Shown: positions 1 through 63,944, counted from the whole stretch's first letter. The stretch: DNA of 63,944 nucleotides, filler included, from an uncultured Methanosarcinales archaeon (GCA_964472345.1; 6 parts of 6 records of this genome joined end to end with filler, not necessarily neighbours in it), one strand, 5' to 3'. The notes: generated by a model not told the origin, from the letters alone. A program made the numbers and translations.

Positions 1-61
1 TCGCGTCAGCGGTCGTGAAAGCAAAGGATCCTGAACGCGCACTGCGCGCGCTGGTCGCGCC

Positions 62-784
62 TCACCCCCCGCGCTGATACGGCTGCTCATCCTCAAACTC
101 CTTGAATTCATGCTCCTGCTTCACGAGCGCTTCTCCGCCCGCACGCGACTGGTACGCACGCTTGAGCTTTTCTCCTGCCTGTGCGCTTGCCGTTGCGCTC
201 TGCGCCTCGCTGCCCGGAGTTCCCCGCGCCATCCGCTCAAGCTCCGTGTGCTCGCGCCGCGCGTACTCCGTTCTTAGTTCGCGTTCCGTCGAAAGCGTCG
301 GCGGCTGCGCTGCCTGGTAGATGCCTTCCCGGGCGCGCGGCGTTCCTGCCTCATATGTCAGGGGCTGCCGGGCCTCGTGCAGCGCGGCTGCATACTGCAC
401 CTCCGCCGGCGCCACCGGGCGCGGCGCTTCCCGCGCGACGCGATGCTCGAGCGACTCCTCTTCCGTTTCGCCTGCAGCGTGCTGCATGTGCGGTTCCGCA
501 GGCTCATCTTTCTCCTTCTGCTCAGTCCGCTTCCCCCCGCGCATCCGGTGCGCATCGAACATCTCCCGCTCCTCTCCCGTCTCGAGCTGCTCCTCGCGCT
601 CCGCAATCATCTGGGGAATCGGGATTTTCTCCTTCAGCTTCTGCTGCTCATTGAGCTCCTGCTCGCTGAGCTTCATGAGCGCTTGCGCTTCCTTGATCTC
701 TTTCTCGCGCTCCTCCGCAAGCTGCTTCAGCCTCCCGAGGCGCTCTTCCGCAGGGAGCTTTTTGAGGTCGTCGAGACTTGCCAT
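62..784 (-). CDS. hypothetical protein with N-terminal coiled coil
   Basis: 240-aa E/K/R-rich ORF; TATA-like TTTATA upstream on the minus strand near 808-815. Confidence 0.7.
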   Translation of the reverse strand: MASLDDLKKLPAEERLGRLKQLAEEREKEIKEAQALMKLSEQELNEQQKLKEKIPIPQMIAEREEQLETGEEREMFDAHRMRGGKRTEQKEKDEPAEPHMQHAAGETEEESLEHRVAREAPRPVAPAEVQYAAALHEARQPLTYEAGTPRAREGIYQAAQPPTLSTERELRTEYARREHTELERMARGTPGSEAQSATASAQAGEKLKRAYQSRAGGEALVKQEHEFKEFEDEQPYQRGG

Positions 785-976
785 TCTGCTGGATAAAGAA
801 GTAGCGGGATATAAACATTGCTCCTGGACGTCGCTGTTTGGATGTGTGAAGCGTCGCCGATGGCGGAGGTGCCAGTCGTTCTGGTGCCTTGACAGATAGC
901 TCCCGCTGCCGGCCGCGCGTGGGAAACAGAACTTTTATATATTCAAAGATATTCCATCATATCCGGGTGATTATGT

Positions 977-1189
977 GTGTGGTATTTTACCAGGCACGCT
1001 CTGGAAAAGATGGATGGTTTTGGGCTGGACAAAAAAGAGGTCCAAAGCATCGTGAGCCGTGGCATGAAATGGAAAGAGCGGGATCGGGAGATTTGGCATG
1101 CGCGGATGATGGGCACCGAAGTAGTGTTTGGTAGGGAAGAACAAGACATCGTGATCATCACTATCTATCGGGAAGGGAAACCAAGATGA
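977..1189 (+). CDS. DUF4258-like (RelE-fold) putative toxin
   Basis: FTRHALEKM N-terminus and IVIITIY C-terminus; ATGA overlap with the next gene. Confidence 0.7.
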   Translation: MWYFTRHALEKMDGFGLDKKEVQSIVSRGMKWKERDREIWHARMMGTEVVFGREEQDIVIITIYREGKPR

Positions 1190-1509
1190 AATGCGTCCTC
1201 TGCGGCGGGAAAACGGCACGGAAAGAGGTTGACTACGGGGAGTTGGGAATCCCTTTCGGCAGGTTCCTCGCTGAGGTGTGTGGCCAATGCGGTGAGGTGT
1301 ATTTCGATGAAAAGGCCGCGGAGCGCATCCAGCAGAGATCAAAGCAGCTCGGCGTCTTTGGGCTGGCACGGAAAGCGAAGGTCGCCGAAGTTGGGAACAG
1401 CATCGCCATCCGCATCCCGAAAGAGATTGCCACTTTCCTGGGTCTCAAGAAGGGGAAAGAAGTAACCGTCGTCCCCAAAAGCAGGCACGGCTTGGAAATT
1501 GAGGCGTGA
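1186..1509 (+). CDS. YgiT/MqsA-type Zn finger fused to AbrB/MazE domain; putative antitoxin
   Basis: CVLC...CGQCGE zinc ribbon, then GNSIAIRIPKEIATFLGLKKG AbrB signature. Confidence 0.8.
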   Translation: MKCVLCGGKTARKEVDYGELGIPFGRFLAEVCGQCGEVYFDEKAAERIQQRSKQLGVFGLARKAKVAEVGNSIAIRIPKEIATFLGLKKGKEVTVVPKSRHGLEIEA

Positions 1510-1517
1510 GCGCGTCC

Positions 1518-1783
1518 TTCCGGGCTTCAAGAAATGCCCGCTGTTGTCTTCGCCTGCCTTCAGTTATAGTAAATCGCAATGATATCTGAACTTTTTCGTT
1601 GCGATTTACTATTCTAGCAAATCTCCCAAATGTTCAATCATGAAGGAGATTTGCTATTACCACATGATCATCCCATGGCCTTTCTTGAAGCAGCGTCACT
1701 TCGTTCCGGGCTTCAAGAAAGTCACGCCTGTTCAATCGCCCGCCTCCAGTTACCACATGATCATCCCATGGCCTTTCTTGAAG
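1518..1783. repeat. cluster of direct and inverted repeats at a convergent gene junction
   Basis: Exact 34-bp direct repeat 1657-1690/1750-1783; 17-bp direct repeat 1518-1534/1704-1720; perfect inverted repeats 1566-1579/1599-1612, 1615-1626/1645-1656 and 1680-1691/1710-1721. Confidence 0.85.
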
Positions 1784-3162
1784 TTTTTGAACGTGAGGAA
1801 CAGCCGCAAGTTCAAATCGCTGCGCGCAGCGTCTTTCTCCTTCTTCAGCTTGTACGGGTCGATCTTCTTCTCCTTTTTCGGCTTTTTTATCTTCGGCTTC
1901 TTCGGGCCGAGAACATCACGGAATGCCTTCCGGTGCCATGTCTCTTCCGCCCCCTTTTCCTTCTTCTCTTCCCACACCTGCCCGGCTTCCTCAAGGTATT
2001 TCTTCAGCTCATCGCCGAGCGCGACCATCGCCGCCTCGACCGCTGAGGAGATTGTCTTCATCAGCTCGAAGTCCTCCGCGTCCTTCATCTTCACATAGTT
2101 CTCGACTTCCTCATGCTTCCAGACATAGCCGCGCAGATTCATCTCCATCTTGCCGACATGCACCGGGCCGCGCTGGTAGCCCTCCTGCACGAACTTCAGG
2201 CTCGGGCGCGTGCGGAAGTGGAACGTCGCGATGATGATGGTGTTGTAGTGCTCCCATGGCCTTCGCCCGACAAACTCGACGTCGACCATGCTGCTCTCGA
2301 ACGACGAGACAATCTCCGGATCGCTTGCGAAGCCGTGCTTCATCGTCAGCCGCTGCACGTGCCGCAGGTACGGCCGCACCCAGGCCATGTACATCTTGAT
2401 GATCTCAAAATGCTGCCGCAGGTACTGCAGCGTGAACTGCCGCCGCGTCTTCATCTCGCTGTGCGTGCGCTCCTTCCAGATGATGAACTGCTTGAGATGG
2501 CGCTTCAGCACCTCGATCACTTTGCGGTTGAACTCAAGGCTGTCGACATACGCATCAACCCCCTCATGCTCCATGGGCGGCGCATCGAAGAAAAGGTCCG
2601 GCAGCGTCGTGAACTCGAGCTCGCGGGACATCCCATAGACGCTCGCAGGGTTCTTCGCCCCGCCCTGCACGAGGTCGATGAAGATGCCCTTGAGCGTGAT
2701 CTCCGAGCTCTTCTTGCGCTGCTCGCGCGGCTTCTGCATCTGTTCTGCGGCGTCCTTGTAATATTCGAGGCGCTCGTCAAGGATGCGCAGCTCGCGCACG
2801 AGCTGGAACAGCTCCTTGATCATCTTGCCGATCGTCGCGAGATACTGCGAAACCTTGTCCTGCTGCGCCCCCAGCCGCTGCTGCGACACGCCAAAGAACG
2901 CCGAATTTTCCGCAGCCGCAAACACGTCTTCCGTCTTGATGATCTGGGGGAAGCCGAGATCCTGCTGGAAGTAATTGTGGATCCAGTAATACGGCTCCTC
3001 GATGCTCAGGTCATGCACCTCCCAGATGATCTTGAACCGCTTGATGGGCTTGGGATAGCCGGTCTTCCGGTAGCTCGCCCCCTTCCCAGGATCGCCAACA
3101 TAGGGAACCTCTTCCCATTCCTCCTCAAATCCGAACTTTGAGAGCAATTCGCCGCTGACCAT
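1750..3162 (-). CDS. hypothetical protein (about 470 aa)
   Basis: Long ORF with strong codon bias; start moved to MVSGELL, downstream of TATA-like TTTATAAA near 3196-3203. Confidence 0.8.
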   Translation of the reverse strand: MVSGELLSKFGFEEEWEEVPYVGDPGKGASYRKTGYPKPIKRFKIIWEVHDLSIEEPYYWIHNYFQQDLGFPQIIKTEDVFAAAENSAFFGVSQQRLGAQQDKVSQYLATIGKMIKELFQLVRELRILDERLEYYKDAAEQMQKPREQRKKSSEITLKGIFIDLVQGGAKNPASVYGMSRELEFTTLPDLFFDAPPMEHEGVDAYVDSLEFNRKVIEVLKRHLKQFIIWKERTHSEMKTRRQFTLQYLRQHFEIIKMYMAWVRPYLRHVQRLTMKHGFASDPEIVSSFESSMVDVEFVGRRPWEHYNTIIIATFHFRTRPSLKFVQEGYQRGPVHVGKMEMNLRGYVWKHEEVENYVKMKDAEDFELMKTISSAVEAAMVALGDELKKYLEEAGQVWEEKKEKGAEETWHRKAFRDVLGPKKPKIKKPKKEKKIDPYKLKKEKDAARSDLNLRLFLTFKNFKKGHGMIMW

Positions 3163-3328
3163 CGCCTTTTTTCTTTCTGGTGAAGCTCCGCGCTGTTTAT
3201 AAACGCTTCGATGGAATAGGGCTGGTGCGGAATTCAGCGCTGGCGCGAACATCATCTCGGCCGCGGGCGCCCGGTGTGAAACATATGCATGCTGTTAAGT
3301 CCTCGCGAATACTTGGGGTGGTTGATTG

Positions 3329-3470
3329 CTCAAACTGAGTACATACTCCGCAGCTTCTTGCCGAGCGGAGCGAGCGCAAGTAGCGTAGCGCACTACGCGT
3401 TGCTGCGATTTATAGTTACTCAGTTCGAGGCTTAAAAATCCCCACAGCTTGCTGTGGCTGGGATTTTTAA
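3329..3470. repeat. structured intergenic element with two imperfect hairpins
   Basis: CTCAAACTGAGTA...TACTCAGTTCGAG arms (3329-3429) and TTAAAAATCCCCACAGCTTGCTGTGGCTGGGATTTTTAA (3432-3470). Confidence 0.6.
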
Positions 3471-3701
3471 TTTTAGTGCAACGTTCCGCAGCGAAGCGAA
3501 GGAAAAATTCAAAGTAAATTTGAAGTCCGTCTATCCAGCGAACAAAGTGCGCAATCAAGACACAGAATCAAATGGCAGTTTCTATTCATCAAAGCCAAAG
3601 GCTCATCAACTTAAAGAATCTATCGGGTCGCTTTCTCGTAGTTTTTAGTACTACTATTTAATGGCGAAAGATATTTAAACCACCCCCCCATTTGTGATGT
3701 T

Positions 3702-4643
3702 ATGTTTGAGCATAAAGTACTTTATACTTCAGATGTGCATGGTAATACAAAGCAGTTGAAGGCCTTGGTAGATTATGCTCTAGGAGTTAGACCTGATACC
3801 ATTATTATTGCGGGAGAACTTGCACCAAAAGAGAAGAGATTGGGAACTCCTCAATATATTGATTCTCAGAGGAGATTTTTACAAGATAATTTTCCAGAAA
3901 TAGTAAGATCATTAAAAGTACAACTGCCTGATGCTGCTGTTTTTGTTACATTAGGAAATGATGATTGCGCGGTTAATGCTAAAGTTCTGGATGCTCATTC
4001 TGATTTGTTTTATTATGTTCATGGAAAAAGAGCACCATTAGCAGAAGGTTATGATATTGTTGGTTATTCTTTTGTTCCAATAACACCATTTGGTCTTAAA
4101 GATTTTGAGAAACATGATTTAAGCAGAGTTTCTGCTTCTGTAAAAGATGACTACGCGAGACTTCTCAATAATGCTTCACATCAAGGGGTTAAAAGCACAC
4201 CGCAAGGATGGGTAGAACATACTTTTGTTCCAGCAGATGCTTTGGATAGTTCAATTCAAAGAGATTTAGAAGATTCATTATTTACTGACAACGCTGGAAA
4301 AACTGTATATGTGTTTCATACACCACCATATGGTACTATTCTTGATGTGATAACAGCCCGAATAACTGGGGGGAGCGTTCATGTGGGAAGTTTTGCGGTT
4401 AGGGATTTTATCAAAATACATCAACCTCTTGTCACTCTTCATGGTCACATCCATGAAACTGTTGATTTGAGTGGTGGGCGGTTTATAGAAAAAACAGAAA
4501 AATCTTTTTCCATGTCTGCTGGTAATGATAATCATGCTTCAAAATTATCTGTTTTAGTTTTTGATTTATATCAACCGGAAACAGCACAAAGGGTACAATT
4601 GCCATGCACTGCTTTGGGTAAACTTGCAGCGAAGTTTTTTTGA
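3702..4643 (+). CDS. calcineurin-like metallophosphoesterase (Icc-related), AT-rich
   Basis: SDVHGN, AGE, GNDD, HTPPY and HGHIHE motifs; GC markedly lower than flanks. Confidence 0.85.
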   Translation: MFEHKVLYTSDVHGNTKQLKALVDYALGVRPDTIIIAGELAPKEKRLGTPQYIDSQRRFLQDNFPEIVRSLKVQLPDAAVFVTLGNDDCAVNAKVLDAHSDLFYYVHGKRAPLAEGYDIVGYSFVPITPFGLKDFEKHDLSRVSASVKDDYARLLNNASHQGVKSTPQGWVEHTFVPADALDSSIQRDLEDSLFTDNAGKTVYVFHTPPYGTILDVITARITGGSVHVGSFAVRDFIKIHQPLVTLHGHIHETVDLSGGRFIEKTEKSFSMSAGNDNHASKLSVLVFDLYQPETAQRVQLPCTALGKLAAKFF

Positions 4644-4750
4644 AAGCGCTCCCATTAAGTTTTTTAGAAATTGCCCTCTTCTACTTTCAGGACCTTAAAT
4701 TTATTGAGTTTAACAACCTTTATAAGCACTCACGCCATTCTCCCGCCGCA

Positions 4751-5323
4751 ATGGTCGACGTCCGCCGCATTATCGTGATTTTTGTCGTTGCCGTACTCTT
4801 CACTATCCTGGTCAATGTCTCCATCGATGCATTCTACCAGCCGCCGGAGTATCACCGCTACTGCACGGACAGCACTCCCAAGTATGTGCCGCTGGCGCGC
4901 GAGGCGCCGTGCGAGCCGTTCCAGCCGCCGGACGGGCTGCGGGAAAGCTGCACGCCGGAGCGCGGCGCGATCATATACCGCACCGACAGCAGTGGCTGCC
5001 CCATCGAGGCGTTCTGCGACCCCTGCAGCGTGCGCTTTGAGCTTGCGCAGTCGCGCTACAATTTCATCGTCTTCGTCGTTTCCGCTGTCGCCGGCCTGCT
5101 CGCGCTCATCGCGGGGCTCTTCCTCCCGCAAAAGAAGAACATCATCAACGAATGGGTCGGCTCCGGCTTCCTCCTCGGTGGCCTGCTCGCGATTTTTGTC
5201 GGAACCGCGCGCTACTTCGGCGACATGGGCCGCGCCATGCGTCCGGTCGTCATCCTCCTCGAGCTTGTGCTGTTTCTTTACCTGACCTACCGCTGGCTGG
5301 GCTCGCGCATCAGGAAACGCTAG
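4751..5323 (+). CDS. membrane protein with Cys-rich extracellular loop
   Basis: About four hydrophobic segments; six-Cys loop; start at MVDVRR. Confidence 0.75.
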   Translation: MVDVRRIIVIFVVAVLFTILVNVSIDAFYQPPEYHRYCTDSTPKYVPLAREAPCEPFQPPDGLRESCTPERGAIIYRTDSSGCPIEAFCDPCSVRFELAQSRYNFIVFVVSAVAGLLALIAGLFLPQKKNIINEWVGSGFLLGGLLAIFVGTARYFGDMGRAMRPVVILLELVLFLYLTYRWLGSRIRKR

Positions 5324-6162
5324 CTCGTGCAGTCAAACCACACCAGCTGCCCAGGCGCCCGCGTCCCGACATACCCGTAATAGCCTTTCTTCGCCGCACG
5401 CCGGTACGCGTCGCACGCGGCGCGCTTCTTCTCCGAATAGTCAATGGCAAAGATCAGCTTTCCTTTTCCTTTCAAGGTGTCAAGCGGCTCTTCCGCTGCC
5501 GTTATCGAACGGGGGCTCTTGAGCAGGTTGTCAGAATACCACACTTCCTCGGCGCTCACCCCGTCAACCGCGGAGACAAAGCGCCCGTCATGCGCGAGCA
5601 TCGTCCCATTGCGCACCACGATCAGGAAACCGGCGTTGCGCCCCTTGGCATACGCGGACACGTCCGCCAGGAGCTCAACCATAAGTTTTTCCGTATGGAG
5701 AAAATTCTGCTCTCCCCAATAGGTGTGCACATCAGCATCGTCGAGGAACGCGCCGCTGTAATTCGCCTCGATCAGCTGCCGCACCTGCGTCACGACGATC
5801 TGCTGCCAGTCCTGCTCCCAGTACTTCACCTGCCGCTTTCCTGTCCCGTCGTCGTCGCCCATCCAGGCCGGCGGCGCGCTCTGCCATTCCGGCTTCCAGT
5901 AGCTGCGCTCAGGCATTGCTTTGCCCACGCTCATGAGCCCCAGGACACGGATGGTCGCGTTGGGCTTCTCAAAAGCGGCAAGCTGCTCAGCCGTCCAGCC
6001 GGTCTTCTCCGCGTCAACGACGGCGAATGAGATGTTCCTTGCGGCAAGTTCGCTGAGCTGCGCGTCCTGAAGCTGGATGATGAATCCCGGCTTTGCCGTT
6101 TCCTGGGGGGCGCACGCTGCAAGGACAAGCAACAGCGCCGCAACCACCGCTTTTTGTATCAT
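5320..6162 (-). CDS. GH114-like (endo-alpha-1,4-polygalactosaminidase-like) lipoprotein
   Basis: Lipobox LAAC; SVGKA..RSYW, YSGAFLDDAD, DGVSAEEVW and IFAIDY motifs. Confidence 0.75.
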   Translation of the reverse strand: MIQKAVVAALLLVLAACAPQETAKPGFIIQLQDAQLSELAARNISFAVVDAEKTGWTAEQLAAFEKPNATIRVLGLMSVGKAMPERSYWKPEWQSAPPAWMGDDDGTGKRQVKYWEQDWQQIVVTQVRQLIEANYSGAFLDDADVHTYWGEQNFLHTEKLMVELLADVSAYAKGRNAGFLIVVRNGTMLAHDGRFVSAVDGVSAEEVWYSDNLLKSPRSITAAEEPLDTLKGKGKLIFAIDYSEKKRAACDAYRRAAKKGYYGYVGTRAPGQLVWFDCTS

Positions 6163-6458
6163 GAAAGATGGGCCCGCCCAGATTGCCGTGGCAGCGCTTC
6201 CTGTTCAGCCCCGCCCATTCGAACTGGGGACCTCAACCGTACCCAGCACTCGCGTGCGTGTGAGGGTTGTGTCATGTGCAGTGCAGCTTCGCCGCAAAAC
6301 CGCTAGACCACGGGCCCTCTTCTGCAGGAAATGGGCGCCTGCTTTAAAAAACCTTCGTGGAACTGCGGTCAGCATCAGTCGACCCTCAGCTCACAAAAAC
6401 TTTAAATAGGGATGAAGAATACCTCCTCCAGAAACATAATCCGACGGGGTGGACAGCA

Positions 6459-6767
6459 ATGGCAGACATCAAAAAGCGGAACATCTTTCTCGTGTACCTG
6501 TTTATGATCATCACGTTCGGCATCTACGGCATCTACTGGCTCGTTTCGACGAAAAATGAGATGAACAGCCTCGGTGCGAAGATTCCGACAGCCTGGCTGC
6601 TTATCGTGCCCATCGCCAACATCTACTGGGAGTACAAGTACGCCGAGGGTTTCGCGACGAGGCTCAAGAAGGACAACAACACCGTCCTCTGGTTCCTGGT
6701 GATAATTATCATCGGAATCGTGATGCCTGCGCTCGTGCAGTCAGAACTCAACAAGCTGGCGAGATAG
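6459..6767 (+). CDS. DUF4234-like small membrane protein
   Basis: [11 protein letters not shown] and VQSELNK motifs. Confidence 0.8.
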
Positions 6768-6819
6768 CTGCTCATCCGCTCTTCTTTTCTTTCTTTTCTT
6801 CCCGTCGAGGGCGCAGCGC

Positions 6820-7161
6820 TCATGAAATATCCCGGTGCGTCTCGTACATGAACGCGGCATGCCGGTTGTGCTTCCGCAGCTCACGGGCGGCGTGCTGGGC
6901 AATCGCATCCGAGCTGATCTCGCGGCGGTGCCGCACTGCAGTGCTCACGCGCCGTGCGACGGCATCAGCAATCTTCTCGCACGCCTGTTCTGGCTCGCCG
7001 ACCACCGAGCAGGCCGCGTACACCGAGCCGTAGACCTTGCGCTCGTCGTAGGCGTGGCAGGCATTCCCCCCGCCCCGCTTCACGACGCAGGTGGCTTTCG
7101 GCGGCACGCGCTTTCGCTGCCCCGGTGCTTTTCGCCTTTTTGCTGTGTGTCGTACCATCAA
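6820..7161 (-). CDS. stand-alone ATP-cone domain protein
   Basis: VVKRGG...YDERKV...ISSDAI pattern. Confidence 0.65.
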   Translation of the reverse strand: MMVRHTAKRRKAPGQRKRVPPKATCVVKRGGGNACHAYDERKVYGSVYAACSVVGEPEQACEKIADAVARRVSTAVRHRREISSDAIAQHAARELRKHNRHAAFMYETHRDIS

Positions 7162-7164
7162 TTA

Positions 7165-7875
7165 TCACCCGAAATTCATCGTCCCGTTCGCGATGAGCAT
7201 GAGCAGCCAGCCCAATGCAACAAGCAGCAGGCCGATGAACAGCCTCATGTAGGGCCGCGCATGCTGCTTCCACACCTTGATCTCATGCAGCTTCTTGCCC
7301 GCGGCAACCAGCACGAGGATCGTGATCAGCGGCAGCGTGAAAATCACGTTGTAGAGGATGAGCATCAGGAACGCGGTGAAGTCAAAATACTGCGACAGCA
7401 GCGTGATGATGGCCAGGTACGGCGCACCGGTGCATGGCAGCTCCACACCTGACACGAATGCCCCGAGGAAGATGACGCCGGGGATGGTGGTGCGCGAGCT
7501 CCAGACATGGATCTTCTTTGCGTAGCGCGCGGGGATGTTCAGCGAGAACCAGCGGCCGTACCAGAAGAAGTCCTTGATCTCGATCACGCCTGCGAGGATG
7601 ATCAGGACGCCGACGCTGATGGACAGGTACTCCGTCAGCCAGAGGGGTATCTTGCTGAAAAAATACACGAGGCCGAGCCCCGCTGCCAGATAGACCAAGA
7701 ATGCGGACAGGATGTACAGCCCGCCGAGGAGCAGCATGCGCTTCGTCGACTGCCGCGCTCCGAGCATCACGGAAATCATCAGGATCAGCACGCCGATGGC
7801 GCAGGGATTGATCGAGTCGATCGCCGCGGTGACGATCACCGTTCCGAGCGTCGGCAGGTAGGCTTCAACCGCCAC
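7165..7875 (-). CDS. CcdA/DsbD-like transmembrane protein
   Basis: DSINPCA and ELPCTGAPY motifs; about six TM segments; GTG start overlapping the upstream stop. Confidence 0.8.
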   Translation of the reverse strand: MAVEAYLPTLGTVIVTAAIDSINPCAIGVLILMISVMLGARQSTKRMLLLGGLYILSAFLVYLAAGLGLVYFFSKIPLWLTEYLSISVGVLIILAGVIEIKDFFWYGRWFSLNIPARYAKKIHVWSSRTTIPGVIFLGAFVSGVELPCTGAPYLAIITLLSQYFDFTAFLMLILYNVIFTLPLITILVLVAAGKKLHEIKVWKQHARPYMRLFIGLLLVALGWLLMLIANGTMNFG

Positions 7876-8764
7876 GGAGCTCACCCCGTTGCTGCGCGGC
7901 GCGATAGCTGCTGCAGAGCCTTTCGGTCGCTTCCTTTTCAGCGTCAAGCTCGACAATGATGCAGTCGCCCGGCGGGACCTGCCCGTACGGCGCGAGCACA
8001 TAATCCTCAAAATCCTGGACTTTGCGCTGCCGCACATCCCAGGAGCCGCGCTCATCAGGGTTCGTCACCTTGTACACGAACACCTGCACCTTCCCCGGCC
8101 GTCCGTTGCACAGCTGCCCGTCGAGCGCCGTCACATCGCCTCCGTGGGTTGGCACACGGAACATCCCGTCGCGCAGCTCGCCGCCGACGGTCTCGAAGAA
8201 GTGATGCAGTGAAACATCTGCCACACCAACAACAACCCCCTCGACGTGGATCCGGTTATCATTGTGCTCATGGAACAGTGTTGTCCCCACCCGGTTGGAC
8301 ATTCCCGTCGGATCCTCGAGCTCAAGCTGCTCGCCGCAGCTCCAAACCTCGAAATCAGCGTGCCAGTGGACCGGTCCGTTGCTTTCCGAAATGGTGTTCA
8401 GGTAGATCGTCGTTCCCGCCGAATAGGCCGTCGCGAGGAGCACAGGAATGATAATGCCAAGGAACAGCGCCCACTTCAGCCGCTCGCTCGCGTGATGCAC
8501 GCCCGTGTCCCCATCAAGCGCCATCGCGATGAGGACAAGGATGAGCGCCAGCGTCCCCATCACCACGATGCCGAGAAAGGCGCGGTGCTTGAGGGTGAGC
8601 GCAAGGTCAGCAGTCCTCGCGGGGGAAGCAGCCCCATCGTTTTCCTCCTCATGCGCAGTGGCAGCCTCCGCCGCCTCCGGTCCCTCTTCGTGCGCGTATG
8701 CCGCCAGGGCACCGAGAACGAGCATGAGTGCCAGCGCTGCTGCGATAAAGCGTAACGTCACCAT
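7865..8764 (-). CDS. membrane-anchored His-rich putative metal-binding protein
   Basis: Signal peptide, two TM segments, HWHADF and HEHNDNRIHVEG. Confidence 0.7.
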   Translation of the reverse strand: MVTLRFIAAALALMLVLGALAAYAHEEGPEAAEAATAHEEENDGAASPARTADLALTLKHRAFLGIVVMGTLALILVLIAMALDGDTGVHHASERLKWALFLGIIIPVLLATAYSAGTTIYLNTISESNGPVHWHADFEVWSCGEQLELEDPTGMSNRVGTTLFHEHNDNRIHVEGVVVGVADVSLHHFFETVGGELRDGMFRVPTHGGDVTALDGQLCNGRPGKVQVFVYKVTNPDERGSWDVRQRKVQDFEDYVLAPYGQVPPGDCIIVELDAEKEATERLCSSYRAAQQRGELRGG

Positions 8765-8940
8765 CTTTTTGAAAGGAGAAACGGGCTGTTTTTATATAGT
8801 TTACCTAACCAAGAATACGCGTTCGCCCCGGTCCCGCGCCACCACCCCCCATCAAAACGCCGTAGCCCCTTTCAGCATCCTATGCTACGCCCGGCGCATC
8901 CCCTGCTGAAGAATCCCCGGAGCGGCATGACCCCCCCCAT

Positions 8941-9480
8941 TTAGGGCACAACCACATAGATCTTCTTCACCGTGTCGTACGGCTGCCCGTTGGAGAGCAC
9001 GCGCACGTTGAAGATGTACGTTCCCGGAGGAGCATTCTTCGGCACGCTCACGAGCACCGGCACGCTGCGGCGCTCGCCATGCCCCAGCGGAAACGCATTC
9101 CGCTCATAGCGCAGCCACGCGAGCTGCCGGAGCTGCGCAAGCTGCTGCGGACTCATCTCCGTGTCGTCATTCCGCACGCCCTTGGCCAGCTCCACGGAAA
9201 CCTCAAACAGCCCCTCTCCGCCGCTGTTCAGCACCCCGGCGCCGAACAGGTGCGACGTGCCGCGGTTAATGGTCTGCGTGCTGAAGGGGACGGCAATCTG
9301 CTGCCCCTGCTCGAGCAGCGCGGCAAGCTGCTGCTCCGTCTGCTGGTCCAGCTCGAGCTTGATATCTTCCGCACCCCCCACGAGCTGCCGGAGGATGAGG
9401 ATGCCAAGGCCCAGCAGCGTGACCGCTAGGATGATCGTTACGATGAAATTGAATGACAGCTGAATGGTGCCGCGGTTCAT
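8941..9480 (-). CDS. type IV pilin-like protein (class III signal peptide)
   Basis: MNRG/TIQLSFNFIVTIILAVTLLGLG N-terminus; beta-rich C-terminal domain. Confidence 0.75.
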   Translation of the reverse strand: MNRGTIQLSFNFIVTIILAVTLLGLGILILRQLVGGAEDIKLELDQQTEQQLAALLEQGQQIAVPFSTQTINRGTSHLFGAGVLNSGGEGLFEVSVELAKGVRNDDTEMSPQQLAQLRQLAWLRYERNAFPLGHGERRSVPVLVSVPKNAPPGTYIFNVRVLSNGQPYDTVKKIYVVVP

Positions 9481-9519
9481 GCGCCCACCTTCGCTGCGGC
9501 CGCTCGCTCTGCCGCGCCG

Positions 9520-9744
9520 TTACCGCCGCAGGTCATATTCCTTCACGAGAATGATCATGAACAGCACAAGCACCACCGCCCCCGCGACGAGGTACCAGAC
9601 GCCCGGGCTGAGCATCGCGTCCCTCACGATGACGAACAGGCCCAGGCCCATGACAATGAAGCCGATCCACAGGAACTTGTCGAGCACCATCTTCAGGATC
9701 TCGAATTCCTGCTCCTCAGTCATGCGGTGTTTCATGTGACTCAC
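9520..9744 (-). CDS. small two-TM membrane protein
   Basis: 74 aa, two hydrophobic helices, co-oriented within the pilin cluster. Confidence 0.75.
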   Translation of the reverse strand: MSHMKHRMTEEQEFEILKMVLDKFLWIGFIVMGLGLFVIVRDAMLSPGVWYLVAGAVVLVLFMIILVKEYDLRR

Positions 9745-10313
9745 CCTATGGTAACGAATGCTGTTTTTGTGGCATACATCGCCGGATCAGTTGGCGTTGT
9801 GCACGCCTCATCGGTAAAACCCCTGATATCGGCTCTCAAGGCAAAAGTACCTGGTTTCCTCGGCGCTGAGGCAAAAAGCGGATACGCATTCGCTTCAGAT
9901 GGCGAGAGTACCTGGCAGCGGCGATCCCAGCGCAGTTCGAAATCATCCGGTTGTAATGCAAGCTTTCCAAAGTCACTGTTTTCCACGTCCCAACCAAGGT
10001 TGACCGTGAAATACAACATACTCGTTCCCGTATTGCGGACCCCAAGACCGGTCGTCTTTTCCTCTCCCCGTGAGAACCTCATTTCTCGGGCGAATGTTAG
10101 TTTTTCATCGCCCTTTTGAACATCCTCAAGAATCTGTTTTTTTACTTCCGCTTGAAGATCCCTTACAATCTCTTGAGAACTACCAAATTGATTGCGGATA
10201 AAAATCAGTCCAAGTCCAAGGAGCACCATCGCAATCACGATAATGACAATGGTTTGGATCGAAAGCTCTAATGAGCCTCTTTTGTTTTTTAACAGGGTCA
10301 TATGTTCACCCAA
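9741..10313 (-). CDS. type IV pilin-like protein, lower-GC paralog
   Basis: KNKRG/SLELSIQTIVIIVIAMVLLGLG; colinear with 10306..10857. Confidence 0.8.
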   Translation of the reverse strand: MGEHMTLLKNKRGSLELSIQTIVIIVIAMVLLGLGLIFIRNQFGSSQEIVRDLQAEVKKQILEDVQKGDEKLTFAREMRFSRGEEKTTGLGVRNTGTSMLYFTVNLGWDVENSDFGKLALQPDDFELRWDRRCQVLSPSEANAYPLFASAPRKPGTFALRADIRGFTDEACTTPTDPAMYATKTAFVTIG

Positions 10314-10857
10314 CTGTTATGAACGACAGCTTCGTCGCGTACAATGGCTGCACCGGATCAGGCGCCGTGCATGCCATGTCGGTGAACTGCAGCACATTCG
10401 CCCGCAGTGCGAACGTTCCCGGCGTTGTCGGCGCGCGCACGTTGATGCCGTACACATCCGCCTGCGCCGGCGACAGCAGCAGGCATTCGCCCTGATAGCG
10501 GATGTTGAAGCTCTCAAAGCCCGGATCGCTGTTGCTCGCGTCAAAGCTGACATTGACCTTGAAGTAGAGCGTCTGCGCGCCGATGTTCTGCACGCCGAGC
10601 GTAATCACTTTCTGCTCGTTTCTGCTGAGCTGGATGGAGCGCGGGAAGGAGACTTTCTCGCCGCTCGTGCGCAGCTGGCTCACGATCTGCTCGCGCACCT
10701 GCTCCTGCACTTCCGTTCCGATCGTCTGGATTTGCTGGAACTGCGAGCGGACAAACAGCAGCCCGAGGCCGAGCAGCGTCATGGCAAGAACAATGATCAC
10801 AATCGCCTGAATCGAAAGCTCAAGAGAGCCTTTCTTTCCCCATCGCATGCAATACAC
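10306..10857 (-). CDS. type IV pilin-like protein
   Basis: KKG/SLELSIQAIVIIVLAMTLLGLG class III signal; Cys pair in the head domain. Confidence 0.8.
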   Translation of the reverse strand: MYCMRWGKKGSLELSIQAIVIIVLAMTLLGLGLLFVRSQFQQIQTIGTEVQEQVREQIVSQLRTSGEKVSFPRSIQLSRNEQKVITLGVQNIGAQTLYFKVNVSFDASNSDPGFESFNIRYQGECLLLSPAQADVYGINVRAPTTPGTFALRANVLQFTDMACTAPDPVQPLYATKLSFITVG

Positions 10858-11015
10858 CTCTCTTTTGCCTGACGGTATTCTTTTTTATTTATAAACGTTG
10901 TGATTTTGCGCTGCCTCACGGAACGGTTTTTCCGTCCGCCGCTCTTTTTTCAGGACGGGATGGGGGTCTGCGTGCCGAAGTCTTTATAAAGCCCAAAAGC
11001 CCCGGAAAGGGAGGG

Positions 11016-12158
11016 ATGGTGGTACAGGATCTTGAAGGCAGGAGGCGTTTCATCGCCGCAGCGCTTGCATCACCTTTGGCGCTTCTGTCTGGGCAACGTG
11101 AAGCCTCTGCAGAAACGGACGAGCAGCGCGCCAAGGAGCAGCTCAGCGATAAGCTGTGGCAGCGCGTCGAGGAGAACAGGGACCAGCCGCTTGATGCCAT
11201 CGTCGCTTCATTCAGGGATGCGCTGAAGCACGACCCGCTTTATGATACGCTGGGGCTGAAGGAGAAAGGGCCGTACGAAACGCTCGAAGCGATCGCGCGG
11301 GGCCTTGGGCCGTTCGTGTTCTTTGAGGCGGACTACGATCCGGCAGCACCGCCCGGGCAGCAGTATGGCGTGCCGTTCGTCTGCGGAGCGATTGAACGCG
11401 AGCGCATTGAGCGTAATGAGGACGGCACGTGCCTGCGCCTCTACACGCTCAACACGCTCAAGGACGTGAAAAACACGCCCCCCTTCCGCGGGCTCACATT
11501 CACCTACCCCAAATCACCTGATGGGGGGGAGCCAACCTATCTCATCGTGGTGAACCGTGACGAGTGTGAGGAACTTGTGCGCAGACGCCAAGAGCAGTTG
11601 GATGCGTATCACGGCTCGCCCAGGGATGGCGCTTCCGGAAGCATCGCTGAGCCGGGAACGCTGTCTGCCTACTACCTAGCCATCATTGACTATGTCTACA
11701 AAGGCCCCACCTATGACCGCTCGGTTGAAATCGAGGTGGAAGATTCCCTTGCGCACGAGCGCCTCCACGTCAAAGAGAGCAAGGCGCGCGCACGAAACGG
11801 CCGGCCGCTGCGCAGGAGCCCCGAGGAAAGGGAGCGCGAGGAGGCCGTCATCGGCGCAGAACTGCTCTGGGGCGCGGAAACCACGGGAGACGCTGCGCGT
11901 GCGCTGCTGGCCCCCATTGAGCTTGTGCTCGGCCCCCATCCGGGCTACGCCCGCACGCTCCTGCATTCGCTCGGCGAGGCAGCACAGACAGTGAGTCCCG
12001 GTGCTGCTATGGAGGTTTCGCACGGCGATGGCCGGCTGCTGGTGCCCGATGTCTGCGCGATGCGTCCCGATGAGATTAATGAAGTCGGACGGCGGGTGCA
12101 TGGTTTATATACTGGCGGCATCAACGGGCCGAAAGCCAGTCCTGGACGTTCGCGGTGA
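11016..12158 (+). CDS. secreted hypothetical protein with possible HExxH zincin motif
   Basis: GRRRFIAAALASPLALL twin-arginine-like leader; LAHERLH; GGAGG RBS upstream. Confidence 0.6.
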   Translation: MVVQDLEGRRRFIAAALASPLALLSGQREASAETDEQRAKEQLSDKLWQRVEENRDQPLDAIVASFRDALKHDPLYDTLGLKEKGPYETLEAIARGLGPFVFFEADYDPAAPPGQQYGVPFVCGAIERERIERNEDGTCLRLYTLNTLKDVKNTPPFRGLTFTYPKSPDGGEPTYLIVVNRDECEELVRRRQEQLDAYHGSPRDGASGSIAEPGTLSAYYLAIIDYVYKGPTYDRSVEIEVEDSLAHERLHVKESKARARNGRPLRRSPEEREREEAVIGAELLWGAETTGDAARALLAPIELVLGPHPGYARTLLHSLGEAAQTVSPGAAMEVSHGDGRLLVPDVCAMRPDEINEVGRRVHGLYTGGINGPKASPGRSR

Positions 12159-12830
12159 TAGGCGAAAATGAGACAGGGGGAAATGGCATGGGAAGACGAT
12201 TTGGCATGAAAAGAATGATGGGCGCCGGCATCGTTGCTGCGCTGCTGCTTGCGCTGCTCGCTCTTTTTGTCAGCGCGCTGAGCGACGAGCAGTACGAGCA
12301 ATGCCGGGGCAAGGTCGAGACGCGGCTGCTGAAGGCCGGTTCGGAGACGGCGCTGCGGCTGACGTGCACAGAGCAGGCGAAAATCTACTGCGGCTTGACC
12401 GAGCAGGATGCGCGGGAATTCTGCAGCAGGGTGGTGCTTGACTTTGACCGGATCGAGTGGCCCAAGCTGCTCTTCGAGGCCATCCTGAGCGACCTGCGCT
12501 CGCATCTGCGATCGGACATACCGGCGCTTCCTGCGCCCGGAGCAGCGCCCCCAGGAGACCCTGTCAGCGCTGAAGAGAATGCATGCAGGGAAGTGGCGGA
12601 GCGCGCCCTTGCGCGCGCGGAGCGCGACTACAGGAATGAGTTTCCCGCCGGCCACTGCGAGCTGCGCAGCGTCGGCATCGTGAATGCAGTTGACGCTTCC
12701 GGCGCTCCGGTGCTCAACGGGCAGGGCGGGCAGAAGCGGACGTGCGAATGGCAGGTGCTCTGCAGGGCGCGGCCAGGAGCATCCGAAGAGCAGGTCGCCG
12801 ACTCCCACACCGGCGTGTACGATCCTGGCG
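12155..12830 (+). CDS. secreted Cys-rich hypothetical protein, 3'-truncated at the contig end
   Basis: Signal-like hydrophobic stretch and several Cys; runs into the gap; start uncertain. Confidence 0.55.
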
Positions 12831-12930
12831 NNNNNNNNNNNNNNNNNNNNNNNNNNNNNNNNNNNNNNNNNNNNTTAATTAATTAANNNNNNNNNNNNNN
12901 NNNNNNNNNNNNNNNNNNNNNNNNNNNNNN
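12831..12930. other. artificial contig linker
   Basis: N-run + TTAATTAATTAA (stops in all frames) + N-run. Confidence 0.98.
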
Positions 12931-13118
12931 TTTTTGAGAAGTTCAAGTATCCTCGCTTCTGGCGGGTTTTCTTCTTTCTCCACTTTGATGATGATTTCGC
13001 CGTCGAAGTCGATCAACCTAATGTGATCTTCTGGCTGCAAGCCCTCATTGTCGCGCATTTCTTTTGGAATCACGATCTGTCCACGTTCCCCCATTTTGAC
13101 ATATCTTTCGATTATCAT
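12931..13118 (-). CDS. AbrB/MazE/SpoVT DNA-binding protein, 3'-truncated
   Basis: KMGERGQIVIPKEMRDNEGL signature. Confidence 0.85.
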
Positions 13119-13201
13119 ATAATATGAAAGTATGAATTAGTATAAAAACTTTTTGGTTTTGTAGCTTAGGAGAAAAGTCCCACGGGAAAGTTTTATTCTT
13201 T

Positions 13202-14320
13202 TTAATACCGCTCCAAAATTCCCTTGATCCGCGCCGCCGTCCTGTCCCAGCTGAACCGCAGCGCGGTCTGGCGCGCATTCACGCTCATGTATCTGCGCAG
13301 CCGCTTGCGCCGAATCAGCTTGCGGAGCTGCAGCACCAGTGTGTACACATTCCCGCGCGGAAACAGCAATCCGTTGTGGTTCTTGATGACATATTCCTTG
13401 AGGAAGCCTACTTTTGTCGTCACCACCGGCACGCCGCAGGCCATGGCCTCGAGCGTTGCCAGCGACGTCGTCTCGGTGAGGCTGGGCATCACGAAGATAT
13501 CCATGGCTTTATAATAGCGCTCCACATCGCGCACGAAGCCCGGGAGCACCGCGTTCTTGGTATTCTCGAAGAGCTTCATCATGTGCTCCGTGCCGCTGCC
13601 CACCGCCAGCAGCGTGATGGGGTAGTCCTGCTGCAGCCGCTGCACGGCCTCGACGAGCACTTCGACGTTCTTCTCGCGCGAGATGCGGCCAACGTAGCCG
13701 ACCACGATTCGGTTCGGCGGGATGCCCAGCGCCTGTTTTGCGGCTGCCTTGTCTTCCGGCGGCCGGAGCAGCTCGCTGTCGACACCAAGGCGTGCGACGT
13801 CCTTTCTGGTGGTGATGCCGAGCTGCGTCAGCTCACGGACCAGGCTCCGGTACGGCACGATCAGCGCATCGCAGGTGTTGTACCACGAGAGCACCAGGCG
13901 CTTGAAGAGGGGTATTGCAGGCCGGCGCAGCAGCCGTGGCAGGTTCTTCTCGTAGAGCTCCCACAGGATCAGGTGGATGTACCAGAGAGCCGTTTTGTGG
14001 TAGTTCTTTGCGTAGTGCAGTGCAAACACGCTGATCAGCGCAGGCCCCTGGATAAAGATGGTGTCTGCTTCTTTTACGGCGTCGCGGATGGTGCGGAGGT
14101 TCCTCAGCGACAGCCGCAGCGACTGGTAGCCTGCGAGCCGGATGATGCGCGAGAGCTTCACTTTCCGCTCGCTGAATGTCCAGCTCACGCCATAGTCAGG
14201 GACGAGCAGGGTGATGGCGAAGTCGTCAGCGATGCGCGGCAGCACTTCATGCAGGAAGCGCATGATCCCATCGACGCGGGGAGCGTACGTGTCGGCCACG
14301 ATGAGGATTTTTTTCTTCAT
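13202..14320 (-). CDS. glycosyltransferase family 4
   Basis: DTYAPRVDG, YVGRISREKN, ETTSLATLEAMACG. Confidence 0.9.
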   Translation of the reverse strand: MKKKILIVADTYAPRVDGIMRFLHEVLPRIADDFAITLLVPDYGVSWTFSERKVKLSRIIRLAGYQSLRLSLRNLRTIRDAVKEADTIFIQGPALISVFALHYAKNYHKTALWYIHLILWELYEKNLPRLLRRPAIPLFKRLVLSWYNTCDALIVPYRSLVRELTQLGITTRKDVARLGVDSELLRPPEDKAAAKQALGIPPNRIVVGYVGRISREKNVEVLVEAVQRLQQDYPITLLAVGSGTEHMMKLFENTKNAVLPGFVRDVERYYKAMDIFVMPSLTETTSLATLEAMACGVPVVTTKVGFLKEYVIKNHNGLLFPRGNVYTLVLQLRKLIRRKRLRRYMSVNARQTALRFSWDRTAARIKGILERY

Positions 14321-14958
14321 TGGATGCGGTAAAAGCGCTCGGCGATTCTCGTCCCGATGTGCAGCCCGTTCTTCAGCTCGCGTGCCAGGATCCCCCAGAG
14401 GAGGACGAGCATCACGGTCCGCTGGCTCTGGAAGTGGCGGATCGCCTGGATCTTTTTCCCGAAGGTATGTGTCGTATCAACATAGAGGCGCGGCGCGCGG
14501 CTTTTTCTGAGCGAAAACGGGTTCCAGATGGAAAACAGGTAAACCTCCGCCTTCACCCGCGCTTCCCGCAGCACCTCAAGCGCGATTACGTGCGTCGCGC
14601 GATGGTCGGGATGCGGATCCTCATTGGTATGAGTGAACACCTTTCGCGGCTTCAGGTTCTTCACCAGCGCAAGGAGCTGCCCCTTGATCGCTGCAAACCC
14701 CTCAGGAAAGCTCCCCTCCTTCAGGTCAAAGAATGTTGAGCGGCAGCCGACGATGCGGTCAGCATGGTGCGTTTCCCGCTCGCGGATATCCTTGGTGAAC
14801 CGCGGCCGCAGCCAGGGATGGCTCTTTTCCCCGTAGGACAATACAATGACCCGCACCCGCTTCCCCTCGGCGGCGTACTGCGCGATCGTCCCGCCTGCAC
14901 CAAGAATGTGGTCGTCCGAATGCGCGCAGATGACAAGGATGGTCTCTTTCTTGGGCAT
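14317..14958 (-). CDS. PIG-L/LmbE family de-N-acetylase
   Basis: AHSDD and DPHPDH motifs; HFQSQ. Confidence 0.9.
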   Translation of the reverse strand: MPKKETILVICAHSDDHILGAGGTIAQYAAEGKRVRVIVLSYGEKSHPWLRPRFTKDIRERETHHADRIVGCRSTFFDLKEGSFPEGFAAIKGQLLALVKNLKPRKVFTHTNEDPHPDHRATHVIALEVLREARVKAEVYLFSIWNPFSLRKSRAPRLYVDTTHTFGKKIQAIRHFQSQRTVMLVLLWGILARELKNGLHIGTRIAERFYRIQ

Positions 14959-15021
14959 TTGAGAAATAATAAGTTTTGGGTTTAAATAGGTTGCGAGGGA
15001 AATTTGTATTTCCAGATACCC

Positions 15022-15450
15022 CTATCTTCTTTTATGTGATTTTCTTATTTTCCAGATGATATAAGAACAAAGAAAAAGCAAGATGATTGCCATAACAAGA
15101 TCTGGTGTATCAAGCTCAATCCCTAAAAGGAAAACCGAGATTAGCATTATTGCGGCTATTATGGATAACAGGACTTCAAATATTCCGACTGAAAAACCTG
15201 GGGCTGTGTCTATTACATCCTTGCCGTCACAATCACCTTTGTATTCTTTCATCTTTTCTTTTAGCATTCTTTTGTAATGGGCCACCTCTTTCTCAGGCAT
15301 TTCCGGGAATACTGGAGCTGTGTGGCCACAACTCTCACACTGGTATTTTGTTGTTGTGCCATATGCCCAGACGACCGGATTAGAGAAGTCGACATGTACA
15401 TCTGTTGAGCCACACTTTGGACAAACCTTAACATGGCGTTCTTTTTTCAT
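15022..15450 (-). CDS. Zn-ribbon membrane protein, AT-rich
   Basis: CPKCGS...CESCG plus two C-terminal TM helices. Confidence 0.7.
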   Translation of the reverse strand: MKKERHVKVCPKCGSTDVHVDFSNPVVWAYGTTTKYQCESCGHTAPVFPEMPEKEVAHYKRMLKEKMKEYKGDCDGKDVIDTAPGFSVGIFEVLLSIIAAIMLISVFLLGIELDTPDLVMAIILLFLCSYIIWKIRKSHKRR

Positions 15451-15615
15451 TTCTTATCCATCGATCATCTGATATTTTAGTCGCGCTCGCGAGCACGCAG
15501 AGCCTGTTGCCGAAAAGAATCTTCTCAAGGAGTTCGGTTGGACTGGTCATTGAAAATATGCGCAGGCCGGGACACGGAAAGTCGCCTTTCCTATCCCCGC
15601 TGCGCTGCTTTGCAA

Positions 15616-15721
15616 TGCGCAGGCCGGGACTTTCGTTTCAATTTCGAACCCGGATAAGCGGCTTGGAAGGCCGCTGTCATCTCCGGCGCGTTTTCACGCG
15701 TAGCCGTTAGACCACCTGCGC
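15616..15721 (-). tRNA. tRNA-Gly(TCC) with two non-canonical introns (D-loop about 15681-15701; T-loop 15630-15642)
   Basis: Acceptor GCGCAGG/CCTGCGC-A; anticodon arm GCGGC-CT-TCC-AA-GCCGC; removing 21+13 nt gives a 72-nt cloverleaf. Confidence 0.9.
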
Positions 15722-15785
15722 ACGCGGATGAATGGATGCCCTTGCTTTATAAAAGTAGCGCGAATTTATAAAGAGCCGCAGGTTC

Positions 15786-16337
15786 ATGCAGCGTATGGGG
15801 TTGGCGTGGAACGATCAGGTTCTTGAGCGCTCGCGCGCCTTCCGCAGCCGCATTCTCCGTCCCGTGGTGCTGCCTCTCAGGCGCATCGGCATCAGCGCAG
15901 CGCACCTCACCGCGCTTTCGTTCCTCACCGGGCTCGCCGCCGTCTGGTTTGCGTTCAGCCAGCATGTCTGGTTCGTCATCTTCGGCATCGCGCACCTGCT
16001 CCTCGACGCACTGGACGGCGTTCTTGCGCGGGAGACGCAGCAGACCAGGAGCGGCGCGTATGCCGACACGATCACGGACAATCTCGTCACCGTGCTGCTG
16101 CTTGGCAAGGGATTTGTCGTCTTCAGCATCCCGTCATTCGGCGCCATCGCGCTTGCGTACCTCGTTCACCAGCTGATCCATCTCCTGTCGCGGATGCGTG
16201 CACCCGTGCTCTTCGGCCGCACGGTCCTGTTCATGGTGTTTTTCCTCCAGTGGTATTTCACGGGCATGCTCTTCATCGCCGCGCTCACCGCGTTCGGGCT
16301 TGGATTGCAGGCGCGGTTTTTTCTCAGAAAGAAATAA
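15786..16337 (+). CDS. CDP-alcohol phosphatidyltransferase
   Basis: DALDGVLAR...GAYADTITD signature. Confidence 0.9.
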   Translation: MQRMGLAWNDQVLERSRAFRSRILRPVVLPLRRIGISAAHLTALSFLTGLAAVWFAFSQHVWFVIFGIAHLLLDALDGVLARETQQTRSGAYADTITDNLVTVLLLGKGFVVFSIPSFGAIALAYLVHQLIHLLSRMRAPVLFGRTVLFMVFFLQWYFTGMLFIAALTAFGLGLQARFFLRKK

Positions 16338-16352
16338 TGGTTCTGTTCACCC

Positions 16353-16892
16353 TTACCACGTCACCTTCTTCAGTCCAAGCAGGTAGCCGAGATGGTTTGT
16401 CGCAGCGTGCAGCGCGGGCGTCAGAAGGACGATTGCAGCAATAACCGAAGCCGGCGGCACATACACGAAAAAAGAAAACGCAAACGCCCCGATCACCAGG
16501 TCGAGCTGATCCCAGGGGAACCACCGCTCCCCGGGTTTCTTGTCCAGCCGCCGCTTCACGAAGCTTTTTGCCAGGTCGCCGACGATTGCTCCGCTCGCCA
16601 GCAAAAAGCCAAGCAACAGCGGCTGCAGTGCATAATCAGCCAGCGACAGCTGCGCAAAGAATGGCACGGCAGAGAGCCGCTGCTGCACCGCAAAGACCGC
16701 AGTTCCCGCAGCCGTAGCGTACAGCAGCCCGCCCCACGTCTTGTGGCTGCCGAAGAGCGGCTTCCCCTTCCACGTGCGGCCGAAATCAACCGGCTGCGGA
16801 AAGACATTGAGCTTGCCAAGCACCACAGGCGCCATGTTCGCCGCATACGCCGGCAGGAAATAGTACAGCGCCTGCAGGATGAAGAATGCCAT
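16353..16892 (-). CDS. carS: CDP-archaeol synthase
   Basis: PAYAANMAP, PVDFG, GSHKTWGG, GDLAKSFVKRRL, DQLD. Confidence 0.88.
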   Translation of the reverse strand: MAFFILQALYYFLPAYAANMAPVVLGKLNVFPQPVDFGRTWKGKPLFGSHKTWGGLLYATAAGTAVFAVQQRLSAVPFFAQLSLADYALQPLLLGFLLASGAIVGDLAKSFVKRRLDKKPGERWFPWDQLDLVIGAFAFSFFVYVPPASVIAAIVLLTPALHAATNHLGYLLGLKKVTW

Positions 16893-16915
16893 GGTCTCTC
16901 CAGAGTCCCAGCATG

Positions 16916-16991
16916 TCAAAAACCGCGGGTCTACTGACCTGCGGTTTTTGAGCACACTGGTTTTCCACCGGTAAACACACTGGTGGAAAAC
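16916..16991. promoter_or_regulatory. two strong hairpins between the TATA box and the carS start
   Basis: 16916-16931/16936-16951 (15 of 16 matching) and 16960-16972/16979-16991; TTTATAAA at 16998-17005. Confidence 0.6.
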
Positions 16992-17017
16992 GCAGTGTTT
17001 ATAAAACTTCACGCTTC

Positions 17018-18115
17018 GTGGCTCACATGCAGCTCCGCAATGCAGGCCAGTACCTCCTCCTTGCGCTCTTCACGCTGCTTCTTGTGTTCATCCTCTCCCT
17101 CATTGATATCCAGCAGCTCTTCGATAATCTCCGCAGCGCCCGCCCCGTTTTTGTGCTCCTCGCTGCGGCGAGCATGCTCCTTTTTTACCTCCCCTGGTCG
17201 TTGAACTACATGCTCTTCTTCCGCATTCCTTTCTTCAGTGCCCTGCTGGTCATCCTCAGCGGCGAGTTCTTCAATGCCATCTCCCCCGGGATCAATGTCG
17301 GAGGAGAGCCCGTCAAGGGCCATCTGCTCTCCAGGCTCCAGCAAAAGCCGTTCTCCGAGCAATTCTCAGCCGTCATCTCCCTCCGGCTGCTTGATGCGCT
17401 CTGGTACGCGCTCTTCAGCGCCCTTTCCCTGATCATCAGCGTCTTCTTCCTGCGCCTGCCGGCGAACATCGGCCTCCTCGCACAGGCCATCATTTTCATC
17501 ATCGTCTTTGTCTTTCTCATCGCTGCGCTGCGCCGGAGCCTCGCCCTGCGGAACATCATTGACCTCTTCACCGAAAGGCTCCTGCGCTGGCTCCGCTTCC
17601 TCTCTGCGCGCGCCATGCCCGGCTTCGCCTATGCGCAGCGCTCGGTCAATCTCGCGCCGCTGCTCGAAGCGAAAGCCTACGTCCATGGGAAATTCAGCCG
17701 CATGGCCGCAGCCGCACGGCAGTTCAGCGCCGACATCAGGCGCGCCTTGCAGCGCATCTTCCTTGCCAGGCATGTCTTTCTCCCTCTCTTCCTGCTCACG
17801 GGGGCAGGCTGGCTTTTCATCTTCCTGAAGACCTATTTCATCTTCCTCGCATTTGGCCAGCCCGTAAGCTTCCCTAGTGCCATCATCGCGTGGATGATCC
17901 CCTCGCTGCTCGGCACATTGCTCTTCGTTCCCGGCGGCTTCGGCGTTACGGAAACGGCGATGATTGCGCTCCTCTACGCATGGGGCATCCCTCCCGAGGC
18001 CGCCGCCGCAATCGCCCTCGTTGATCGCGCCCTGTTCTACGCCGCTGAGCTTGGCGCCGGATCGCTTGCGTTGCTCGTGATGCAGCTTCGGCTGAAGAAA
18101 CAGAAAACTACATAA
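17018..18115 (+). CDS. lysylphosphatidylglycerol-synthase-TM/flippase-like (UPF0104) membrane protein
   Basis: NAISPG..VGGEPVK and VPGGFGVTE motifs; multiple TM segments. Confidence 0.85.
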   Translation: MAHMQLRNAGQYLLLALFTLLLVFILSLIDIQQLFDNLRSARPVFVLLAAASMLLFYLPWSLNYMLFFRIPFFSALLVILSGEFFNAISPGINVGGEPVKGHLLSRLQQKPFSEQFSAVISLRLLDALWYALFSALSLIISVFFLRLPANIGLLAQAIIFIIVFVFLIAALRRSLALRNIIDLFTERLLRWLRFLSARAMPGFAYAQRSVNLAPLLEAKAYVHGKFSRMAAAARQFSADIRRALQRIFLARHVFLPLFLLTGAGWLFIFLKTYFIFLAFGQPVSFPSAIIAWMIPSLLGTLLFVPGGFGVTETAMIALLYAWGIPPEAAAAIALVDRALFYAAELGAGSLALLVMQLRLKKQKTT

Positions 18116-18138
18116 AAGCAAGCCATTTTCCTGCCCCC

Positions 18139-18456
18139 ATGCCCGACCTCCCCGAGCAATCAATCACGCGCGCACAGCGCGACTTCGAAGCCTTCCGGAA
18201 GAAACTTACATTCACGGCAGACGACCAGGAGCAGCTCATCTGGGACGCCACCGACCTGTTGGGTTGGTACGCAGCACGCCCCGGCGCTGAGCTTGAGGGG
18301 CTTATTGGGCGGATGATCGACTTCGGCGAGAAGAAGCAGTGGAGCATGGGCGCAACACAATTGCAGTTTACGAAGTTGAAGGCGAAGCGCCGAGCCACAG
18401 GACGTCCAGCACTCCCTTCCCATACTTCTGCAGCTTCACCGGGCCAATCCCCCTGA
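18139..18456 (+). CDS. small hypothetical protein whose 3' end overlaps the convergent helicase
   Basis: Fills the gap between genes; protein-like composition over the first 80 aa or so. Confidence 0.45.
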   Translation: MPDLPEQSITRAQRDFEAFRKKLTFTADDQEQLIWDATDLLGWYAARPGAELEGLIGRMIDFGEKKQWSMGATQLQFTKLKAKRRATGRPALPSHTSAASPGQSP

Positions 18457-20461
18457 TCTGCTCAAGTTCGGCGGCCGTCCCGGGCTTCCGCGCAGCAATC
18501 TCGAGCAGTGTGTCATTGGAAAGGATCACATACGCCGGCACGCCAGTCTCCTGCGCAAGCCGGTTCCGCCACTGCTTCAGCCGGTCAAACGCATCCTCCG
18601 CGATGGGAGCGCTTCCCGTGCCCTTCTCCATCAGCGCCTGCATCTCCGGCGTCACAAAACGCGTCAGGTTTCCGGCGTGCAGCAGGTAAAGCTGCTCCTT
18701 TGCCCTGCTGATGGCGACGTAAAACAGGCGCCGTTCTTCCTCTTCACGGTCATAATCAAGCTCCTTCACAAGGTCGATGATGGGGTGATCGCTCGCCTTG
18801 CAGGGGAAGTAAAGGCTGCTGCATCCTACGACAAGCACGAGCGCGGCTTCCATCCCTTTGATCGCGTGCACCGTCGCCAGCGTCACCTCATCCTGCTTCG
18901 CGACGCGCTCGCTCCGCTGGTCTTCGCTTCGCACAAGATGCGGGATTCCCGCAGCCCGCAACGCAGCCTGCAGCTCGTCCAGCTGCCGGTTCGTGCGCGC
19001 CAGGACGAAGATCTCATTCCGCGCCGCGCTGCTTTCCAGGATTGTCTGCATGACAAACGCCCGCTCCCCCTCCTCATCGCCGCAGGGGACCAGCACCGCC
19101 TTCCCTCCGTCCTGCGCCGCTTCAATGTCGGGGAGCCGCAGCGTGCGAATCGCTGCGTTCATCAGCTCCACGAGCTCCTTCCCTGAACGGTAGTTCCTGG
19201 TCAGATGCACCACCTCGCTGCTGCCGAACCGCTGCGGAAATTCCAGAAGGAACTGCACGGTTGAGCCGCGCCACCCGAAGATTGACTGCCGGGGATCGCC
19301 GACACAGAACAGGTTCGGCGCACCAAGCGCTTCCAGCAGCTTCACCTGCTGCGCATTCACGTCCTGGTACTCGTCAACCAGAACGTGCTCATACCGCGGC
19401 ATGGTTTCGGGATGCTCCGCAAACAGCCGCAGTGCGTCCAGCAGCTGGTCAGCATAGTCTCGCAGCCCCTGCTGCCCCATCGCTTCCTGCATCGCAGTGC
19501 AGATCCGGTGCACGAGCTGCGCATTCGCACGGTCAGGCGCTGCAATGCCCTGCTTCTGCGAAAAATCGGCAAGCCGTTTCCCCGTTGTCTTGCAGTGCTC
19601 CAGCACGCTGAAACAGTCATAGACAAAGCGGTAGAACAGCTCCTCATCCGTCTTGCCGCGCCGCTGCGCGAATGAATAGAACCTCAGCAGCACCTCATCA
19701 GCGCGCCCGCCGAGCTTCTCGATGGATTCCCGCAGCAGCCGCACCCGCTCCCCAAACGACAGCACCCGCACCCCTTTTCCATACGCAAGGCCCGTATGCC
19801 GCAGCAGCGCCTTCTCGCAGAAGGAATTGAACGTCTCCACCTGCACCTGGGCGATGCCGGCCGCCGCAAGCCGCTCCTCCATCTCCTTCCGTGCCTTCCG
19901 GGTGAAGGTGATCGCCAGGATGCGCTCCGGATTGATGGAGCGGAACCTCACCAGGAACTCGATGCGCTTGGTCAGCGTCAGCGTCTTCCCGCTTCCCGCC
20001 CCCGCAACGCAGAGGATGCGTTCCGCAGCTGAGGTGATCGCTTTCTTTTGCTCATCGGTATAATCGCGGAGAAAGAAATCAAACGCCGCAAACAGCTTTC
20101 GGTCCTGCTCGGTGATCGCCGCCGCGGGCAGCACGCGCCCTTGCACGCTCGTTGCCGCTAGCCGGGGCTCTGCAAGCTCTGCCTTCCCTGCAGCAGTCAG
20201 CGCATAGACCTTGACATACTGCTTGTTTGGCAGCGCGGCCTGCTCAAGAAGCCGGTTCGCCGCGAGCCGCTCGATCATCGCCTCGATCTCAGCTGCATCA
20301 TAGCCGCTCAGCGCCCCGAACGCCGCAAGCCGGTGCAGCCTGCTTCGCGTGACCATCTCGCGCTCGTTCCCCCGCAGAACATCCACAAGCAGCCGCCTCC
20401 CGACGCCGAAGGGCAGCTCCTGCAGCGCGCGCAGCACCGCAAGGTAGTCATCAGCCGCCAT
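18368..20461 (-). CDS. UvrD/Rep (SF1) helicase with N-terminal RQC-like winged helix and C-terminal HRDC
   Basis: AGAGSGKT, VDEYQD, VGDPRQSIFGWRG, TVHAIKGME, EEERRLFYVAISRAK; HRDC LKQWR..VPAYVIL..GIGPVKLQKYG. Confidence 0.9.
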   Translation of the reverse strand: MAADDYLAVLRALQELPFGVGRRLLVDVLRGNEREMVTRSRLHRLAAFGALSGYDAAEIEAMIERLAANRLLEQAALPNKQYVKVYALTAAGKAELAEPRLAATSVQGRVLPAAAITEQDRKLFAAFDFFLRDYTDEQKKAITSAAERILCVAGAGSGKTLTLTKRIEFLVRFRSINPERILAITFTRKARKEMEERLAAAGIAQVQVETFNSFCEKALLRHTGLAYGKGVRVLSFGERVRLLRESIEKLGGRADEVLLRFYSFAQRRGKTDEELFYRFVYDCFSVLEHCKTTGKRLADFSQKQGIAAPDRANAQLVHRICTAMQEAMGQQGLRDYADQLLDALRLFAEHPETMPRYEHVLVDEYQDVNAQQVKLLEALGAPNLFCVGDPRQSIFGWRGSTVQFLLEFPQRFGSSEVVHLTRNYRSGKELVELMNAAIRTLRLPDIEAAQDGGKAVLVPCGDEEGERAFVMQTILESSAARNEIFVLARTNRQLDELQAALRAAGIPHLVRSEDQRSERVAKQDEVTLATVHAIKGMEAALVLVVGCSSLYFPCKASDHPIIDLVKELDYDREEEERRLFYVAISRAKEQLYLLHAGNLTRFVTPEMQALMEKGTGSAPIAEDAFDRLKQWRNRLAQETGVPAYVILSNDTLLEIAARKPGTAAELEQIRGIGPVKLQKYGKGVLDVLWLGASPSTS

Positions 20462-20463
20462 AC

Positions 20464-21057
20464 TCAGAAGACGCGTCCCCTCTCCAGCGCCTCAAAGGTG
20501 AATCTGCGCTTCACGCCCCCGGCATCCTCCGCAATGACATGCCTCCCGAGCGCCCGCACCGTGTACGTACTCCCCTTCAATATAAACTGCTTCCCAACCT
20601 GCGCGGGAAACTGCTTGAACAGCACCGTGACGCGGTGCACCTCTTTTCCCGACAGGCGGTCGCGCGTGAACAGCCGCGACGTCACGCGCAGCAGTCCCCC
20701 AAACCGTGCCTGGAGCTGCCTGCCGAGCTTCCGCGCGAACCGGAAATCGTCAACGCGCAGGTCAACGCCGTGCTTCAGCCACCGCTCATTGCTGATTCGG
20801 ATCCCTGCCCGCCCCAACGTCGCAGCAGCGAACGCATGCACCTCTTTCTCAACGTTCCGCAGCTGGATCGTCGCCTCGAAGTAGCCCGCGTGCTTCCCCT
20901 GCCGCTTTGCTGCACGCCCGTGCGCTGATCCGGGCTTTGGCTGCGCCTTCTTCCTGCGCGAGGGACCGGCCTCCGGTGGGTGCAGCTGGGCATGGCACGC
21001 AGCGCACAGGAACTCCTGATGAAGCTCCTTCTTCCCGCATCTGACGCAGAAGTCCAT
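20464..21057 (-). CDS. NMD3-like ribosome biogenesis protein (short form)
   Basis: FCVRCG..LCAAC; YFEATIQLR; GVDL; RVTVL. Confidence 0.75.
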   Translation of the reverse strand: MDFCVRCGKKELHQEFLCAACHAQLHPPEAGPSRRKKAQPKPGSAHGRAAKRQGKHAGYFEATIQLRNVEKEVHAFAAATLGRAGIRISNERWLKHGVDLRVDDFRFARKLGRQLQARFGGLLRVTSRLFTRDRLSGKEVHRVTVLFKQFPAQVGKQFILKGSTYTVRALGRHVIAEDAGGVKRRFTFEALERGRVF

Positions 21058-21155
21058 ACGGCAAAAACATCCGCGTGCTTGATAAAGGTAACGGTGCGTT
21101 TGGCTGCACTCCTGGAGCTATTGCATTGCGTGCACAAACGAGCGAATGCCTAATT

Positions 21156-21617
21156 TCAAGCAAAAAAGCAGGCGCGCTGGTGTTGAACTGCGTCTTGGAG
21201 CAGCAAAATAGCAGGTAATACTACGCTTATATCATCATCTAACGAAAAAGAAAACCGGCATACTTCTTCACACCCCCCCACAAATCTCTCAAGCAGGCCC
21301 GGTTGAACCGTCTTCAGGGGCTTCTTAGCAAACGCAATCTTGATGACATCCCCTGAGGATTGAATATCATAATGTCTCTGGCGGTACTTAACGAACAGCT
21401 CAAGCGCTCTTCTGAAAGAAGGATCATGGTTTGCATCTATTTCAAGATGATTATACCTCATTTTCCCATCCTCCTCTTCTTTTGCATACTGGAAAACGGA
21501 GGAGAGAAGGTCGTACCATTCTAAGTTGCTACATCTTCCCCAGGAGGAGTCTGCCGGCATGAACGTTCGAGCAACGAGATAACGCTCTCCGGAGTCTTGG
21601 CGGGTGCATGTGCTCAA
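21156..21617 (-). CDS. lower-GC hypothetical protein; frame stays open to about 21820 without an in-frame ATG (possible frameshift near 21795)
   Basis: Manual translation upstream of the TTG start stays open; the nearby ATGs are out of frame. Confidence 0.5.
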   Translation of the reverse strand: MSTCTRQDSGERYLVARTFMPADSSWGRCSNLEWYDLLSSVFQYAKEEEDGKMRYNHLEIDANHDPSFRRALELFVKYRQRHYDIQSSGDVIKIAFAKKPLKTVQPGLLERFVGGCEEVCRFSFSLDDDISVVLPAILLLQDAVQHQRACFFA

Positions 21618-21864
21618 AAACGCAACGAGTGGCGCTTTTTCGTCCCGAACTAAAATGAAAGCATCATCAATCCCCTCCTCAAGCTTGCCGGGGACAGCGA
21701 TGCCGGCTCTTTGTGCAACACCGCGAACCTGCTCAGCTACTCCTTCGTAGGCTTCCTTATTCTTAATATTACTATACAGGCAGTTTCGACTCCCATTCCC
21801 ATGGGGAACCGCCTCCCATTTTTAAACTTTTCTATATGTAACCACTAAAAAGTAACTAATTGAC

Positions 21865-22500
21865 CTATTTCTTCACCATCCTCCACAGCCCCACTTTCAC
21901 GTAATACGCTCTCCGCCGGTGCCACGGCAGCTGCTGCGGAATGCGGAAATCATACGCCCAGCGGTCCGTGATCATAAACCTATGGTCGCGCGCCACCGCC
22001 TCGACAAACGCAGCAGTGCTGATCTTGTGCATGCTGTACACTGTTTTCCCGACGGTAAACGCCTGCTCCAGGAACCTCTTGTCATGGTGCCTAACCTTCG
22101 TCCCGAACGGCGGGTTCTGCAGCACCACATCCACGTTTGTCGTAAAATCAGCGATGTCCGCGCAGATAAACTCACTTTTCCCGATGTCATAAGCCTGCTC
22201 AAGCGCATCAACGTTCTTGCGTGCCAGCTCAAGCGCCTGCTGCTCGGCATCAACGAAAAATACCCGCTTCGCGCCCATCAGCAGCGCACCGCAGCCAAGG
22301 ATGCCAGGCCCGCACGCCGCATCTAAGCTCACTTTTCCCGCCAGATCAGGCTTAAGTGCCGCCTGCCAGATCCAGTCTGCCGCAATCTCGCTCGGAGTCG
22401 CATACTGCTCAAGCCTCACATCGACTTTTTCAAACCCTTTCAGCCTGCTCAGCTCAACTGCAAGCCGCTTCTTCGTCCAGCCTGAACTCTCACTTTTCAT
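21865..22500 (-). CDS. METTL5-like N6-adenine RNA methyltransferase
   Basis: LEQYATP, DAACGPG SAM motif, NPPFG, YSMHK. Confidence 0.9.
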   Translation of the reverse strand: MKSESSGWTKKRLAVELSRLKGFEKVDVRLEQYATPSEIAADWIWQAALKPDLAGKVSLDAACGPGILGCGALLMGAKRVFFVDAEQQALELARKNVDALEQAYDIGKSEFICADIADFTTNVDVVLQNPPFGTKVRHHDKRFLEQAFTVGKTVYSMHKISTAAFVEAVARDHRFMITDRWAYDFRIPQQLPWHRRRAYYVKVGLWRMVKK

Positions 22501-22758
22501 ATTTTTCCGCTTGCCGGACAGTGGTTTCTGCTTCCTCAAAGCCGCCAAAAGCGCCGGCAACCCTCACTTTACACCACATCTCTGGGCTCATCTGCGGCAA
22601 CATGGTGCGCCAACCCTATCAAAGCCCCATGCACCCATCCTGATCCCAAACAGCCTGCCATTTATAAACCATTCCTTCAACCCCCTCGCAGGCCTCCGCC
22701 AAAACGTTCGCAAAACCGCTTTCCACAAACTCCGCAAATCTCACCGCAGGATAAGCTC

Positions 22759-22910
22759 AAGTCCCAAAGTAGTCCCAGGACCGACTGAGACAGGACCATA
22801 GAAGTCCTACTATATTCCCAAAATATACAAAAAATAAGAGGAAAGCGTTCCCTAAATAGTCCCAATATATTCCCAAGTTGTTCCCAACATAGTCCCAGCA
22901 AGTCCCAGCG
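22759..22910 (+). repeat. helically phased 11-bp repeat array (core KTCCCA)
   Basis: TCCCA-like cores at 22762, 22773, 22805, 22816, 22849, 22860, 22871, 22882, 22893, 22903. Confidence 0.85.
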
Positions 22911-22955
22911 AACGTCACCAAAAGGTTTATTAACGTCCCGCGCATCACAGCTCCC

Positions 22956-23615
22956 ATGGGGCTTTTCGCAGGAGGGCGCGACTGGGACAAGATCGACCGC
23001 AGCCTCAAGGGCGCGTTCGCCGGCGTCAGGCAGGACACCGCCACGCTCTACGAGTGGATCCAGTTTCTTCACAGGAAACTTGAGCGCCAGCAGCAGACCA
23101 TTATCGCCCTCCAGGACAAGTTCGACACGCACCTGCTCACCCCGCAGGACATCCGGCAGCTGCTCGAGAGCCACTTCGCTATCAGGAGCGCCCAGCAGCT
23201 CGATCATCGTGTCCGGCAGCTCGACCGGAAAGTCGGCGTGCTCGCGGCATTGCACGACGGCCAGCACACGCGCCTCAGCGAGCTGCATAAGCGCCTCGAT
23301 TCGCTCCATACCGTCGCTGAGAAGAAAAGCGCATCGCTCAAGGAGCGCATCATAAGGAAGCTCACCCGCAACAGCAAAGCCTATGCCAAGAACGTGATCC
23401 TCAGCTACATCGAGAAATACCGCGAAGTCTCCGCCACGCAGCTCAAGGAAATGCTCGTCGAGGAGCAGCGGCTCTGCTCAAAAAGCAGCCTCTACCGCCT
23501 GCTGCAGGAGTTGGAAGACACCCAAAAAGTGAGCGTTGTCCACGACAGCAAGCAGAAAACCTACTTCAGCCGCTCCATAAAAGCCCCAAAAGAGCACATC
23601 TTCGACGAGAAATAA
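22956..23615 (+). CDS. coiled-coil plus C-terminal winged-helix protein
   Basis: Heptad-rich N-terminal half; ATQLKEMLVEEQRLCSKSSLYRLLQELE HTH followed by wing strands; TATA-like TTTATTAA near 22926. Confidence 0.75.
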   Translation: MGLFAGGRDWDKIDRSLKGAFAGVRQDTATLYEWIQFLHRKLERQQQTIIALQDKFDTHLLTPQDIRQLLESHFAIRSAQQLDHRVRQLDRKVGVLAALHDGQHTRLSELHKRLDSLHTVAEKKSASLKERIIRKLTRNSKAYAKNVILSYIEKYREVSATQLKEMLVEEQRLCSKSSLYRLLQELEDTQKVSVVHDSKQKTYFSRSIKAPKEHIFDEK

Positions 23616-23624
23616 GCTCAAACC

Positions 23625-23847
23625 GGCGTTATTGAAAAGTTCGCCAAGATGGCCAGTGTGCGTGTCGGGCTCGGCACGACACCCAGGAGGACGCTGCACG
23701 TTCTCCGTGCCGGCGTGAGCAGGATGCCTGCCAGGCTCTAGCTCGACTCGAGTCCGAAGGACGATTAACTCGAGCGCCTCGGACTCGGTACGAGGCTCAG
23801 GAAAGCGCACTTTTCCGCGTAGCGAACGGGAACTTTTCAATAATGCG
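23625..23847. mobile_element. MITE-like element: 18-bp imperfect TIRs and 8-bp target duplication CTCAAACC
   Basis: Left end GGCGTTATTGAAAAGTTC; right end reverse complement CGCATTATTGAAAAGTTC; CTCAAACC at 23617-23624 and 23848-23855. Confidence 0.8.
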
Positions 23848-23940
23848 CTCAAACCACAACCTTTTTAAACACCGCAGCGTTCCTCTCAACTGCTTCGGGG
23901 GGTTGGTGTGAAGCAGGGTTCATGAAGCGGAGGTAGCTCT

Positions 23941-24417
23941 ATGACCATCTTCAAGCGCTTATTTGGAGGCATGCTTGCCCAGTTCCGCGACGAGCTCGAT
24001 GAGCACCGTGCGGCAATCAACGAGAATACCGACGAGATCCAGTCCAATTATGCCTATGCGCAGGAGCTCCATCAGAAGCTCAGCCAGCTCGCGGAGCGCC
24101 TCGGCCATATCGAGCTGCTTCTGGAAGGCCAGGTCAAGCGCTTCGAAGTCCATCCCCTCACCCACCCGGAAAAGCAGGTCTTCCTCGTTCTCTACACTGA
24201 GGAAAAGCCCCTCACCTATGCCGATATCACAGCGCAGACTGGCTACACTGAATCGCTCGTGCAGCATCACATAACCAGTCTCATCGAAAAGGGCATCCCT
24301 ATTATCAAATCCTACTTCAACGGCACACCATTTATGAAGCTCAATCCCGAGTTCAAAGAGCTTCAGGCCAAGGAGAACCTCCTGAACCTGTCACTAAAAT
24401 CTTTTGTTGAAGATTAA
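23941..24417 (+). CDS. coiled-coil plus winged-helix protein
   Basis: Coiled-coil N-terminus; LTHPEKQVFLVLY..LTYADIT..TESLVQHHITSLIEKGIPI wHTH; GGAGGT RBS. Confidence 0.8.
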   Translation: MTIFKRLFGGMLAQFRDELDEHRAAINENTDEIQSNYAYAQELHQKLSQLAERLGHIELLLEGQVKRFEVHPLTHPEKQVFLVLYTEEKPLTYADITAQTGYTESLVQHHITSLIEKGIPIIKSYFNGTPFMKLNPEFKELQAKENLLNLSLKSFVED

Positions 24418-24549
24418 AAGTTTTATTCAACAAATTAAATAAATATTTCAAGCTAAAACAAAAACTTTTAGTCTTAATCTAATCTAAATTAGTAATAAAC
24501 TATTTAATCAAAAATTAAAAGTTTTATGCGAAAACTATAAATACTTAAA

Positions 24550-24577
24550 AATTCGTATAATATACATTAGACGAATG
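24550..24577. other. dif-like tyrosine recombinase site
   Basis: AATTCGTATAA-TATACA-TTAGACGAATG: 11-6-11 imperfect palindrome (9 of 11), TAA-N6-TTA core, 33 bp upstream of the Xer-family gene. Confidence 0.75.
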
Positions 24578-24610
24578 TTTTATGCGGGGAAATAAAAAAG
24601 AGGCAAAACC

Positions 24611-25429
24611 ATGCTTGAGGACCTGCTCACAGAGCTAAAACTGCGGGGTCTGAGCCCGAGGACGGTCAAGACATATGTCTACCACAACAAGCGATTTCTT
24701 GACTTCATCAAAAAACAACCCGCGGACGTAACCCAGCAAGACATAAAACTCTACTTGGCAGAACACACCGACACTTCAAGTCTTGCAACCGTTTCACTGA
24801 TGAAAAGCGCCCTCCGGTTCTATTACGATGAAATTCTCCAGAAGAACTACCTTTCGTTCAAAAGTCCCAAGCCAGCGCGAAAGCTGCCCATAGTCCTGAC
24901 GGAAGAAGAAGTCCTTCGGCTGATCGATGCCGCCCCAACCCGGAAAAGCAGCCTCTTGCTGCAGATGCTCTATGGTTCGGGATTACGGGTAAGCGAATGC
25001 GCAAGTCTCAAGGTGGTCGACATCGAACTCGATCAAAAGATAGGGTGGGTCCGTCGCGGCAAGGGTGCCAAAGACAGGATGATCATCATTTCCGATGGTA
25101 TCATCAAGGAATTGCGCAAATATCTTGAAAAGTATGAAGGGGCCTACCTCTTCTCCAAAGAGAAGCCGCTCTCACCACGGAGCGTCCAGCAGATGCTCAA
25201 GCGGGTGGCTGAAAAGGCAGGCATCAGGAAAGACATCTCACCCCATACCCTCCGCCACAGCTTTGCCACCCATCTGCTCCAGCATGGAACGGACGTGCGG
25301 GTCATCCAGGAGCTGCTTGGCCACTCCCATCTCGAAACCACACAGATCTACACCCAAGTGACGCAGGAGCAGATAAGGAGAGTAAGAAGTCCGCTCGATA
25401 CGATCAGGAACAAGAAGTCCAATGGATAG
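24611..25429 (+). CDS. xerA: XerA/XerD-family tyrosine recombinase
   Basis: LYGSGLRVSE, GKGAKDR, HTLRHSFATHLL, IQELLGHSHLETTQIYT; N-terminal SAM-like domain. Confidence 0.88.
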   Translation: MLEDLLTELKLRGLSPRTVKTYVYHNKRFLDFIKKQPADVTQQDIKLYLAEHTDTSSLATVSLMKSALRFYYDEILQKNYLSFKSPKPARKLPIVLTEEEVLRLIDAAPTRKSSLLLQMLYGSGLRVSECASLKVVDIELDQKIGWVRRGKGAKDRMIIISDGIIKELRKYLEKYEGAYLFSKEKPLSPRSVQQMLKRVAEKAGIRKDISPHTLRHSFATHLLQHGTDVRVIQELLGHSHLETTQIYTQVTQEQIRRVRSPLDTIRNKKSNG

Positions 25430-25532
25430 CCCCCCAAGGGCAAGCCTAAAAATAAAGTCTTAAATTTTTGATAGTGTATTATTCCCTTATGGATTCTTTT
25501 TATGCTGTTTAGTGCGCGGCTGCGCAAGAACC

Positions 25533-25561
25533 CTGCGGGCTGAGCGAAGCGAAGCCCGCAG
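25533..25561. repeat. hairpin capped by GAGCGAAGCGA
   Basis: CTGCGGGCT-GAGCGAAGCGA-AGCCCGCAG; the same 13-mer lies on the minus strand at 25851-25863. Confidence 0.7.
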
Positions 25562-25713
25562 TAGTTCACTCCCGCAGGACATAAAAATGGAGTGAGAGCG
25601 CAGCGGGGCAAGCGACCGAAAGGAGCGCAGAGTTTTCTTACTGCCGAAAATCAGATAGGTGCCGTAGTTTTTACTTACTTTAACATCAATAACTGCGAAG
25701 CAGACAATAGTTT

Positions 25714-25813
25714 NNNNNNNNNNNNNNNNNNNNNNNNNNNNNNNNNNNNNNNNNNNNTTAATTAATTAANNNNNNNNNNNNNNNNNNNNNNNNNNNNNNN
25801 NNNNNNNNNNNNN
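25714..25813. other. artificial contig linker
   Basis: N-run/TTAATTAATTAA/N-run. Confidence 0.98.
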
Positions 25814-25863
25814 GAGACACAGAAACTTGCGTTTCTTACCTCTAAGCGCTTTCGCTTCGCTCA

Positions 25864-25935
25864 AGCCCTTAGAGGGATTTGAACCCCCGGCCTACTGCTT
25901 ACGAAGCAGTCGCTCTGCCACTGAGCTATAAGGGC
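25864..25935 (-). tRNA. tRNA-Thr(CGT)
   Basis: GCCCTTA acceptor, TAGCTCAGTGGCAGAGC D arm, ACTGC-TT-CGT-AA-GCAGT anticodon arm, GGTTCAAATCC T arm. Confidence 0.93.
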
Positions 25936-25941
25936 GGAATT

Positions 25942-26103
25942 TTATTCTAGCGGTTCGAGCATCTGCCGCTTCTCATTTTTGAACTTTCTCTGGCAGCCGA
26001 AGCAGACGGTGTGCAGCTTGCCTTTTGCGTCCTTGATGATCGTTCCCTTGATTTTCCCGAGGAACAGCTGCTCGATCGCCGCCTTGCAGAGCTCGCATTT
26101 CAT
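25942..26103 (-). CDS. 53-aa Zn-finger protein (not in the ORF track)
   Basis: MKCELCKAAIEQLFLGKIKGTIIKDAKGKLHTVCFGCQRKF...; CxxC...CxxC; divergent from ABCE1 across TATTTAAAT. Confidence 0.75.
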   Translation of the reverse strand: MKCELCKAAIEQLFLGKIKGTIIKDAKGKLHTVCFGCQRKFKNEKRQMLEPLE

Positions 26104-26155
26104 TGCGGCTGCGGGAGAGCAAAGCTATTTAAATGTAGCGTCGTGCCGCGAGAAG

Positions 26156-27910
26156 ATGCGCAAGGTCACTGCTATCGTCGACAGGGACAAGTGCCATCCG
26201 AACAAATGCGGGCACGAATGCATCAAGTATGACCCCTTGAACCGGTCAGGAGGCGAAGGCTTCCACATCGGTCCGAGCGGAAAATCGGAGATTGCGGAAG
26301 AGGTGGTCACGGAGATGCACAAGGTTTCCGCGAAGATGTGCCCGTTCGGCGCGATCAGGATCGTGCGGCTTCCGGAGCAGCTGAAGCAGCAGCCGATCCA
26401 CCAGTACGGGAGGAACCAGTTCCGGCTTTTCAACGTGCCGACACCGCTCGCCGGGCAGGTCGTCGGCATCGTCGGGGTGAACGGCATCGGCAAGTCAACG
26501 GCGATGAAGGTCCTCGCGGGTGTGCTGCAGCCGAACCTGGGGAACGAGCGGGAAGCGACGCCCAGGGAGCTAATCGACTTCTTCAAGGGGACCGAGACGC
26601 AGCAGTTCTTCGAGAAGGCGGCTGCCGGCAGCATGCGCGTGCGGTACAAGCCGCAGCAGATTGAGCTGATCCAGAAGAAAGCGCAGGGGACGGTGCGGGA
26701 GCTTCTTGCGAAGGCAGATGCTGCCGGCATGCTGGATGCGGTCGCGGAGCAGCTTGCGCTCTCGGCCATCATGGAGCGCGACGTGACGAAGCTCTCAGGA
26801 GGAGAGATGCAGCGCGCCGCCATTGCCGCGACCGCATTGCAGCAGGCTGATGTGTACCTGTTCGACGAGCCTACGAGCTACCTGGATATCAGGCAGCGGT
26901 TCAATGCGAGCGCATTCATCCGTTCGCTTGCTGCGCGGAGCTCGGTCATCGCCGTTGAGCACGACCTGATCGTTCTTGACGCAATCGCCGATCTGGTCCA
27001 TATCCTGTACGGTGAGGAGGGCGCCTACGGGGTCGTCTCCGGCGTCAAAAGCGCAAAAGAAGGGGTCAATGTCTTTCTCTCCGGCTATCTGCGCGAGGAG
27101 AACACCCGTTTCCGGGACCATGCAATCACCTTCGAGCGTACGCCGCTGATTGAGCAGCAACGGCGTGTTTCCCTGTGCTCGTGGAAGGGACTGCGCAAGC
27201 AGCTGGGCGATTTTTCGGTCGCTGCTGCGGGCGGCGAGATTTATCGCGGCGAAGTGGTCGGCGTGCTCGGGGAGAACGGCATCGGCAAGACGACCTTCGT
27301 GCAGATGCTGGCAGGCCTGCTGCAGCCTGATGCCGGGAGCGTTTCGGCTTCCGTGCGCGTCGCGTACAAACCGCAGTATCTCGATGTTGAGGGCGACCAG
27401 CTTGTGGTGCATGTCCTGCAGCAGGCGATTCAGAAGCACGCCTCGCTCCTGATCCAGCCGCTCCGGCTCGAGGCGCTGTTTGACAAGCAGCTGAGCCAGC
27501 TTTCCGGCGGCGAGCTACAGCGGGTTTCGATCGCCAAGGCGCTCAGCGAGGATGCGGAGCTTTTCCTTCTCGATGAGCCGAGCGCCTACCTTGATGTCGA
27601 ACAGCGCCTTGTCCTTTCAAAGATCCTGAAGCGGTTTGTGCTCGAGCAGGGAGCGACGGTCCTTGTGGTGGACCACGACCTGCTGTTCCTGGACTATCTC
27701 AGCAACCGGCTGCTCGTGTTCCAGGGGACGCCGGCGCTTTCAGGCTCAGCTCAGGGGCCGTTCGTGATGGAGGAAGGGATGAACCTGTTCCTGCGTGAGG
27801 TGGGGATCACGTTCCGCCGGGATGTGGAGAGCGGACGGCCGCGGGCGAACAAGCCCGATTCGCTGAAAGACCGCGAGCAGAAGAAGGGGGGAAAGTATTA
27901 TTATGGTTAG
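26156..27910 (+). CDS. rli: ribosome recycling ATPase ABCE1/RLI
   Basis: Two ABC domains (GVNGIGKST, GENGIGKTT, LSGGE); N-terminal Fe-S domain; TFRRD...RANK..S.KDREQK C-terminus. Confidence 0.95.
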   Translation: MRKVTAIVDRDKCHPNKCGHECIKYDPLNRSGGEGFHIGPSGKSEIAEEVVTEMHKVSAKMCPFGAIRIVRLPEQLKQQPIHQYGRNQFRLFNVPTPLAGQVVGIVGVNGIGKSTAMKVLAGVLQPNLGNEREATPRELIDFFKGTETQQFFEKAAAGSMRVRYKPQQIELIQKKAQGTVRELLAKADAAGMLDAVAEQLALSAIMERDVTKLSGGEMQRAAIAATALQQADVYLFDEPTSYLDIRQRFNASAFIRSLAARSSVIAVEHDLIVLDAIADLVHILYGEEGAYGVVSGVKSAKEGVNVFLSGYLREENTRFRDHAITFERTPLIEQQRRVSLCSWKGLRKQLGDFSVAAAGGEIYRGEVVGVLGENGIGKTTFVQMLAGLLQPDAGSVSASVRVAYKPQYLDVEGDQLVVHVLQQAIQKHASLLIQPLRLEALFDKQLSQLSGGELQRVSIAKALSEDAELFLLDEPSAYLDVEQRLVLSKILKRFVLEQGATVLVVDHDLLFLDYLSNRLLVFQGTPALSGSAQGPFVMEEGMNLFLREVGITFRRDVESGRPRANKPDSLKDREQKKGGKYYYG

Positions 27911-28286
27911 GCCCCGCGAGCTGCTGAAACTCTTCGCATTCCCGATCGCTGTCCTGGCTGTGCATCTCATTCTTTCTGCGCTTGAGCTTTATGAGACTGC
28001 ACCCTGGGTTGATGTGCCGATGCATTTCTTCGGCGGAGCAAGCATCGGCATCGCGTATACGCTGCTGCTGCGAAGGCTTGCTCCGTTCTCCCCAGCCATC
28101 CTGCTGCTGTTTGCCGTTTCGCTGGTCGGGCTGACGGCGGTGCTCTGGGAGCTGCACGAGTTCCTGCTTGACACGTTCCTGCAGTGGTCGACGCAGCCGA
28201 GCGTTGCCGATACGATGGAGGACCTGTTTTTGGGCCTGCTCGGCGGTCTTGCGGGCTCGCTGCCCTTCATCCTGCGCGGTGAATGA
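27903..28286 (+). CDS. small membrane protein (VanZ/DUF2238-like)
   Basis: WVDVPMHFFGG, LWELHEF, DTMEDL. Confidence 0.75.
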   Translation: MVRPRELLKLFAFPIAVLAVHLILSALELYETAPWVDVPMHFFGGASIGIAYTLLLRRLAPFSPAILLLFAVSLVGLTAVLWELHEFLLDTFLQWSTQPSVADTMEDLFLGLLGGLAGSLPFILRGE

Positions 28287-28711
28287 GCATGGATGGCATC
28301 CCCTTCCGCGCAATCCATTTTGGCGCTGCGCTGCGGATCTTCTCTCTGCCGCTGCTTGTGCTGGCCGTTGCGCTGCTGTTCCTTGCGCTCGGCGTTTACC
28401 GCCACATCCCCTGGGCTGATGTCCCGCTGCATCTTGCCGGAAGCATGGCGCTTGCGGTGAGCTATTGCCTTCTTCTCCGGCAGCTGCGCCGCGCCGGCGC
28501 TGTTGCTCCTCTCCCGGCTGCGCTGAGCGGGCTTTTTGTCGTCGCTGCGGTCGTCACAACGGGGGTGCTGTGGGAGTTCCTTGAGTTCCTTGTGGATGCC
28601 GCTTATCCGCTGCTGCAGATGCAGGTGAGCGTCGCCAACACGATGGGGGATCTTGCGCTGGACATTGCCGGCGGGCTGCTCGGCGTCTTGTTTTTCCGGC
28701 GGGGGTTCTGA
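28283..28711 (+). CDS. tandem paralog of the preceding membrane protein
   Basis: WADVPLHLAG, LWEFLEF, NTMGDL. Confidence 0.75.
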   Translation: MSMDGIPFRAIHFGAALRIFSLPLLVLAVALLFLALGVYRHIPWADVPLHLAGSMALAVSYCLLLRQLRRAGAVAPLPAALSGLFVVAAVVTTGVLWEFLEFLVDAAYPLLQMQVSVANTMGDLALDIAGGLLGVLFFRRGF

Positions 28712-28734
28712 TCACGTTTTCCTTCTTTTTTTGA

Positions 28735-28880
28735 TAGGGTGGGTTGTCGTGAACTCCCATCAAACGCCAGCACCCGCTTCGCTCGTGCAGGGTTGGTGCG
28801 AAATGATGGTTGCCGAGGCTCTGCCGAGCGCAACGAGCGAACGGAGCGAAGCGCTGGCACGTTATGACCCGCGCCCCTAA
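28735..28880. repeat. degenerate hairpin/MITE remnant containing GGGTTGGTGCGAAAT
   Basis: 15-mer at 28790-28804 identical to the TIR at 48141-48155; GCGAAGC motifs on both strands. Confidence 0.55.
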
Positions 28881-29122
28881 ACAAATACCCTTATTTGAGT
28901 TTGTACCGCGCTCCGCGGGAAAACCGGGAAGCTGTCCACCCTTTTTTTTCATGGAAATCGGCACAATCTTTTTAAAGGGGCAAAGTCTCACGAAACCAAG
29001 AGTGGTAAAATGACTGACTCCCAAAATAAATACGACTAAGCGCCCGCCTTAGTGATGAGGTGGTCGCCATGACTAAAAACAAATACCCACAATTTAATAA
29101 ACGTGGGTGGGGGAACTAAAAA

Positions 29123-29227
29123 ATGGAAAAAATAAAAAAGATAGGTTTAGATACCATTGCATTAGTACTTGGTATTTTAGCGATATTATTCACGGTAGGG
29201 ATGATCATTTTTGCGGTGGTAAGATGA
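29123..29227 (+). CDS. 34-aa single-TM peptide, AT-rich
   Basis: MEKIKKIGLDTIALVLGILAILFTVGMIIFAVVR; ATGA overlap with the next ORF. Confidence 0.45.
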   Translation: MEKIKKIGLDTIALVLGILAILFTVGMIIFAVVR

Positions 29228-29403
29228 GAGCAAAAATATTACAGGCAGTTTCACTAATGATTTCATCACTTGCATTACTCTATTTACTATTCATCAATAT
29301 TTACCGACAAACATTCATAATCTCTGATTGGGTTGTTGTAGCATTTGACTTGTTTGTAAAAGGAGTAATTGAAATAACCTTATTAACCAAAAGAGAAGAT
29401 TGA
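29224..29403 (+). CDS. 59-aa hydrophobic peptide, AT-rich
   Basis: MRAKILQAVSLMISSLALLYLLFINI... Confidence 0.45.
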   Translation: MRAKILQAVSLMISSLALLYLLFINIYRQTFIISDWVVVAFDLFVKGVIEITLLTKRED

Positions 29404-29464
29404 TCATGGAGGAAAACGGGCTTCCCACCACGGATAAATCTTTGGGTGGCCGCCCCACGACATC

Positions 29465-30226
29465 ATGAAATGCATTTTGCTCTGCGCAGGGTACGCGACG
29501 CGGCTCTATCCACTCACGCAAAACCAGCCAAAAGCACTCCTTTCCATAGGCGAAAAAACCATTCTTGGCCACATCATGGACCAGGTCGAGCAGCTCGATG
29601 AGGTTGACGAGGTCTTTGTTGTCACGAACGACCGTTTCCTGCCGAACTTCTGGAGCTGGCGTGAAACCTACAAGCCAAAAAAGAAAGTCCATCTTTTTAG
29701 CGATGGCACGAAAAGCAATGATGAACGCATCGGGGCAATCGGTGATCTACAGCTGGTCATTGAAAGGAAAGGCATTGACGACGACATTCTTGTGATAGCA
29801 GGCGATAATCTCTTTGAGTTCTCCCTCAGGGACTTTGTGAGCTTCTCCAAGGCAAAAAAAGCGGATGCGGTTGCGCTCTTCGACATCAAGGAGAAGGAAA
29901 AGGCTGCAAAGAGGTATGGTGTGGCAAAACTTGACGGGGATGGCAGAGTCGTTGAGTTCCAGGAAAAGCCGGCAAGCCCGAAAACGAGCCTTGTCAGCAC
30001 TGCCTGCTACATCTTCACTGGGGAAAGCATGAGGAAGCTCCGTGAGTATGCGGCGCAGGGCGGGAAAAAGGATAATCCCGGCGATTTTGTCACATGGCTG
30101 ATGCGGCAGGAGCCGCTCTACGGGTTTATCTTCCGCGAGCGCTGGTTTGACATCGGGAGCTTCGAGGCCCTCGAGGAAGCGTATGAGTGGCATAAGCTCA
30201 AGGCAGCGGCGGGAACACCACTATGA
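29465..30226 (+). CDS. sugar-1-phosphate nucleotidyltransferase
   Basis: LCAGYATRLYPLT..PKALL, AGDN, FQEKP, WFDIG. Confidence 0.92.
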   Translation: MKCILLCAGYATRLYPLTQNQPKALLSIGEKTILGHIMDQVEQLDEVDEVFVVTNDRFLPNFWSWRETYKPKKKVHLFSDGTKSNDERIGAIGDLQLVIERKGIDDDILVIAGDNLFEFSLRDFVSFSKAKKADAVALFDIKEKEKAAKRYGVAKLDGDGRVVEFQEKPASPKTSLVSTACYIFTGESMRKLREYAAQGGKKDNPGDFVTWLMRQEPLYGFIFRERWFDIGSFEALEEAYEWHKLKAAAGTPL

Positions 30227-31530
30227 ACGTGGCAGTCGTTGGCTCGGGATATGTAGGGCTCGTCTCAGGGGCGTGCCTCGCAAACCTTGGCCACAGGGTG
30301 CTCTGCTGCGATGTCGATGAAAAGAAGATCAGTCAGCTCAACAGGGGTGAGATCCCGTTCTACGAGCCGGGGCTTCGGGAGCTTGTCAGGGAGAACCTGG
30401 AAAAGAAGCGCCTCACATTCACGGCTGATGCGAAACAAGCAGTCGAATTCGGCACCGTTATCCTCAACTGCGTCGGCACTCCGGGAAAAGAAGATGGCTC
30501 AGCAAATCTTGACTTCATCTTCGACGTCGCAAGGACGGTCGCGCGGCACAGCAACGGCACCAAGGTGATCGTCAATAAGAGTACCGTTCCGCCTGGCACC
30601 GCGCGGCGCGTCGAACAGCTCATCAAAGAACAGAGCCCGAAAGCGGGCGCCGACGTGGTCTCGAACCCGGAATTCCTGAAGGAAGGCGCGGCGATCCACG
30701 ACTTCAACCACCCGGACCGCATCGTCATTGGCATGAAAGACCCCTCGTCGCCGGCAAAGCAGGTCATGGAAGAGCTCTACGCGGGCATCGTGCGCCCCTA
30801 CATCGAGGTTGTCTGGACGGACTGGGAGACTGCAGAGCTTTCCAAGTATGCCTCGAACGCATTCCTCGCGGCGAAAGTTTCATTCATCAACGAGATCGCG
30901 AATATCTGCGACCGGATCGGCGCTGATATCAGGACGGTCGCCCGTGTGATGGGGCTTGATGACCGCATCGGGCCGCGCTTCCTGAACGCAGGAGTAGGGT
31001 ATGGCGGGAGCTGCTTTCCGAAAGACGTGCGAGCGCTCACGGTGTTCGCGCAGCAGCAGGGATGCGACCCGCAGATCATCAGGCAGATCGACCCATTCAA
31101 TGAACGGCAAAAGCTCCGCATGGCGGAAAAGATTGTGGCAGCGTTCAGCGATGGGCTCGCGGGAAAGAAGATTGCGGTATGGGGGCTCTCCTTCAAGCCG
31201 AAGACCAGCGATATGCGGGAGGCGCCAAGCATCACGATAATCAATGAGCTCCTGAAGCGCGGCGCAGCGGTCAGGGCATACGATCCTGAAGCCCGGGAAG
31301 AGGCAAAAAAGATCTTCGCAGGCAGCATCGCCTACGCGGACTCGCCGGAAGATGCCGCACGGGACGCGCACGCGCTCGTGCTGGCTACGGAGTGGGACGA
31401 ATTCCGCGGGCTGGACATGGCGAAAGTGCGGGCGGCAATGAAAGGGAACCTGCTGTTCGATGGGCGGAACGTCTACGACCGGCAGCACATGACCGTGCTC
31501 GGCTTCGGGTACCATGGCATCGGGCAGTGA
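30223..31530 (+). CDS. ugd: UDP-glucose 6-dehydrogenase
   Basis: GSGYVG, KSTVPPGT, SNPEFLKEG, GYGGSCFPKD, FDGRN. Confidence 0.93.
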   Translation: MNVAVVGSGYVGLVSGACLANLGHRVLCCDVDEKKISQLNRGEIPFYEPGLRELVRENLEKKRLTFTADAKQAVEFGTVILNCVGTPGKEDGSANLDFIFDVARTVARHSNGTKVIVNKSTVPPGTARRVEQLIKEQSPKAGADVVSNPEFLKEGAAIHDFNHPDRIVIGMKDPSSPAKQVMEELYAGIVRPYIEVVWTDWETAELSKYASNAFLAAKVSFINEIANICDRIGADIRTVARVMGLDDRIGPRFLNAGVGYGGSCFPKDVRALTVFAQQQGCDPQIIRQIDPFNERQKLRMAEKIVAAFSDGLAGKKIAVWGLSFKPKTSDMREAPSITIINELLKRGAAVRAYDPEAREEAKKIFAGSIAYADSPEDAARDAHALVLATEWDEFRGLDMAKVRAAMKGNLLFDGRNVYDRQHMTVLGFGYHGIGQ

Positions 31531-31538
31531 GGGGAACG

Positions 31539-32510
31539 ATGAGCACCCTTGTCACCGGCGGCGCCGGCTTCATCGGATCACATCTCTGCGAAGCGCTGCT
31601 CAGCGGCGGCCGCCGCGTCGTGTGCGTCGATGACTTCAATGACTTCTACGATCCGGCGATAAAAGAGCACAACGTCGCAGGCTGCAGGAAAAACAGGAAC
31701 TTCGCGCTCTACCGCGCAGACATCCGCGACATTGACGCACTCAAAAAGATATTCGCGAAAGAAAAGCCGGAGAAAATCGTGCACCTCGCCGCACGCGCAG
31801 GCGTCCGCCCGAGCATCGCGCAGCCGCTTCTCTACGAAGAAGTCAACGTCAAGGGCACGCTCAATCTGCTGGAACTCGCACGCCGGCACAACGCCAGGCA
31901 ATTCGTCTTTGGCTCAAGTTCCAGTGTCTATGGCCTTAACCGCGCGCCATTCTCCGAAGCGGACACCGACCTCAGGCCCATCTCGCCGTATGCCGCCACA
32001 AAAAAAGCAGGCGAAGAGCTCTGCTACACGTACCACCACCTGTATAAAATCCCCGTCACCTGCCTGCGCTTCTTTACCGTCTACGGCCCGCGCCAGCGCC
32101 CTGACTTGGCGATTCACAAGTTCACGAGGCTCCTGTTCGCGGGCCTTCCGATTCCCCTGTTTGGCGATGGGAGCACGATGCGCGATTACACCTACAGCGA
32201 TGATATCATCGGCGGTATCCTCGCAAGCCTGAAAAAAGAACTCCCTTACGAGATCATCAACCTCGGGAACAGCAAGCCGGTCAGGCTCAGGGACCTTATC
32301 GCAAGGCTCGAGCAGGCAACAGGGAAAAAAGCGATCATCGCTGAGCAGCCGGAGCAGGCAGGGGACGTCCCCGTCACTTCCGCAGACATCACAAAAGCAA
32401 AGAAGCTGCTCGGCTGGAAGCCCCGCACGCCGCTGGCCCGGGGGCTCGCAGCGTTTATCGAATGGTTCAGCGCAAACCGATCGCTTCTTTCATCCGCCGC
32501 ACAAAAGTAA
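31539..32510 (+). CDS. NAD-dependent epimerase (UDP-glucuronate 4-epimerase-like)
   Basis: TGGAGFIG, HLAARAGVRPS, YAATK, RFFTVYGPRQRPD. Confidence 0.9.
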   Translation: MSTLVTGGAGFIGSHLCEALLSGGRRVVCVDDFNDFYDPAIKEHNVAGCRKNRNFALYRADIRDIDALKKIFAKEKPEKIVHLAARAGVRPSIAQPLLYEEVNVKGTLNLLELARRHNARQFVFGSSSSVYGLNRAPFSEADTDLRPISPYAATKKAGEELCYTYHHLYKIPVTCLRFFTVYGPRQRPDLAIHKFTRLLFAGLPIPLFGDGSTMRDYTYSDDIIGGILASLKKELPYEIINLGNSKPVRLRDLIARLEQATGKKAIIAEQPEQAGDVPVTSADITKAKKLLGWKPRTPLARGLAAFIEWFSANRSLLSSAAQK

Positions 32511-33345
32511 CGGGAACAGCTGTGCTTCCGAGCTGGATCGTCTCGCGGATGCTCCCATGGAAATCCGAGCCGCCCGACTCAAGCAGCCCGTGCTGGGAAG
32601 CAAGCTTCTCAAACCGATGGTTCAGCTTCCGTGACTGCGCTGCGCTCAGCCCATTGATCAGGTCATAGGCATACCGGGTCTCAACTGCCTGGCCGCCGGC
32701 AGCCGCAAACAGCTGGACAAGCTTCCCGCCGCCTTCGGGTGAAGATATGCCGGGGTGCGCGAGCACGGCGATGCCCTGCGCCCCGCGGATCAGCCGCACT
32801 GCATCCCGGATGGCAACACGCTCCTTCCGGTCAGCATACGCCGGCCTGCCCCGTCCGATATACGCTTCGAAAACGCTCCGCGTCGTCGGAAACTGCTGAG
32901 GATACCTGCGCATGAGGACCTGCGCGATATGCGGCCGGCCGATCGAGTAGCCGGCCAGCGCAGCGACTTCCTCAAAGGTGATTGCGAATCCGAGCTTCTG
33001 GAGCTTCCGGATCATCTCCCGCTTCTGCGCGATCCGCTGCCGCTTTACCCGCTCGCAGAACGCCGCGAGCTGCTCATTGCCGGGATCAAGAAATAATCCG
33101 ACAACATGGACATCCGCAAAGCCGCGCTCCCGCTCATGGCAGTTGATTTCAATGCCGGGGATGAGCTCAACGCTGCGCTGCCGTGCACGCTCCTGCGCAC
33201 GCGCAATGCCCTCAAGTGCCTCATGGTCGGTGAGCGCAAGGAACCGCACGCCCCGTGCAGCGGCGAGATCGACAAGCTCTCCGGGAGAAAGCTCCCCGTC
33301 CGAGACATTCGTGTGGCTGTGGAGGTCAACCGCACTCACGCGCAT
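32467..33345 (-). CDS. PHP-domain phosphoesterase (TrpH/YciV-like)
   Basis: DLHSHTNVSDG, LTDH, GRPHIA, LAHP, GGSDFHG. Confidence 0.92.
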   Translation of the reverse strand: MRVSAVDLHSHTNVSDGELSPGELVDLAAARGVRFLALTDHEALEGIARAQERARQRSVELIPGIEINCHERERGFADVHVVGLFLDPGNEQLAAFCERVKRQRIAQKREMIRKLQKLGFAITFEEVAALAGYSIGRPHIAQVLMRRYPQQFPTTRSVFEAYIGRGRPAYADRKERVAIRDAVRLIRGAQGIAVLAHPGISSPEGGGKLVQLFAAAGGQAVETRYAYDLINGLSAAQSRKLNHRFEKLASQHGLLESGGSDFHGSIRETIQLGSTAVPVTFVRRMKEAIGLR

Positions 33346-33989
33346 GCTGCCTCCATCAGCTGCTCAGCAAGCGGCACAAGCCGCTCCGAGGCGATGGCAT
33401 TCTTCCGGACGGGTTTCATCTTCACAAACTCCTCGCCTGACGCAGGATCGGTGAAAACTTCCTTCCGCAGGAACGAGCTGTCCACCGTGAACGGCTGCCC
33501 GAAAGCGCCGCGGAACGGGAACAGCTTGATGTGCAGGTGCTCCTTCTTCTCTTTCCATGTGGTACACTTCCCGTAGGCCGCAACCGCGAGCCCCTCATCC
33601 CGTGTGTCGCTCACGCCGGTGATCGGCCCGCCGCCCGCAGCCGCCATCACCTGCGTCATCGCCCTGCTCAGGCGCGCAAACGCGATGCCATAACTGGCAG
33701 ACAGCGCCCTCGTTCCGGCAACCTGCGCAAAATGGGTCAGGTGCGCGACGGGCATGAGCTGGATGGTGAAGTCGCGATCAGCATCGCCCCCTGTTTTCGG
33801 CGAGAGCGTCGCAAACCATCCGGAAGAGGCATCTCCGACGCGGTAAATGACAATTGCTCCATACCTCGTGTGCGCGCCAAGGGGCAGCAAGGCCTCCGTA
33901 CAAAAAGCGCAGCCCTCGCGCGCAGAGACATCCTCATGCAGGAGCGATGCTTCAGGCGCCCGCTGCTCCGCTCCCGTACGCTCTGTCAT
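33336..33989 (-). CDS. divergent HIT-like protein
   Basis: CAFC N-terminus, MPVAH, EHLHIKLFP (HxHxK variant of the histidine triad). Confidence 0.6.
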   Translation of the reverse strand: MTERTGAEQRAPEASLLHEDVSAREGCAFCTEALLPLGAHTRYGAIVIYRVGDASSGWFATLSPKTGGDADRDFTIQLMPVAHLTHFAQVAGTRALSASYGIAFARLSRAMTQVMAAAGGGPITGVSDTRDEGLAVAAYGKCTTWKEKKEHLHIKLFPFRGAFGQPFTVDSSFLRKEVFTDPASGEEFVKMKPVRKNAIASERLVPLAEQLMEAACA

Positions 33990-35074
33990 GCCGGGCCCCC
34001 GAGAACCTTGATATACTCTTTCTCCCGCCGCTCGCTGATGTACGCATCGAAGTAGCCGACGACGATGCGATAGTACGCCGGGCCGCCGCCGCGCGGCGTT
34101 GCTTTCTCAAGCAGTCCGCAGGCGCGGATGCGCTCGCCGCGCCGCGCAAGCAGGCAATAGTCCCGCGAATAGAAGACGACGCGTTTCACCGGCACATCGC
34201 TCGGCCCATCGATGAGCTGAGAGCCAGTGATACCATAGCAGCCCGGCCGCACGGAACCGTCGGCATCATCAGCGACCGTGCCTTCGACCGTCGCCGCGCC
34301 GAGCGCCTCATACGTCTCGCTGCCCCACGGCAACCACACTTCATGCTCCTCCTCCGCGCAAAACAGGACAAACAGGGTGTTGTTGAAGTAGCCCTCGCTT
34401 TTCTTCCGCCGCATCACGCGCAGAAATTCATCCTTGGTGAAGATGGCAAAGCGGTTCCTTCCCTTGTAGAACTGCATCCATTCAGCATCAGTCTTCCACC
34501 GCAATGACGGATGCTGCGCAGTCTCGAGCCACCCCAGCAGCCTGCGGTAGGCGTCCTTGCCGTACACCACCAGATTGATATCAGAAACTGATGAGACGTA
34601 GTGCCCCATGAGCGTCGAATACGTGACGCCGATCTGCTTCAGCGGGATGCCGCTCCCCAGCACGAACTGCACGAACGCAGAGACGGTACGGAGGTGCTCG
34701 TCAAGCGCGTGCTGCGGCATGCCCATCAGCTCCGTAAGCCCTCGCCGGGGATAATAGACACGCTCGATTTTCCCGATGGGGACGATGAAAAAGAGGCGCT
34801 CCTTGCCGAATGGCCCCCCGTGGAAGACGTACTCCGGGTAAGCTTCCTGAAACCGCGCGATGTAGCGCCGCAGTTCCGCGCGGTCGATCCACCAGTTCAG
34901 GCGGTTCATCTTCTTGCCGCCGATGAAGCGGTACGGCAGCGCTGCACTTTCAACGCGGTCCGTGGGGATGTACTTCGGCTTGACGAGGATGCCCGAGACA
35001 GGATGCTCATTGCTGTACACCTGGCACTGGAGGCCGTCGACCGTGGTGATGATCGAGGATTCGTAAAAGTGCAT
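33986..35074 (-). CDS. Pol-beta-superfamily nucleotidyltransferase-like protein (archaeal COG1665-like), downstream copy
   Basis: GVTYSTLMG...SDINLVVYG; C-terminal OB-like GERIRACGLLE. Confidence 0.7.
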   Translation of the reverse strand: MHFYESSIITTVDGLQCQVYSNEHPVSGILVKPKYIPTDRVESAALPYRFIGGKKMNRLNWWIDRAELRRYIARFQEAYPEYVFHGGPFGKERLFFIVPIGKIERVYYPRRGLTELMGMPQHALDEHLRTVSAFVQFVLGSGIPLKQIGVTYSTLMGHYVSSVSDINLVVYGKDAYRRLLGWLETAQHPSLRWKTDAEWMQFYKGRNRFAIFTKDEFLRVMRRKKSEGYFNNTLFVLFCAEEEHEVWLPWGSETYEALGAATVEGTVADDADGSVRPGCYGITGSQLIDGPSDVPVKRVVFYSRDYCLLARRGERIRACGLLEKATPRGGGPAYYRIVVGYFDAYISERREKEYIKVLGGPA

Positions 35075-35075
35075 C

Positions 35076-36161
35076 TTACAGCCCCACCGCCTTGATGTAT
35101 TCCTGCTCACGACGGCCGCCGAGGTAGGCATCGAAGTAGCCGACGACGATGCGATAGTACGCCGGGCCGCCGTCGCGCGGCGTTGCTTTCTCAAGCAGTC
35201 CGCAGGCGCGGATCCGCTCCCCTTCGCGCGCCTGCTGCATGAATGGGACCGAGTAGCTCACGACGCGCGAGACAGGGACCTGCGGCTGGCCTTCGACAAT
35301 GGTGGAATGCCGCAGCCCGTAATAGCCCGGCCGCACGATGCTGTTGCTCGCGTCGGCGACCTCGCCTTCCACGGTCACCAGGCCGAGCCGCTCGTAACGC
35401 TCCGCTCCCCAGGGGCACCATGCCTCATCCGGCTCCTCGACAATAAACAGCGTGAACACCGAACCGCCGAACATCCCTTCGGAGCGCTTCCGCAGCATCT
35501 GCTTCACATATTCCTCCTCGGTAAAGTGCGATGACTCTGAGGTCCGGTGCGTCTGGTAATAGTCCTTCCATTCCGCTTCCGTCTTCCAGCGCAGCTGCGG
35601 ATGCTTCGCTTCCTCAAGAAAGCGCAGGATCTTCCATCCGTTCTCTTTGCCGAAGATGATGATATCGATGTCCGATTTCCCAAAGGTATAATTTCCCAGC
35701 AGTGTCGAGTGGGTGATGCCCAGGTCGCGCGACGCAACCCCTCCCTGCTGCAGGAGTTCGACAAGCTCAACGACAAGTGCCAGGTATCCGTCGAGATCCT
35801 TCTTCGGCATCAGCAGCAGTTCCTGCAGGCCCTGCCGCGGATCGTGCACCCGTGCGATCTTGTTGCGGGGGACGCCGAAGAACCAGGTGCCATGCTCCGC
35901 GCTTTCATAGAGATACTGAGGGTGCTTTTCGCGGAGCTGCGCGACCGCAGCAGCAAGCTTCCCCTTCGCCGCGAACAGGTTGAACCGCACCATGCAGCGC
36001 GAGAACAGGAAGCGGTAGCTCAGCCCGTCGCCGTGCAGGACGCCGCGGGGGACATATTTTGGCTTTGCGATGATGAAGTCCGCGGGATGCTCATTCGCAT
36101 AGCTCTTGAACTGGAAGCCGTCCACCGTGTCGATGAGCACCGACTCGTAAAAGTGGCTCAC
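35076..36161 (-). CDS. Pol-beta-superfamily nucleotidyltransferase-like protein (COG1665-like), upstream copy
   Basis: GITHSTLLG...SDIDIIIFG; colinear paralog of 33986..35074. Confidence 0.72.
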   Translation of the reverse strand: MSHFYESVLIDTVDGFQFKSYANEHPADFIIAKPKYVPRGVLHGDGLSYRFLFSRCMVRFNLFAAKGKLAAAVAQLREKHPQYLYESAEHGTWFFGVPRNKIARVHDPRQGLQELLLMPKKDLDGYLALVVELVELLQQGGVASRDLGITHSTLLGNYTFGKSDIDIIIFGKENGWKILRFLEEAKHPQLRWKTEAEWKDYYQTHRTSESSHFTEEEYVKQMLRKRSEGMFGGSVFTLFIVEEPDEAWCPWGAERYERLGLVTVEGEVADASNSIVRPGYYGLRHSTIVEGQPQVPVSRVVSYSVPFMQQAREGERIRACGLLEKATPRDGGPAYYRIVVGYFDAYLGGRREQEYIKAVGL

Positions 36162-37537
36162 TGCCGCACCTCCGCCTTTGGCACGCGGATATCAGGAGGG
36201 ATCGGCACGCCGAGCAGATCAAGAACCGTCGGAGCAATCTGCGCAATGTCAATCTCCGCGATCGGCCCCCTGCGCGCGATCCCCTTGCCGGCAATGAGGA
36301 AGCTCCCGCTCCGCGAGTGGCCTGCGCTGTCCGCACCGACGGCCGTTTCCCAGGAGTAGAGCCCTTCCGCGCCGAAATCGGGATTGGACGCCCAACGCAG
36401 GTCATCAAAATACACCGTCAGGTCCGGGCATTCCGGCAGCTCCGGATTCCGGTAGATTTCCTCCTTCCGGTACACCTTGGTCTCGAGCTTTTTCCCGCCA
36501 TCGTCGGGGATTGCACGCAGCTTTTCGATGAGCTCCTGCACGATGCGCTCATACGACTGTCCGGCCTTCTTCCTGTTGATGTACACCCGCGCCTGATACG
36601 CCCCGCTCCCGTACGCGAGCGTCCTGTCAAGGTCGACGAGCGAGAGATCAAAGCGCTGCTTCGCACGCGGATCGGCTCCCTGCTTCAGCACGAGGTAGCC
36701 TTGCCCGAGCAGCCAGTTGTTCAGGTTGATCTTGCCTTCCTGCTTCACCATCCCGTGGTCCGACGCGACGATGACCACCGTGTCCTCATCCAGCAATGCG
36801 AGCAGCTCCGCAAGCTTCTTGTCAAGGTAGATATAATAGTCGAGCAGCGCGCTCCTGTGCGGCGAATTCGGGATGTGGCGGCGGTGCGTCTCATCGAAAT
36901 GCCTCCACAGCATGTGCTGCAGCCTGTCCGTGCCGAGCATGACTGCCATGAAAAAGTCCCACGGCTGCGTGGCAAGCAGCTCTTTCGCCAGCGTGAGCTG
37001 CATGTCCGTCATCGCGTAAGTCCGCTCAAGCAGCGTCTCGATGGCAAGGCCCTTGTGCCCCGCCAGCCCCGCGACCACGTCAAAGAAGGCCTCCGGCCGC
37101 GGGACGTTCCTGACCTTCTCATGCAGCCACGCAGGATACGCGCAGTCGCTTTCAACGCCTGGCGTGAGAAAATCGCTCACCATACAGCCATTGATAGGCT
37201 TCACGGGATAGGAGAGCGGCACGAACAGCGCGATGCTCTTCTTGCGCTCGCCGAGGATGTCCCACAGCAGCCTGCAGCGGATATGCTGCGAATTCACCAG
37301 CCTGGGAGCGCCCTGCGCGTCGCGGTAGGTGTAGCCGAACACGCCGATCTCGCTCGGATCCTTGCCCGAGATCATCGAGTTCCACGCCGTGATGGTCAGC
37401 GGCGGGATGGTGCTTCTCGTCGTGCCAAAGCAGCCCTGCTCCATGAGCCTGCGGATAGTGGGCAGGTGCTCCTTCCACCGCCCGAAGATGAGCTCAGGAG
37501 CCGCTCCGTCGATGCCGAACAGGAAAACCTTGGTCAT
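36158..37537 (-). CDS. alkaline-phosphatase-superfamily nucleotide pyrophosphatase/phosphodiesterase
   Basis: GIDGA, STIPPLT..AW, DRLQH, SDHG, GHSRSG, IAPTVLDLLG. Confidence 0.88.
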   Translation of the reverse strand: MTKVFLFGIDGAAPELIFGRWKEHLPTIRRLMEQGCFGTTRSTIPPLTITAWNSMISGKDPSEIGVFGYTYRDAQGAPRLVNSQHIRCRLLWDILGERKKSIALFVPLSYPVKPINGCMVSDFLTPGVESDCAYPAWLHEKVRNVPRPEAFFDVVAGLAGHKGLAIETLLERTYAMTDMQLTLAKELLATQPWDFFMAVMLGTDRLQHMLWRHFDETHRRHIPNSPHRSALLDYYIYLDKKLAELLALLDEDTVVIVASDHGMVKQEGKINLNNWLLGQGYLVLKQGADPRAKQRFDLSLVDLDRTLAYGSGAYQARVYINRKKAGQSYERIVQELIEKLRAIPDDGGKKLETKVYRKEEIYRNPELPECPDLTVYFDDLRWASNPDFGAEGLYSWETAVGADSAGHSRSGSFLIAGKGIARRGPIAEIDIAQIAPTVLDLLGVPIPPDIRVPKAEVRQ

Positions 37538-37542
37538 GCTGC

Positions 37543-37785
37543 TCAGTCGAGATAGCCCAGGCTCCGGAGCCGCTCCTTCACCCGCTTCTCGTCATCTGCG
37601 GAGAACGGCTCGTCTTTCGCCTGCGGGCGGCCCTCTTCCTCCGTCTTTGAGAGCACCTGCCGCATCACATAGGTCACGTAGCTGCTCACAGAGTTGAAGC
37701 CTGTCCCTTCGCAGCGCTTCTTTATCTTCTCAAACAGCGGCTTTGGGATGGATACTGTTGTTACATTGCTTTCTTTTTCTGCCAT
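37543..37785 (-). CDS. CopG/RHH regulator with C-terminal KERLRSLGYLD tail
   Basis: TTVSIPKPLFEKIK...GFNSVSSYVTYVMRQ RHH pattern. Confidence 0.85.
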   Translation of the reverse strand: MAEKESNVTTVSIPKPLFEKIKKRCEGTGFNSVSSYVTYVMRQVLSKTEEEGRPQAKDEPFSADDEKRVKERLRSLGYLD

Positions 37786-37915
37786 AGGTGGCACCCCCAT
37801 AATTTTTATAAAACAACTAAATATTAATTAAATCTTATCATTAAATTATAACTTATTTATAAAGCTTGCGTAAAATAAGAGCCCATCCCAATAGGCGTTT
37901 CCAGTACCGCAGACC

Positions 37916-38015
37916 NNNNNNNNNNNNNNNNNNNNNNNNNNNNNNNNNNNNNNNNNNNNTTAATTAATTAANNNNNNNNNNNNNNNNNNNNNNNNNNNNN
38001 NNNNNNNNNNNNNNN
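37916..38015. other. artificial contig linker
   Basis: N-run/TTAATTAATTAA/N-run. Confidence 0.98.
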
Positions 38016-38983
38016 CCGACAAGGATGACCCTGCCGATGTCCTTCGGCTGCATCTTTGCGTCTTTCAGCGCCTGCTCCAGCGGCCCCTTGCAGCGCCGGA
38101 TGAGCGGGTCGATCAGCTCCTCGAGCTTCGACCGCGTCAGCCGCATCTGGAGGTGCTTGGGCCCTTCGTTCGTCGCGGTGATGAACGGCAGGTTGATGTC
38201 GCTCTCCACCGTGGTGCTGAGCTCGATCTTTGCCTTCTCCGCGGCCTCGCGCAGCCGCTGCATGGCGACGCTGTCCTTGCTGAGGTCGACGCCCTCCTGC
38301 TTCCTGAATTCCTTCGCGATGAAGTCGACGATTACCCCATCCATGTCCGTTCCGCCGAGCTGCGTGTCGCCGGACGTTGATTTCACCTCGAACACGCCGT
38401 CGCTGAAGTCCATGATCGTCACGTCCAGCGTCCCCCCGCCGAGGTCGAAGACGAGGATCTTCATCTCCTTGTCCCCTTTGTCGAGGCCGAACGCAAGGCA
38501 TGCTGCCGTCGGCTCGTTGATGATGCGCACGACATCAAGGCCTGCGATCGCGCCCGCGTCCTTCGTCGCCTGCCGCTGGTTGTCATCGAAGTAGGCCGGC
38601 ACGGTGATGACCGCCTTGCTGATCGGCTCGCCAAGGAACTCCTCCGCGTCCTTCTTGATCTTCTGCAGGATGAATGCGGAGATCTGCTGCGGCGTGTACT
38701 CCTTGCCGTTGATGCGGTACTTGTGCGTCGTCCCCATCTTGCGCTTGGCTGCCATGATCGTGCGCTCCGGGTTGCTGACCGCCTGCCGGCGCGCGGGCTC
38801 ACCCACGAGCAGCTGCCCGTCTTTCGTGAACGCGACAAAGCTCGGGAACGCTTTCCCGTACTGCGTCGCGCCCTCTGCGCTTGGGATGATCACGGGCTTG
38901 CCCGCCTGCAGCACGGAGGCTGCGCTGTTTGAAGTGCCCAAATCAATCCCGATAATCTTTTCCTTCTTTGTTTTTTCTGCCAT
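38016..38983 (-). CDS. dnaK: chaperone DnaK, 3'-truncated
   Basis: [31 protein letters not shown]. Confidence 0.97.
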
Positions 38984-39008
38984 GGTTGTTCACCTTCCTG
39001 TTCGTTTT

Positions 39009-39416
39009 TTACCTTCTTTTATCATCCTGTTTCTCACCAGAGGGTATTGCGGCCATATCTGTTTTTCCCGGCTGCTGTTCCCCTTGCTTTCCAAGCGCCT
39101 GTCGCCGGAGCTCCTCGACGCGCTCTTCCCTGAGGATCGGCTTGCTGCTTCTTTTTGCGTAACGGTACGATATCACGTCAACGGCCTCCAGCAGCTTGGT
39201 GAGCCTGTTGAGCGCAAAGGAATCATGGGGCTTGACGCTGCCCAGCGCCTCGTAGAGGCTGAAGTCGCTCGTGACGAGCTCGACGTCAGCGGGCTTGCAG
39301 AGGATCAGCGTTTCCAGCGCCTCGTCGATGCCGAGCAGGTAGCACAGGAGCTGCTCCGACGCCAGAAAGCGCCTGTTCGCCTGCACCGGCTGCATATTGA
39401 TCCTGATTTGCACCAT
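39009..39416 (-). CDS. hypothetical protein, possibly PIN-like fold
   Basis: LVTSDFSLYEAL motif; start MVQIRIN after an RBS-like AGGTGA. Confidence 0.55.
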   Translation of the reverse strand: MVQIRINMQPVQANRRFLASEQLLCYLLGIDEALETLILCKPADVELVTSDFSLYEALGSVKPHDSFALNRLTKLLEAVDVISYRYAKRSSKPILREERVEELRRQALGKQGEQQPGKTDMAAIPSGEKQDDKRR

Positions 39417-39446
39417 GGTTGTTTCACCTGTGTCTGTTTCTTTCAC

Positions 39447-39638
39447 CTGTGGGGGGTTGCTGCGGAAGCCGGTGCCGCTGCGTGCATTGCCCCGCCGACG
39501 TGCTCCGCAGGATTGGACGAAGCGACCTGAAGCGCCGCAGAGGCGCGAAGCTGAGAGGCGGATCGCGGGGCTCCCGCAGCGGCACGGAAAGGCTCCGCAG
39601 CAACCCCTACAGCGCAGTGCACCATTTCGCAACAACCC
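39447..39638. repeat. long imperfect hairpin plus a MITE-family end
   Basis: GGGGTTGCTGCGGA (39453-39466)/TCCGCAGCAACCCC (39594-39607); then GCAGTGCACCATTTCGCAACAACCC resembling 48289-48312. Confidence 0.65.
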
Positions 39639-40193
39639 TCATTTCAGCACCCCGAACCGCATGATATGCCGCCGCTGCTCTGCGTCAGGCACAATCTCCT
39701 CTATGCTTCCGCCGGGGATGCTCTCGCCGCCTGCCGCGAGGTAATCGGCGTACTGCCGCAGCGCTTCGGGATCATGCCGGTTGAGCACATGGTTGAGCAC
39801 GAACCACGCGTGCAGCTTGCCTGCGTACGGCCTGCAGCCCATGCTCACCTTGCAGTGCAATGGCTTTGCGGGATGCACGGTGCACCCTTTTTCTGCATCA
39901 TAAAATGTGCATCTGCCATACGGCTTGTTTTCCTTCCGCTCGAGCCTGGGCCGCCACATGGTCCTGTTGAGCTGCTCGACCGGCTCGAGGTGCTTCTGCC
40001 TGAGCTCCTCTATGGTGATGCCGAGGAACTTCGCGAGCGGCTCGAAATCATCCTCTGCAAGGAAGCCGCTGCCCATCGTGCAGCCGTGCGAGCATGCTTT
40101 GCAGCGGCAGGAGGGAGCGAGCTTCCGGACCTCTGCGAGCGGCGTGTCCTTGGTGATTGCGGTGCCGGTTTTATCCTCCGCGTTTGCTGTCAC
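39639..40193 (-). CDS. YkgJ/CxxCxxCC-like cysteine-cluster protein
   Basis: CRCKACSHGC; CTFYD..GCTVHPAKPLHC. Confidence 0.8.
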   Translation of the reverse strand: MTANAEDKTGTAITKDTPLAEVRKLAPSCRCKACSHGCTMGSGFLAEDDFEPLAKFLGITIEELRQKHLEPVEQLNRTMWRPRLERKENKPYGRCTFYDAEKGCTVHPAKPLHCKVSMGCRPYAGKLHAWFVLNHVLNRHDPEALRQYADYLAAGGESIPGGSIEEIVPDAEQRRHIMRFGVLK

Positions 40194-40936
40194 TGCACCC
40201 TCCCCGCGTCCGGCTGGTGCGCGCCGCTGTCCGCTTCACGCGCCGCGGCGCCTCCTGCCGGCTCCTCAGCGCGCGCGTGCGCCTGCCCGGACTGCACCGC
40301 TTTGCACACCCTCACCTTGCTGGTGCGGATCACCGCATCGCCAAGCAGGTAGCCTTTCTGCAGCTCCTCGATGATCATGCCGTCCTCACATCCCGCTTTC
40401 TGCTCCTGCAGCAGCACCTCATGCTGATATGGGTCGATGTGCTTTCCCACCGCTTCAATCGGCCTGAGCCCCTTTGCCTTGAGCACGGAAACAAACTGCG
40501 CGTAGAGCAGCTCCAGGCCCTTCACGAGCGTTTCCGTTTCCGCAGCGGGGGCGGTTCCCTTCGCGCCGGCGCCGCGCCTCGCATCGGCTCCATTCCTGCC
40601 TGCGGTCTTCAGCGCAAGCTCAAACGCATCGAGCGTCGGCAGCAGCTCCTTCACCAGGCTGCGCAGCGCGTCCTGCTGCCAGCGCTGCTTTTCTTTCTCA
40701 ATATATTTTTTGTAATTGTCGAAATCAGCCTGCAGGCGCTGGAGGGTCGCGGTCAGCTCGGCAACGTGCTCATGCTGCGGCGGGTGCGGCGGTAGCGCCG
40801 CTGCTTTTGACGCAATGCCTGCTGATCCCTGCACTCCTTTTGCAGTCATTCCTGAAGCCGATGCCGCCTCTGCCGCTGCGGCCGTGGTACCAACCGTCGC
40901 CTGCGCCGCTGCCGTTTCTGCTTCCTTTTTTCTCAT
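40190..40936 (-). CDS. grpE: nucleotide exchange factor GrpE
   Basis: RLQADFDNYKK, LLPTLDAFELA, DPYQHEVL, QKGYLL...IRTSKVRV. Confidence 0.93.
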   Translation of the reverse strand: MRKKEAETAAAQATVGTTAAAAEAASASGMTAKGVQGSAGIASKAAALPPHPPQHEHVAELTATLQRLQADFDNYKKYIEKEKQRWQQDALRSLVKELLPTLDAFELALKTAGRNGADARRGAGAKGTAPAAETETLVKGLELLYAQFVSVLKAKGLRPIEAVGKHIDPYQHEVLLQEQKAGCEDGMIIEELQKGYLLGDAVIRTSKVRVCKAVQSGQAHARAEEPAGGAAAREADSGAHQPDAGRVQ

Positions 40937-40942
40937 TTCACA

Positions 40943-41125
40943 TCAACGCGCCTGTGCCCTGCTTCTTCGCGGGCCGGTGATGGGGGGGACGATCCCGCCT
41001 GTGCTTTTGCCAGGCAGCAGCTTGGCCGGGTGCGTCCACAATGGTGCCCAACCGAAGCCCCCGCCGAAGGGCTGCTCCATCCCGCGCTGCGTGCGACGCA
41101 GCCCGTTCCCGATGTCTTCCATCAT
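40943..41125 (-). CDS. 60-aa leader ORF of the grpE-dnaK operon (possible small-HSP remnant)
   Basis: GAGGTGG RBS; lies between the TATA box and grpE; N-terminus loosely resembles sHSP. Confidence 0.35.
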   Translation of the reverse strand: MMEDIGNGLRRTQRGMEQPFGGGFGWAPLWTHPAKLLPGKSTGGIVPPITGPRRSRAQAR

Positions 41126-41142
41126 TGGGACCACCTCATTTG

Positions 41143-41159
41143 GTTTACTTTAAGTAAAC
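41143..41159. promoter_or_regulatory. palindromic operator candidate GTTTACTT-T-AAGTAAAC
   Basis: Perfect 8-bp inverted repeat between the TATA box (about 41181-41191) and the first RBS of the chaperone operon. Confidence 0.55.
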
Positions 41160-41377
41160 GAAGTTGATGGTAGATGATACTTATATATAAATGTTTTGTT
41201 TTAAAATGACAAGTGGCGAGCAAGAACCCTCCAGCAACAGCGGCGCTGAAACCGCCTGCACAAGGCGCATCAAACGCATGGACGGCTCCCAGTGCCATCG
41301 TCACCATCATGCCCGCAGCGCTGCCAGCCGCAGGCGTGCGCTTGGGAAAACTATCCGAGAATGCGCCCCGGCGCACG

Positions 41378-42289
41378 TCAGTTTTTCACAGGGATCCAGA
41401 GATCGTTGTTCCTGATGCGCTCTGCTATCTCTGTGGGGAAATAATGACCGTACACCTTTTCAAACAGATCCTCCCTAAACATCGCAGCCCATAAAAGGTT
41501 GTCGGGCGTTTTCAGCGTCCCGGCGTATTTAGTGACTTTCGGTGACACCCATCCATCTCTTCGGTTATATTCGAGTTTCACCTGAATTCGCAGGGGATTA
41601 AAAAAAGGATCCTCATACCACTGCCTCTCGGGAGCTGACCCGGTCGTATCGTCAAACTCGACCTGCATGTACACCTCAACCTTAACGGTGACTTTGTATG
41701 GTCTCCTGAGAGAATCCTTATGGAGGATATAGTCTTTATGACTAATACCCAACCCCTGAAGATCTGTTGCTACAGCAATGTCCCCAATTCGGTGGCATGT
41801 CGGCCCCGCAGTGCCATCAAAAGGCGGGAAGAGTGTAGCATAGTGCAGGGACGGGTGCCCTTCAGAGGTATGTTTTCCCTCGACGAAATGCCCTGGGTGA
41901 GGAACCTCCAACAAATAATTTTTTTCATTCCCTAGAGAAAAGTTCCGTGTGTTACACCCCCTATAAAAGTCCGTAACCAGCACCTCCATGATGCCTTCCT
42001 TATCAGCAAGAGTCTTCTCGAGTTCTTGCACCATGCGGTCGGACTCTGCCTTTTCGTCGGGCTCGGAGGATTGCCCCCGCGGCCGGTCGCCTGAGAGCGT
42101 TACCGTCACCTTAAAGTCCTGCTCTACCCAAATCTTATCCTCAAGCCCCCGCGGTTCCGTGCCGCTTTCCTCATTGGCCGGAGGCTCCTCTTTCGACGAG
42201 CAACCGCCCGTGAGGGAAACACCACTGATGACAGAGACGGAGGCGAACGCAGCGAGCAGCAACTCCACCATCGCATTGCGCGGTTTCAT
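41378..42289 (-). CDS. hypothetical secreted protein or lipoprotein, lower GC
   Basis: Hydrophobic leader ending TGGC; about 300-aa ORF. Confidence 0.6.
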   Translation of the reverse strand: MKPRNAMVELLLAAFASVSVISGVSLTGGCSSKEEPPANEESGTEPRGLEDKIWVEQDFKVTVTLSGDRPRGQSSEPDEKAESDRMVQELEKTLADKEGIMEVLVTDFYRGCNTRNFSLGNEKNYLLEVPHPGHFVEGKHTSEGHPSLHYATLFPPFDGTAGPTCHRIGDIAVATDLQGLGISHKDYILHKDSLRRPYKVTVKVEVYMQVEFDDTTGSAPERQWYEDPFFNPLRIQVKLEYNRRDGWVSPKVTKYAGTLKTPDNLLWAAMFREDLFEKVYGHYFPTEIAERIRNNDLWIPVKN

Positions 42290-42426
42290 CTTTTTGGTGC
42301 AACGAGAGATATTCTTGGGTTGCGGCACCGATATAAGCTTTTCGCTCTTCCGGCATTGGTGTAGCATGCCGTACCCTCTCCCGGAAAAACCGAAAAGATT
42401 AAAGCATACGCTGGCTTCATCACCCC

Positions 42427-42825
42427 ATGCGCAAACGCATCACCCTCATCGGCCTGCCTGCACCGCGGGAGCATGACATCAATTACGAGCTGCAATGGCT
42501 CGGCAACGCGCTCGGCCTGTTCGGCGAGCGGGACAAGGACAAGAGCTGCTTTCGCGTCTTCATCACCCTGATCAAGGAGACGCGGCGCGAGCGGCCGCTG
42601 AGCTCTGATGAGATCGCGCAGCAGCTCGAGCTGACGCGCGGCACGGTGATCCACCACATCAACCGGCTGATGGACGCAGGAATCGTGGTGCACCGGCGCG
42701 AGGGGTACGCACTGCGCGTCGAGAACCTCCAGAGGCTCATCAATGAGCTGCAGAACGACACGGAGCGCATGCTCGACAACATGAAGCGCATCAGCAAGGA
42801 CATCGACGAGTGGCTGGGGCTGTGA
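42427..42825 (+). CDS. winged-helix transcription regulator (TrmB/ArsR-like)
   Basis: LSSDEIAQQLELTRGTVIHHINRLMDAGIV. Confidence 0.85.
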   Translation: MRKRITLIGLPAPREHDINYELQWLGNALGLFGERDKDKSCFRVFITLIKETRRERPLSSDEIAQQLELTRGTVIHHINRLMDAGIVVHRREGYALRVENLQRLINELQNDTERMLDNMKRISKDIDEWLGL

Positions 42826-42975
42826 GTTAGCTGTTCAGGCAATTCGTTCTGCGGAACTGCGGTGCCCGACCTCTTTGGTTACAACAATGATGTACCCCAA
42901 TCGTATATTACTTATTTTATATAATAATCCCATTTTATGGTAAAATTTATATATTATCTCTACTTTAAGTAACAA

Positions 42976-43635
42976 ATGATCATCTACAACCCCCATAATG
43001 AAAAGCTCATTGGTGAACGCCTGAAAGAAGCCGAACAGCTTTTAGCCCAAATTCCTGCCAAATACTGCTTTATCACCGGTTCTTTCCTCTCCAGAGAGAA
43101 GTACAAAGACATTGATATTTTTGTCGTTACCCGATCTAAAAAAGAGATTACTCTTAAAAATAGAAAAGTAAAAATAACGACTATCGACTTCAACGATCTT
43201 TATTCCCTTTTTTACCACTCTGTTTCCAAAAGCTGTATCGCGAAGGCTCTCCTTCCGCAGAGACCGCTCAAAGTTACCCTTTCAGATTATTGGCAGGTCA
43301 TTAACGAAGCTATCCCCACGTTGCTCAATGAAAAAGACAGATTCCACAAACATGTCCGTTTTCTTATCCTCTACACAGAATATTTCAAAACGAATGAGGT
43401 ACTTGACACCCACCAACTTAATGAAAAGATTAATTCTTATAGTGATTACCGCAAGATAATGGACTATGTTAAACGAGAACTGCCCAGCATAATCAATAGA
43501 TATGCAAAACCATCCTATGTCAAACGCTTCTTTTATACCCAAGCAGCTCATTATAAAGAACTGCGAGAATATGCCGCGCAAAGATTTTTATACAATTTAA
43601 CCCATGAAGTGGCCAGGGGAACAGCACATGGTTGA
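42976..43635 (+). CDS. minimal-nucleotidyltransferase-like protein, AT-rich
   Basis: FITGSFL...KDIDIFVV (GS...DxD). Confidence 0.75.
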   Translation: MIIYNPHNEKLIGERLKEAEQLLAQIPAKYCFITGSFLSREKYKDIDIFVVTRSKKEITLKNRKVKITTIDFNDLYSLFYHSVSKSCIAKALLPQRPLKVTLSDYWQVINEAIPTLLNEKDRFHKHVRFLILYTEYFKTNEVLDTHQLNEKINSYSDYRKIMDYVKRELPSIINRYAKPSYVKRFFYTQAAHYKELREYAAQRFLYNLTHEVARGTAHG

Positions 43636-44005
43636 TCCCGACGAATTCAAAAAGAAGATAGAAACAAGCATTACCCAAGACTACAAGGTGGAATTCCTCG
43701 GGAAGAATTTCGATCAGATTGTTCATCTTCTTACTGAGAGCAAAACTGAGAAAATTTACCGGTGGATCAAGGATATTGTTGAGAGAAAAATCGAACCGAT
43801 TTCTATTGGCTCGAAGAAGCCATACAAAGAGTGGATAGTAAGTGAGCTCCTTACCTTTCGTTATCCGTTCAGCATCGGTAATACTGAGTATCAGATTCTT
43901 TTCGTGAAAGTGAAAAATTCTGTCTACATTGAGTTTCACCTGGGAGATCACAACTATCATGATAAAGTCAGAAAAGACCTTGATTTGAAGAAAAGTAACT
44001 ATTAA
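43628..44005 (+). CDS. putative RelE-like toxin or hypothetical protein
   Basis: Overlaps the upstream gene; C-terminal IEFHLGDHNYHD resembles the RelE/YafQ-like GxHxxY end. Confidence 0.5.
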   Translation: MVDPDEFKKKIETSITQDYKVEFLGKNFDQIVHLLTESKTEKIYRWIKDIVERKIEPISIGSKKPYKEWIVSELLTFRYPFSIGNTEYQILFVKVKNSVYIEFHLGDHNYHDKVRKDLDLKKSNY

Positions 44006-44306
44006 TGCCCCCCCGTCTTACGAACGATAAACCTACCTTAAACCAGATGCTGTGGTGCCAGTCTCTCTGCACGGCAAGAAATAAATTGCTCACTACGCCC
44101 GCATCCCGCTGCGCTCTCCTCCTTTTAGTCGTCGGGACGCCTAACGGGGGTTATATAAAATTTTCTGTCGTTGTAAATACTACGCTAACGCTAAAAACTA
44201 TGAACCTTAAGATTGACGCTTACGTATGGGCTAACTAAAACTCTATAAGTGGGGGCTAACTTTGGCGAAAGATTTATATACATAATATGATGTACCTAGA
44301 TACATA

Positions 44307-44882
44307 ATGAAAACTGAACTTAAAATAATCAAGTATCTTATCGAAAACAATAAGCCAAGAACTATTAGAGAGATTGCTCAGCAGATTAAAGCAGATTACA
44401 AAATAACTTATATTGCAATACAAAGACTCATTGAAAAGAAAGCCATTAATGTTCAAACTGTAGGAAAAAGCTCTTTATGCAGATTAGATGAAAAGTATTA
44501 TGGTATCGAGATTTATGAAGCAGAAAACGAAAGAAAAGAATATATCCTCAAAAATAGCAATATTAACCAACTCTACAAAGAGATTATGTCTAAAGTAAAA
44601 ACGAGTTCTTTTATTTTGCTTTTATTTGGCTCTTATGCAAAAGGCAAACAGACTAAAACTTCCGATATAGATCTTATGTTTATCTCCAACGAGAAAGATT
44701 TTGAAAGTAAAATTTCAAATGTTCTTTCCTTACTTCCTTTAAAAACACACGCGTTAGTCTTTACAGAAGAAGAATTTGTCAGAATGAAAGACTCAAAAAA
44801 GTCGAATGTAATCCAAGAAGCAATAGAAAGTGATATACCATTGTATGGAATTGAAGCTTATTATCGGTTGAAAAATGCTTGA
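44307..44882 (+). CDS. HTH-MNT nucleotidyltransferase antitoxin
   Basis: TIREIAQQI HTH; LFGSYAKGKQTKTSDIDL. Confidence 0.88.
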   Translation: MKTELKIIKYLIENNKPRTIREIAQQIKADYKITYIAIQRLIEKKAINVQTVGKSSLCRLDEKYYGIEIYEAENERKEYILKNSNINQLYKEIMSKVKTSSFILLLFGSYAKGKQTKTSDIDLMFISNEKDFESKISNVLSLLPLKTHALVFTEEEFVRMKDSKKSNVIQEAIESDIPLYGIEAYYRLKNA

Positions 44883-45417
44883 CGAAAAACGAATTAAAGA
44901 AGCAGAGTCAAATGTGCGGCAATATTTGCAAGATAATCTGCTGAAGAAGCAAACGAATGAAACTGCCAAAGCAATGTACATTGAAAATGCGGATCTTTCA
45001 CTGGAAACAGCAAAAAGACTTCTGGCATTGGAAAGTAAAGACTATCATCCTTACCTTTGGGTAATTGTTCCTTCTTACTATTCAATGTATTACATCGCCA
45101 ATGCTGTCCTCTTAAAATTAGGGTATAAAATAGGAGATAAGGTAAGCCATAAAGTAACTGCCGACGCCATTATTGTTTTTGTCAGAAATAAACTCAAGAA
45201 AAATCTTTTGGAAGAATATGAGACTGCTCAAGCAGACGCGCTAGAATTAATGTCACAGCGAGCCGATGCTTTACTCAGATCTTTGGATGAAGAACGAGAA
45301 AAACGGTCAAAATTCCAATACCAGATGGATGAGCAAGCAAAAAGAGGAAAAGCAGTTACTTCTCTGGAACGGGCTAAAGAATTTGTGTTTGAGATGAAAA
45401 AACTATTGTGGGGTTGA
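44875..45417 (+). CDS. HEPN-domain toxin
   Basis: SYYSMYYIANAVL, SHK, KRSKFQY (Rx4Y); overlaps the MNT gene. Confidence 0.85.
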   Translation: MLDEKRIKEAESNVRQYLQDNLLKKQTNETAKAMYIENADLSLETAKRLLALESKDYHPYLWVIVPSYYSMYYIANAVLLKLGYKIGDKVSHKVTADAIIVFVRNKLKKNLLEEYETAQADALELMSQRADALLRSLDEEREKRSKFQYQMDEQAKRGKAVTSLERAKEFVFEMKKLLWG

Positions 45418-45418
45418 G

Positions 45419-45880
45419 ATGAAGCTTCCAGATATACAAGCCTATACACATCGTGAAAGAGAAAACCTCGTACTAGAAATAGTGGGGAAACTGAAAAAGA
45501 AGTTTGGTTCTAATCTGGAATCAATTGCATATCCGGGTCATTTCCAAGAGATGAGGATATATAGCGAAGGACATAAATAATTATACAAAGTTGTTATGTC
45601 CTTCGAATATAGTAAGTGACATCTGTACAAAAATTTAGGTCACTTACTATAGATTATTCGGATATTGAATTTGTGGTTTTCCTTAAAAAGAAACCAAAAA
45701 GTCTCAAAAATAGTTGGTATATCAGAGATGGAATAAGAATTGAAATACCTTTCTTTGAAGCTAGAGGATTCAAAAGTGAATACAAAGATATAAGAAAAGA
45801 CTGGCCTTGGTATGGTGGAGACAATCTAAAACTCCGGGAATTTAGGAATTTTCCTTCGGAACGTTGCACTAAATTTTTGT
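45419..45880 (+). pseudogene. fragmented nucleotidyltransferase (kanamycin-NTase-like) remnant
   Basis: Fragments LVLEIVGKLKKKFGSNLESIA and YSDIEFVVF...DWPW in different frames, separated by stops. Confidence 0.45.
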
Positions 45881-45931
45881 CCTGCGGAGAGGATCACCCA
45901 TTGGCCAACACCGGCAGCCAGAAACAAACTA

Positions 45932-46060
45932 TGCGGGGGACCGGATTTGAACCGGTGTACCCACTAAGGGACAGGATGTCTTCCCCTGCCTTAAGTCCTG
46001 CGCAGTTGACCAGGCTTTGCTCTCAGAGACCGCAAGCCGTAGCGTGCCGATTACCCCCGC
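45932..46060 (-). tRNA. tRNA-Leu(TAA) with canonical intron (45978-45989) and a 31-nt insertion near position 8-10 (about 46021-46051)
   Basis: GCGGGGG/CCCCCGC-A acceptor; CAGGA-CT-TAA-G/A-TCCTG; long variable arm; 86 nt after removing both inserts. Confidence 0.88.
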
Positions 46061-46163
46061 ACTGCCTGGCTTCCCCAACGAGCGCGCAGCGCTTTAAAAA
46101 GCTATTGCCGGAAAAGGCTCTGCAGAAAGCGGCCTGCGCGGAAGCCCCACAAAAGAGCGCCCC

Positions 46164-48074
46164 TCATCTCTTCGCGCGCACTTCCTCGATGAGTTCGTTC
46201 GCCAGCGCGGCGACCTTCTTCTCCCCGTGGATCTTTTCATCGCGCGTGCGCACGTTCACCGTTGTGTTCTTCACTTCTTTGTCACCGACGACAAGGATGT
46301 AGTTGTACTGCTGCAGCTGCGCCTCGCGGATTTTCTTGCTTGTCGTTTCCGCAGCGTCATCAATGGCAACGCGGAGCCCTGCCGCACGGAGCTGATCAGC
46401 AGCCTGCCCGCAGTACGCCAGATGCCTGTCCGCGATCGGCAGCAGTATGGCCTGGTTCGGATTCAGCCACAGCGGGAACCTGCCCGCATAGTGCTCGATC
46501 AGGATGCCCATGAAGCGCTCGAGGCTTCCGAGGATGGCGCGGTGGATGATCACGGGGCGGTGCTTCCTGCCGTCAGCGCCGTCATACTCGACACCGAAGC
46601 GCTCCGGCTGGTTGAAGTCAAGCTGCACGGTGGCGCACTGCCAGCTCCGCCCCAGCGCGTCCTTGATGTGGAAATCGATCTTCGGCCCGTAAAATGCGCC
46701 TTCCCCCTGCTTCAGCGTGAATGGGAGCCTTGCCTCCGCCAGCGCCTGCTGCAGCGCTTCTTCTGCGCCTTTCCAGAGCTCGGGAGCGCCCATCGCCTTC
46801 TCCGGCTTCGTGCTCAGCTCGACATGGAAATCGAAGCCGAACACCTGATAGACGTGCTGGATAAAGCCGATCACCTGCCGCATCTCGTCACCGAGCTTCT
46901 CCGCAGGACAGAAGATATGCGCGTCGTCCTGCTGCAGCCTGCGCACGCGGAAGAGCCCGCCGAGCGTCCCCTTCAGCTCATTCCGGTGAAGTGCGCCGAA
47001 ATCAGCGAAGCGCAATGGCAGCTCGCGGTAGCTGCGCACCTGCGTCTTGTAGATCAGGATGTGGCTCGGGCAGTTCATCGGCTTCAGCGCAGCGTCCTGG
47101 CCGTCCATCCCGAGCGTGAACATGCTCTCGCGGAAGTGCTGCCAGTGGCCGCTGGTTTCCCAGAGCTGCTTGTGGAACAGCTGCGGCGTCATGACCTCCT
47201 GATAGCCCCGCTGCGCATATTCACCGCGCATGAAACCGATGAGCGTGTTGAGCAGCACGACGCCCCTGGGGTGGAAGAAGGGGCTTCCCGGGCTCTCCTC
47301 GTGGAAGCTGAACAGATCCAAGGCGGCGCCAATCCTGCGGTGGTCGCGCTTCTCCGCTTCCTCAAGCAGGTGCAGATGAGCGTCAAGCTCCTTCTGCGTG
47401 GGAAAGCTGATGCCGTAGATGCGCTGCAGGCTCGCCTTTTTCGGGTCGGCGCGCCAGTACGCCCCGGAAACTTTCAGCAGCCTGAACGCCCGAAGCAGCC
47501 CGGTCCGGGGAACATGCCCCCCGCGGCAGAGATCCGCATAAGCGCCCTGGGTATAGACCGACAGCTTCTTTGACTCGCGTGCAAACTCATCGACGAGCTC
47601 GAGCTTGTACGGGTTGCCCTTGAAGCGCTTCCGGGCCTCCGCGACCGTGACTTCCTCGCGCTTCACCTCGAGATCCTTCTTCGCCAGCTCCTGCATCCTG
47701 CTCTCGATCTTTGCAAGGTCTTCCGGAGTGAAAGGCTCCCTGCGCTCGAAGTCGTAGTAAAAGCCGTTCTCGATGGGCGGCCCGATGGTCGGCTTGGCGT
47801 CCGGCCAGAGCGAGCTCACGGCGTGGGCAAGCAGGTGCGCGCTCGAATGCCAGAACGCTTTTTTCCCCTCAGGATGCCCGAAGGTCAGGATCTCAACCTT
47901 CGCGTCTTCCCCGATGGGACGGAACAGGTCGCGCAGTTCGCCATCAACGCTCACGGCAAGCGCATCCTTCGCAAGCCGGGGCCCGATTGCTGCCGCGACA
48001 TCGCTGCCTGTCACGCCCTTCGGGAACTGCCTTGCGGCGCCGTCAGGAAATGTGATGGTGATGGTTTCAGCCAT
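46164..48074 (-). CDS. thrS: threonine--tRNA ligase, bacterial type
   Basis: TGS domain, HSSAHLLA, DLCRGGH, KPMNCPSH, GAFYGPKID, IHRAILGSLERF. Confidence 0.97.
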   Translation of the reverse strand: MAETITITFPDGAARQFPKGVTGSDVAAAIGPRLAKDALAVSVDGELRDLFRPIGEDAKVEILTFGHPEGKKAFWHSSAHLLAHAVSSLWPDAKPTIGPPIENGFYYDFERREPFTPEDLAKIESRMQELAKKDLEVKREEVTVAEARKRFKGNPYKLELVDEFARESKKLSVYTQGAYADLCRGGHVPRTGLLRAFRLLKVSGAYWRADPKKASLQRIYGISFPTQKELDAHLHLLEEAEKRDHRRIGAALDLFSFHEESPGSPFFHPRGVVLLNTLIGFMRGEYAQRGYQEVMTPQLFHKQLWETSGHWQHFRESMFTLGMDGQDAALKPMNCPSHILIYKTQVRSYRELPLRFADFGALHRNELKGTLGGLFRVRRLQQDDAHIFCPAEKLGDEMRQVIGFIQHVYQVFGFDFHVELSTKPEKAMGAPELWKGAEEALQQALAEARLPFTLKQGEGAFYGPKIDFHIKDALGRSWQCATVQLDFNQPERFGVEYDGADGRKHRPVIIHRAILGSLERFMGILIEHYAGRFPLWLNPNQAILLPIADRHLAYCGQAADQLRAAGLRVAIDDAAETTSKKIREAQLQQYNYILVVGDKEVKNTTVNVRTRDEKIHGEKKVAALANELIEEVRAKR

Positions 48075-48139
48075 GCGGCACGGAAAACCGAACGAGATTT
48101 AAAAAGGTGTCGGCAGAGAGACTTTTGTGAAACATAACT

Positions 48140-48313
48140 GGGGTTGGTGCGAAATTCGCTCACGCGTCACTGCCAGCTCACTCCGCTGATTTCCTGCTGC
48201 CTTTCTCGCAGCATCCCACAGCTTGCGCCGAAGGAAATCAGTCCCACGGGCTCTGCAAGCAGCGGACGGCGTCGCTCGCAAAGGGGAGGCAGTGCACATT
48301 TCGCACCAACCCC
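48140..48313. mobile_element. 174-bp MITE-like element with perfect 16-bp TIRs
   Basis: GGGGTTGGTGCGAAAT (48140-48155)/ATTTCGCACCAACCCC (48298-48313); internal IR CTGATTTCCT/AGGAAATCAG; no target duplication seen. Confidence 0.7.
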
Positions 48314-48383
48314 GATCCGACCAAAAGACTTATATAGCATCGAATGACCCCGTTCCCCCATCAACCCGAAGGAGGTCTGTCCA

Positions 48384-48662
48384 ATGAACACAAAACTGGT
48401 AATGGTTGTTGTCGGTCTGCTGTCCGTCTGGCTGCTCACCCTCGGCGGCTGCGAAGTCAGCACCAGCGGTGGCTTCTCGAAGGAGCTCTCTGTGAGCATG
48501 TCACCCGGAACAGCGAAGGTAAGCGAGCTGCCTGGCGCGGGCCTTGTCTGCAAGGAAGGCGTTGCGAAGGGCGTTTCGCCCAGCTGTGTCGCGCTCAGCG
48601 CTGACGGCACGGAGCTGACCAACAACTGCGGAAACACCGTAAGCGTCAAAGTGATGTGTTAA
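48384..48662 (+). CDS. small Cys-rich lipoprotein
   Basis: GGAGG RBS; leader ending LGGC; four further Cys. Confidence 0.7.
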   Translation: MNTKLVMVVVGLLSVWLLTLGGCEVSTSGGFSKELSVSMSPGTAKVSELPGAGLVCKEGVAKGVSPSCVALSADGTELTNNCGNTVSVKVMC

Positions 48663-48682
48663 TCTTTTCTTCTTTCTTTTTT

Positions 48683-48901
48683 TTATAATTCATGGCGCTC
48701 GGGAGCCTGCTTTGCGTGAATATCTTCAAGAAGCCGCGTCAAACCTTTGTCGAGAGCGGCGGGAACCTGCGCCCATCCCACCACAAACCCATTCCCTTCC
48801 ATGAGCGCAATAAACCCTGCGTCGAACGGGTCGGGGCCGATGAGATAACATGTTTTTCTTTCCTTGCCATCCGAGGTTTCCAGACTGTAGATAATGGACA
48901 T
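48683..48901 (-). CDS. small hypothetical protein
   Basis: 72-aa ORF with protein-like composition. Confidence 0.45.
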   Translation of the reverse strand: MSIIYSLETSDGKERKTCYLIGPDPFDAGFIALMEGNGFVVGWAQVPAALDKGLTRLLEDIHAKQAPERHEL

Positions 48902-49051
48902 GTCACAACCCTTCCATCATCGCGTGCCTGAGCACGGCAAGATCCATTTCCCCCGCCTGCAAAAACCATATCTGCAAAGGAGAGAGCATCACTGTCATAC
49001 CGGCCGCAGTGCAGAACCGCAGGCATCCGGGCCGCGGGCGACGATCAGCCC

Positions 49052-49744
49052 TCACACCACGCGCACCGCAAACCCTTTCATGATCGTGCTGCGCAGGTCC
49101 CACAGGTTCACCATCGGCAGCCTCGTGTCCTCGATGATGCGCGGGCAGGCCGTGTTGACCCAGCATTCGACAAACGGGAAGTTGGCAAGCTGGCCGATGT
49201 CCAGCGTCTCGGAAAGGAAAACAGAAGCTTTCGTGTCCTGCAGGGCGAGGCGCCGCTTCAGCTCAAGCGCGGCAGGCAGGTTGTTCTGCCCCGGCTTGGC
49301 GCTCACGAGGATGCCGATGCGCGCCGCGGCGTGAAACCGCGCGAGGCTCGCCGTCCTCCTGCGCTGCACCGCCTGCATATCACGCTGCGTCAGCTTCTGT
49401 GTCTTGCCGGTGAACGGGTTGTGGTAATACACCGGCTGGCCGTTGCCGTACAGGAAAGCGGTCGGATGGAACAGCCCATCGCCGACGTAGAGGAACGCAT
49501 CGAACTGCCTGCCGCTCGTGAAGATGTCGCAGCCGAGCACCTGCCCGCCCGCAGTGCCGTGCACGCCGCGAAAGAGCAGCACCTGCTTTCCTGCTGCGTG
49601 AAGCTGTTTGGCAAAGCCCGGGAGCTGCTCACGGAACTGAATCGTGCCTGCGAGCAGCACCGTCGCCGGCAGCTGCCGGAGCAGCGTCCGCGGCAGCGTG
49701 ATATTGCCGTCGTACTTCGTCTCGATGTGGACCAGTTTCATCAT
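49052..49744 (-). CDS. dph2: diphthamide synthesis Dph1/Dph2-family protein (short form)
   Basis: TIQF, GQVLGCD, YVGDGLFH, KPGQ, NTACPRI. Confidence 0.85.
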   Translation of the reverse strand: MMKLVHIETKYDGNITLPRTLLRQLPATVLLAGTIQFREQLPGFAKQLHAAGKQVLLFRGVHGTAGGQVLGCDIFTSGRQFDAFLYVGDGLFHPTAFLYGNGQPVYYHNPFTGKTQKLTQRDMQAVQRRRTASLARFHAAARIGILVSAKPGQNNLPAALELKRRLALQDTKASVFLSETLDIGQLANFPFVECWVNTACPRIIEDTRLPMVNLWDLRSTIMKGFAVRVV

Positions 49745-49838
49745 GGCTGCCAAGGGATCAGCCGCGGGAAGGCGGGGTTGGCGGAACAGGAGGCAGGGCG
49801 GCACAACCTTTTTAAAACTTCTCCCGCTCCTGGGCTTT

Positions 49839-50041
49839 ATGCCGACGGAGCTCAAAAGCCAGAAGTGCCCCATCTGCAGCAAGAGCACGCTGACGCTGCG
49901 CGAGGAAGAGATCGACGTGCCGCACTTCGGCAGGACGTTCATCTTCTCCATGACGTGCGACGGCTGCGGCTACCGCAAGGCGGATCTTGAGGCAGGAGAG
50001 CAGAAAGAGCCCTGCCGCTACACCTTTGAGATCAAGGATGA
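49839..50041 (+). CDS. ZPR1 zinc-finger protein, 3'-truncated
   Basis: CPIC...DVPHFG..IFSMTCDGCGYRKAD. Confidence 0.88.
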
Positions 50042-50141
50042 NNNNNNNNNNNNNNNNNNNNNNNNNNNNNNNNNNNNNNNNNNNNTTAATTAATTAANNN
50101 NNNNNNNNNNNNNNNNNNNNNNNNNNNNNNNNNNNNNNNNN
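50042..50141. other. artificial contig linker
   Basis: N-run/TTAATTAATTAA/N-run. Confidence 0.98.
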
Positions 50142-50207
50142 GTGCGGCGCTCCCCGTTCCTTTTTCAGGCAGGCGCTGGTTGTCTGCAATCCCGTTTCAG
50201 GACCGGA

Positions 50208-51218
50208 TCAGTGAAAAACCCCTTCACTCGCTTCTGCATTCTCTTTTGCGCGCCGGAGCAGGACTGTTTGCGCTGCGGCGACATTGGCGGCCTTGCCGTT
50301 CCAGACCTTAAGCGCCTCGCGCTGCAGGCCGCGGCCATAAGAAAACGTGAGGCGCCAGGGAAGCCGGCCTGTGGAGGACGCGGTGTTCATGGCATTGAGG
50401 CGGATCGTTGCGTCCCTGTCGCTCTGGCCGCCCGAGAGGAATGCGATGCCGGGAACTTCTTTCGGAACGGTTGTCTTCAGGCAGCGGATCGTCATCTCAG
50501 CAACGGTGTCAGGATCAGCCTGCTCAGGGCAGCCATAGCCGGAGAGCACCATGTTGGGCTTGAGAATGGTACCTTCGAGCAGGACGCCGGCCTTTTTCAG
50601 CTCAGCGAAGACGGCTTTCTGCACCGCGGCGGTCACCTCGAATGAACGCTGGATCGTGTGCGTGCCGTCCATGAGCACTTCCGGCTCGACGATCGGCACA
50701 ATGTCCTGCTCATGGCAGAGCACAGCGTAGCGCGCCAGCGCGTTGGCGTTTGCGTCAATGCAGGCCTGCGTCGGGATGCCGCTGCCAATTGCTATGACTG
50801 CACGCCACTTGGCAAACTGCGCACCGAGCTTCTTGTATTCCGCAAGGCGCCCGCGCAGGCCATCGAGCCCTTCGGTGAGCAGCTCACCGGGAGCGAACTC
50901 CCTCGTGCCATTGTCCACCTTGATGCCCTGCAGGATGCCCTGCTTCTTCAGGACAGCGGGAAACGGAATGCCTGCCGTGGTTTTCTGCCGGATCGTTTCA
51001 TCAAACAGGATGGCGCCGCTGATGTACCTGCCGAGGCCGGGTGTGGTAATCAGCATCTCACGGTAGGCGCGGCGGGTTTCCTCACTGTCTTTTACGCCAA
51101 CTTCATCGAAGCGCTTCCTGATGGTGCCTGCGCTCTCGTCCATGGCGAGAATTCCCTTGCCCGGTGCGACAAGCGCGCGGGCGATTCGACTGAGTTTTTG
51201 CGGATCCATGGTGCTCAT
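50208..51218 (-). CDS. class I fructose-bisphosphate aldolase (eukaryote/bacterial Glycolytic family)
   Basis: GKGILAMDES, GIKVD, FAKWR, VPIVEPEV, LKPNMV, FLSGGQS, TFSYGR. Confidence 0.95.
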   Translation of the reverse strand: MSTMDPQKLSRIARALVAPGKGILAMDESAGTIRKRFDEVGVKDSEETRRAYREMLITTPGLGRYISGAILFDETIRQKTTAGIPFPAVLKKQGILQGIKVDNGTREFAPGELLTEGLDGLRGRLAEYKKLGAQFAKWRAVIAIGSGIPTQACIDANANALARYAVLCHEQDIVPIVEPEVLMDGTHTIQRSFEVTAAVQKAVFAELKKAGVLLEGTILKPNMVLSGYGCPEQADPDTVAEMTIRCLKTTVPKEVPGIAFLSGGQSDRDATIRLNAMNTASSTGRLPWRLTFSYGRGLQREALKVWNGKAANVAAAQTVLLRRAKENAEASEGVFH

Positions 51219-51219
51219 C

Positions 51220-52158
51220 TCAGCATAGGTGTGCTGCGGTGATGTAGCGGATTGTTCCTGACTTCCTCCGCATGACTGCTGAATGGGTTGACGCGGCCTT
51301 CTCCCTGAATGTGACTCCCTGCAGGAACGGGCCGCTGCTTACACCCGTGGCGACGAACTGCAGCTCATCGCCCTTGGCAAGCTCTTCGATGGTGAAGATG
51401 TGATCAAGGTCCTTGATGCCCAGGGCGTGCGCCTGCTGCGCGTATTTTTCCTCGTGAGGCTTCAGGATGCCCTGGAAGTCGCCGCCCAGGCACTTGACAC
51501 CTGCTGCGGTGATCACCGCTTCAGGAGCGCCGCCGATGCCCAGCATCACATCGATCTCATTTTCCGGGGTGGCTGCAGCAAGTCCGGCAGCGACGGTGCC
51601 GTGCTCGAGCAGCAGGAGGCGGCAGCCAAGGGCGCGCAGTTCCCTGATGAGCTGCTCGTGGCGGCCGCGATCGAGAATGGCAACCGCAAGGTCATTGACG
51701 GATTTGTTCAAGGCAGCGGCGATTTCCCTGATGTTCTTCTTCAGCGGGGCGGTGATGTCAATCGCTCCCTTTGCCGCTGCACCGACCGCAATCTGGTCCA
51801 TGTAGGTGCCGGGAGCGCTGAGGAGCGAGCCTTTGGGGCCTGCTGCCAAGACGGTAATCGCGTTCCCCCTGCCTTTGGCGACGAGCTCGGTGCCTTCCAA
51901 TGGGTCAACGGCGATGTCGATCTTCGGGCCTTTTTTTGTTCCGAGCTGCTCGCCGATATAGAGCATAGGCGCTTCGTCCTTGTCGCCCTCGCCGATGACC
52001 ACGGTGCCGTCAAAATCGACGCTGTTGAAGCGTGTACGCATCGCGGTTACCGCAGCCTGGTCGGCAGCGCGCTTATCTCCCCTGCCGAGCCAGCGCGCCG
52101 CGGCGATGGCTGCCTCCTCTGTGACGCGGACGAACTCGAGGGCGAGATTGCGGTCCAT
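51220..52158 (-). CDS. glpX: class II fructose-1,6-bisphosphatase
   Basis: RVTEEAA, VIGEG.KDEAPMLYIGE, DIAVDPLEGT, GIGGAPE. Confidence 0.93.
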   Translation of the reverse strand: MDRNLALEFVRVTEEAAIAAARWLGRGDKRAADQAAVTAMRTRFNSVDFDGTVVIGEGDKDEAPMLYIGEQLGTKKGPKIDIAVDPLEGTELVAKGRGNAITVLAAGPKGSLLSAPGTYMDQIAVGAAAKGAIDITAPLKKNIREIAAALNKSVNDLAVAILDRGRHEQLIRELRALGCRLLLLEHGTVAAGLAAATPENEIDVMLGIGGAPEAVITAAGVKCLGGDFQGILKPHEEKYAQQAHALGIKDLDHIFTIEELAKGDELQFVATGVSSGPFLQGVTFREKAASTHSAVMRRKSGTIRYITAAHLC

Positions 52159-52236
52159 GCTGTAAATGAGATAGGGGGGGATTAAAAGGTTTTGGTTGAG
52201 GGTATGATGCCGTCCGGTGCGGTTGTGAAAGGGTGA

Positions 52237-52764
52237 CTACCGAAGCGCGGCGAGATATGTCTGCGCAAGCACCTCAAGGACACTGCGTTCCCAGCTGCGG
52301 CGCTTGAGCATCGTCGTGATGAGGGCACGCGCACGGTCTCTGGTGATGCTTCCTTTTTTCAGCAGCTGCATAATGACTGCAATGGAAATCCTGATCATTA
52401 TTCCGCGTGCCTGTGCCTTGCCCGCGAGCGCGTAGGCAGCGTCAACGTCGTCCATGATGAGCAATGGAATGCGCTGCTCGATGCACAGGCAAACGCATGC
52501 CGCTTCGCCGTGGTGGACATCGGCGCTGATGAGCGACTCGATACGCTGCTTGTTTTTTACCGGGAGAAGCTGCTGCCGGCCTGTTCGGAAGAATGTGAGC
52601 GCATCGTGTGCCGCATGGCCTTCTGCATCGGCGTATTTGCCAAGCTCCTGGAGCTCTGATTGCACCTCGTCAGGTATGATGAGCGTGACGACCTGCATGC
52701 TTTGCCTGAGGATGCCGGTAAGCGCGAGCGAGATGACGGCAGAGGTGTCTATGATGGCTTTCAT
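52237..52764 (-). CDS. PIN-domain (VapC-like) toxin
   Basis: IIDTS, EVQSEL, GEAAC, LIMDD. Confidence 0.85.
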   Translation of the reverse strand: MKAIIDTSAVISLALTGILRQSMQVVTLIIPDEVQSELQELGKYADAEGHAAHDALTFFRTGRQQLLPVKNKQRIESLISADVHHGEAACVCLCIEQRIPLLIMDDVDAAYALAGKAQARGIMIRISIAVIMQLLKKGSITRDRARALITTMLKRRSWERSVLEVLAQTYLAALR

Positions 52765-53060
52765 TCGAGACCGAGCTCAAAGGATCTCTTTGCTGTTTCA
52801 AGGTAGAACGCAATCTTCTGCGCTTCCTTATAGCCGAGGTAGTTGACCATATCTTCGAATGACAGCCTGCCCTCGGCGAATTTCTTCGCTATGAAGCGCT
52901 TGACGTCTTCGAGCTCGGTCTCTTTTTTCATGTATTCCTGCAATGCTTTACGGATAAGCTCGGAGCGGGGAGTCGCTTTTTCCTTCGCAAGCTCGTGCAG
53001 CTGCTGTTCCAGCGCGGGCTCGACGCGGACGGTGAGGACCTCATGCTTGGTTTGATGCAT
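52761..53060 (-). CDS. RHH antitoxin
   Basis: LTVRVE...RSELIRKAL; ATGA overlap with the PIN gene. Confidence 0.85.
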   Translation of the reverse strand: MHQTKHEVLTVRVEPALEQQLHELAKEKATPRSELIRKALQEYMKKETELEDVKRFIAKKFAEGRLSFEDMVNYLGYKEAQKIAFYLETAKRSFELGLE

Positions 53061-53241
53061 GGTATTACAAATGTATTACATATATAAAAAGGTTTTGGCC
53101 TCTTGGCGCTGCGGTCTGATCCCTGCCGCCCGTTTCGCACAAAAGGGAGTTATGTCAGTCAGCATGAGAGCGCCTGTTAACGGGGTAGTGCCTGAGGCAG
53201 GAATCGCAGTGTTTTTAAACAGCAGCAGAATACCCCTTCCC

Positions 53242-54582
53242 ATGGCACTCGAAGTGATGGGCATCGGCGGCTACCAGGAGATCGGAAGGCATTCTACTGC
53301 AATCAAGGTCGATGAGGAAGTGATCATTCTTGACCTTGGGCTGCACATGGAGAATTATGTCAAGTACACGGAGGACGAGAATATCGGCACGGTGACGGCA
53401 AGGACCGCAAGGGAGCTGACGAAAGTGCATGCCATCCCGGACCTTGCGCACCTGGGCGACTGGAAAGAGCGTGTGAAGGCGATCGTGCCGAGCCATGCAC
53501 ACCTTGACCATGTCGGCGCGATACCGTTCCTCGCTGCAGCGCTGCCGGTGCCGGTTATCGCGACGCCGTTCACGATCGAGGTGGTCAAGGCGCTGGCGGA
53601 GGCGCAGGGCATCAGGCTGCGGAACAAGCTCATCAGGATAAGCCCCAATTCCTCATTCAAGGTTTCGGAGCGCGTCACCGCAGAGCTGATCCATGTGACG
53701 CACAGCACGCCGCAGACGGCGATCATCGCGCTCCACACCCCGTACGGCGTGGTGCTGTACGCAAATGACTTCAAGCTTGACAATGCGCCGGTGCTGGGGC
53801 CGAAGCCCAACTACGCACGCCTGCGGCAGCTGCAGGGAAAGGTCGCGCTGCTCATCACCAACTGCCTGTACGCAGGGCACCATGCGCGCACGCCCTCCGA
53901 ATCGATCGCGAAGCAGCTGCTGAAGGAAACGCTGCTCGAGACGGATACGCGCGGGAAAGCAGTCATCGTGACAACGTTCAGCAGCCACATGGCGCGGCTG
54001 AAAAGCATCCTTGAGTTCGGGAGGCGGATGAACCGCCGGGTGGTGTTCCTCGGAAGATCGCTGCACCGGTACGTGCATGCTGCGGAATCCGTCGGTCTCG
54101 TCGATTTCACGCGCCACGTCGGGCCGATCGCATTCGGGGAGCGGGCGCGGCGGGCGCTCAGGAAGATATCCGCGCAGAAGGAGCGCTACCTAATCGTCAT
54201 GACAGGGCACCAGGGCGAGCCCAAGTCAGTCTTATCGCGGATTGCGAGTGATGACTACCCGTTCGCATTTTCGCCGGGAGACATCGTGGTTTTCTCCTGC
54301 AAGACGATTCCGGCGCCCGTCACGCTCGCAAACCGGAAGGTGCTGGAGACAAAGCTGAACGACAAGGGGATCCGCATGTTCTTTGACATCCATGTTTCAG
54401 GGCACGCGGCGCGCGAGGACCTGCGGGAGCTGATCGAGATGGTGAAGCCCGAGCATATCATCCCCACGCACGGCGAGCCGCAGATGCTCGTGGCGCTTGC
54501 TGACCTCGCGCGCCATGTCGGCTACACGCCGGAGCAGGTGCACCTGATCGCGAACGGGCAGCGGCTGAGGATTGCGGAGTAG
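53242..54582 (+). CDS. rnj: RNase J-family beta-CASP ribonuclease
   Basis: GGYQEIGR, SHAHLDHVG, THSTP, DFKLD, TTFSSH, TGHQGEP, HVSGHA. Confidence 0.92.
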   Translation: MALEVMGIGGYQEIGRHSTAIKVDEEVIILDLGLHMENYVKYTEDENIGTVTARTARELTKVHAIPDLAHLGDWKERVKAIVPSHAHLDHVGAIPFLAAALPVPVIATPFTIEVVKALAEAQGIRLRNKLIRISPNSSFKVSERVTAELIHVTHSTPQTAIIALHTPYGVVLYANDFKLDNAPVLGPKPNYARLRQLQGKVALLITNCLYAGHHARTPSESIAKQLLKETLLETDTRGKAVIVTTFSSHMARLKSILEFGRRMNRRVVFLGRSLHRYVHAAESVGLVDFTRHVGPIAFGERARRALRKISAQKERYLIVMTGHQGEPKSVLSRIASDDYPFAFSPGDIVVFSCKTIPAPVTLANRKVLETKLNDKGIRMFFDIHVSGHAAREDLRELIEMVKPEHIIPTHGEPQMLVALADLARHVGYTPEQVHLIANGQRLRIAE

Positions 54583-54654
54583 CTGGAGATCCCAGCGAAA
54601 AACGGGCAAAAAGTATAAATAGCACTGCCCGCTCCACGCTTTCCAGGGGGTTGC

Positions 54655-55395
54655 ATGCGTTTAACACTTGCCGAGCCGAGATACCTGAAGGACAGCGTCA
54701 GTGTGATTTCTGACCTTGTGAATGAAGGGAAGTTCCTCGTCCGCAAGGACGGCGTGGAGCTGGTCGCCATGGATCCCGCGAACGTGGCGATGGTGATTTT
54801 CCGGCTGCTGGCGACGACGTTCACCGAGTATGACGTGAAGAAAGATACGGAACTGGCGATCAATCTCGCGCAGCTGAAGCAAATCCTGCGGCGGGCGAAG
54901 TCCAATGATACCGTGACGCTCGAAGATGAGGAAGGGAAGCTTAAGGTGCAGTTCCGCTCGGACACGGTGCGGACGTTCAGCATCCCGATCCTCGAGCTGG
55001 ACGAGAAAGAGCAGCGCGTGCCGGAGCTGACGTTCCCGGTCTCGATCGAGACGAACTCCTCGGTGCTCGCTGAGGCCATCGGCGACGTCAGTGTGGTCGC
55101 GGAAAGCGTGCTGTTCGCTGCGGACAAGACAAATTTCACCATCGCCGCGGAAGGCGAGCTCAGCAAGGCGCGGATTGAGCTGAAGCAGGACCAGAACACC
55201 AAGCTCACGAACAAGGGCGACAAGGTGAAGGCAAAATACAGCGTCGAGTACCTGAAGAAGATGATCGAAGGCGGGAAGCTCGCGGAGCAGGTCACCATCC
55301 AGTTCAGCAACGACTACCCGCTGCGGCTGGACTACAAGCAGATCGACAAGGTGGCGCTGAGCTTCATCCTGGCGCCGAGGGTGGAGAATGATTAA
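54655..55395 (+). CDS. pcn: DNA sliding clamp PCNA
   Basis: AMDPANVAMV, YSVEYLKKM, DYPLRLDY, FILAPRVE. Confidence 0.96.
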   Translation: MRLTLAEPRYLKDSVSVISDLVNEGKFLVRKDGVELVAMDPANVAMVIFRLLATTFTEYDVKKDTELAINLAQLKQILRRAKSNDTVTLEDEEGKLKVQFRSDTVRTFSIPILELDEKEQRVPELTFPVSIETNSSVLAEAIGDVSVVAESVLFAADKTNFTIAAEGELSKARIELKQDQNTKLTNKGDKVKAKYSVEYLKKMIEGGKLAEQVTIQFSNDYPLRLDYKQIDKVALSFILAPRVEND

Positions 55396-55518
55396 ACGCA
55401 GCTCATGAATGTCGGAGAGCTACTCCAGTCAGGAAAAACGGTCTTCTCCTAAGGACGTGCAAGGCGTTCTCCTCCCAAAAAACGCAAGGTTTAAAATAGT
55501 GCAGAACGTGCTGCCGCT

Positions 55519-56040
55519 ATGCACTTGTTTCGGCTCATTGGCAGGGCTCTTCGCGCTTTTCCTGGTGGGGGAGCGCTCCGCAAGCAGATAAAAAAGCTCA
55601 ATGTGCTTCGGCAGCAAGGTCTAAGACTCGCTGATGAAGTTGAAGCCCTTATAGATAAATTCCCGACGGAGATAAGCGCTTCTCCCGGGAGTGGTCTTAA
55701 ACGGGTTCATGTCTCTTCCGGGAGTGGTCTTACACTGATCCAGGACTTTCGTAGTTGTTTAGGTGTTCGTGTCCCTCTGGAGAACTATGGGACAGCTAGA
55801 AATCATTCTGAGAATAAAGCGATCATTGATTTAGCAGTTAAGAACTTGACAAGAATAAATGCAACTGCAGGTTTAGTAATAGATGCGATTAAGCTGCTAT
55901 CGGGTGATGTCCCTTATATCAATGAAGTTCGAGCCAACTTCGATCAATTCATTCGTTCCATCAGAAAGCTCAAAGCTGAATTAAACCAGTTCGAAAAAAA
56001 GATAAAGCAACAACCGCAGTTTGTAGGATCCGCACGGTGA
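55519..56040 (+). CDS. lower-GC hypothetical protein
   Basis: 173-aa ORF after TTTAAAATA; in-frame 15-bp internal duplication (55685/55718). Confidence 0.55.
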   Translation: MHLFRLIGRALRAFPGGGALRKQIKKLNVLRQQGLRLADEVEALIDKFPTEISASPGSGLKRVHVSSGSGLTLIQDFRSCLGVRVPLENYGTARNHSENKAIIDLAVKNLTRINATAGLVIDAIKLLSGDVPYINEVRANFDQFIRSIRKLKAELNQFEKKIKQQPQFVGSAR

Positions 56041-56047
56041 TTGGTTC

Positions 56048-56335
56048 TTACTCCGCGCTCGCGCTGCTCCCTTCCTCCTCGCTCGGATAGTTCGGCATGG
56101 CGGTGCGGGAGATGATGATCACGTCGCCGACGCTCTTGACGAGCTGGTGCGGGACAATCACGCCCTTCGCGCTGCCGAGGAGCTTGACCAAAAGAGAGCC
56201 CTTCGTCGCCTTGATCTTCCAGCCAAAGACCTTGCTGGAGGTGAGGATGCTGTCCTCGACATCTCCGAAATAATCACCGGAGTCGGTGAAGACTTTCATG
56301 TCGTATGTTTCTGTGATACGCTTCATCTTGAGCAT
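56048..56335 (-). CDS. PRC-barrel protein (CdpB-like)
   Basis: MKVFTDSGDYFGDVED...GVIVPHQLVKSVGDVIII. Confidence 0.85.
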   Translation of the reverse strand: MLKMKRITETYDMKVFTDSGDYFGDVEDSILTSSKVFGWKIKATKGSLLVKLLGSAKGVIVPHQLVKSVGDVIIISRTAMPNYPSEEEGSSASAE

Positions 56336-56489
56336 GGGGTGTCACCTCGGGTCCTGTTGCAGCCTGTCTTGGGCGGGAGTATATAAAATTTTCTGCGGGT
56401 GGGCTGGTTGTTGGTGCAGAGCCCTGTGGGGAGGACTCCGCCCGAGCGCAAGCAAAGCCTTTTTAAGCGGCGCGTGAGGCTCATCCGAT

Positions 56490-57173
56490 ATGGGCACGGT
56501 CCGTGTCATCGGGACGTCACATATCGCGCAGCAGAGCATCACGGAGATCCAGCGCGCGGCCGACGAGCAGAGGCCGGACATCATCGCCGTCGAGCTTGAC
56601 GCGCAGCGGCTGCACGCACTGCTGCACCGGCAGCGGACGCGCATCCGCACCTCGGACCTGCTGCGCATAGGCGTCAAAGGGGCGCTGTTCGCGTGGATAG
56701 GAAGCGCAATCCAGCGCCGGCTCGGAAAAATCGTTGGGACGGTTCCCGGCGCAGACATGCTGCACGCGGTGAAGCTTGCGCAGCGACTGAAAATCCCCCT
56801 GGCGCTGATCGACCGGGAGATTACGGTGAGCCTGCAACGGTTCTCGCAGACGCTGAGCTGGAAGGAGCGGCTGCGGTTTCTCGCGGATATCGTGCGCGGG
56901 GTGCTTTTTCCGCGGCGCGAGCTTGCGATGTACGGGCTTGAGCGTTTTGATCTGCGCAGCGTGCCGGCGGAGGATGCCGTGCGGAAGATGATCCTGATGG
57001 TAAAGCAGCGGTATCCGAATGTGCACCGGGTGCTGATCGAGGAGCGCAACCGGTTCATGGTCGCCCGGCTGAAGAAGCTGGTGCGTGAGCATCCCGAAGC
57101 TGAGGTGCTTGTGGTGGTGGGAGCGGGGCATAAGGAAGCGGTCGAGAAGGCGTTCCGTGAGCAAGGCGCTTGA
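56490..57173 (+). CDS. TraB/PrgY/GumN-family protein
   Basis: IGTSHI, AVELD..R, PGADM, LIDREI, LIEERN, VVGAGH. Confidence 0.9.
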   Translation: MGTVRVIGTSHIAQQSITEIQRAADEQRPDIIAVELDAQRLHALLHRQRTRIRTSDLLRIGVKGALFAWIGSAIQRRLGKIVGTVPGADMLHAVKLAQRLKIPLALIDREITVSLQRFSQTLSWKERLRFLADIVRGVLFPRRELAMYGLERFDLRSVPAEDAVRKMILMVKQRYPNVHRVLIEERNRFMVARLKKLVREHPEAEVLVVVGAGHKEAVEKAFREQGA

Positions 57174-57265
57174 GAGCACAGGCCGAGCGAGGGAACCGGT
57201 TAAGGCGCGGGCGCCATCAACCGAGACAAGTGCGAAGCCGTCTGCATCACCGAAACACCCAATCG

Positions 57266-58396
57266 CTATGAATGAAGGCTTTTCCTTACAAATGCGTCGA
57301 CATTCTTTTCCGCAGCCCTTCGCTTCTTCTGGTGCTGCGTGAGGAACAGAGTCATCTTTTCGATAAGGTACTGCTTCAGCTCCCCGGTGAGCATCTTCCC
57401 TGATGCGTACTCACCGCGGATTCTTTCAATTTTTTTGTCATCCGGCTCGAGACCATAGAAGAGCATCTGAAACGAGGTATCGATTTCCGGATTGCCACCA
57501 TTTTTCCGGTGCTGCTCAATGGTCGGCTGGCCGCCGGAGAACGCATGCTTCCTGATTTTCTCTGCAGCCTCCTGGGGGGCATCCGTCAGCGCGACAAACG
57601 ACTGGGGGTCCGAGGATGACATCTTTTCTCCGTTGAGACCGGGGAGAAATTTGTGATAGGTGGAGCTCAGCTGGAGGAACCTGAACTCTTTGATGCGCTG
57701 TGAAACATCCCGCGCGAGGCGAAGATGCGGATCCTGATCAGCGCCGACCGGTACAACGGTTGGGATGGGACCTTCAAACTCCGGCAGCTGCGGATGAAGC
57801 ATATCGGCGGCCTGCAGGAGCGCGGCGGACATTTTCCCCGGGGTGATCTCCCCGTAGATCGCCTTGAATTCATTGAATGTTGCATGGCGCGCGAGCATAC
57901 TTGCGAGACGATAATAGGCGTTCGATTTCTTTGCGTCTTCTGAGCGGCGCGACTGGAAGTAGAAATCGCATTTTTTCATGTCAAGGCCGAGCGCAATGTA
58001 GTTGGTCAGGTATTCCTGGACTGCAGTCTCGCGCAGCTCTTTCATATCTGGGTTGCGCGAGTTGTAGGCTTCGATGTCCGCGACGGCAAGGTACACTTTC
58101 GCGCCAAGGGACTGATAGAAGATGATCTGATCGGCGACGAGTTTATGGCCAAAATGGAATTTGCCCGAGGGCATCAGGCCCGTCATCATCACCAATGGCT
58201 TCTTGTGCTCGACCGCATCCGCAATCTGCCTGAAGTCGCGGTGCGCGAAGACGATGCCGCGGCGGAAGAGCGGGAGCTTGCTAAACTGTTTTGGGAGATG
58301 CTGCAGCGGTTGCAAGCCAAACTCTTTCATTAAACGGTCGTAGTCTATCTTGCCCCTGACTTCCCACGGAGTGACGGTGTGCATGGATTGTTGCAT
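57266..58396 (-). CDS. trpS: tryptophan--tRNA ligase, archaeal type
   Basis: VTPWEV, HFGH, VPVGADQDPH, KMSSS, HAFSGG. Confidence 0.95.
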   Translation of the reverse strand: MQQSMHTVTPWEVRGKIDYDRLMKEFGLQPLQHLPKQFSKLPLFRRGIVFAHRDFRQIADAVEHKKPLVMMTGLMPSGKFHFGHKLVADQIIFYQSLGAKVYLAVADIEAYNSRNPDMKELRETAVQEYLTNYIALGLDMKKCDFYFQSRRSEDAKKSNAYYRLASMLARHATFNEFKAIYGEITPGKMSAALLQAADMLHPQLPEFEGPIPTVVPVGADQDPHLRLARDVSQRIKEFRFLQLSSTYHKFLPGLNGEKMSSSDPQSFVALTDAPQEAAEKIRKHAFSGGQPTIEQHRKNGGNPEIDTSFQMLFYGLEPDDKKIERIRGEYASGKMLTGELKQYLIEKMTLFLTQHQKKRRAAEKNVDAFVRKSLHS

Positions 58397-58599
58397 TGTT
58401 GGTTGATTTAAATAATCTATGGTTTGGCGAGAGCCCAGAGCGTGTCAAAGAATTTCTTGAAAGATTCAGCGGCTTCATTGCTTTTTACTCTAATAGCGAA
58501 TCTCGTTCGTTATCAAACTTTTCCGAGATTTGCCATAACACCGAACGGGCAGCCGCCAGCACCGCGCGCTTTAAATACTCGCCGCCCCTCCAGCAGCAC

Positions 58600-59472
58600 A
58601 TGAAGCACCGCTGGTCCATCACGCTCTTCCTGACCGCGCTGTTCCTGGGTGCGCAGCTCCTTGGCCTTGTCATCATCAACTCCTACATCGACAAGGAAAA
58701 GACCGCCGCGAGCGGTGAAACGGTGTTTGAAGCGCTCCCTCTCGCGCTCGAGCGCCCGGAGATCGAGGAGCGGACCTCATTCATCTACATCTTCATCGCC
58801 GTCCTCATCGGCACCGGCATCCTCCTGCTGCTGCTCCGCTTCAACCTTGCGCGGCTCTGGAAGGCCTGGTACGCGCTTGCGGTATTCGTCACCCTCACCA
58901 TCGCGTTCGCCGCATTCATCCCCCAGCTCTATGCAGCACTCCTCAGCCTTGCGGCGACGCTAGGAAAAACATTTCGTCCCAATGTGCTCGTCCAAAACGC
59001 CAGCGAGCTTTTCATGTACGGCGGCCTTGCGGCCATCTTCGTTCCCGTGATGAGCGTCTTCGCTGCGAGCATGCTCCTGCTCCTCATTGCCCTCTATGAT
59101 GTGTATGCAGTATGGAAAAGCAGGCACATGATAACCCTCGCAAAATTCCAGAGCAAGAGCAACATCTTCGCCGGCTTCGCCATCCCTTACCGGAGCTCTC
59201 CTGCCGGGCGCCATTCCCTTCACCACGGCAAAGCGTCCTTGGGCAAAAAACCGGGCCTTGCCATCCTCGGAGGCGGCGACATCGCTTTCCCGCTTCTCTT
59301 CACAGGGGCCGTCTTCAGGCAGCTGGGCATCGCGAGCGTCATTATCTCCGTCACGGCGGCGCTTGCACTGTTCCTTCTGCTTGTCTTCAGCAAGAAAGGG
59401 CGCTTCTACCCCGCCATGCTTTTTTTATCCGCCGGCTGCCTGCTTGGCTACGGCCTTCTCATGCTCCTCTGA
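58600..59472 (+). CDS. presenilin/signal-peptide-peptidase-family intramembrane aspartyl protease
   Basis: LYDVYAVWKS.HM, LGGGD, PAM; about nine TM segments. Confidence 0.88.
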   Translation: MKHRWSITLFLTALFLGAQLLGLVIINSYIDKEKTAASGETVFEALPLALERPEIEERTSFIYIFIAVLIGTGILLLLLRFNLARLWKAWYALAVFVTLTIAFAAFIPQLYAALLSLAATLGKTFRPNVLVQNASELFMYGGLAAIFVPVMSVFAASMLLLLIALYDVYAVWKSRHMITLAKFQSKSNIFAGFAIPYRSSPAGRHSLHHGKASLGKKPGLAILGGGDIAFPLLFTGAVFRQLGIASVIISVTAALALFLLLVFSKKGRFYPAMLFLSAGCLLGYGLLMLL

Positions 59473-60939
59473 AGCAGTAATCCTGTCGGGAAGCTCAATG
59501 GTGAACGTTGCGCCCTCCCCAGGCGCTGAGCGCACCGAAATCGTTCCTCCGTGCAGCCCGACAATATACTTTGCAATGGCAAGTCCAAGCCCGAGCCCTC
59601 CGCCGGTACGGACAAGATGGTTCTCAGCCTGATAGAACTTGTCGAAAATGTAGGGTACAGCCTTCGGGTCAATCCCGCTGCCGGTGTCCGAAACTGACAG
59701 CAGCACGCGCCGGCCGCTTCGCTCGGCCGTAAACGTGATCCTTCCGCCCTCAGGGGTATGCTTCACGGCATTGCTGAACAGGTTGACGATCACCTGCCTG
59801 AACTTGTCCGGATCGGCCATCACTTCCAGATCGCGCGGGATCATGTTCCTCACATGGATGCGCTTCTGCTCGCTCAGCACGGGATAAATCGATGATTCAA
59901 CCAGGCCAAAAATCCCCGTCTTCCGGCAGGAAAGCGTCTCCTTCCGCTGCTCAAGCTTCGAAAGGTCAAGGATATCATCGATGAGCTTGCCCAGCCGCGC
60001 GCTTTCCCCATCGAGCACCTGCACGGTCTTCTGCTGCCTCTTTCTCAGTTTCCCGAATGAGCCCTGCAGGAGCAGCTTGAGATACAGCCGGATCGAGGTC
60101 AGCGGCGTCCGCAGCTCATGGCTCACGGTGCTCACAAATTCGTCTTTCAGCGAACTGACCTCGCGCTCACGGACATACTGCTGCCGCGTTGCGACAAGCT
60201 CCTGCGTCAGCGTCGCCTTGTCCACAAGCTTCAGGAACAGCACCCGGGTGAATAGTGCAACCGCGAGGAACGGAAAGGGATGCGCGAGCACACGCAAATC
60301 GGCATGCGTGCCGGCGAACGCGGCAAGGTTCACGAAATCAACGAGGGGCGTGATGCTGTACACCATGAACGCAGTCGCCGCATTCCTGCTGTATCGGCGC
60401 TGCTCGCGATGGAGCCACAGCAGGATCGCAGGCAGCCACAGCACCGCAAGCTTGATGAACTCAAGCAGCGCCGCGCCCGAACCGCTCCACCGCAGCGCAG
60501 GCGCAGGCAAGGTGAACAGGAATAAGAAAGCCCCCGCAACCGGCACGAGAACAGCGGCAAGCGCTACGGTAACCATAGCACGGAATGCCCGTTTTTTCCT
60601 CGGCAGCAAGGGGTAAAGGAACGCTGCTCCGACCAGCACGAGCGCAAATATCTCCAGCACGCCCGTGCCAGCATCGACCGCAGGCAGCAGCAGGTCATCG
60701 TCGAGAAAGACTGCCCGCGCGAGGAACAGCGTCGCGATGAGCTTTTCAGCGGCGAGGCTCCCGAACCCGACGAGGAGATATTTCAGCTGCGTGCTCCTTG
60801 TCTTCAGCCACTCGCTGGCCACCATGTACGACGCGAAGACGAGCAGGATAAGCTCAGATGCCCGCTTGAAGAGCTCGCCCGCAGGCGTCCCGAGAAACCG
60901 GTTGAGCTTATGGAACAGCACAACTAATGAAAGAGCCAT
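59425..60939 (-). CDS. membrane sensor histidine kinase
   Basis: SHELRTPL, NLFSNAVK, DTGSGI, FDKFYQ, GLGLGLAI. Confidence 0.93.
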   Translation of the reverse strand: MALSLVVLFHKLNRFLGTPAGELFKRASELILLVFASYMVASEWLKTRSTQLKYLLVGFGSLAAEKLIATLFLARAVFLDDDLLLPAVDAGTGVLEIFALVLVGAAFLYPLLPRKKRAFRAMVTVALAAVLVPVAGAFLFLFTLPAPALRWSGSGAALLEFIKLAVLWLPAILLWLHREQRRYSRNAATAFMVYSITPLVDFVNLAAFAGTHADLRVLAHPFPFLAVALFTRVLFLKLVDKATLTQELVATRQQYVREREVSSLKDEFVSTVSHELRTPLTSIRLYLKLLLQGSFGKLRKRQQKTVQVLDGESARLGKLIDDILDLSKLEQRKETLSCRKTGIFGLVESSIYPVLSEQKRIHVRNMIPRDLEVMADPDKFRQVIVNLFSNAVKHTPEGGRITFTAERSGRRVLLSVSDTGSGIDPKAVPYIFDKFYQAENHLVRTGGGLGLGLAIAKYIVGLHGGTISVRSAPGEGATFTIELPDRITASEEHEKAVAKQAAGG

Positions 60940-60941
60940 AC

Positions 60942-61307
60942 TTAGCGGTTTGCGACCTGATGGACCACATGCAGCAGCTCGAGCGGCTCGAACGGCTTCA
61001 TGATGTAATCATCCGCGCCGACACCCAACCCCCGCAGCTCATCCTGCCGCGTGTTTTTGGCCGTCACCATCACCACTTTGGTGTGCCGCAGCTCCTGCGA
61101 AGCACGGATCTGCCTGCAGATATCAACCCCGCCCATTTTCGGAAGCATAAGGTCGAGCACCACAAGATCCGGCCTCACGCGCTGGATCAGCTGCAATGCC
61201 GTCTCCCCGTCGTGCGCCAGATGGACAGCATACTCTTTCCCAAGAATGAGCTTCTGCGCCTCCGCAATCGGCTTCTCGTCTTCGGCGATCACGATGGTCT
61301 TTTTCAT
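60942..61307 (-). CDS. single-domain response regulator
   Basis: AEDE, LDLMLP, MVTAK, ADDYIMKPF. Confidence 0.93.
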   Translation of the reverse strand: MKKTIVIAEDEKPIAEAQKLILGKEYAVHLAHDGETALQLIQRVRPDLVVLDLMLPKMGGVDICRQIRASQELRHTKVVMVTAKNTRQDELRGLGVGADDYIMKPFEPLELLHVVHQVANR

Positions 61308-61424
61308 ACTATTCGCCGCCCGGCCGCAGCTTTAAAAGCTTTTTGATGGTGGAGAAGTCGTTGCGAACGACAGCACCGGGGGAGAGGCGTTTTCCCGTGA
61401 ATTCGGCGCGTCGCCTGCCCGGCA

Positions 61425-62165
61425 TTACAGAGGCGGCAGAAAGCCCGACAGCCTCGCCTGCTCCGAGCGCGCGGCATACGTCGCGGGGACGATGCTCAGC
61501 CCGTCATGCGCAGCGACCGTCTGCACCCCCGTCGCAAGCTGGATATGCCTCGCCTCAAGCAGCGGGTCAGCCTTCAGCATCTCAAACCCGAAATGGGTGA
61601 TGAGCACGAGCTTCGGCTTGACCTGCTCAACCACCTTCTGCGCCCCCTCGCGGTTCAGGTGCCCATCCGCCTCGAGCGCATCGGGAAAGGTGACATTAAG
61701 GATAAGGATATCACACCCTTCCAGCGCGCTTGCGGCTTCCTTGGAGAATGCGGTGTCCCCGCTGTAGCCGATGGTGTACAACGGGGCAAGGATGCGGAAC
61801 CCGATGCCGGAAGAGTCTGAATGGAATGCGGGGATCGCGTGCACCTCCACATCCTCGACCGCAGCCTTCTGCCCCGGCTGGAGCACGATGATCCGCTCTA
61901 TGCATGACTGCGCGAACGTGCTGATGGTGGGCGAGCAGCGCCCGTTTCCTTGCACGACCGTGGTGTTTGCGATGAGCACCCCTTTCTTGTCAAAGCCGCC
62001 GAGTGTCATCGCATGCACGACGGCGTTCACGTCATGCGCATGGTTGACGTGGTTGTGGGAGACGAGCATGACACCCGTCGCTCGCGGGTTCACCCCAAAC
62101 TCCCTCGCACGCACAAGCGAGCCAGGCCCCGGATCGATGTGCATCTGCATCTCCCCGATCTGGAG
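61425..62165 (-). CDS. MBL-fold metallohydrolase, 5'-truncated
   Basis: IDPGPG, SHNHVNHAHD, YSGDT, THFG. Confidence 0.85.
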   Translation of the reverse strand, partial: LQIGEMQMHIDPGPGSLVRAREFGVNPRATGVMLVSHNHVNHAHDVNAVVHAMTLGGFDKKGVLIANTTVVQGNGRCSPTISTFAQSCIERIIVLQPGQKAAVEDVEVHAIPAFHSDSSGIGFRILAPLYTIGYSGDTAFSKEAASALEGCDILILNVTFPDALEADGHLNREGAQKVVEQVKPKLVLITHFGFEMLKADPLLEARHIQLATGVQTVAAHDGLSIVPATYAARSEQARLSGFLPPL

Positions 62166-62265
62166 NNNNNNNNNNNNNNNNNNNNNNNNNNNNNNNNNNN
62201 NNNNNNNNNTTAATTAATTAANNNNNNNNNNNNNNNNNNNNNNNNNNNNNNNNNNNNNNNNNNNN
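62166..62265. other. artificial contig linker
   Basis: N-run/TTAATTAATTAA/N-run. Confidence 0.98.
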
Positions 62266-62305
62266 CAGGTAAACTATAAATAGAGGTTTATATAGGTTTT
62301 GGCAC

Positions 62306-63400
62306 ATGAACATCGCGTTCCTGAGCACCGCATTCCTCCGCGGGATGAAAGAGTCGACCGGGATCACCCTCATCACGCTGGCGCGGACGCTCATCGATCG
62401 GGGGCATTCCGTCGCCATCATCACCGAGCGGCGTGAAGGGTATCCTCCTGAAGAGCACGTTCGCGGCGTGCCCATCTACCGCCTGTTCCCGGGCAGAGTC
62501 TTGGCTCACGTGCGCGCTGTCCGTGCGCTCCAGCGGCGGGGGGGCATCACCTTCGACGTCATCCACGGCTTCAGCGCGGCGCCTGCCCTTGCGCTCCGCA
62601 CATTCCTTGTGCGCGTCCTTGCGGCGCCGCAGGCAGCAACCGTACATACCCTTAAGTCGTACTCGCGCTCTTCACGGGGCTTTGCGTGGCTGCTGCGGCT
62701 CGTCGATCGTGTCACCGTCCCTACAGATGTCATGCGGCAGCGGCTGTGCGCCGGCGGCGCTCCCCCGGGAAAGACCCTTCTTCTGAGGTCGTTCATCGAT
62801 CTCGCGCGTTTCGCGCCGCGCGGCAGGCACCCGCTCAGGAAACGCTACGGCTTCACTGGAAAGAAAGTCCTCCTCTATTATGGCAGCCTCTTCGAAAAGA
62901 AAGGGGTCATGCATCTGCTGTGTGCATTCCCCGCCGTCTTGCGGGCGCATCCTTCTTCATATCTGGTGATTGCACCGCGCCATGCCGTTCCGGACGACTA
63001 CCGGGCAGTGCTTGAGGATCCTGCGCTGAAGCCGCACGTGAAGCTCATCACGATGGAGATCGCGGTCGAGGAGTATGTCAGTGCCGCAGACGTCGTCGTC
63101 CTTCCCTACATCGACCTGATCGGCACCGAGGGCAACCCCTCCTGCCTTCTTGAGTCGGTTGCGTGCAGGACGCCCGTGGTGACGACGCGGCAGCCCGAGC
63201 TGCTGGAGATTTTCGATGAGCGCGAGCTGTTCTACGCAGAGCCTGCAGACGATGCTTCACTGGCGGAGGCGATCGTCTCGGTGCTTCGCGAGCCTGCGGA
63301 AGCGAAGCGGCGGGCTGAGCGCGCCTTCAAGAAAATCGGGCAGTTTGACGTGCGGAAGGTCGCGGCGCAGTTTCTCCGGCTGTACCAAGGGAAGAGATAA
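62306..63400 (+). CDS. glycosyltransferase family 4
   Basis: YYGSLFEKKG, EGNPSCLLESVAC (EX7E). Confidence 0.88.
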   Translation: MNIAFLSTAFLRGMKESTGITLITLARTLIDRGHSVAIITERREGYPPEEHVRGVPIYRLFPGRVLAHVRAVRALQRRGGITFDVIHGFSAAPALALRTFLVRVLAAPQAATVHTLKSYSRSSRGFAWLLRLVDRVTVPTDVMRQRLCAGGAPPGKTLLLRSFIDLARFAPRGRHPLRKRYGFTGKKVLLYYGSLFEKKGVMHLLCAFPAVLRAHPSSYLVIAPRHAVPDDYRAVLEDPALKPHVKLITMEIAVEEYVSAADVVVLPYIDLIGTEGNPSCLLESVACRTPVVTTRQPELLEIFDERELFYAEPADDASLAEAIVSVLREPAEAKRRAERAFKKIGQFDVRKVAAQFLRLYQGKR

Positions 63401-63401
63401 T

Positions 63402-63701
63402 TCAGGCGGGCAGAATTTTCAGCCCTTTCCCCTCGATTTGGATCAGGACCTCTTTCCCCTTCTGCAAGTCTAACGCAGACTCGACGTCCCTCGGCAGCCG
63501 TAAGATGAGATTGCTTCTGATCTTCCCCAGCCTGGCCCGTATCACCTCTTTCTTGAGTTTATTCAAAAGCAGGATTCGCTGGGCTTGTTCAGGCTCGTAG
63601 TAGCGCTCGCCGCAGGAGCATCTCCAGCCGTCGATGGCATACTCGTTAAATTTCATACGCTGGACGAATTCCATCCTACGACCGCATTGGTAACATTTCA
63701 T
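63402..63701 (-). CDS. Zn finger-AbrB fusion, putative antitoxin
   Basis: MKCYQCG...CSCGE; SNLILRLPRDVESALDLQKG. Confidence 0.8.
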   Translation of the reverse strand: MKCYQCGRRMEFVQRMKFNEYAIDGWRCSCGERYYEPEQAQRILLLNKLKKEVIRARLGKIRSNLILRLPRDVESALDLQKGKEVLIQIEGKGLKILPA

Positions 63702-63928
63702 GTTCGTTTCCTCCTGGTGAACTGGCCTACATGGACAAGCACCCAGCATTCCTCTTTCATCACCTCATTGTAATCCTGCACAACCGCTGCGTTTAGCGTC
63801 TTGTTGCCTTTACCCATCCATCGTTCAACGGTGCCTTCTTTTCTTTTTCTTGGTGCGTCGTAACCACGCTCCAGTATCTCAATGACATCATATAGATGAT
63901 TGCGTTGATTATGTTATACCAGCCTCAT
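63698..63928 (-). pseudogene. putative cognate toxin gene, 5'-disrupted
   Basis: MRLV*HNQRNHLYDVIEILERGYDAPRKRKEGTVERW...WVLVHVGQFTRRKRT*; in-frame stop at codon 5; ATGA overlap with the antitoxin. Confidence 0.55.
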
Positions 63929-63944
63929 AAAAAAATGACCGGAT

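Follow-up and report, generated by a model that had tools for sequence, protein, structure and literature searches.

A vertically inherited Woesearchaeota locus combines a XerA/dif-like pair with a phased TCCCA array and two winged-helix genes

The DNA analysed here, called the window, is 63,944 nucleotides long and consists of six MAG contigs glued by N44-TTAATTAATTAA-N44 linkers. The whole locus lies within one of these contigs, C36 (window 12931-25713), where a repeat array, two winged-helix genes (wH1 and wH2), an AT-rich tract with a dif-like site and the recombinase gene xerA follow one another in this order on one strand (Table 1). This confirmed a first-pass annotation that had placed the same five elements on one contig and strand, and, as it had also remarked for ParA and Orc1, neither gene was found on C36. 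The contig stops 284 bp past xerA; a tRNA-Thr gene at 25864 belongs to a separate contig. Genome-wide searches covered 1,264,057 bases (1.26 Mb) with a GC content of 56.9%.

Table 1 Features of the locus and its surroundings, in window coordinates.
Feature	Position	Strand	Description
Methyltransferase	21865..22560	-	small, SAM-dependent; Pfam MTS PF05175, E 8e-10; NPPF motif
TCCCA array	22759..22910	+	10 direct boxes, 8 exact KTCCCA and 2 degenerate; 11-bp phasing
wH1 BRE/TATA-like box	22922..22934	+	AAAGGTTTATTAA; ~22 bp before ATG; read from sequence
wH1	22956..23615	+	219 aa; coiled coil and C-terminal winged helix
MITE	23616..23855	.	element at 23625-23846; 17-19 bp terminal inverted repeats
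wH2	23941..24417	+	158 aa; long N-terminal helix and ArsR/MarR-like winged helix
AT-rich tract	24418..24610	+	20.7% GC vs 56.9% for the genome; just 5 tracts like it in all 1.26 Mb
dif-like site	24550..24577	.	AATTCGTATAA-TATACA-TTAGACGAATG; 11-6-11, 28 bp, intergenic
xerA	24611..25429	+	272-aa tyrosine recombinase; N-terminal SAM-like core-binding and catalytic domains

We observed exact KTCCCA boxes on the + strand at 22761, 22772, 22815, 22859, 22870, 22881, 22892 and 22902, together with degenerate boxes that stay in register at 22804 (GTCCTA) and 22848 (TTCCCT). From 22804 on, the box spacings are multiples of 11 bp, with the final box off by 1, and Tandem Repeats Finder returned periods of 11 and 22. 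Each unit is built from a conserved 7-bp box and a 4-bp A/T-rich spacer, which gives the 11-bp head-to-tail period, and its consensus across species is W-Y-A-K-TCCCA-A-W. A palindrome, GTCCCAGGAC, lies inside the array at 22772-22781. TCCCA occurs at a frequency of 0.73 per kb per strand genome-wide, and the array, with eight copies, is the sole 160-bp window in the 1,264,057 bases that contains at least five on the same strand. The array ends ~18 bp 5' of the BRE/TATA-like box of wH1, a putative promoter judged by its sequence, and the distance from this box to the ATG suggests that the wH1 transcript is leaderless or carries a short leader. Relatives have a AAAAGnTTTATTAA-type box in the equivalent position.

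The AlphaFold2 models agree with the earlier description of two proteins with an N-terminal coiled coil and a C-terminal winged helix. For wH1 (pLDDT 75.8), helices at residues 10-58 and 63-155 are followed by a winged helix at 157-205. The N-terminal helix is conserved (LKxSFxxVKxD...W), the middle helical hairpin or coiled coil is variable, and the third helix of the winged helix (CSKSSxYR) is nearly invariant in the alignment, as is the TCCCA core of the boxes. Pfam places the winged helix with the FUR type (E 1.3e-5), its top structural matches include winged helices that bind protein (cullin WHB, Rpa2), and homologues were found in 638 cluster representatives at E<=1e-3. The model of wH2 (pLDDT 88.4) has a helix at 3-62, with the invariant motif HLxAINENTxEI, and a winged helix at 75-134; a C-terminal FKELQAKEN helix is conserved. 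VIA-align ranks ArsR 6j05_B first among its matches (Z 10.0, rmsd 2.4 over 82 residues), and its relatives number at least 257 cluster representatives. An own BRE/TATA-like box at ~23858-23873 is conserved 5' of wH2 across the 80 loci compared below.

Both winged-helix domains are generic, and several family assignments failed. The loose N-terminal likeness of wH1 and wH2 noted in the first-pass annotation does not reflect homology: hhalign gave a probability of 26% over 20 columns, which rejects paralogues of one family, and the BLASTP match (E 0.004) is confined to the coiled coil. Assignment of wH2 to TrmB/TrmBL2 was rejected at 15.3 bits against the PF01978 cut-off of 25.6, with the domain order reversed; a precomputed PF01978 label is attached to some of the more distant relatives of wH2. 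Neither protein matched ScpA or ScpB (PF02616, PF04079). As Rep_3-type initiators, both lacked a Pfam or NCBIfam match at E<=0.1, and each has a single winged helix. A link between the winged-helix proteins and XerA at the protein level was not supported.

The Pfam matches of XerA (PF00589, 4.5e-45; PF13495, 1.7e-15) are joined by a score of 263.5 bits over residues 4-258 to the NCBIfam equivalog NF040815 (E 2.1e-78), above the cut-off of 220, and the XerS model, with its cut-off of 267, gave only 86.9 bits. XerA is single-copy, and tblastn found no other tyrosine recombinase in the genome. All 25 orthologues aligned keep R126, K151/K154, H212, R215, H238 and Y247, which we take to be the catalytic R-K-H-R-H-Y residues. 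The AT tract 5' of the gene holds three AAAGTTTTATKC-type boxes (24417, 24518 and 24574) that look like promoters from their sequence. The dif-like site abuts a TATA-like box, with the xerA ATG 33 bp downstream; its core, TTCGTATAA-TATACA-TTAGACGAA, spans 24552-24575, and 9 of 11 arm positions are symmetric. Imperfect 11-bp inverted arms, a 6-bp spacer and non-coding DNA, the dif geometry given in PMC2958812, are all present.

The site is single-copy, being the sole genome match at >=15/18 to the half-site TTCGTATAA, and it is kept among relatives, many of which have related sites 5' of xerA or after wH2. A TTCGTATAA-N6-TTATACGAA type site (>=14/18) lies within 250 bp 5' of the xerA start in 9 of 30 xerA loci, and in many convergent loci the site abuts the xerA TATA-like box. 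At >=15/18, 8 of the 16 sites in the 80 loci fall in a zone that makes up 3.9% of bases. The relatives G003, G005 and G008 have the site 145-205 bp after wH2, with xerA 5-6 kb off or outside the fetched stretch. Since it is kept beside wH2 when xerA is distant, the site is more than a xerA operator.

We compared 80 Woesearchaeota species loci, 44 with wH1 directly 5' of wH2 and 36 without wH1. At least five same-strand TCCCA boxes were present within 400 bp 5' of wH1 in 38 of the 44 wH1 loci; none of the 36 wH1-less loci had the array, with never more than three boxes in any 160 bp. The phasing is shared as well, 139 of 269 box spacings being exactly 11 and 196 of 262 short spacings being multiples of 11. 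The array co-occurs only with wH1, and wH2 is array-free in 36 of the 80 loci; at least 23 loci have wH2 without wH1, array or nearby recombinase. From this co-occurrence we favour wH1 as the candidate array binder. The pattern fits both binding of the array by wH1 and regulation of wH1 by the array through another factor, such as wH2, and cannot separate the two. Five nearly complete relatives that were searched had no array and no clear dif-like site, and dif-like sites at <=3 mismatches were not above control level in them.

The block of methyltransferase, wH1, wH2 and dif/recombinase is kept across the order, and flanking synteny is lost even within a family. In a 17-locus set, wH1 and wH2 are adjacent in 16 loci, and the genes further upstream (encoding a UvrD-like helicase, an NMD3-like protein and a 153-aa ORF) are not conserved. 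Of the 44 wH1 loci, 36 have a tyrosine recombinase no more than 2 kb from wH2, as do 7 of the 36 wH1-less loci, a contrast that comes down to about three changes on the wH2 tree, essentially two clades, and thus to few independent events. In 11 of the 80 loci, XerA is replaced in the same place by a different tyrosine recombinase with its own palindrome. The linkage predicted by the first-pass annotation was borne out across Woesearchaeota: homologues of the two proteins are linked, and with them go an upstream 11-bp array, a dif-like site and a tyrosine recombinase. The contrary case that it had named, a patchy and mobile-element-like distribution, was not observed: wH1 follows the wH2 tree, with 3 changes against 26.8 expected from shuffled labels. 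The locus is vertically inherited, single-copy and chromosomal.

The explanation that we tentatively put first, rating it as plausible but short of an even chance, is a vertically inherited Woesearchaeota locus of two units, in which XerA/dif dimer resolution adjoins a landmark formed by winged-helix protein on the array. In the first unit, the lone XerA would act on the 28-bp 11-6-11 site at its own promoter and resolve chromosome dimers. With the right dif arm directly against the TATA box, autorepression of the gene by XerA is also probable. In the second unit, wH1 would most likely bind the 8-16 TCCCA boxes head to tail; exactly 11 bp apart, these would recur once every helical turn, facing the same side of the DNA on the same strand. 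The outcome might be a single large polar nucleoprotein complex per chromosome, ~1.7 kb from dif. With the boxes just 5' of the wH1 promoter, this complex could feed back on wH1 transcription, and the gene of wH2, the second and more widespread winged-helix protein with its own promoter, lies between array and dif. The complex may mark the dif region for chromosome organisation, for example by stalling or positioning Smc-ScpAB, as TrmBL2 does at the dif-flanking sequence of Thermococcus. Layout, uniqueness, conservation and co-occurrence are shown by the sequences; we infer the identity of the array binder, the autoregulation and any coupling to Xer or SMC; the proposal of the first-pass annotation that the winged-helix proteins oligomerise on the array and couple resolution to segregation is likewise one of inference.

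We know of no experimental work on how the small chromosomes of DPANN archaea are organised, segregated or resolved. For Woesearchaeota, the locus yields a predicted XerA and dif site, two widespread families without an assigned function, and a DNA array with precise phasing that is unique in the genome and kept throughout the order. XerS/difSL and XerH/difH also use one recombinase with its site immediately 5' of the gene, and they depend on FtsK. The site next to the gene is a shared trait; unlike these systems, the recombinase here is a XerA equivalog and has no known FtsK-type partner. The archaeal XerA/dif systems of Thermococcales and Sulfolobales, as described in PMC2958812, comprise a single XerA and one 28-bp site per chromosome, with 11-bp imperfect inverted arms, a 6-bp spacer and AT-rich flanks, and we find the same here. 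That paper places the Thermococcales dif away from xerA, whereas the dif-like site here lies at the xerA promoter or beside wH2; it also reports terminus location and recombination as demonstrated, where for our site both are hypothetical. In haloarchaea (Haloferax, Halobacterium), according to PMC11840125, dif is upstream of the xerA operon, which resembles the dif-like element directly 5' of xerA in our locus.

A rival explanation, somewhat unlikely in our estimate, is that wH1 and wH2 are ordinary transcription factors. The array would then be an unusually long upstream sequence that activates or represses wH1 and perhaps also the divergently transcribed methyltransferase gene, the adjacency of xerA and dif would be inherited synteny of no functional significance, and the dif-like site would be chiefly a xerA operator or a dif in its own right. 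The array lies directly 5' of the BRE/TATA-like box, where archaeal activators bind, and its position wholly 5' of the TATA box would equally suit an upstream activating sequence of the ordinary kind. In some relatives, additional boxes or inverted copies stand between TATA and ATG, an arrangement typical of autorepression, and inverted copies occur in 16 of the 44 wH1 loci. The MarR/ArsR-type fold of wH2, the separate promoters of the two genes and the reduction of the wH1-recombinase association to about two clades are consistent with this reading as well. OmpR/PhoB-type winged helices bind direct repeats of just this build, a 7-bp box and a 4-bp A/T-rich spacer with an 11-bp head-to-tail period. 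However, wH1 and wH2 have no receiver domain and no sequence or family relation to them, and the repeats per site are far more numerous here. For a regulator, 8-16 strictly phased direct repeats at one locus are atypical, and 1.26 Mb contain no second cluster. Retention of the block across the order despite the lost flanking synteny, and the substitute recombinase with its own palindrome in XerA's place, also argue against it. If the array were merely an autoregulatory operator, it would still be an unusually extreme instance of cooperative binding to phased sites in the control of archaeal genes.

Going beyond XerA/dif resolution beside an array-bound landmark, the wH1-coated array and wH2 could together form a lineage-specific terminus/dif organiser, a single polar nucleoprotein barrier beside dif that stalls or unloads Smc-ScpAB or arrests replication forks and thereby sets the time and place of XerA resolution. 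We consider this specific form unlikely. It would parallel TrmBL2 boundaries, MatP/matS or RTP/Ter in function; unlike these, it would involve two protein families of no described function and a dedicated iteron-like array. 

A precedent for the explanation put first comes from PMC11840125, in which the winged-helix protein TrmBL2 of Thermococcus kodakarensis, on dif-flanking sequence, gives rise to an Smc-dependent and Xer-independent boundary. Smc, ScpA and ScpB are present in our genome too, with canonical ScpA on C44 (56.7 bits) and ScpB on C2 (112 bits), away from the locus. In the same source, TrmBL2 is an abundant genome-wide nucleoid protein with AT-rich motifs at many sites; our system has instead one strictly phased array and, next to it, a gene of its own, and the domain order is reversed, coiled coil first and winged helix last. 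If the array complex does act on SMC or Xer, the link that was recently found in euryarchaea between dif and the boundaries of chromosome domains would be provided in this lineage by a dedicated, site-specific device. The terminus or origin position suggested by the first-pass annotation was not supported. Our genome is fragmented. Orc1 genes are never adjacent to the locus in the genomes examined, GC skew along a relative's 306 kb contig was noise with no signal at the locus, and in the one complete genome (G024, which lacks the dif-like site) the locus, taken at xerA, is 25% and 43% of the circle from two Orc1 genes, neither beside nor opposite them.

In ParR/parC of plasmid R1 and in TubR/tubC, short direct repeats phased at about one helical turn lie beside the promoter of the binder gene and are coated cooperatively, with autoregulation; TubR is a winged-helix protein. 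The phased direct repeats beside a candidate binder gene raise the possibility of a centromere-like partition site, bound by wH1 with or without wH2 and segregated by an unlinked motor or SMC complex, after the manner of these systems or of ParB/parS as an SMC loader. Clusters of 11-bp direct repeats by the promoter of a DNA-binding gene recall the parC layout, there is one array per genome, and Smc-ScpAB and a ParA/MinD-type ATPase (the sole ParA-type ATPase found, on contig C78) could serve such a site. We nevertheless regard it as improbable, as no linked NTPase gene was found in the loci examined with the queries used, and the neighbours, the methyltransferase and xerA, include no cytomotive ParM or TubZ. 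The proteins have a winged-helix fold rather than the ribbon-helix-helix of ParR, and the N-terminus of wH1 forms a long helical hairpin. The usual place of a centromere is near an origin, whereas no Orc1 gene is near this locus, which also differs from the plasmid systems in being chromosomal, single-copy and vertically inherited.

An iteron-type origin is equally improbable. It would make wH1 and/or wH2 an initiator like plasmid Rep or Sulfolobus WhiP, the AT tract an unwinding element and XerA/dif a multimer resolution system, perhaps as a captured extrachromosomal replicon turned secondary origin. Iteron Rep proteins (RepA of pPS10, RepE of F, pi of R6K) bind direct repeats through winged helices and inverted copies at their own promoter, with an AT-rich region near. 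The direct repeats and occasional inverted copies at a winged-helix gene promoter, and the exceptional AT tract nearby, invite the comparison. However, wH1 and wH2 have no Rep_3, Orc1 or Cdt1-type signature and, in the AlphaFold2 models, one winged helix each rather than two; the unit is 11 bp and not ~22 bp, and two genes and a distance of 1.5 kb separate the AT tract from the array. Elsewhere in the genomes two Orc1/Cdc6 genes are retained, the locus has no GC-skew signal, and the block is vertically inherited. Lastly, a remnant of an integrated plasmid or virus, with xer as integrase, the palindrome as att and the winged-helix genes as element regulators, might account for a tyrosine recombinase beside a short palindrome, for the contig break after xerA and for the repeats and MITE nearby, but is highly improbable given a recombinase that scores above the XerA equivalog cut-off and stands alone in the genome, a palindrome without a second copy, no further mobile-element genes, constant chromosomal neighbours across the order and a distribution that is clade-wise rather than patchy.

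The MITE is an insertion foreign to the conserved module. It follows the stop codon of wH1 and precedes the promoter of wH2, adding 222 bp to a gap that is only ~95-240 bp in relatives, and a 9-bp direct duplication, GCTCAAACC, borders it on either side (23616-23624 and 23847-23855). The element occurs at 20 positions, spread over 20 contigs of the genome, and 9-bp duplications flank several of these copies. On the left, the methyltransferase gene is divergent from wH1 and is the conserved neighbour of the block, adjoining wH1 or wH2 in 12 of the 17 loci and in most of the 80. Its alignment to homologues begins only at residue 18-29, and its true start is probably an internal ATG near 22500.

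We found that the locus on contig C36 is a real, conserved and lineage-specific module. A TCCCA array, the genes for two coiled-coil and winged-helix proteins (wH1 and wH2), an AT-rich tract with a dif-like site and xerA follow one another, with a divergent methyltransferase gene on the left. The first-pass annotation had read these features as a chromosome resolution/segregation locus. Its observations were confirmed and extended, and its interpretation was partly supported: the linkage that it proposed to examine is conserved; its placement of the locus at a terminus or origin gained no support, and the loose N-terminal likeness that it saw between wH1 and wH2 did not amount to homology. The new aspect is the combination of known elements (Xer/dif, plus arrays of iteron or centromere type next to the gene of their binding protein) with two protein families without described function. 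In the literature searched, we found no account of a Woesearchaeota/DPANN Xer-dif-array locus.

The array is phased at 11 bp on the + strand. Its boxes keep to an 11-bp grid from 22804 onward, and Tandem Repeats Finder returned periods of 11 and 22. The genome background of TCCCA is 0.73 per kb per strand, and the array, with 8 copies, is the sole cluster of at least five same-strand TCCCA within 160 bp in 1,264,057 bases.

Features of the locus and its surroundings, in window coordinates unless a contig is named
Feature	Position	Strand	Description	Basis
Exact KTCCCA boxes	22761, 22772, 22815, 22859, 22870, 22881, 22892, 22902	+		
Degenerate in-register boxes	22804, 22848	+		Read from sequence
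wH1	22956-23615		219 aa	
MITE	23625-23846		222 bp; 17-19 bp terminal inverted repeats; flanking 9-bp duplication	
wH2	23941-24417		158 aa	
dif-like site	24550-24577		AATTCGTATAA-TATACA-TTAGACGAATG; 33 bp 5' of the xerA ATG	
xerA, tyrosine recombinase	24611-25429		272 aa	
Remaining four AT-rich tracts of the genome	C7:14141-14367, C12:1823-2103, C60:6057-6249, C65:2474-2713		190-bp window at or below 22% GC	
Linkers	12831-12930, 25714-25813, 37916-38015, 50042-50141, 62166-62265		N44-TTAATTAATTAA-N44; adjacency across them artificial	

We followed the module through two samples of relatives, which overlap (both come from the same collection of species representatives), so that their counts are not additive. 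Sample 1 comprised 40 relatives of the same order, including the unpublished genome G008, with 17 loci fetched. Counting the genome of the window, 26 of 41 genomes encode wH1. The wH1 and wH2 genes are adjacent in 16 of the 17 loci, the last being cut by a contig end; they share a strand in 13 and diverge in three. In 12 of 17 the methyltransferase gene adjoins the block on its left in divergent orientation, and a tyrosine recombinase gene is no more than 1 kb from wH2 in eight loci and no more than 6 kb in two more. None of the 17 has the UvrD-like helicase, the NMD3-like protein or the 153-aa ORF encoded further left in the window; conservation of the block is therefore specific to methyltransferase, wH1, wH2 and recombinase. 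Sample 2 consisted of 80 species loci collected with an alignment of wH2, for which 251 of 261 pattern hits proved to encode a relative, and 44 of them carry wH1 directly 5' of wH2 on the same strand. Of these 44 loci, 36 have a tyrosine recombinase gene no further than 2 kb from wH2 (28 of XerA type, eight of a short type with the catalytic domain only), as do 7 of the 36 loci lacking wH1; fewer than 2 kb of sequence follow wH2 in four of the remaining wH1 loci and three of the remaining wH1-less loci. Many of the sample 2 records are titled 'uncultured Methanosarcinales archaeon' while their wH2 clusters inside Woesearchaeota, and the titles seem to be labelling errors of automatic taxonomy.

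The array co-occurs with wH1. At least five, and up to 16, coding-strand TCCCA boxes lie within 400 bp 5' of wH1 in 38 of the 44 wH1 loci, and three of the other six offer less than 300 bp of sequence; none of the 36 wH1-less loci exceeds three TCCCA boxes in any 160 bp. The array is confined to loci with wH1 and always lies directly 5' of this gene, on its coding strand. Across the 80 loci, the repeat unit has the consensus W-Y-A-K-TCCCA-A-W, 139 of 269 successive-box spacings are exactly 11, and 196 of 262 spacings of up to 66 bp are multiples of 11. Among the 15 relatives of sample 1 with a printable wH1 upstream region, 12 have ATTCCCA or AGTCCCA boxes that repeat with a period of 11 bp up to a TATA-like box of wH1, and the three box-less relatives are exactly those with divergent wH1 and wH2.

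AlphaFold2 models built on the relatives' alignments supported the claim that each gene encodes a coiled coil plus a C-terminal winged helix. The wH1 model is a long helical hairpin followed by the winged helix (pLDDT 75.8), and the wH2 model is a 60-residue helix, a winged helix and a short C-terminal helix (pLDDT 88.4). The array unit, a 7-bp box and a 4-bp A/T spacer, resembles the direct repeats recognised by winged helices of OmpR/PhoB type. In the favoured reading, wH1 would bind the TCCCA boxes head to tail, one box per helical turn, with the helical hairpins providing lateral contacts. This would give a single polar filament-like complex adjoining the wH1 promoter, on which it may feed back. 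Alternatively, wH2 or another factor might bind the boxes, which would also be compatible with the co-occurrence seen in the sequences. The near-invariance of both the TCCCA core and the third helix of the wH1 winged helix speaks for wH1 as the binding protein.

In a quick maximum-likelihood analysis of wH2, 3 changes on the tree sufficed to explain which rows have wH1; shuffled labels needed 26.8 on average, and none of 500 shuffles was as low. The tree consists essentially of two clades, one wH1-bearing in 44 of 46 rows and one wH1-less in 33 of 35. So few changes argue for vertical inheritance rather than a mobile element, and they also mean that the association of wH1 with a recombinase amounts to very few independent events. 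We rejected an integrated element, the att-bounded and patchily distributed region that the first-pass annotation had named as the contrary reading: a second site and element genes are absent, and the distribution is clade-wise.

The AT-rich tract after wH2 spans 193 bp at 20.7% GC, compared to 56.9% for the genome, and is one of five such tracts. It contains the proposed dif-like palindrome, which, scoring 17/18, is the only site in the genome to match the half-site TTCGTATAA at 15/18 or better. The recombinase scored 263.5 bits against the NCBIfam XerA equivalog cut-off of 220, which identifies the proposed Xer-family protein as XerA. Its catalytic residues are retained and are invariant across 25 orthologues, and tblastn found no second tyrosine recombinase in the genome.

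Sites of the type TTCGTATAA-N6-TTATACGAA occur in the window and in relatives belonging to several families, 25-40 bp 5' of the start of xerA, with one perfect 11-6-11 palindrome and one site with a 7-bp spacer among the variants. A site of at least 14/18 was present within 250 bp 5' of xerA in 9 of 30 xerA loci. In many convergent loci the right arm continues directly into a TTTTTATA box, so XerA bound to the site would cover its own BRE/TATA. Of the 16 sites of at least 15/18 that the 80 loci contain in 860,879 bases, eight are found in just 3.9% of the bases, namely the 300 bp past wH2 or the 300 bp ahead of xerA, and another six lie 0.4-1.3 kb 5' of xerA. The binomial figure for this enrichment is 5e-8, which ignores relatedness. 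G003, G005 and G008, three genomes from the same family as that of the window, have the site 145-205 bp past wH2. In the first two, xerA is 5-6 kb off, behind a lipase-like gene, and the stretch fetched from G008 contains no xerA. Since the site stays by wH2 when xerA is distant, it is linked to this chromosomal position and not just to the xerA promoter. Five nearly complete relatives had no array, and their dif-like matches were no better than a reversed-pattern control.

In the G003 and G005 loci (L013 and L014), xerA, the gene for a 719-809-aa alpha/beta-hydrolase (lipase-like) and hypothetical genes are inverted relative to the window. One breakpoint is the dif-like site, which hints at recombination there. 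Elsewhere, short tyrosine recombinases of 200-220 aa, with the catalytic domain only, replace XerA beside wH2 (L015, L020, L022, L025 and 11 of the 80 loci); one replacement is a 285-aa form with a C-terminal zinc ribbon. The palindromes upstream of the short recombinases in L022 and L025 differ from the dif-like site and are of the type AACGCAACA...TGTTGCGTT.

The most economical reading of the Xer part is dimer resolution by a single recombinase whose site adjoins its gene. PMC11840125 likewise reports the haloarchaeal dif site at xerA, whereas Thermococcales have no such layout (PMC2958812). The persistent linkage suggests that the array/winged-helix unit and the Xer unit may work together. 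A precedent for coupling a winged-helix protein to a dif region comes from Thermococcus kodakarensis, where, according to PMC11840125, the sequence flanking dif, to which the winged-helix protein TrmBL2 binds, makes an Smc-dependent domain boundary that Xer/dif itself does not make; boundaries in several euryarchaea are described there as colocalising with dif. A co-fold prediction of XerA with wH2 scored 0.00, which counts neither for nor against contact. We consider an origin unlikely: the Orc1/Cdc6 genes are remote in this genome and nine relatives, either on a different contig or separated from the locus by some 140 kb or more. GC skew over one module-bearing contig of 306 kb was noise and had no extremum at the locus. 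In G024, the one closed genome, whose arrangement is derived, the locus lies 25% and 43% of the circle from the two Orc1 genes.

Both proteins belong to sizeable families: profile searches with wH1 returned 638 cluster representatives at E<=1e-3 (225 at E<=1e-30), and a word search with wH2 at least 257 relatives. Pfam and NCBIfam yielded no described family for either protein, just weak generic winged-helix/HTH matches; PDB profile searches gave only coiled-coil noise or generic HTH matches, and the ESM Atlas matches were all uncharacterised Woesearchaeota/Nanobdellota clusters. Foldseek and VIA-align matches were confined to generic winged-helix domains, the N-terminal helices being scarcely probed. 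The wH2 fold resembles ArsR/MarR (6j05_B, Z 10.0, rmsd 2.4 over 82 residues), and wH1 matched cullin WHB (Z 10.7, rmsd 2.1 over 76), Rpa2, PadR, Fur and Hop2, a set that includes protein-binding domains. Sequence comparison gave no support to paralogy from the N-terminal likeness of the two proteins. They are not ScpA/ScpB, since the canonical genes for these lie elsewhere in the genome, as does that for Smc.

The 325 bp between wH1 and wH2 are mostly a MITE, compared to a spacing of just ~95-240 bp in relatives. Members of the family occupy 20 places on 20 contigs of this genome; they are ~130-223 bp long, end in 19-bp terminal inverted repeats (GGCGTTATTGAAAAGTTCC) and have target duplications of 9 bp. 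Because the insertion lies past the stop codon of wH1 and short of the conserved promoter box of wH2, both genes are intact. An RNA gene in this structured spacer was ruled out by the MITE identity, and an Rfam scan of the whole window found no match besides tRNA.

The genome is a 1.26 Mb MAG of 120 contigs, six of which (C35, C36, C37, C38, C39 and C118) make up the 63,944-base window. The source names attached to wH2 relatives put the organism within Woesearchaeota/Nanoarchaeota (DPANN), in line with the first-pass annotation. C36 (12931-25713) terminates 284 bp past xerA, and the tRNA-Thr gene at 25864-25935 is on the next contig and no neighbour of xerA. A 55-mer at the C36 end (25651-25705) is identical to C16:1-55 before the two diverge, forming an assembly-graph branch. 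C16 may be the true continuation of C36, as the lipase-like gene found after xerA in two relatives has an orthologue (38% identity) ~12 kb into this contig. Downstream of xerA, a GC-rich palindromic repeat of ~64 bp (25507-25570) recurs on C8 (twice), C29, C54 and C75 (twice) and could be a REP-like element or terminator family. On C38, a low-GC island at 43001-46000 (0.35-0.39, compared to ~0.57 for the genome) is possibly acquired DNA.
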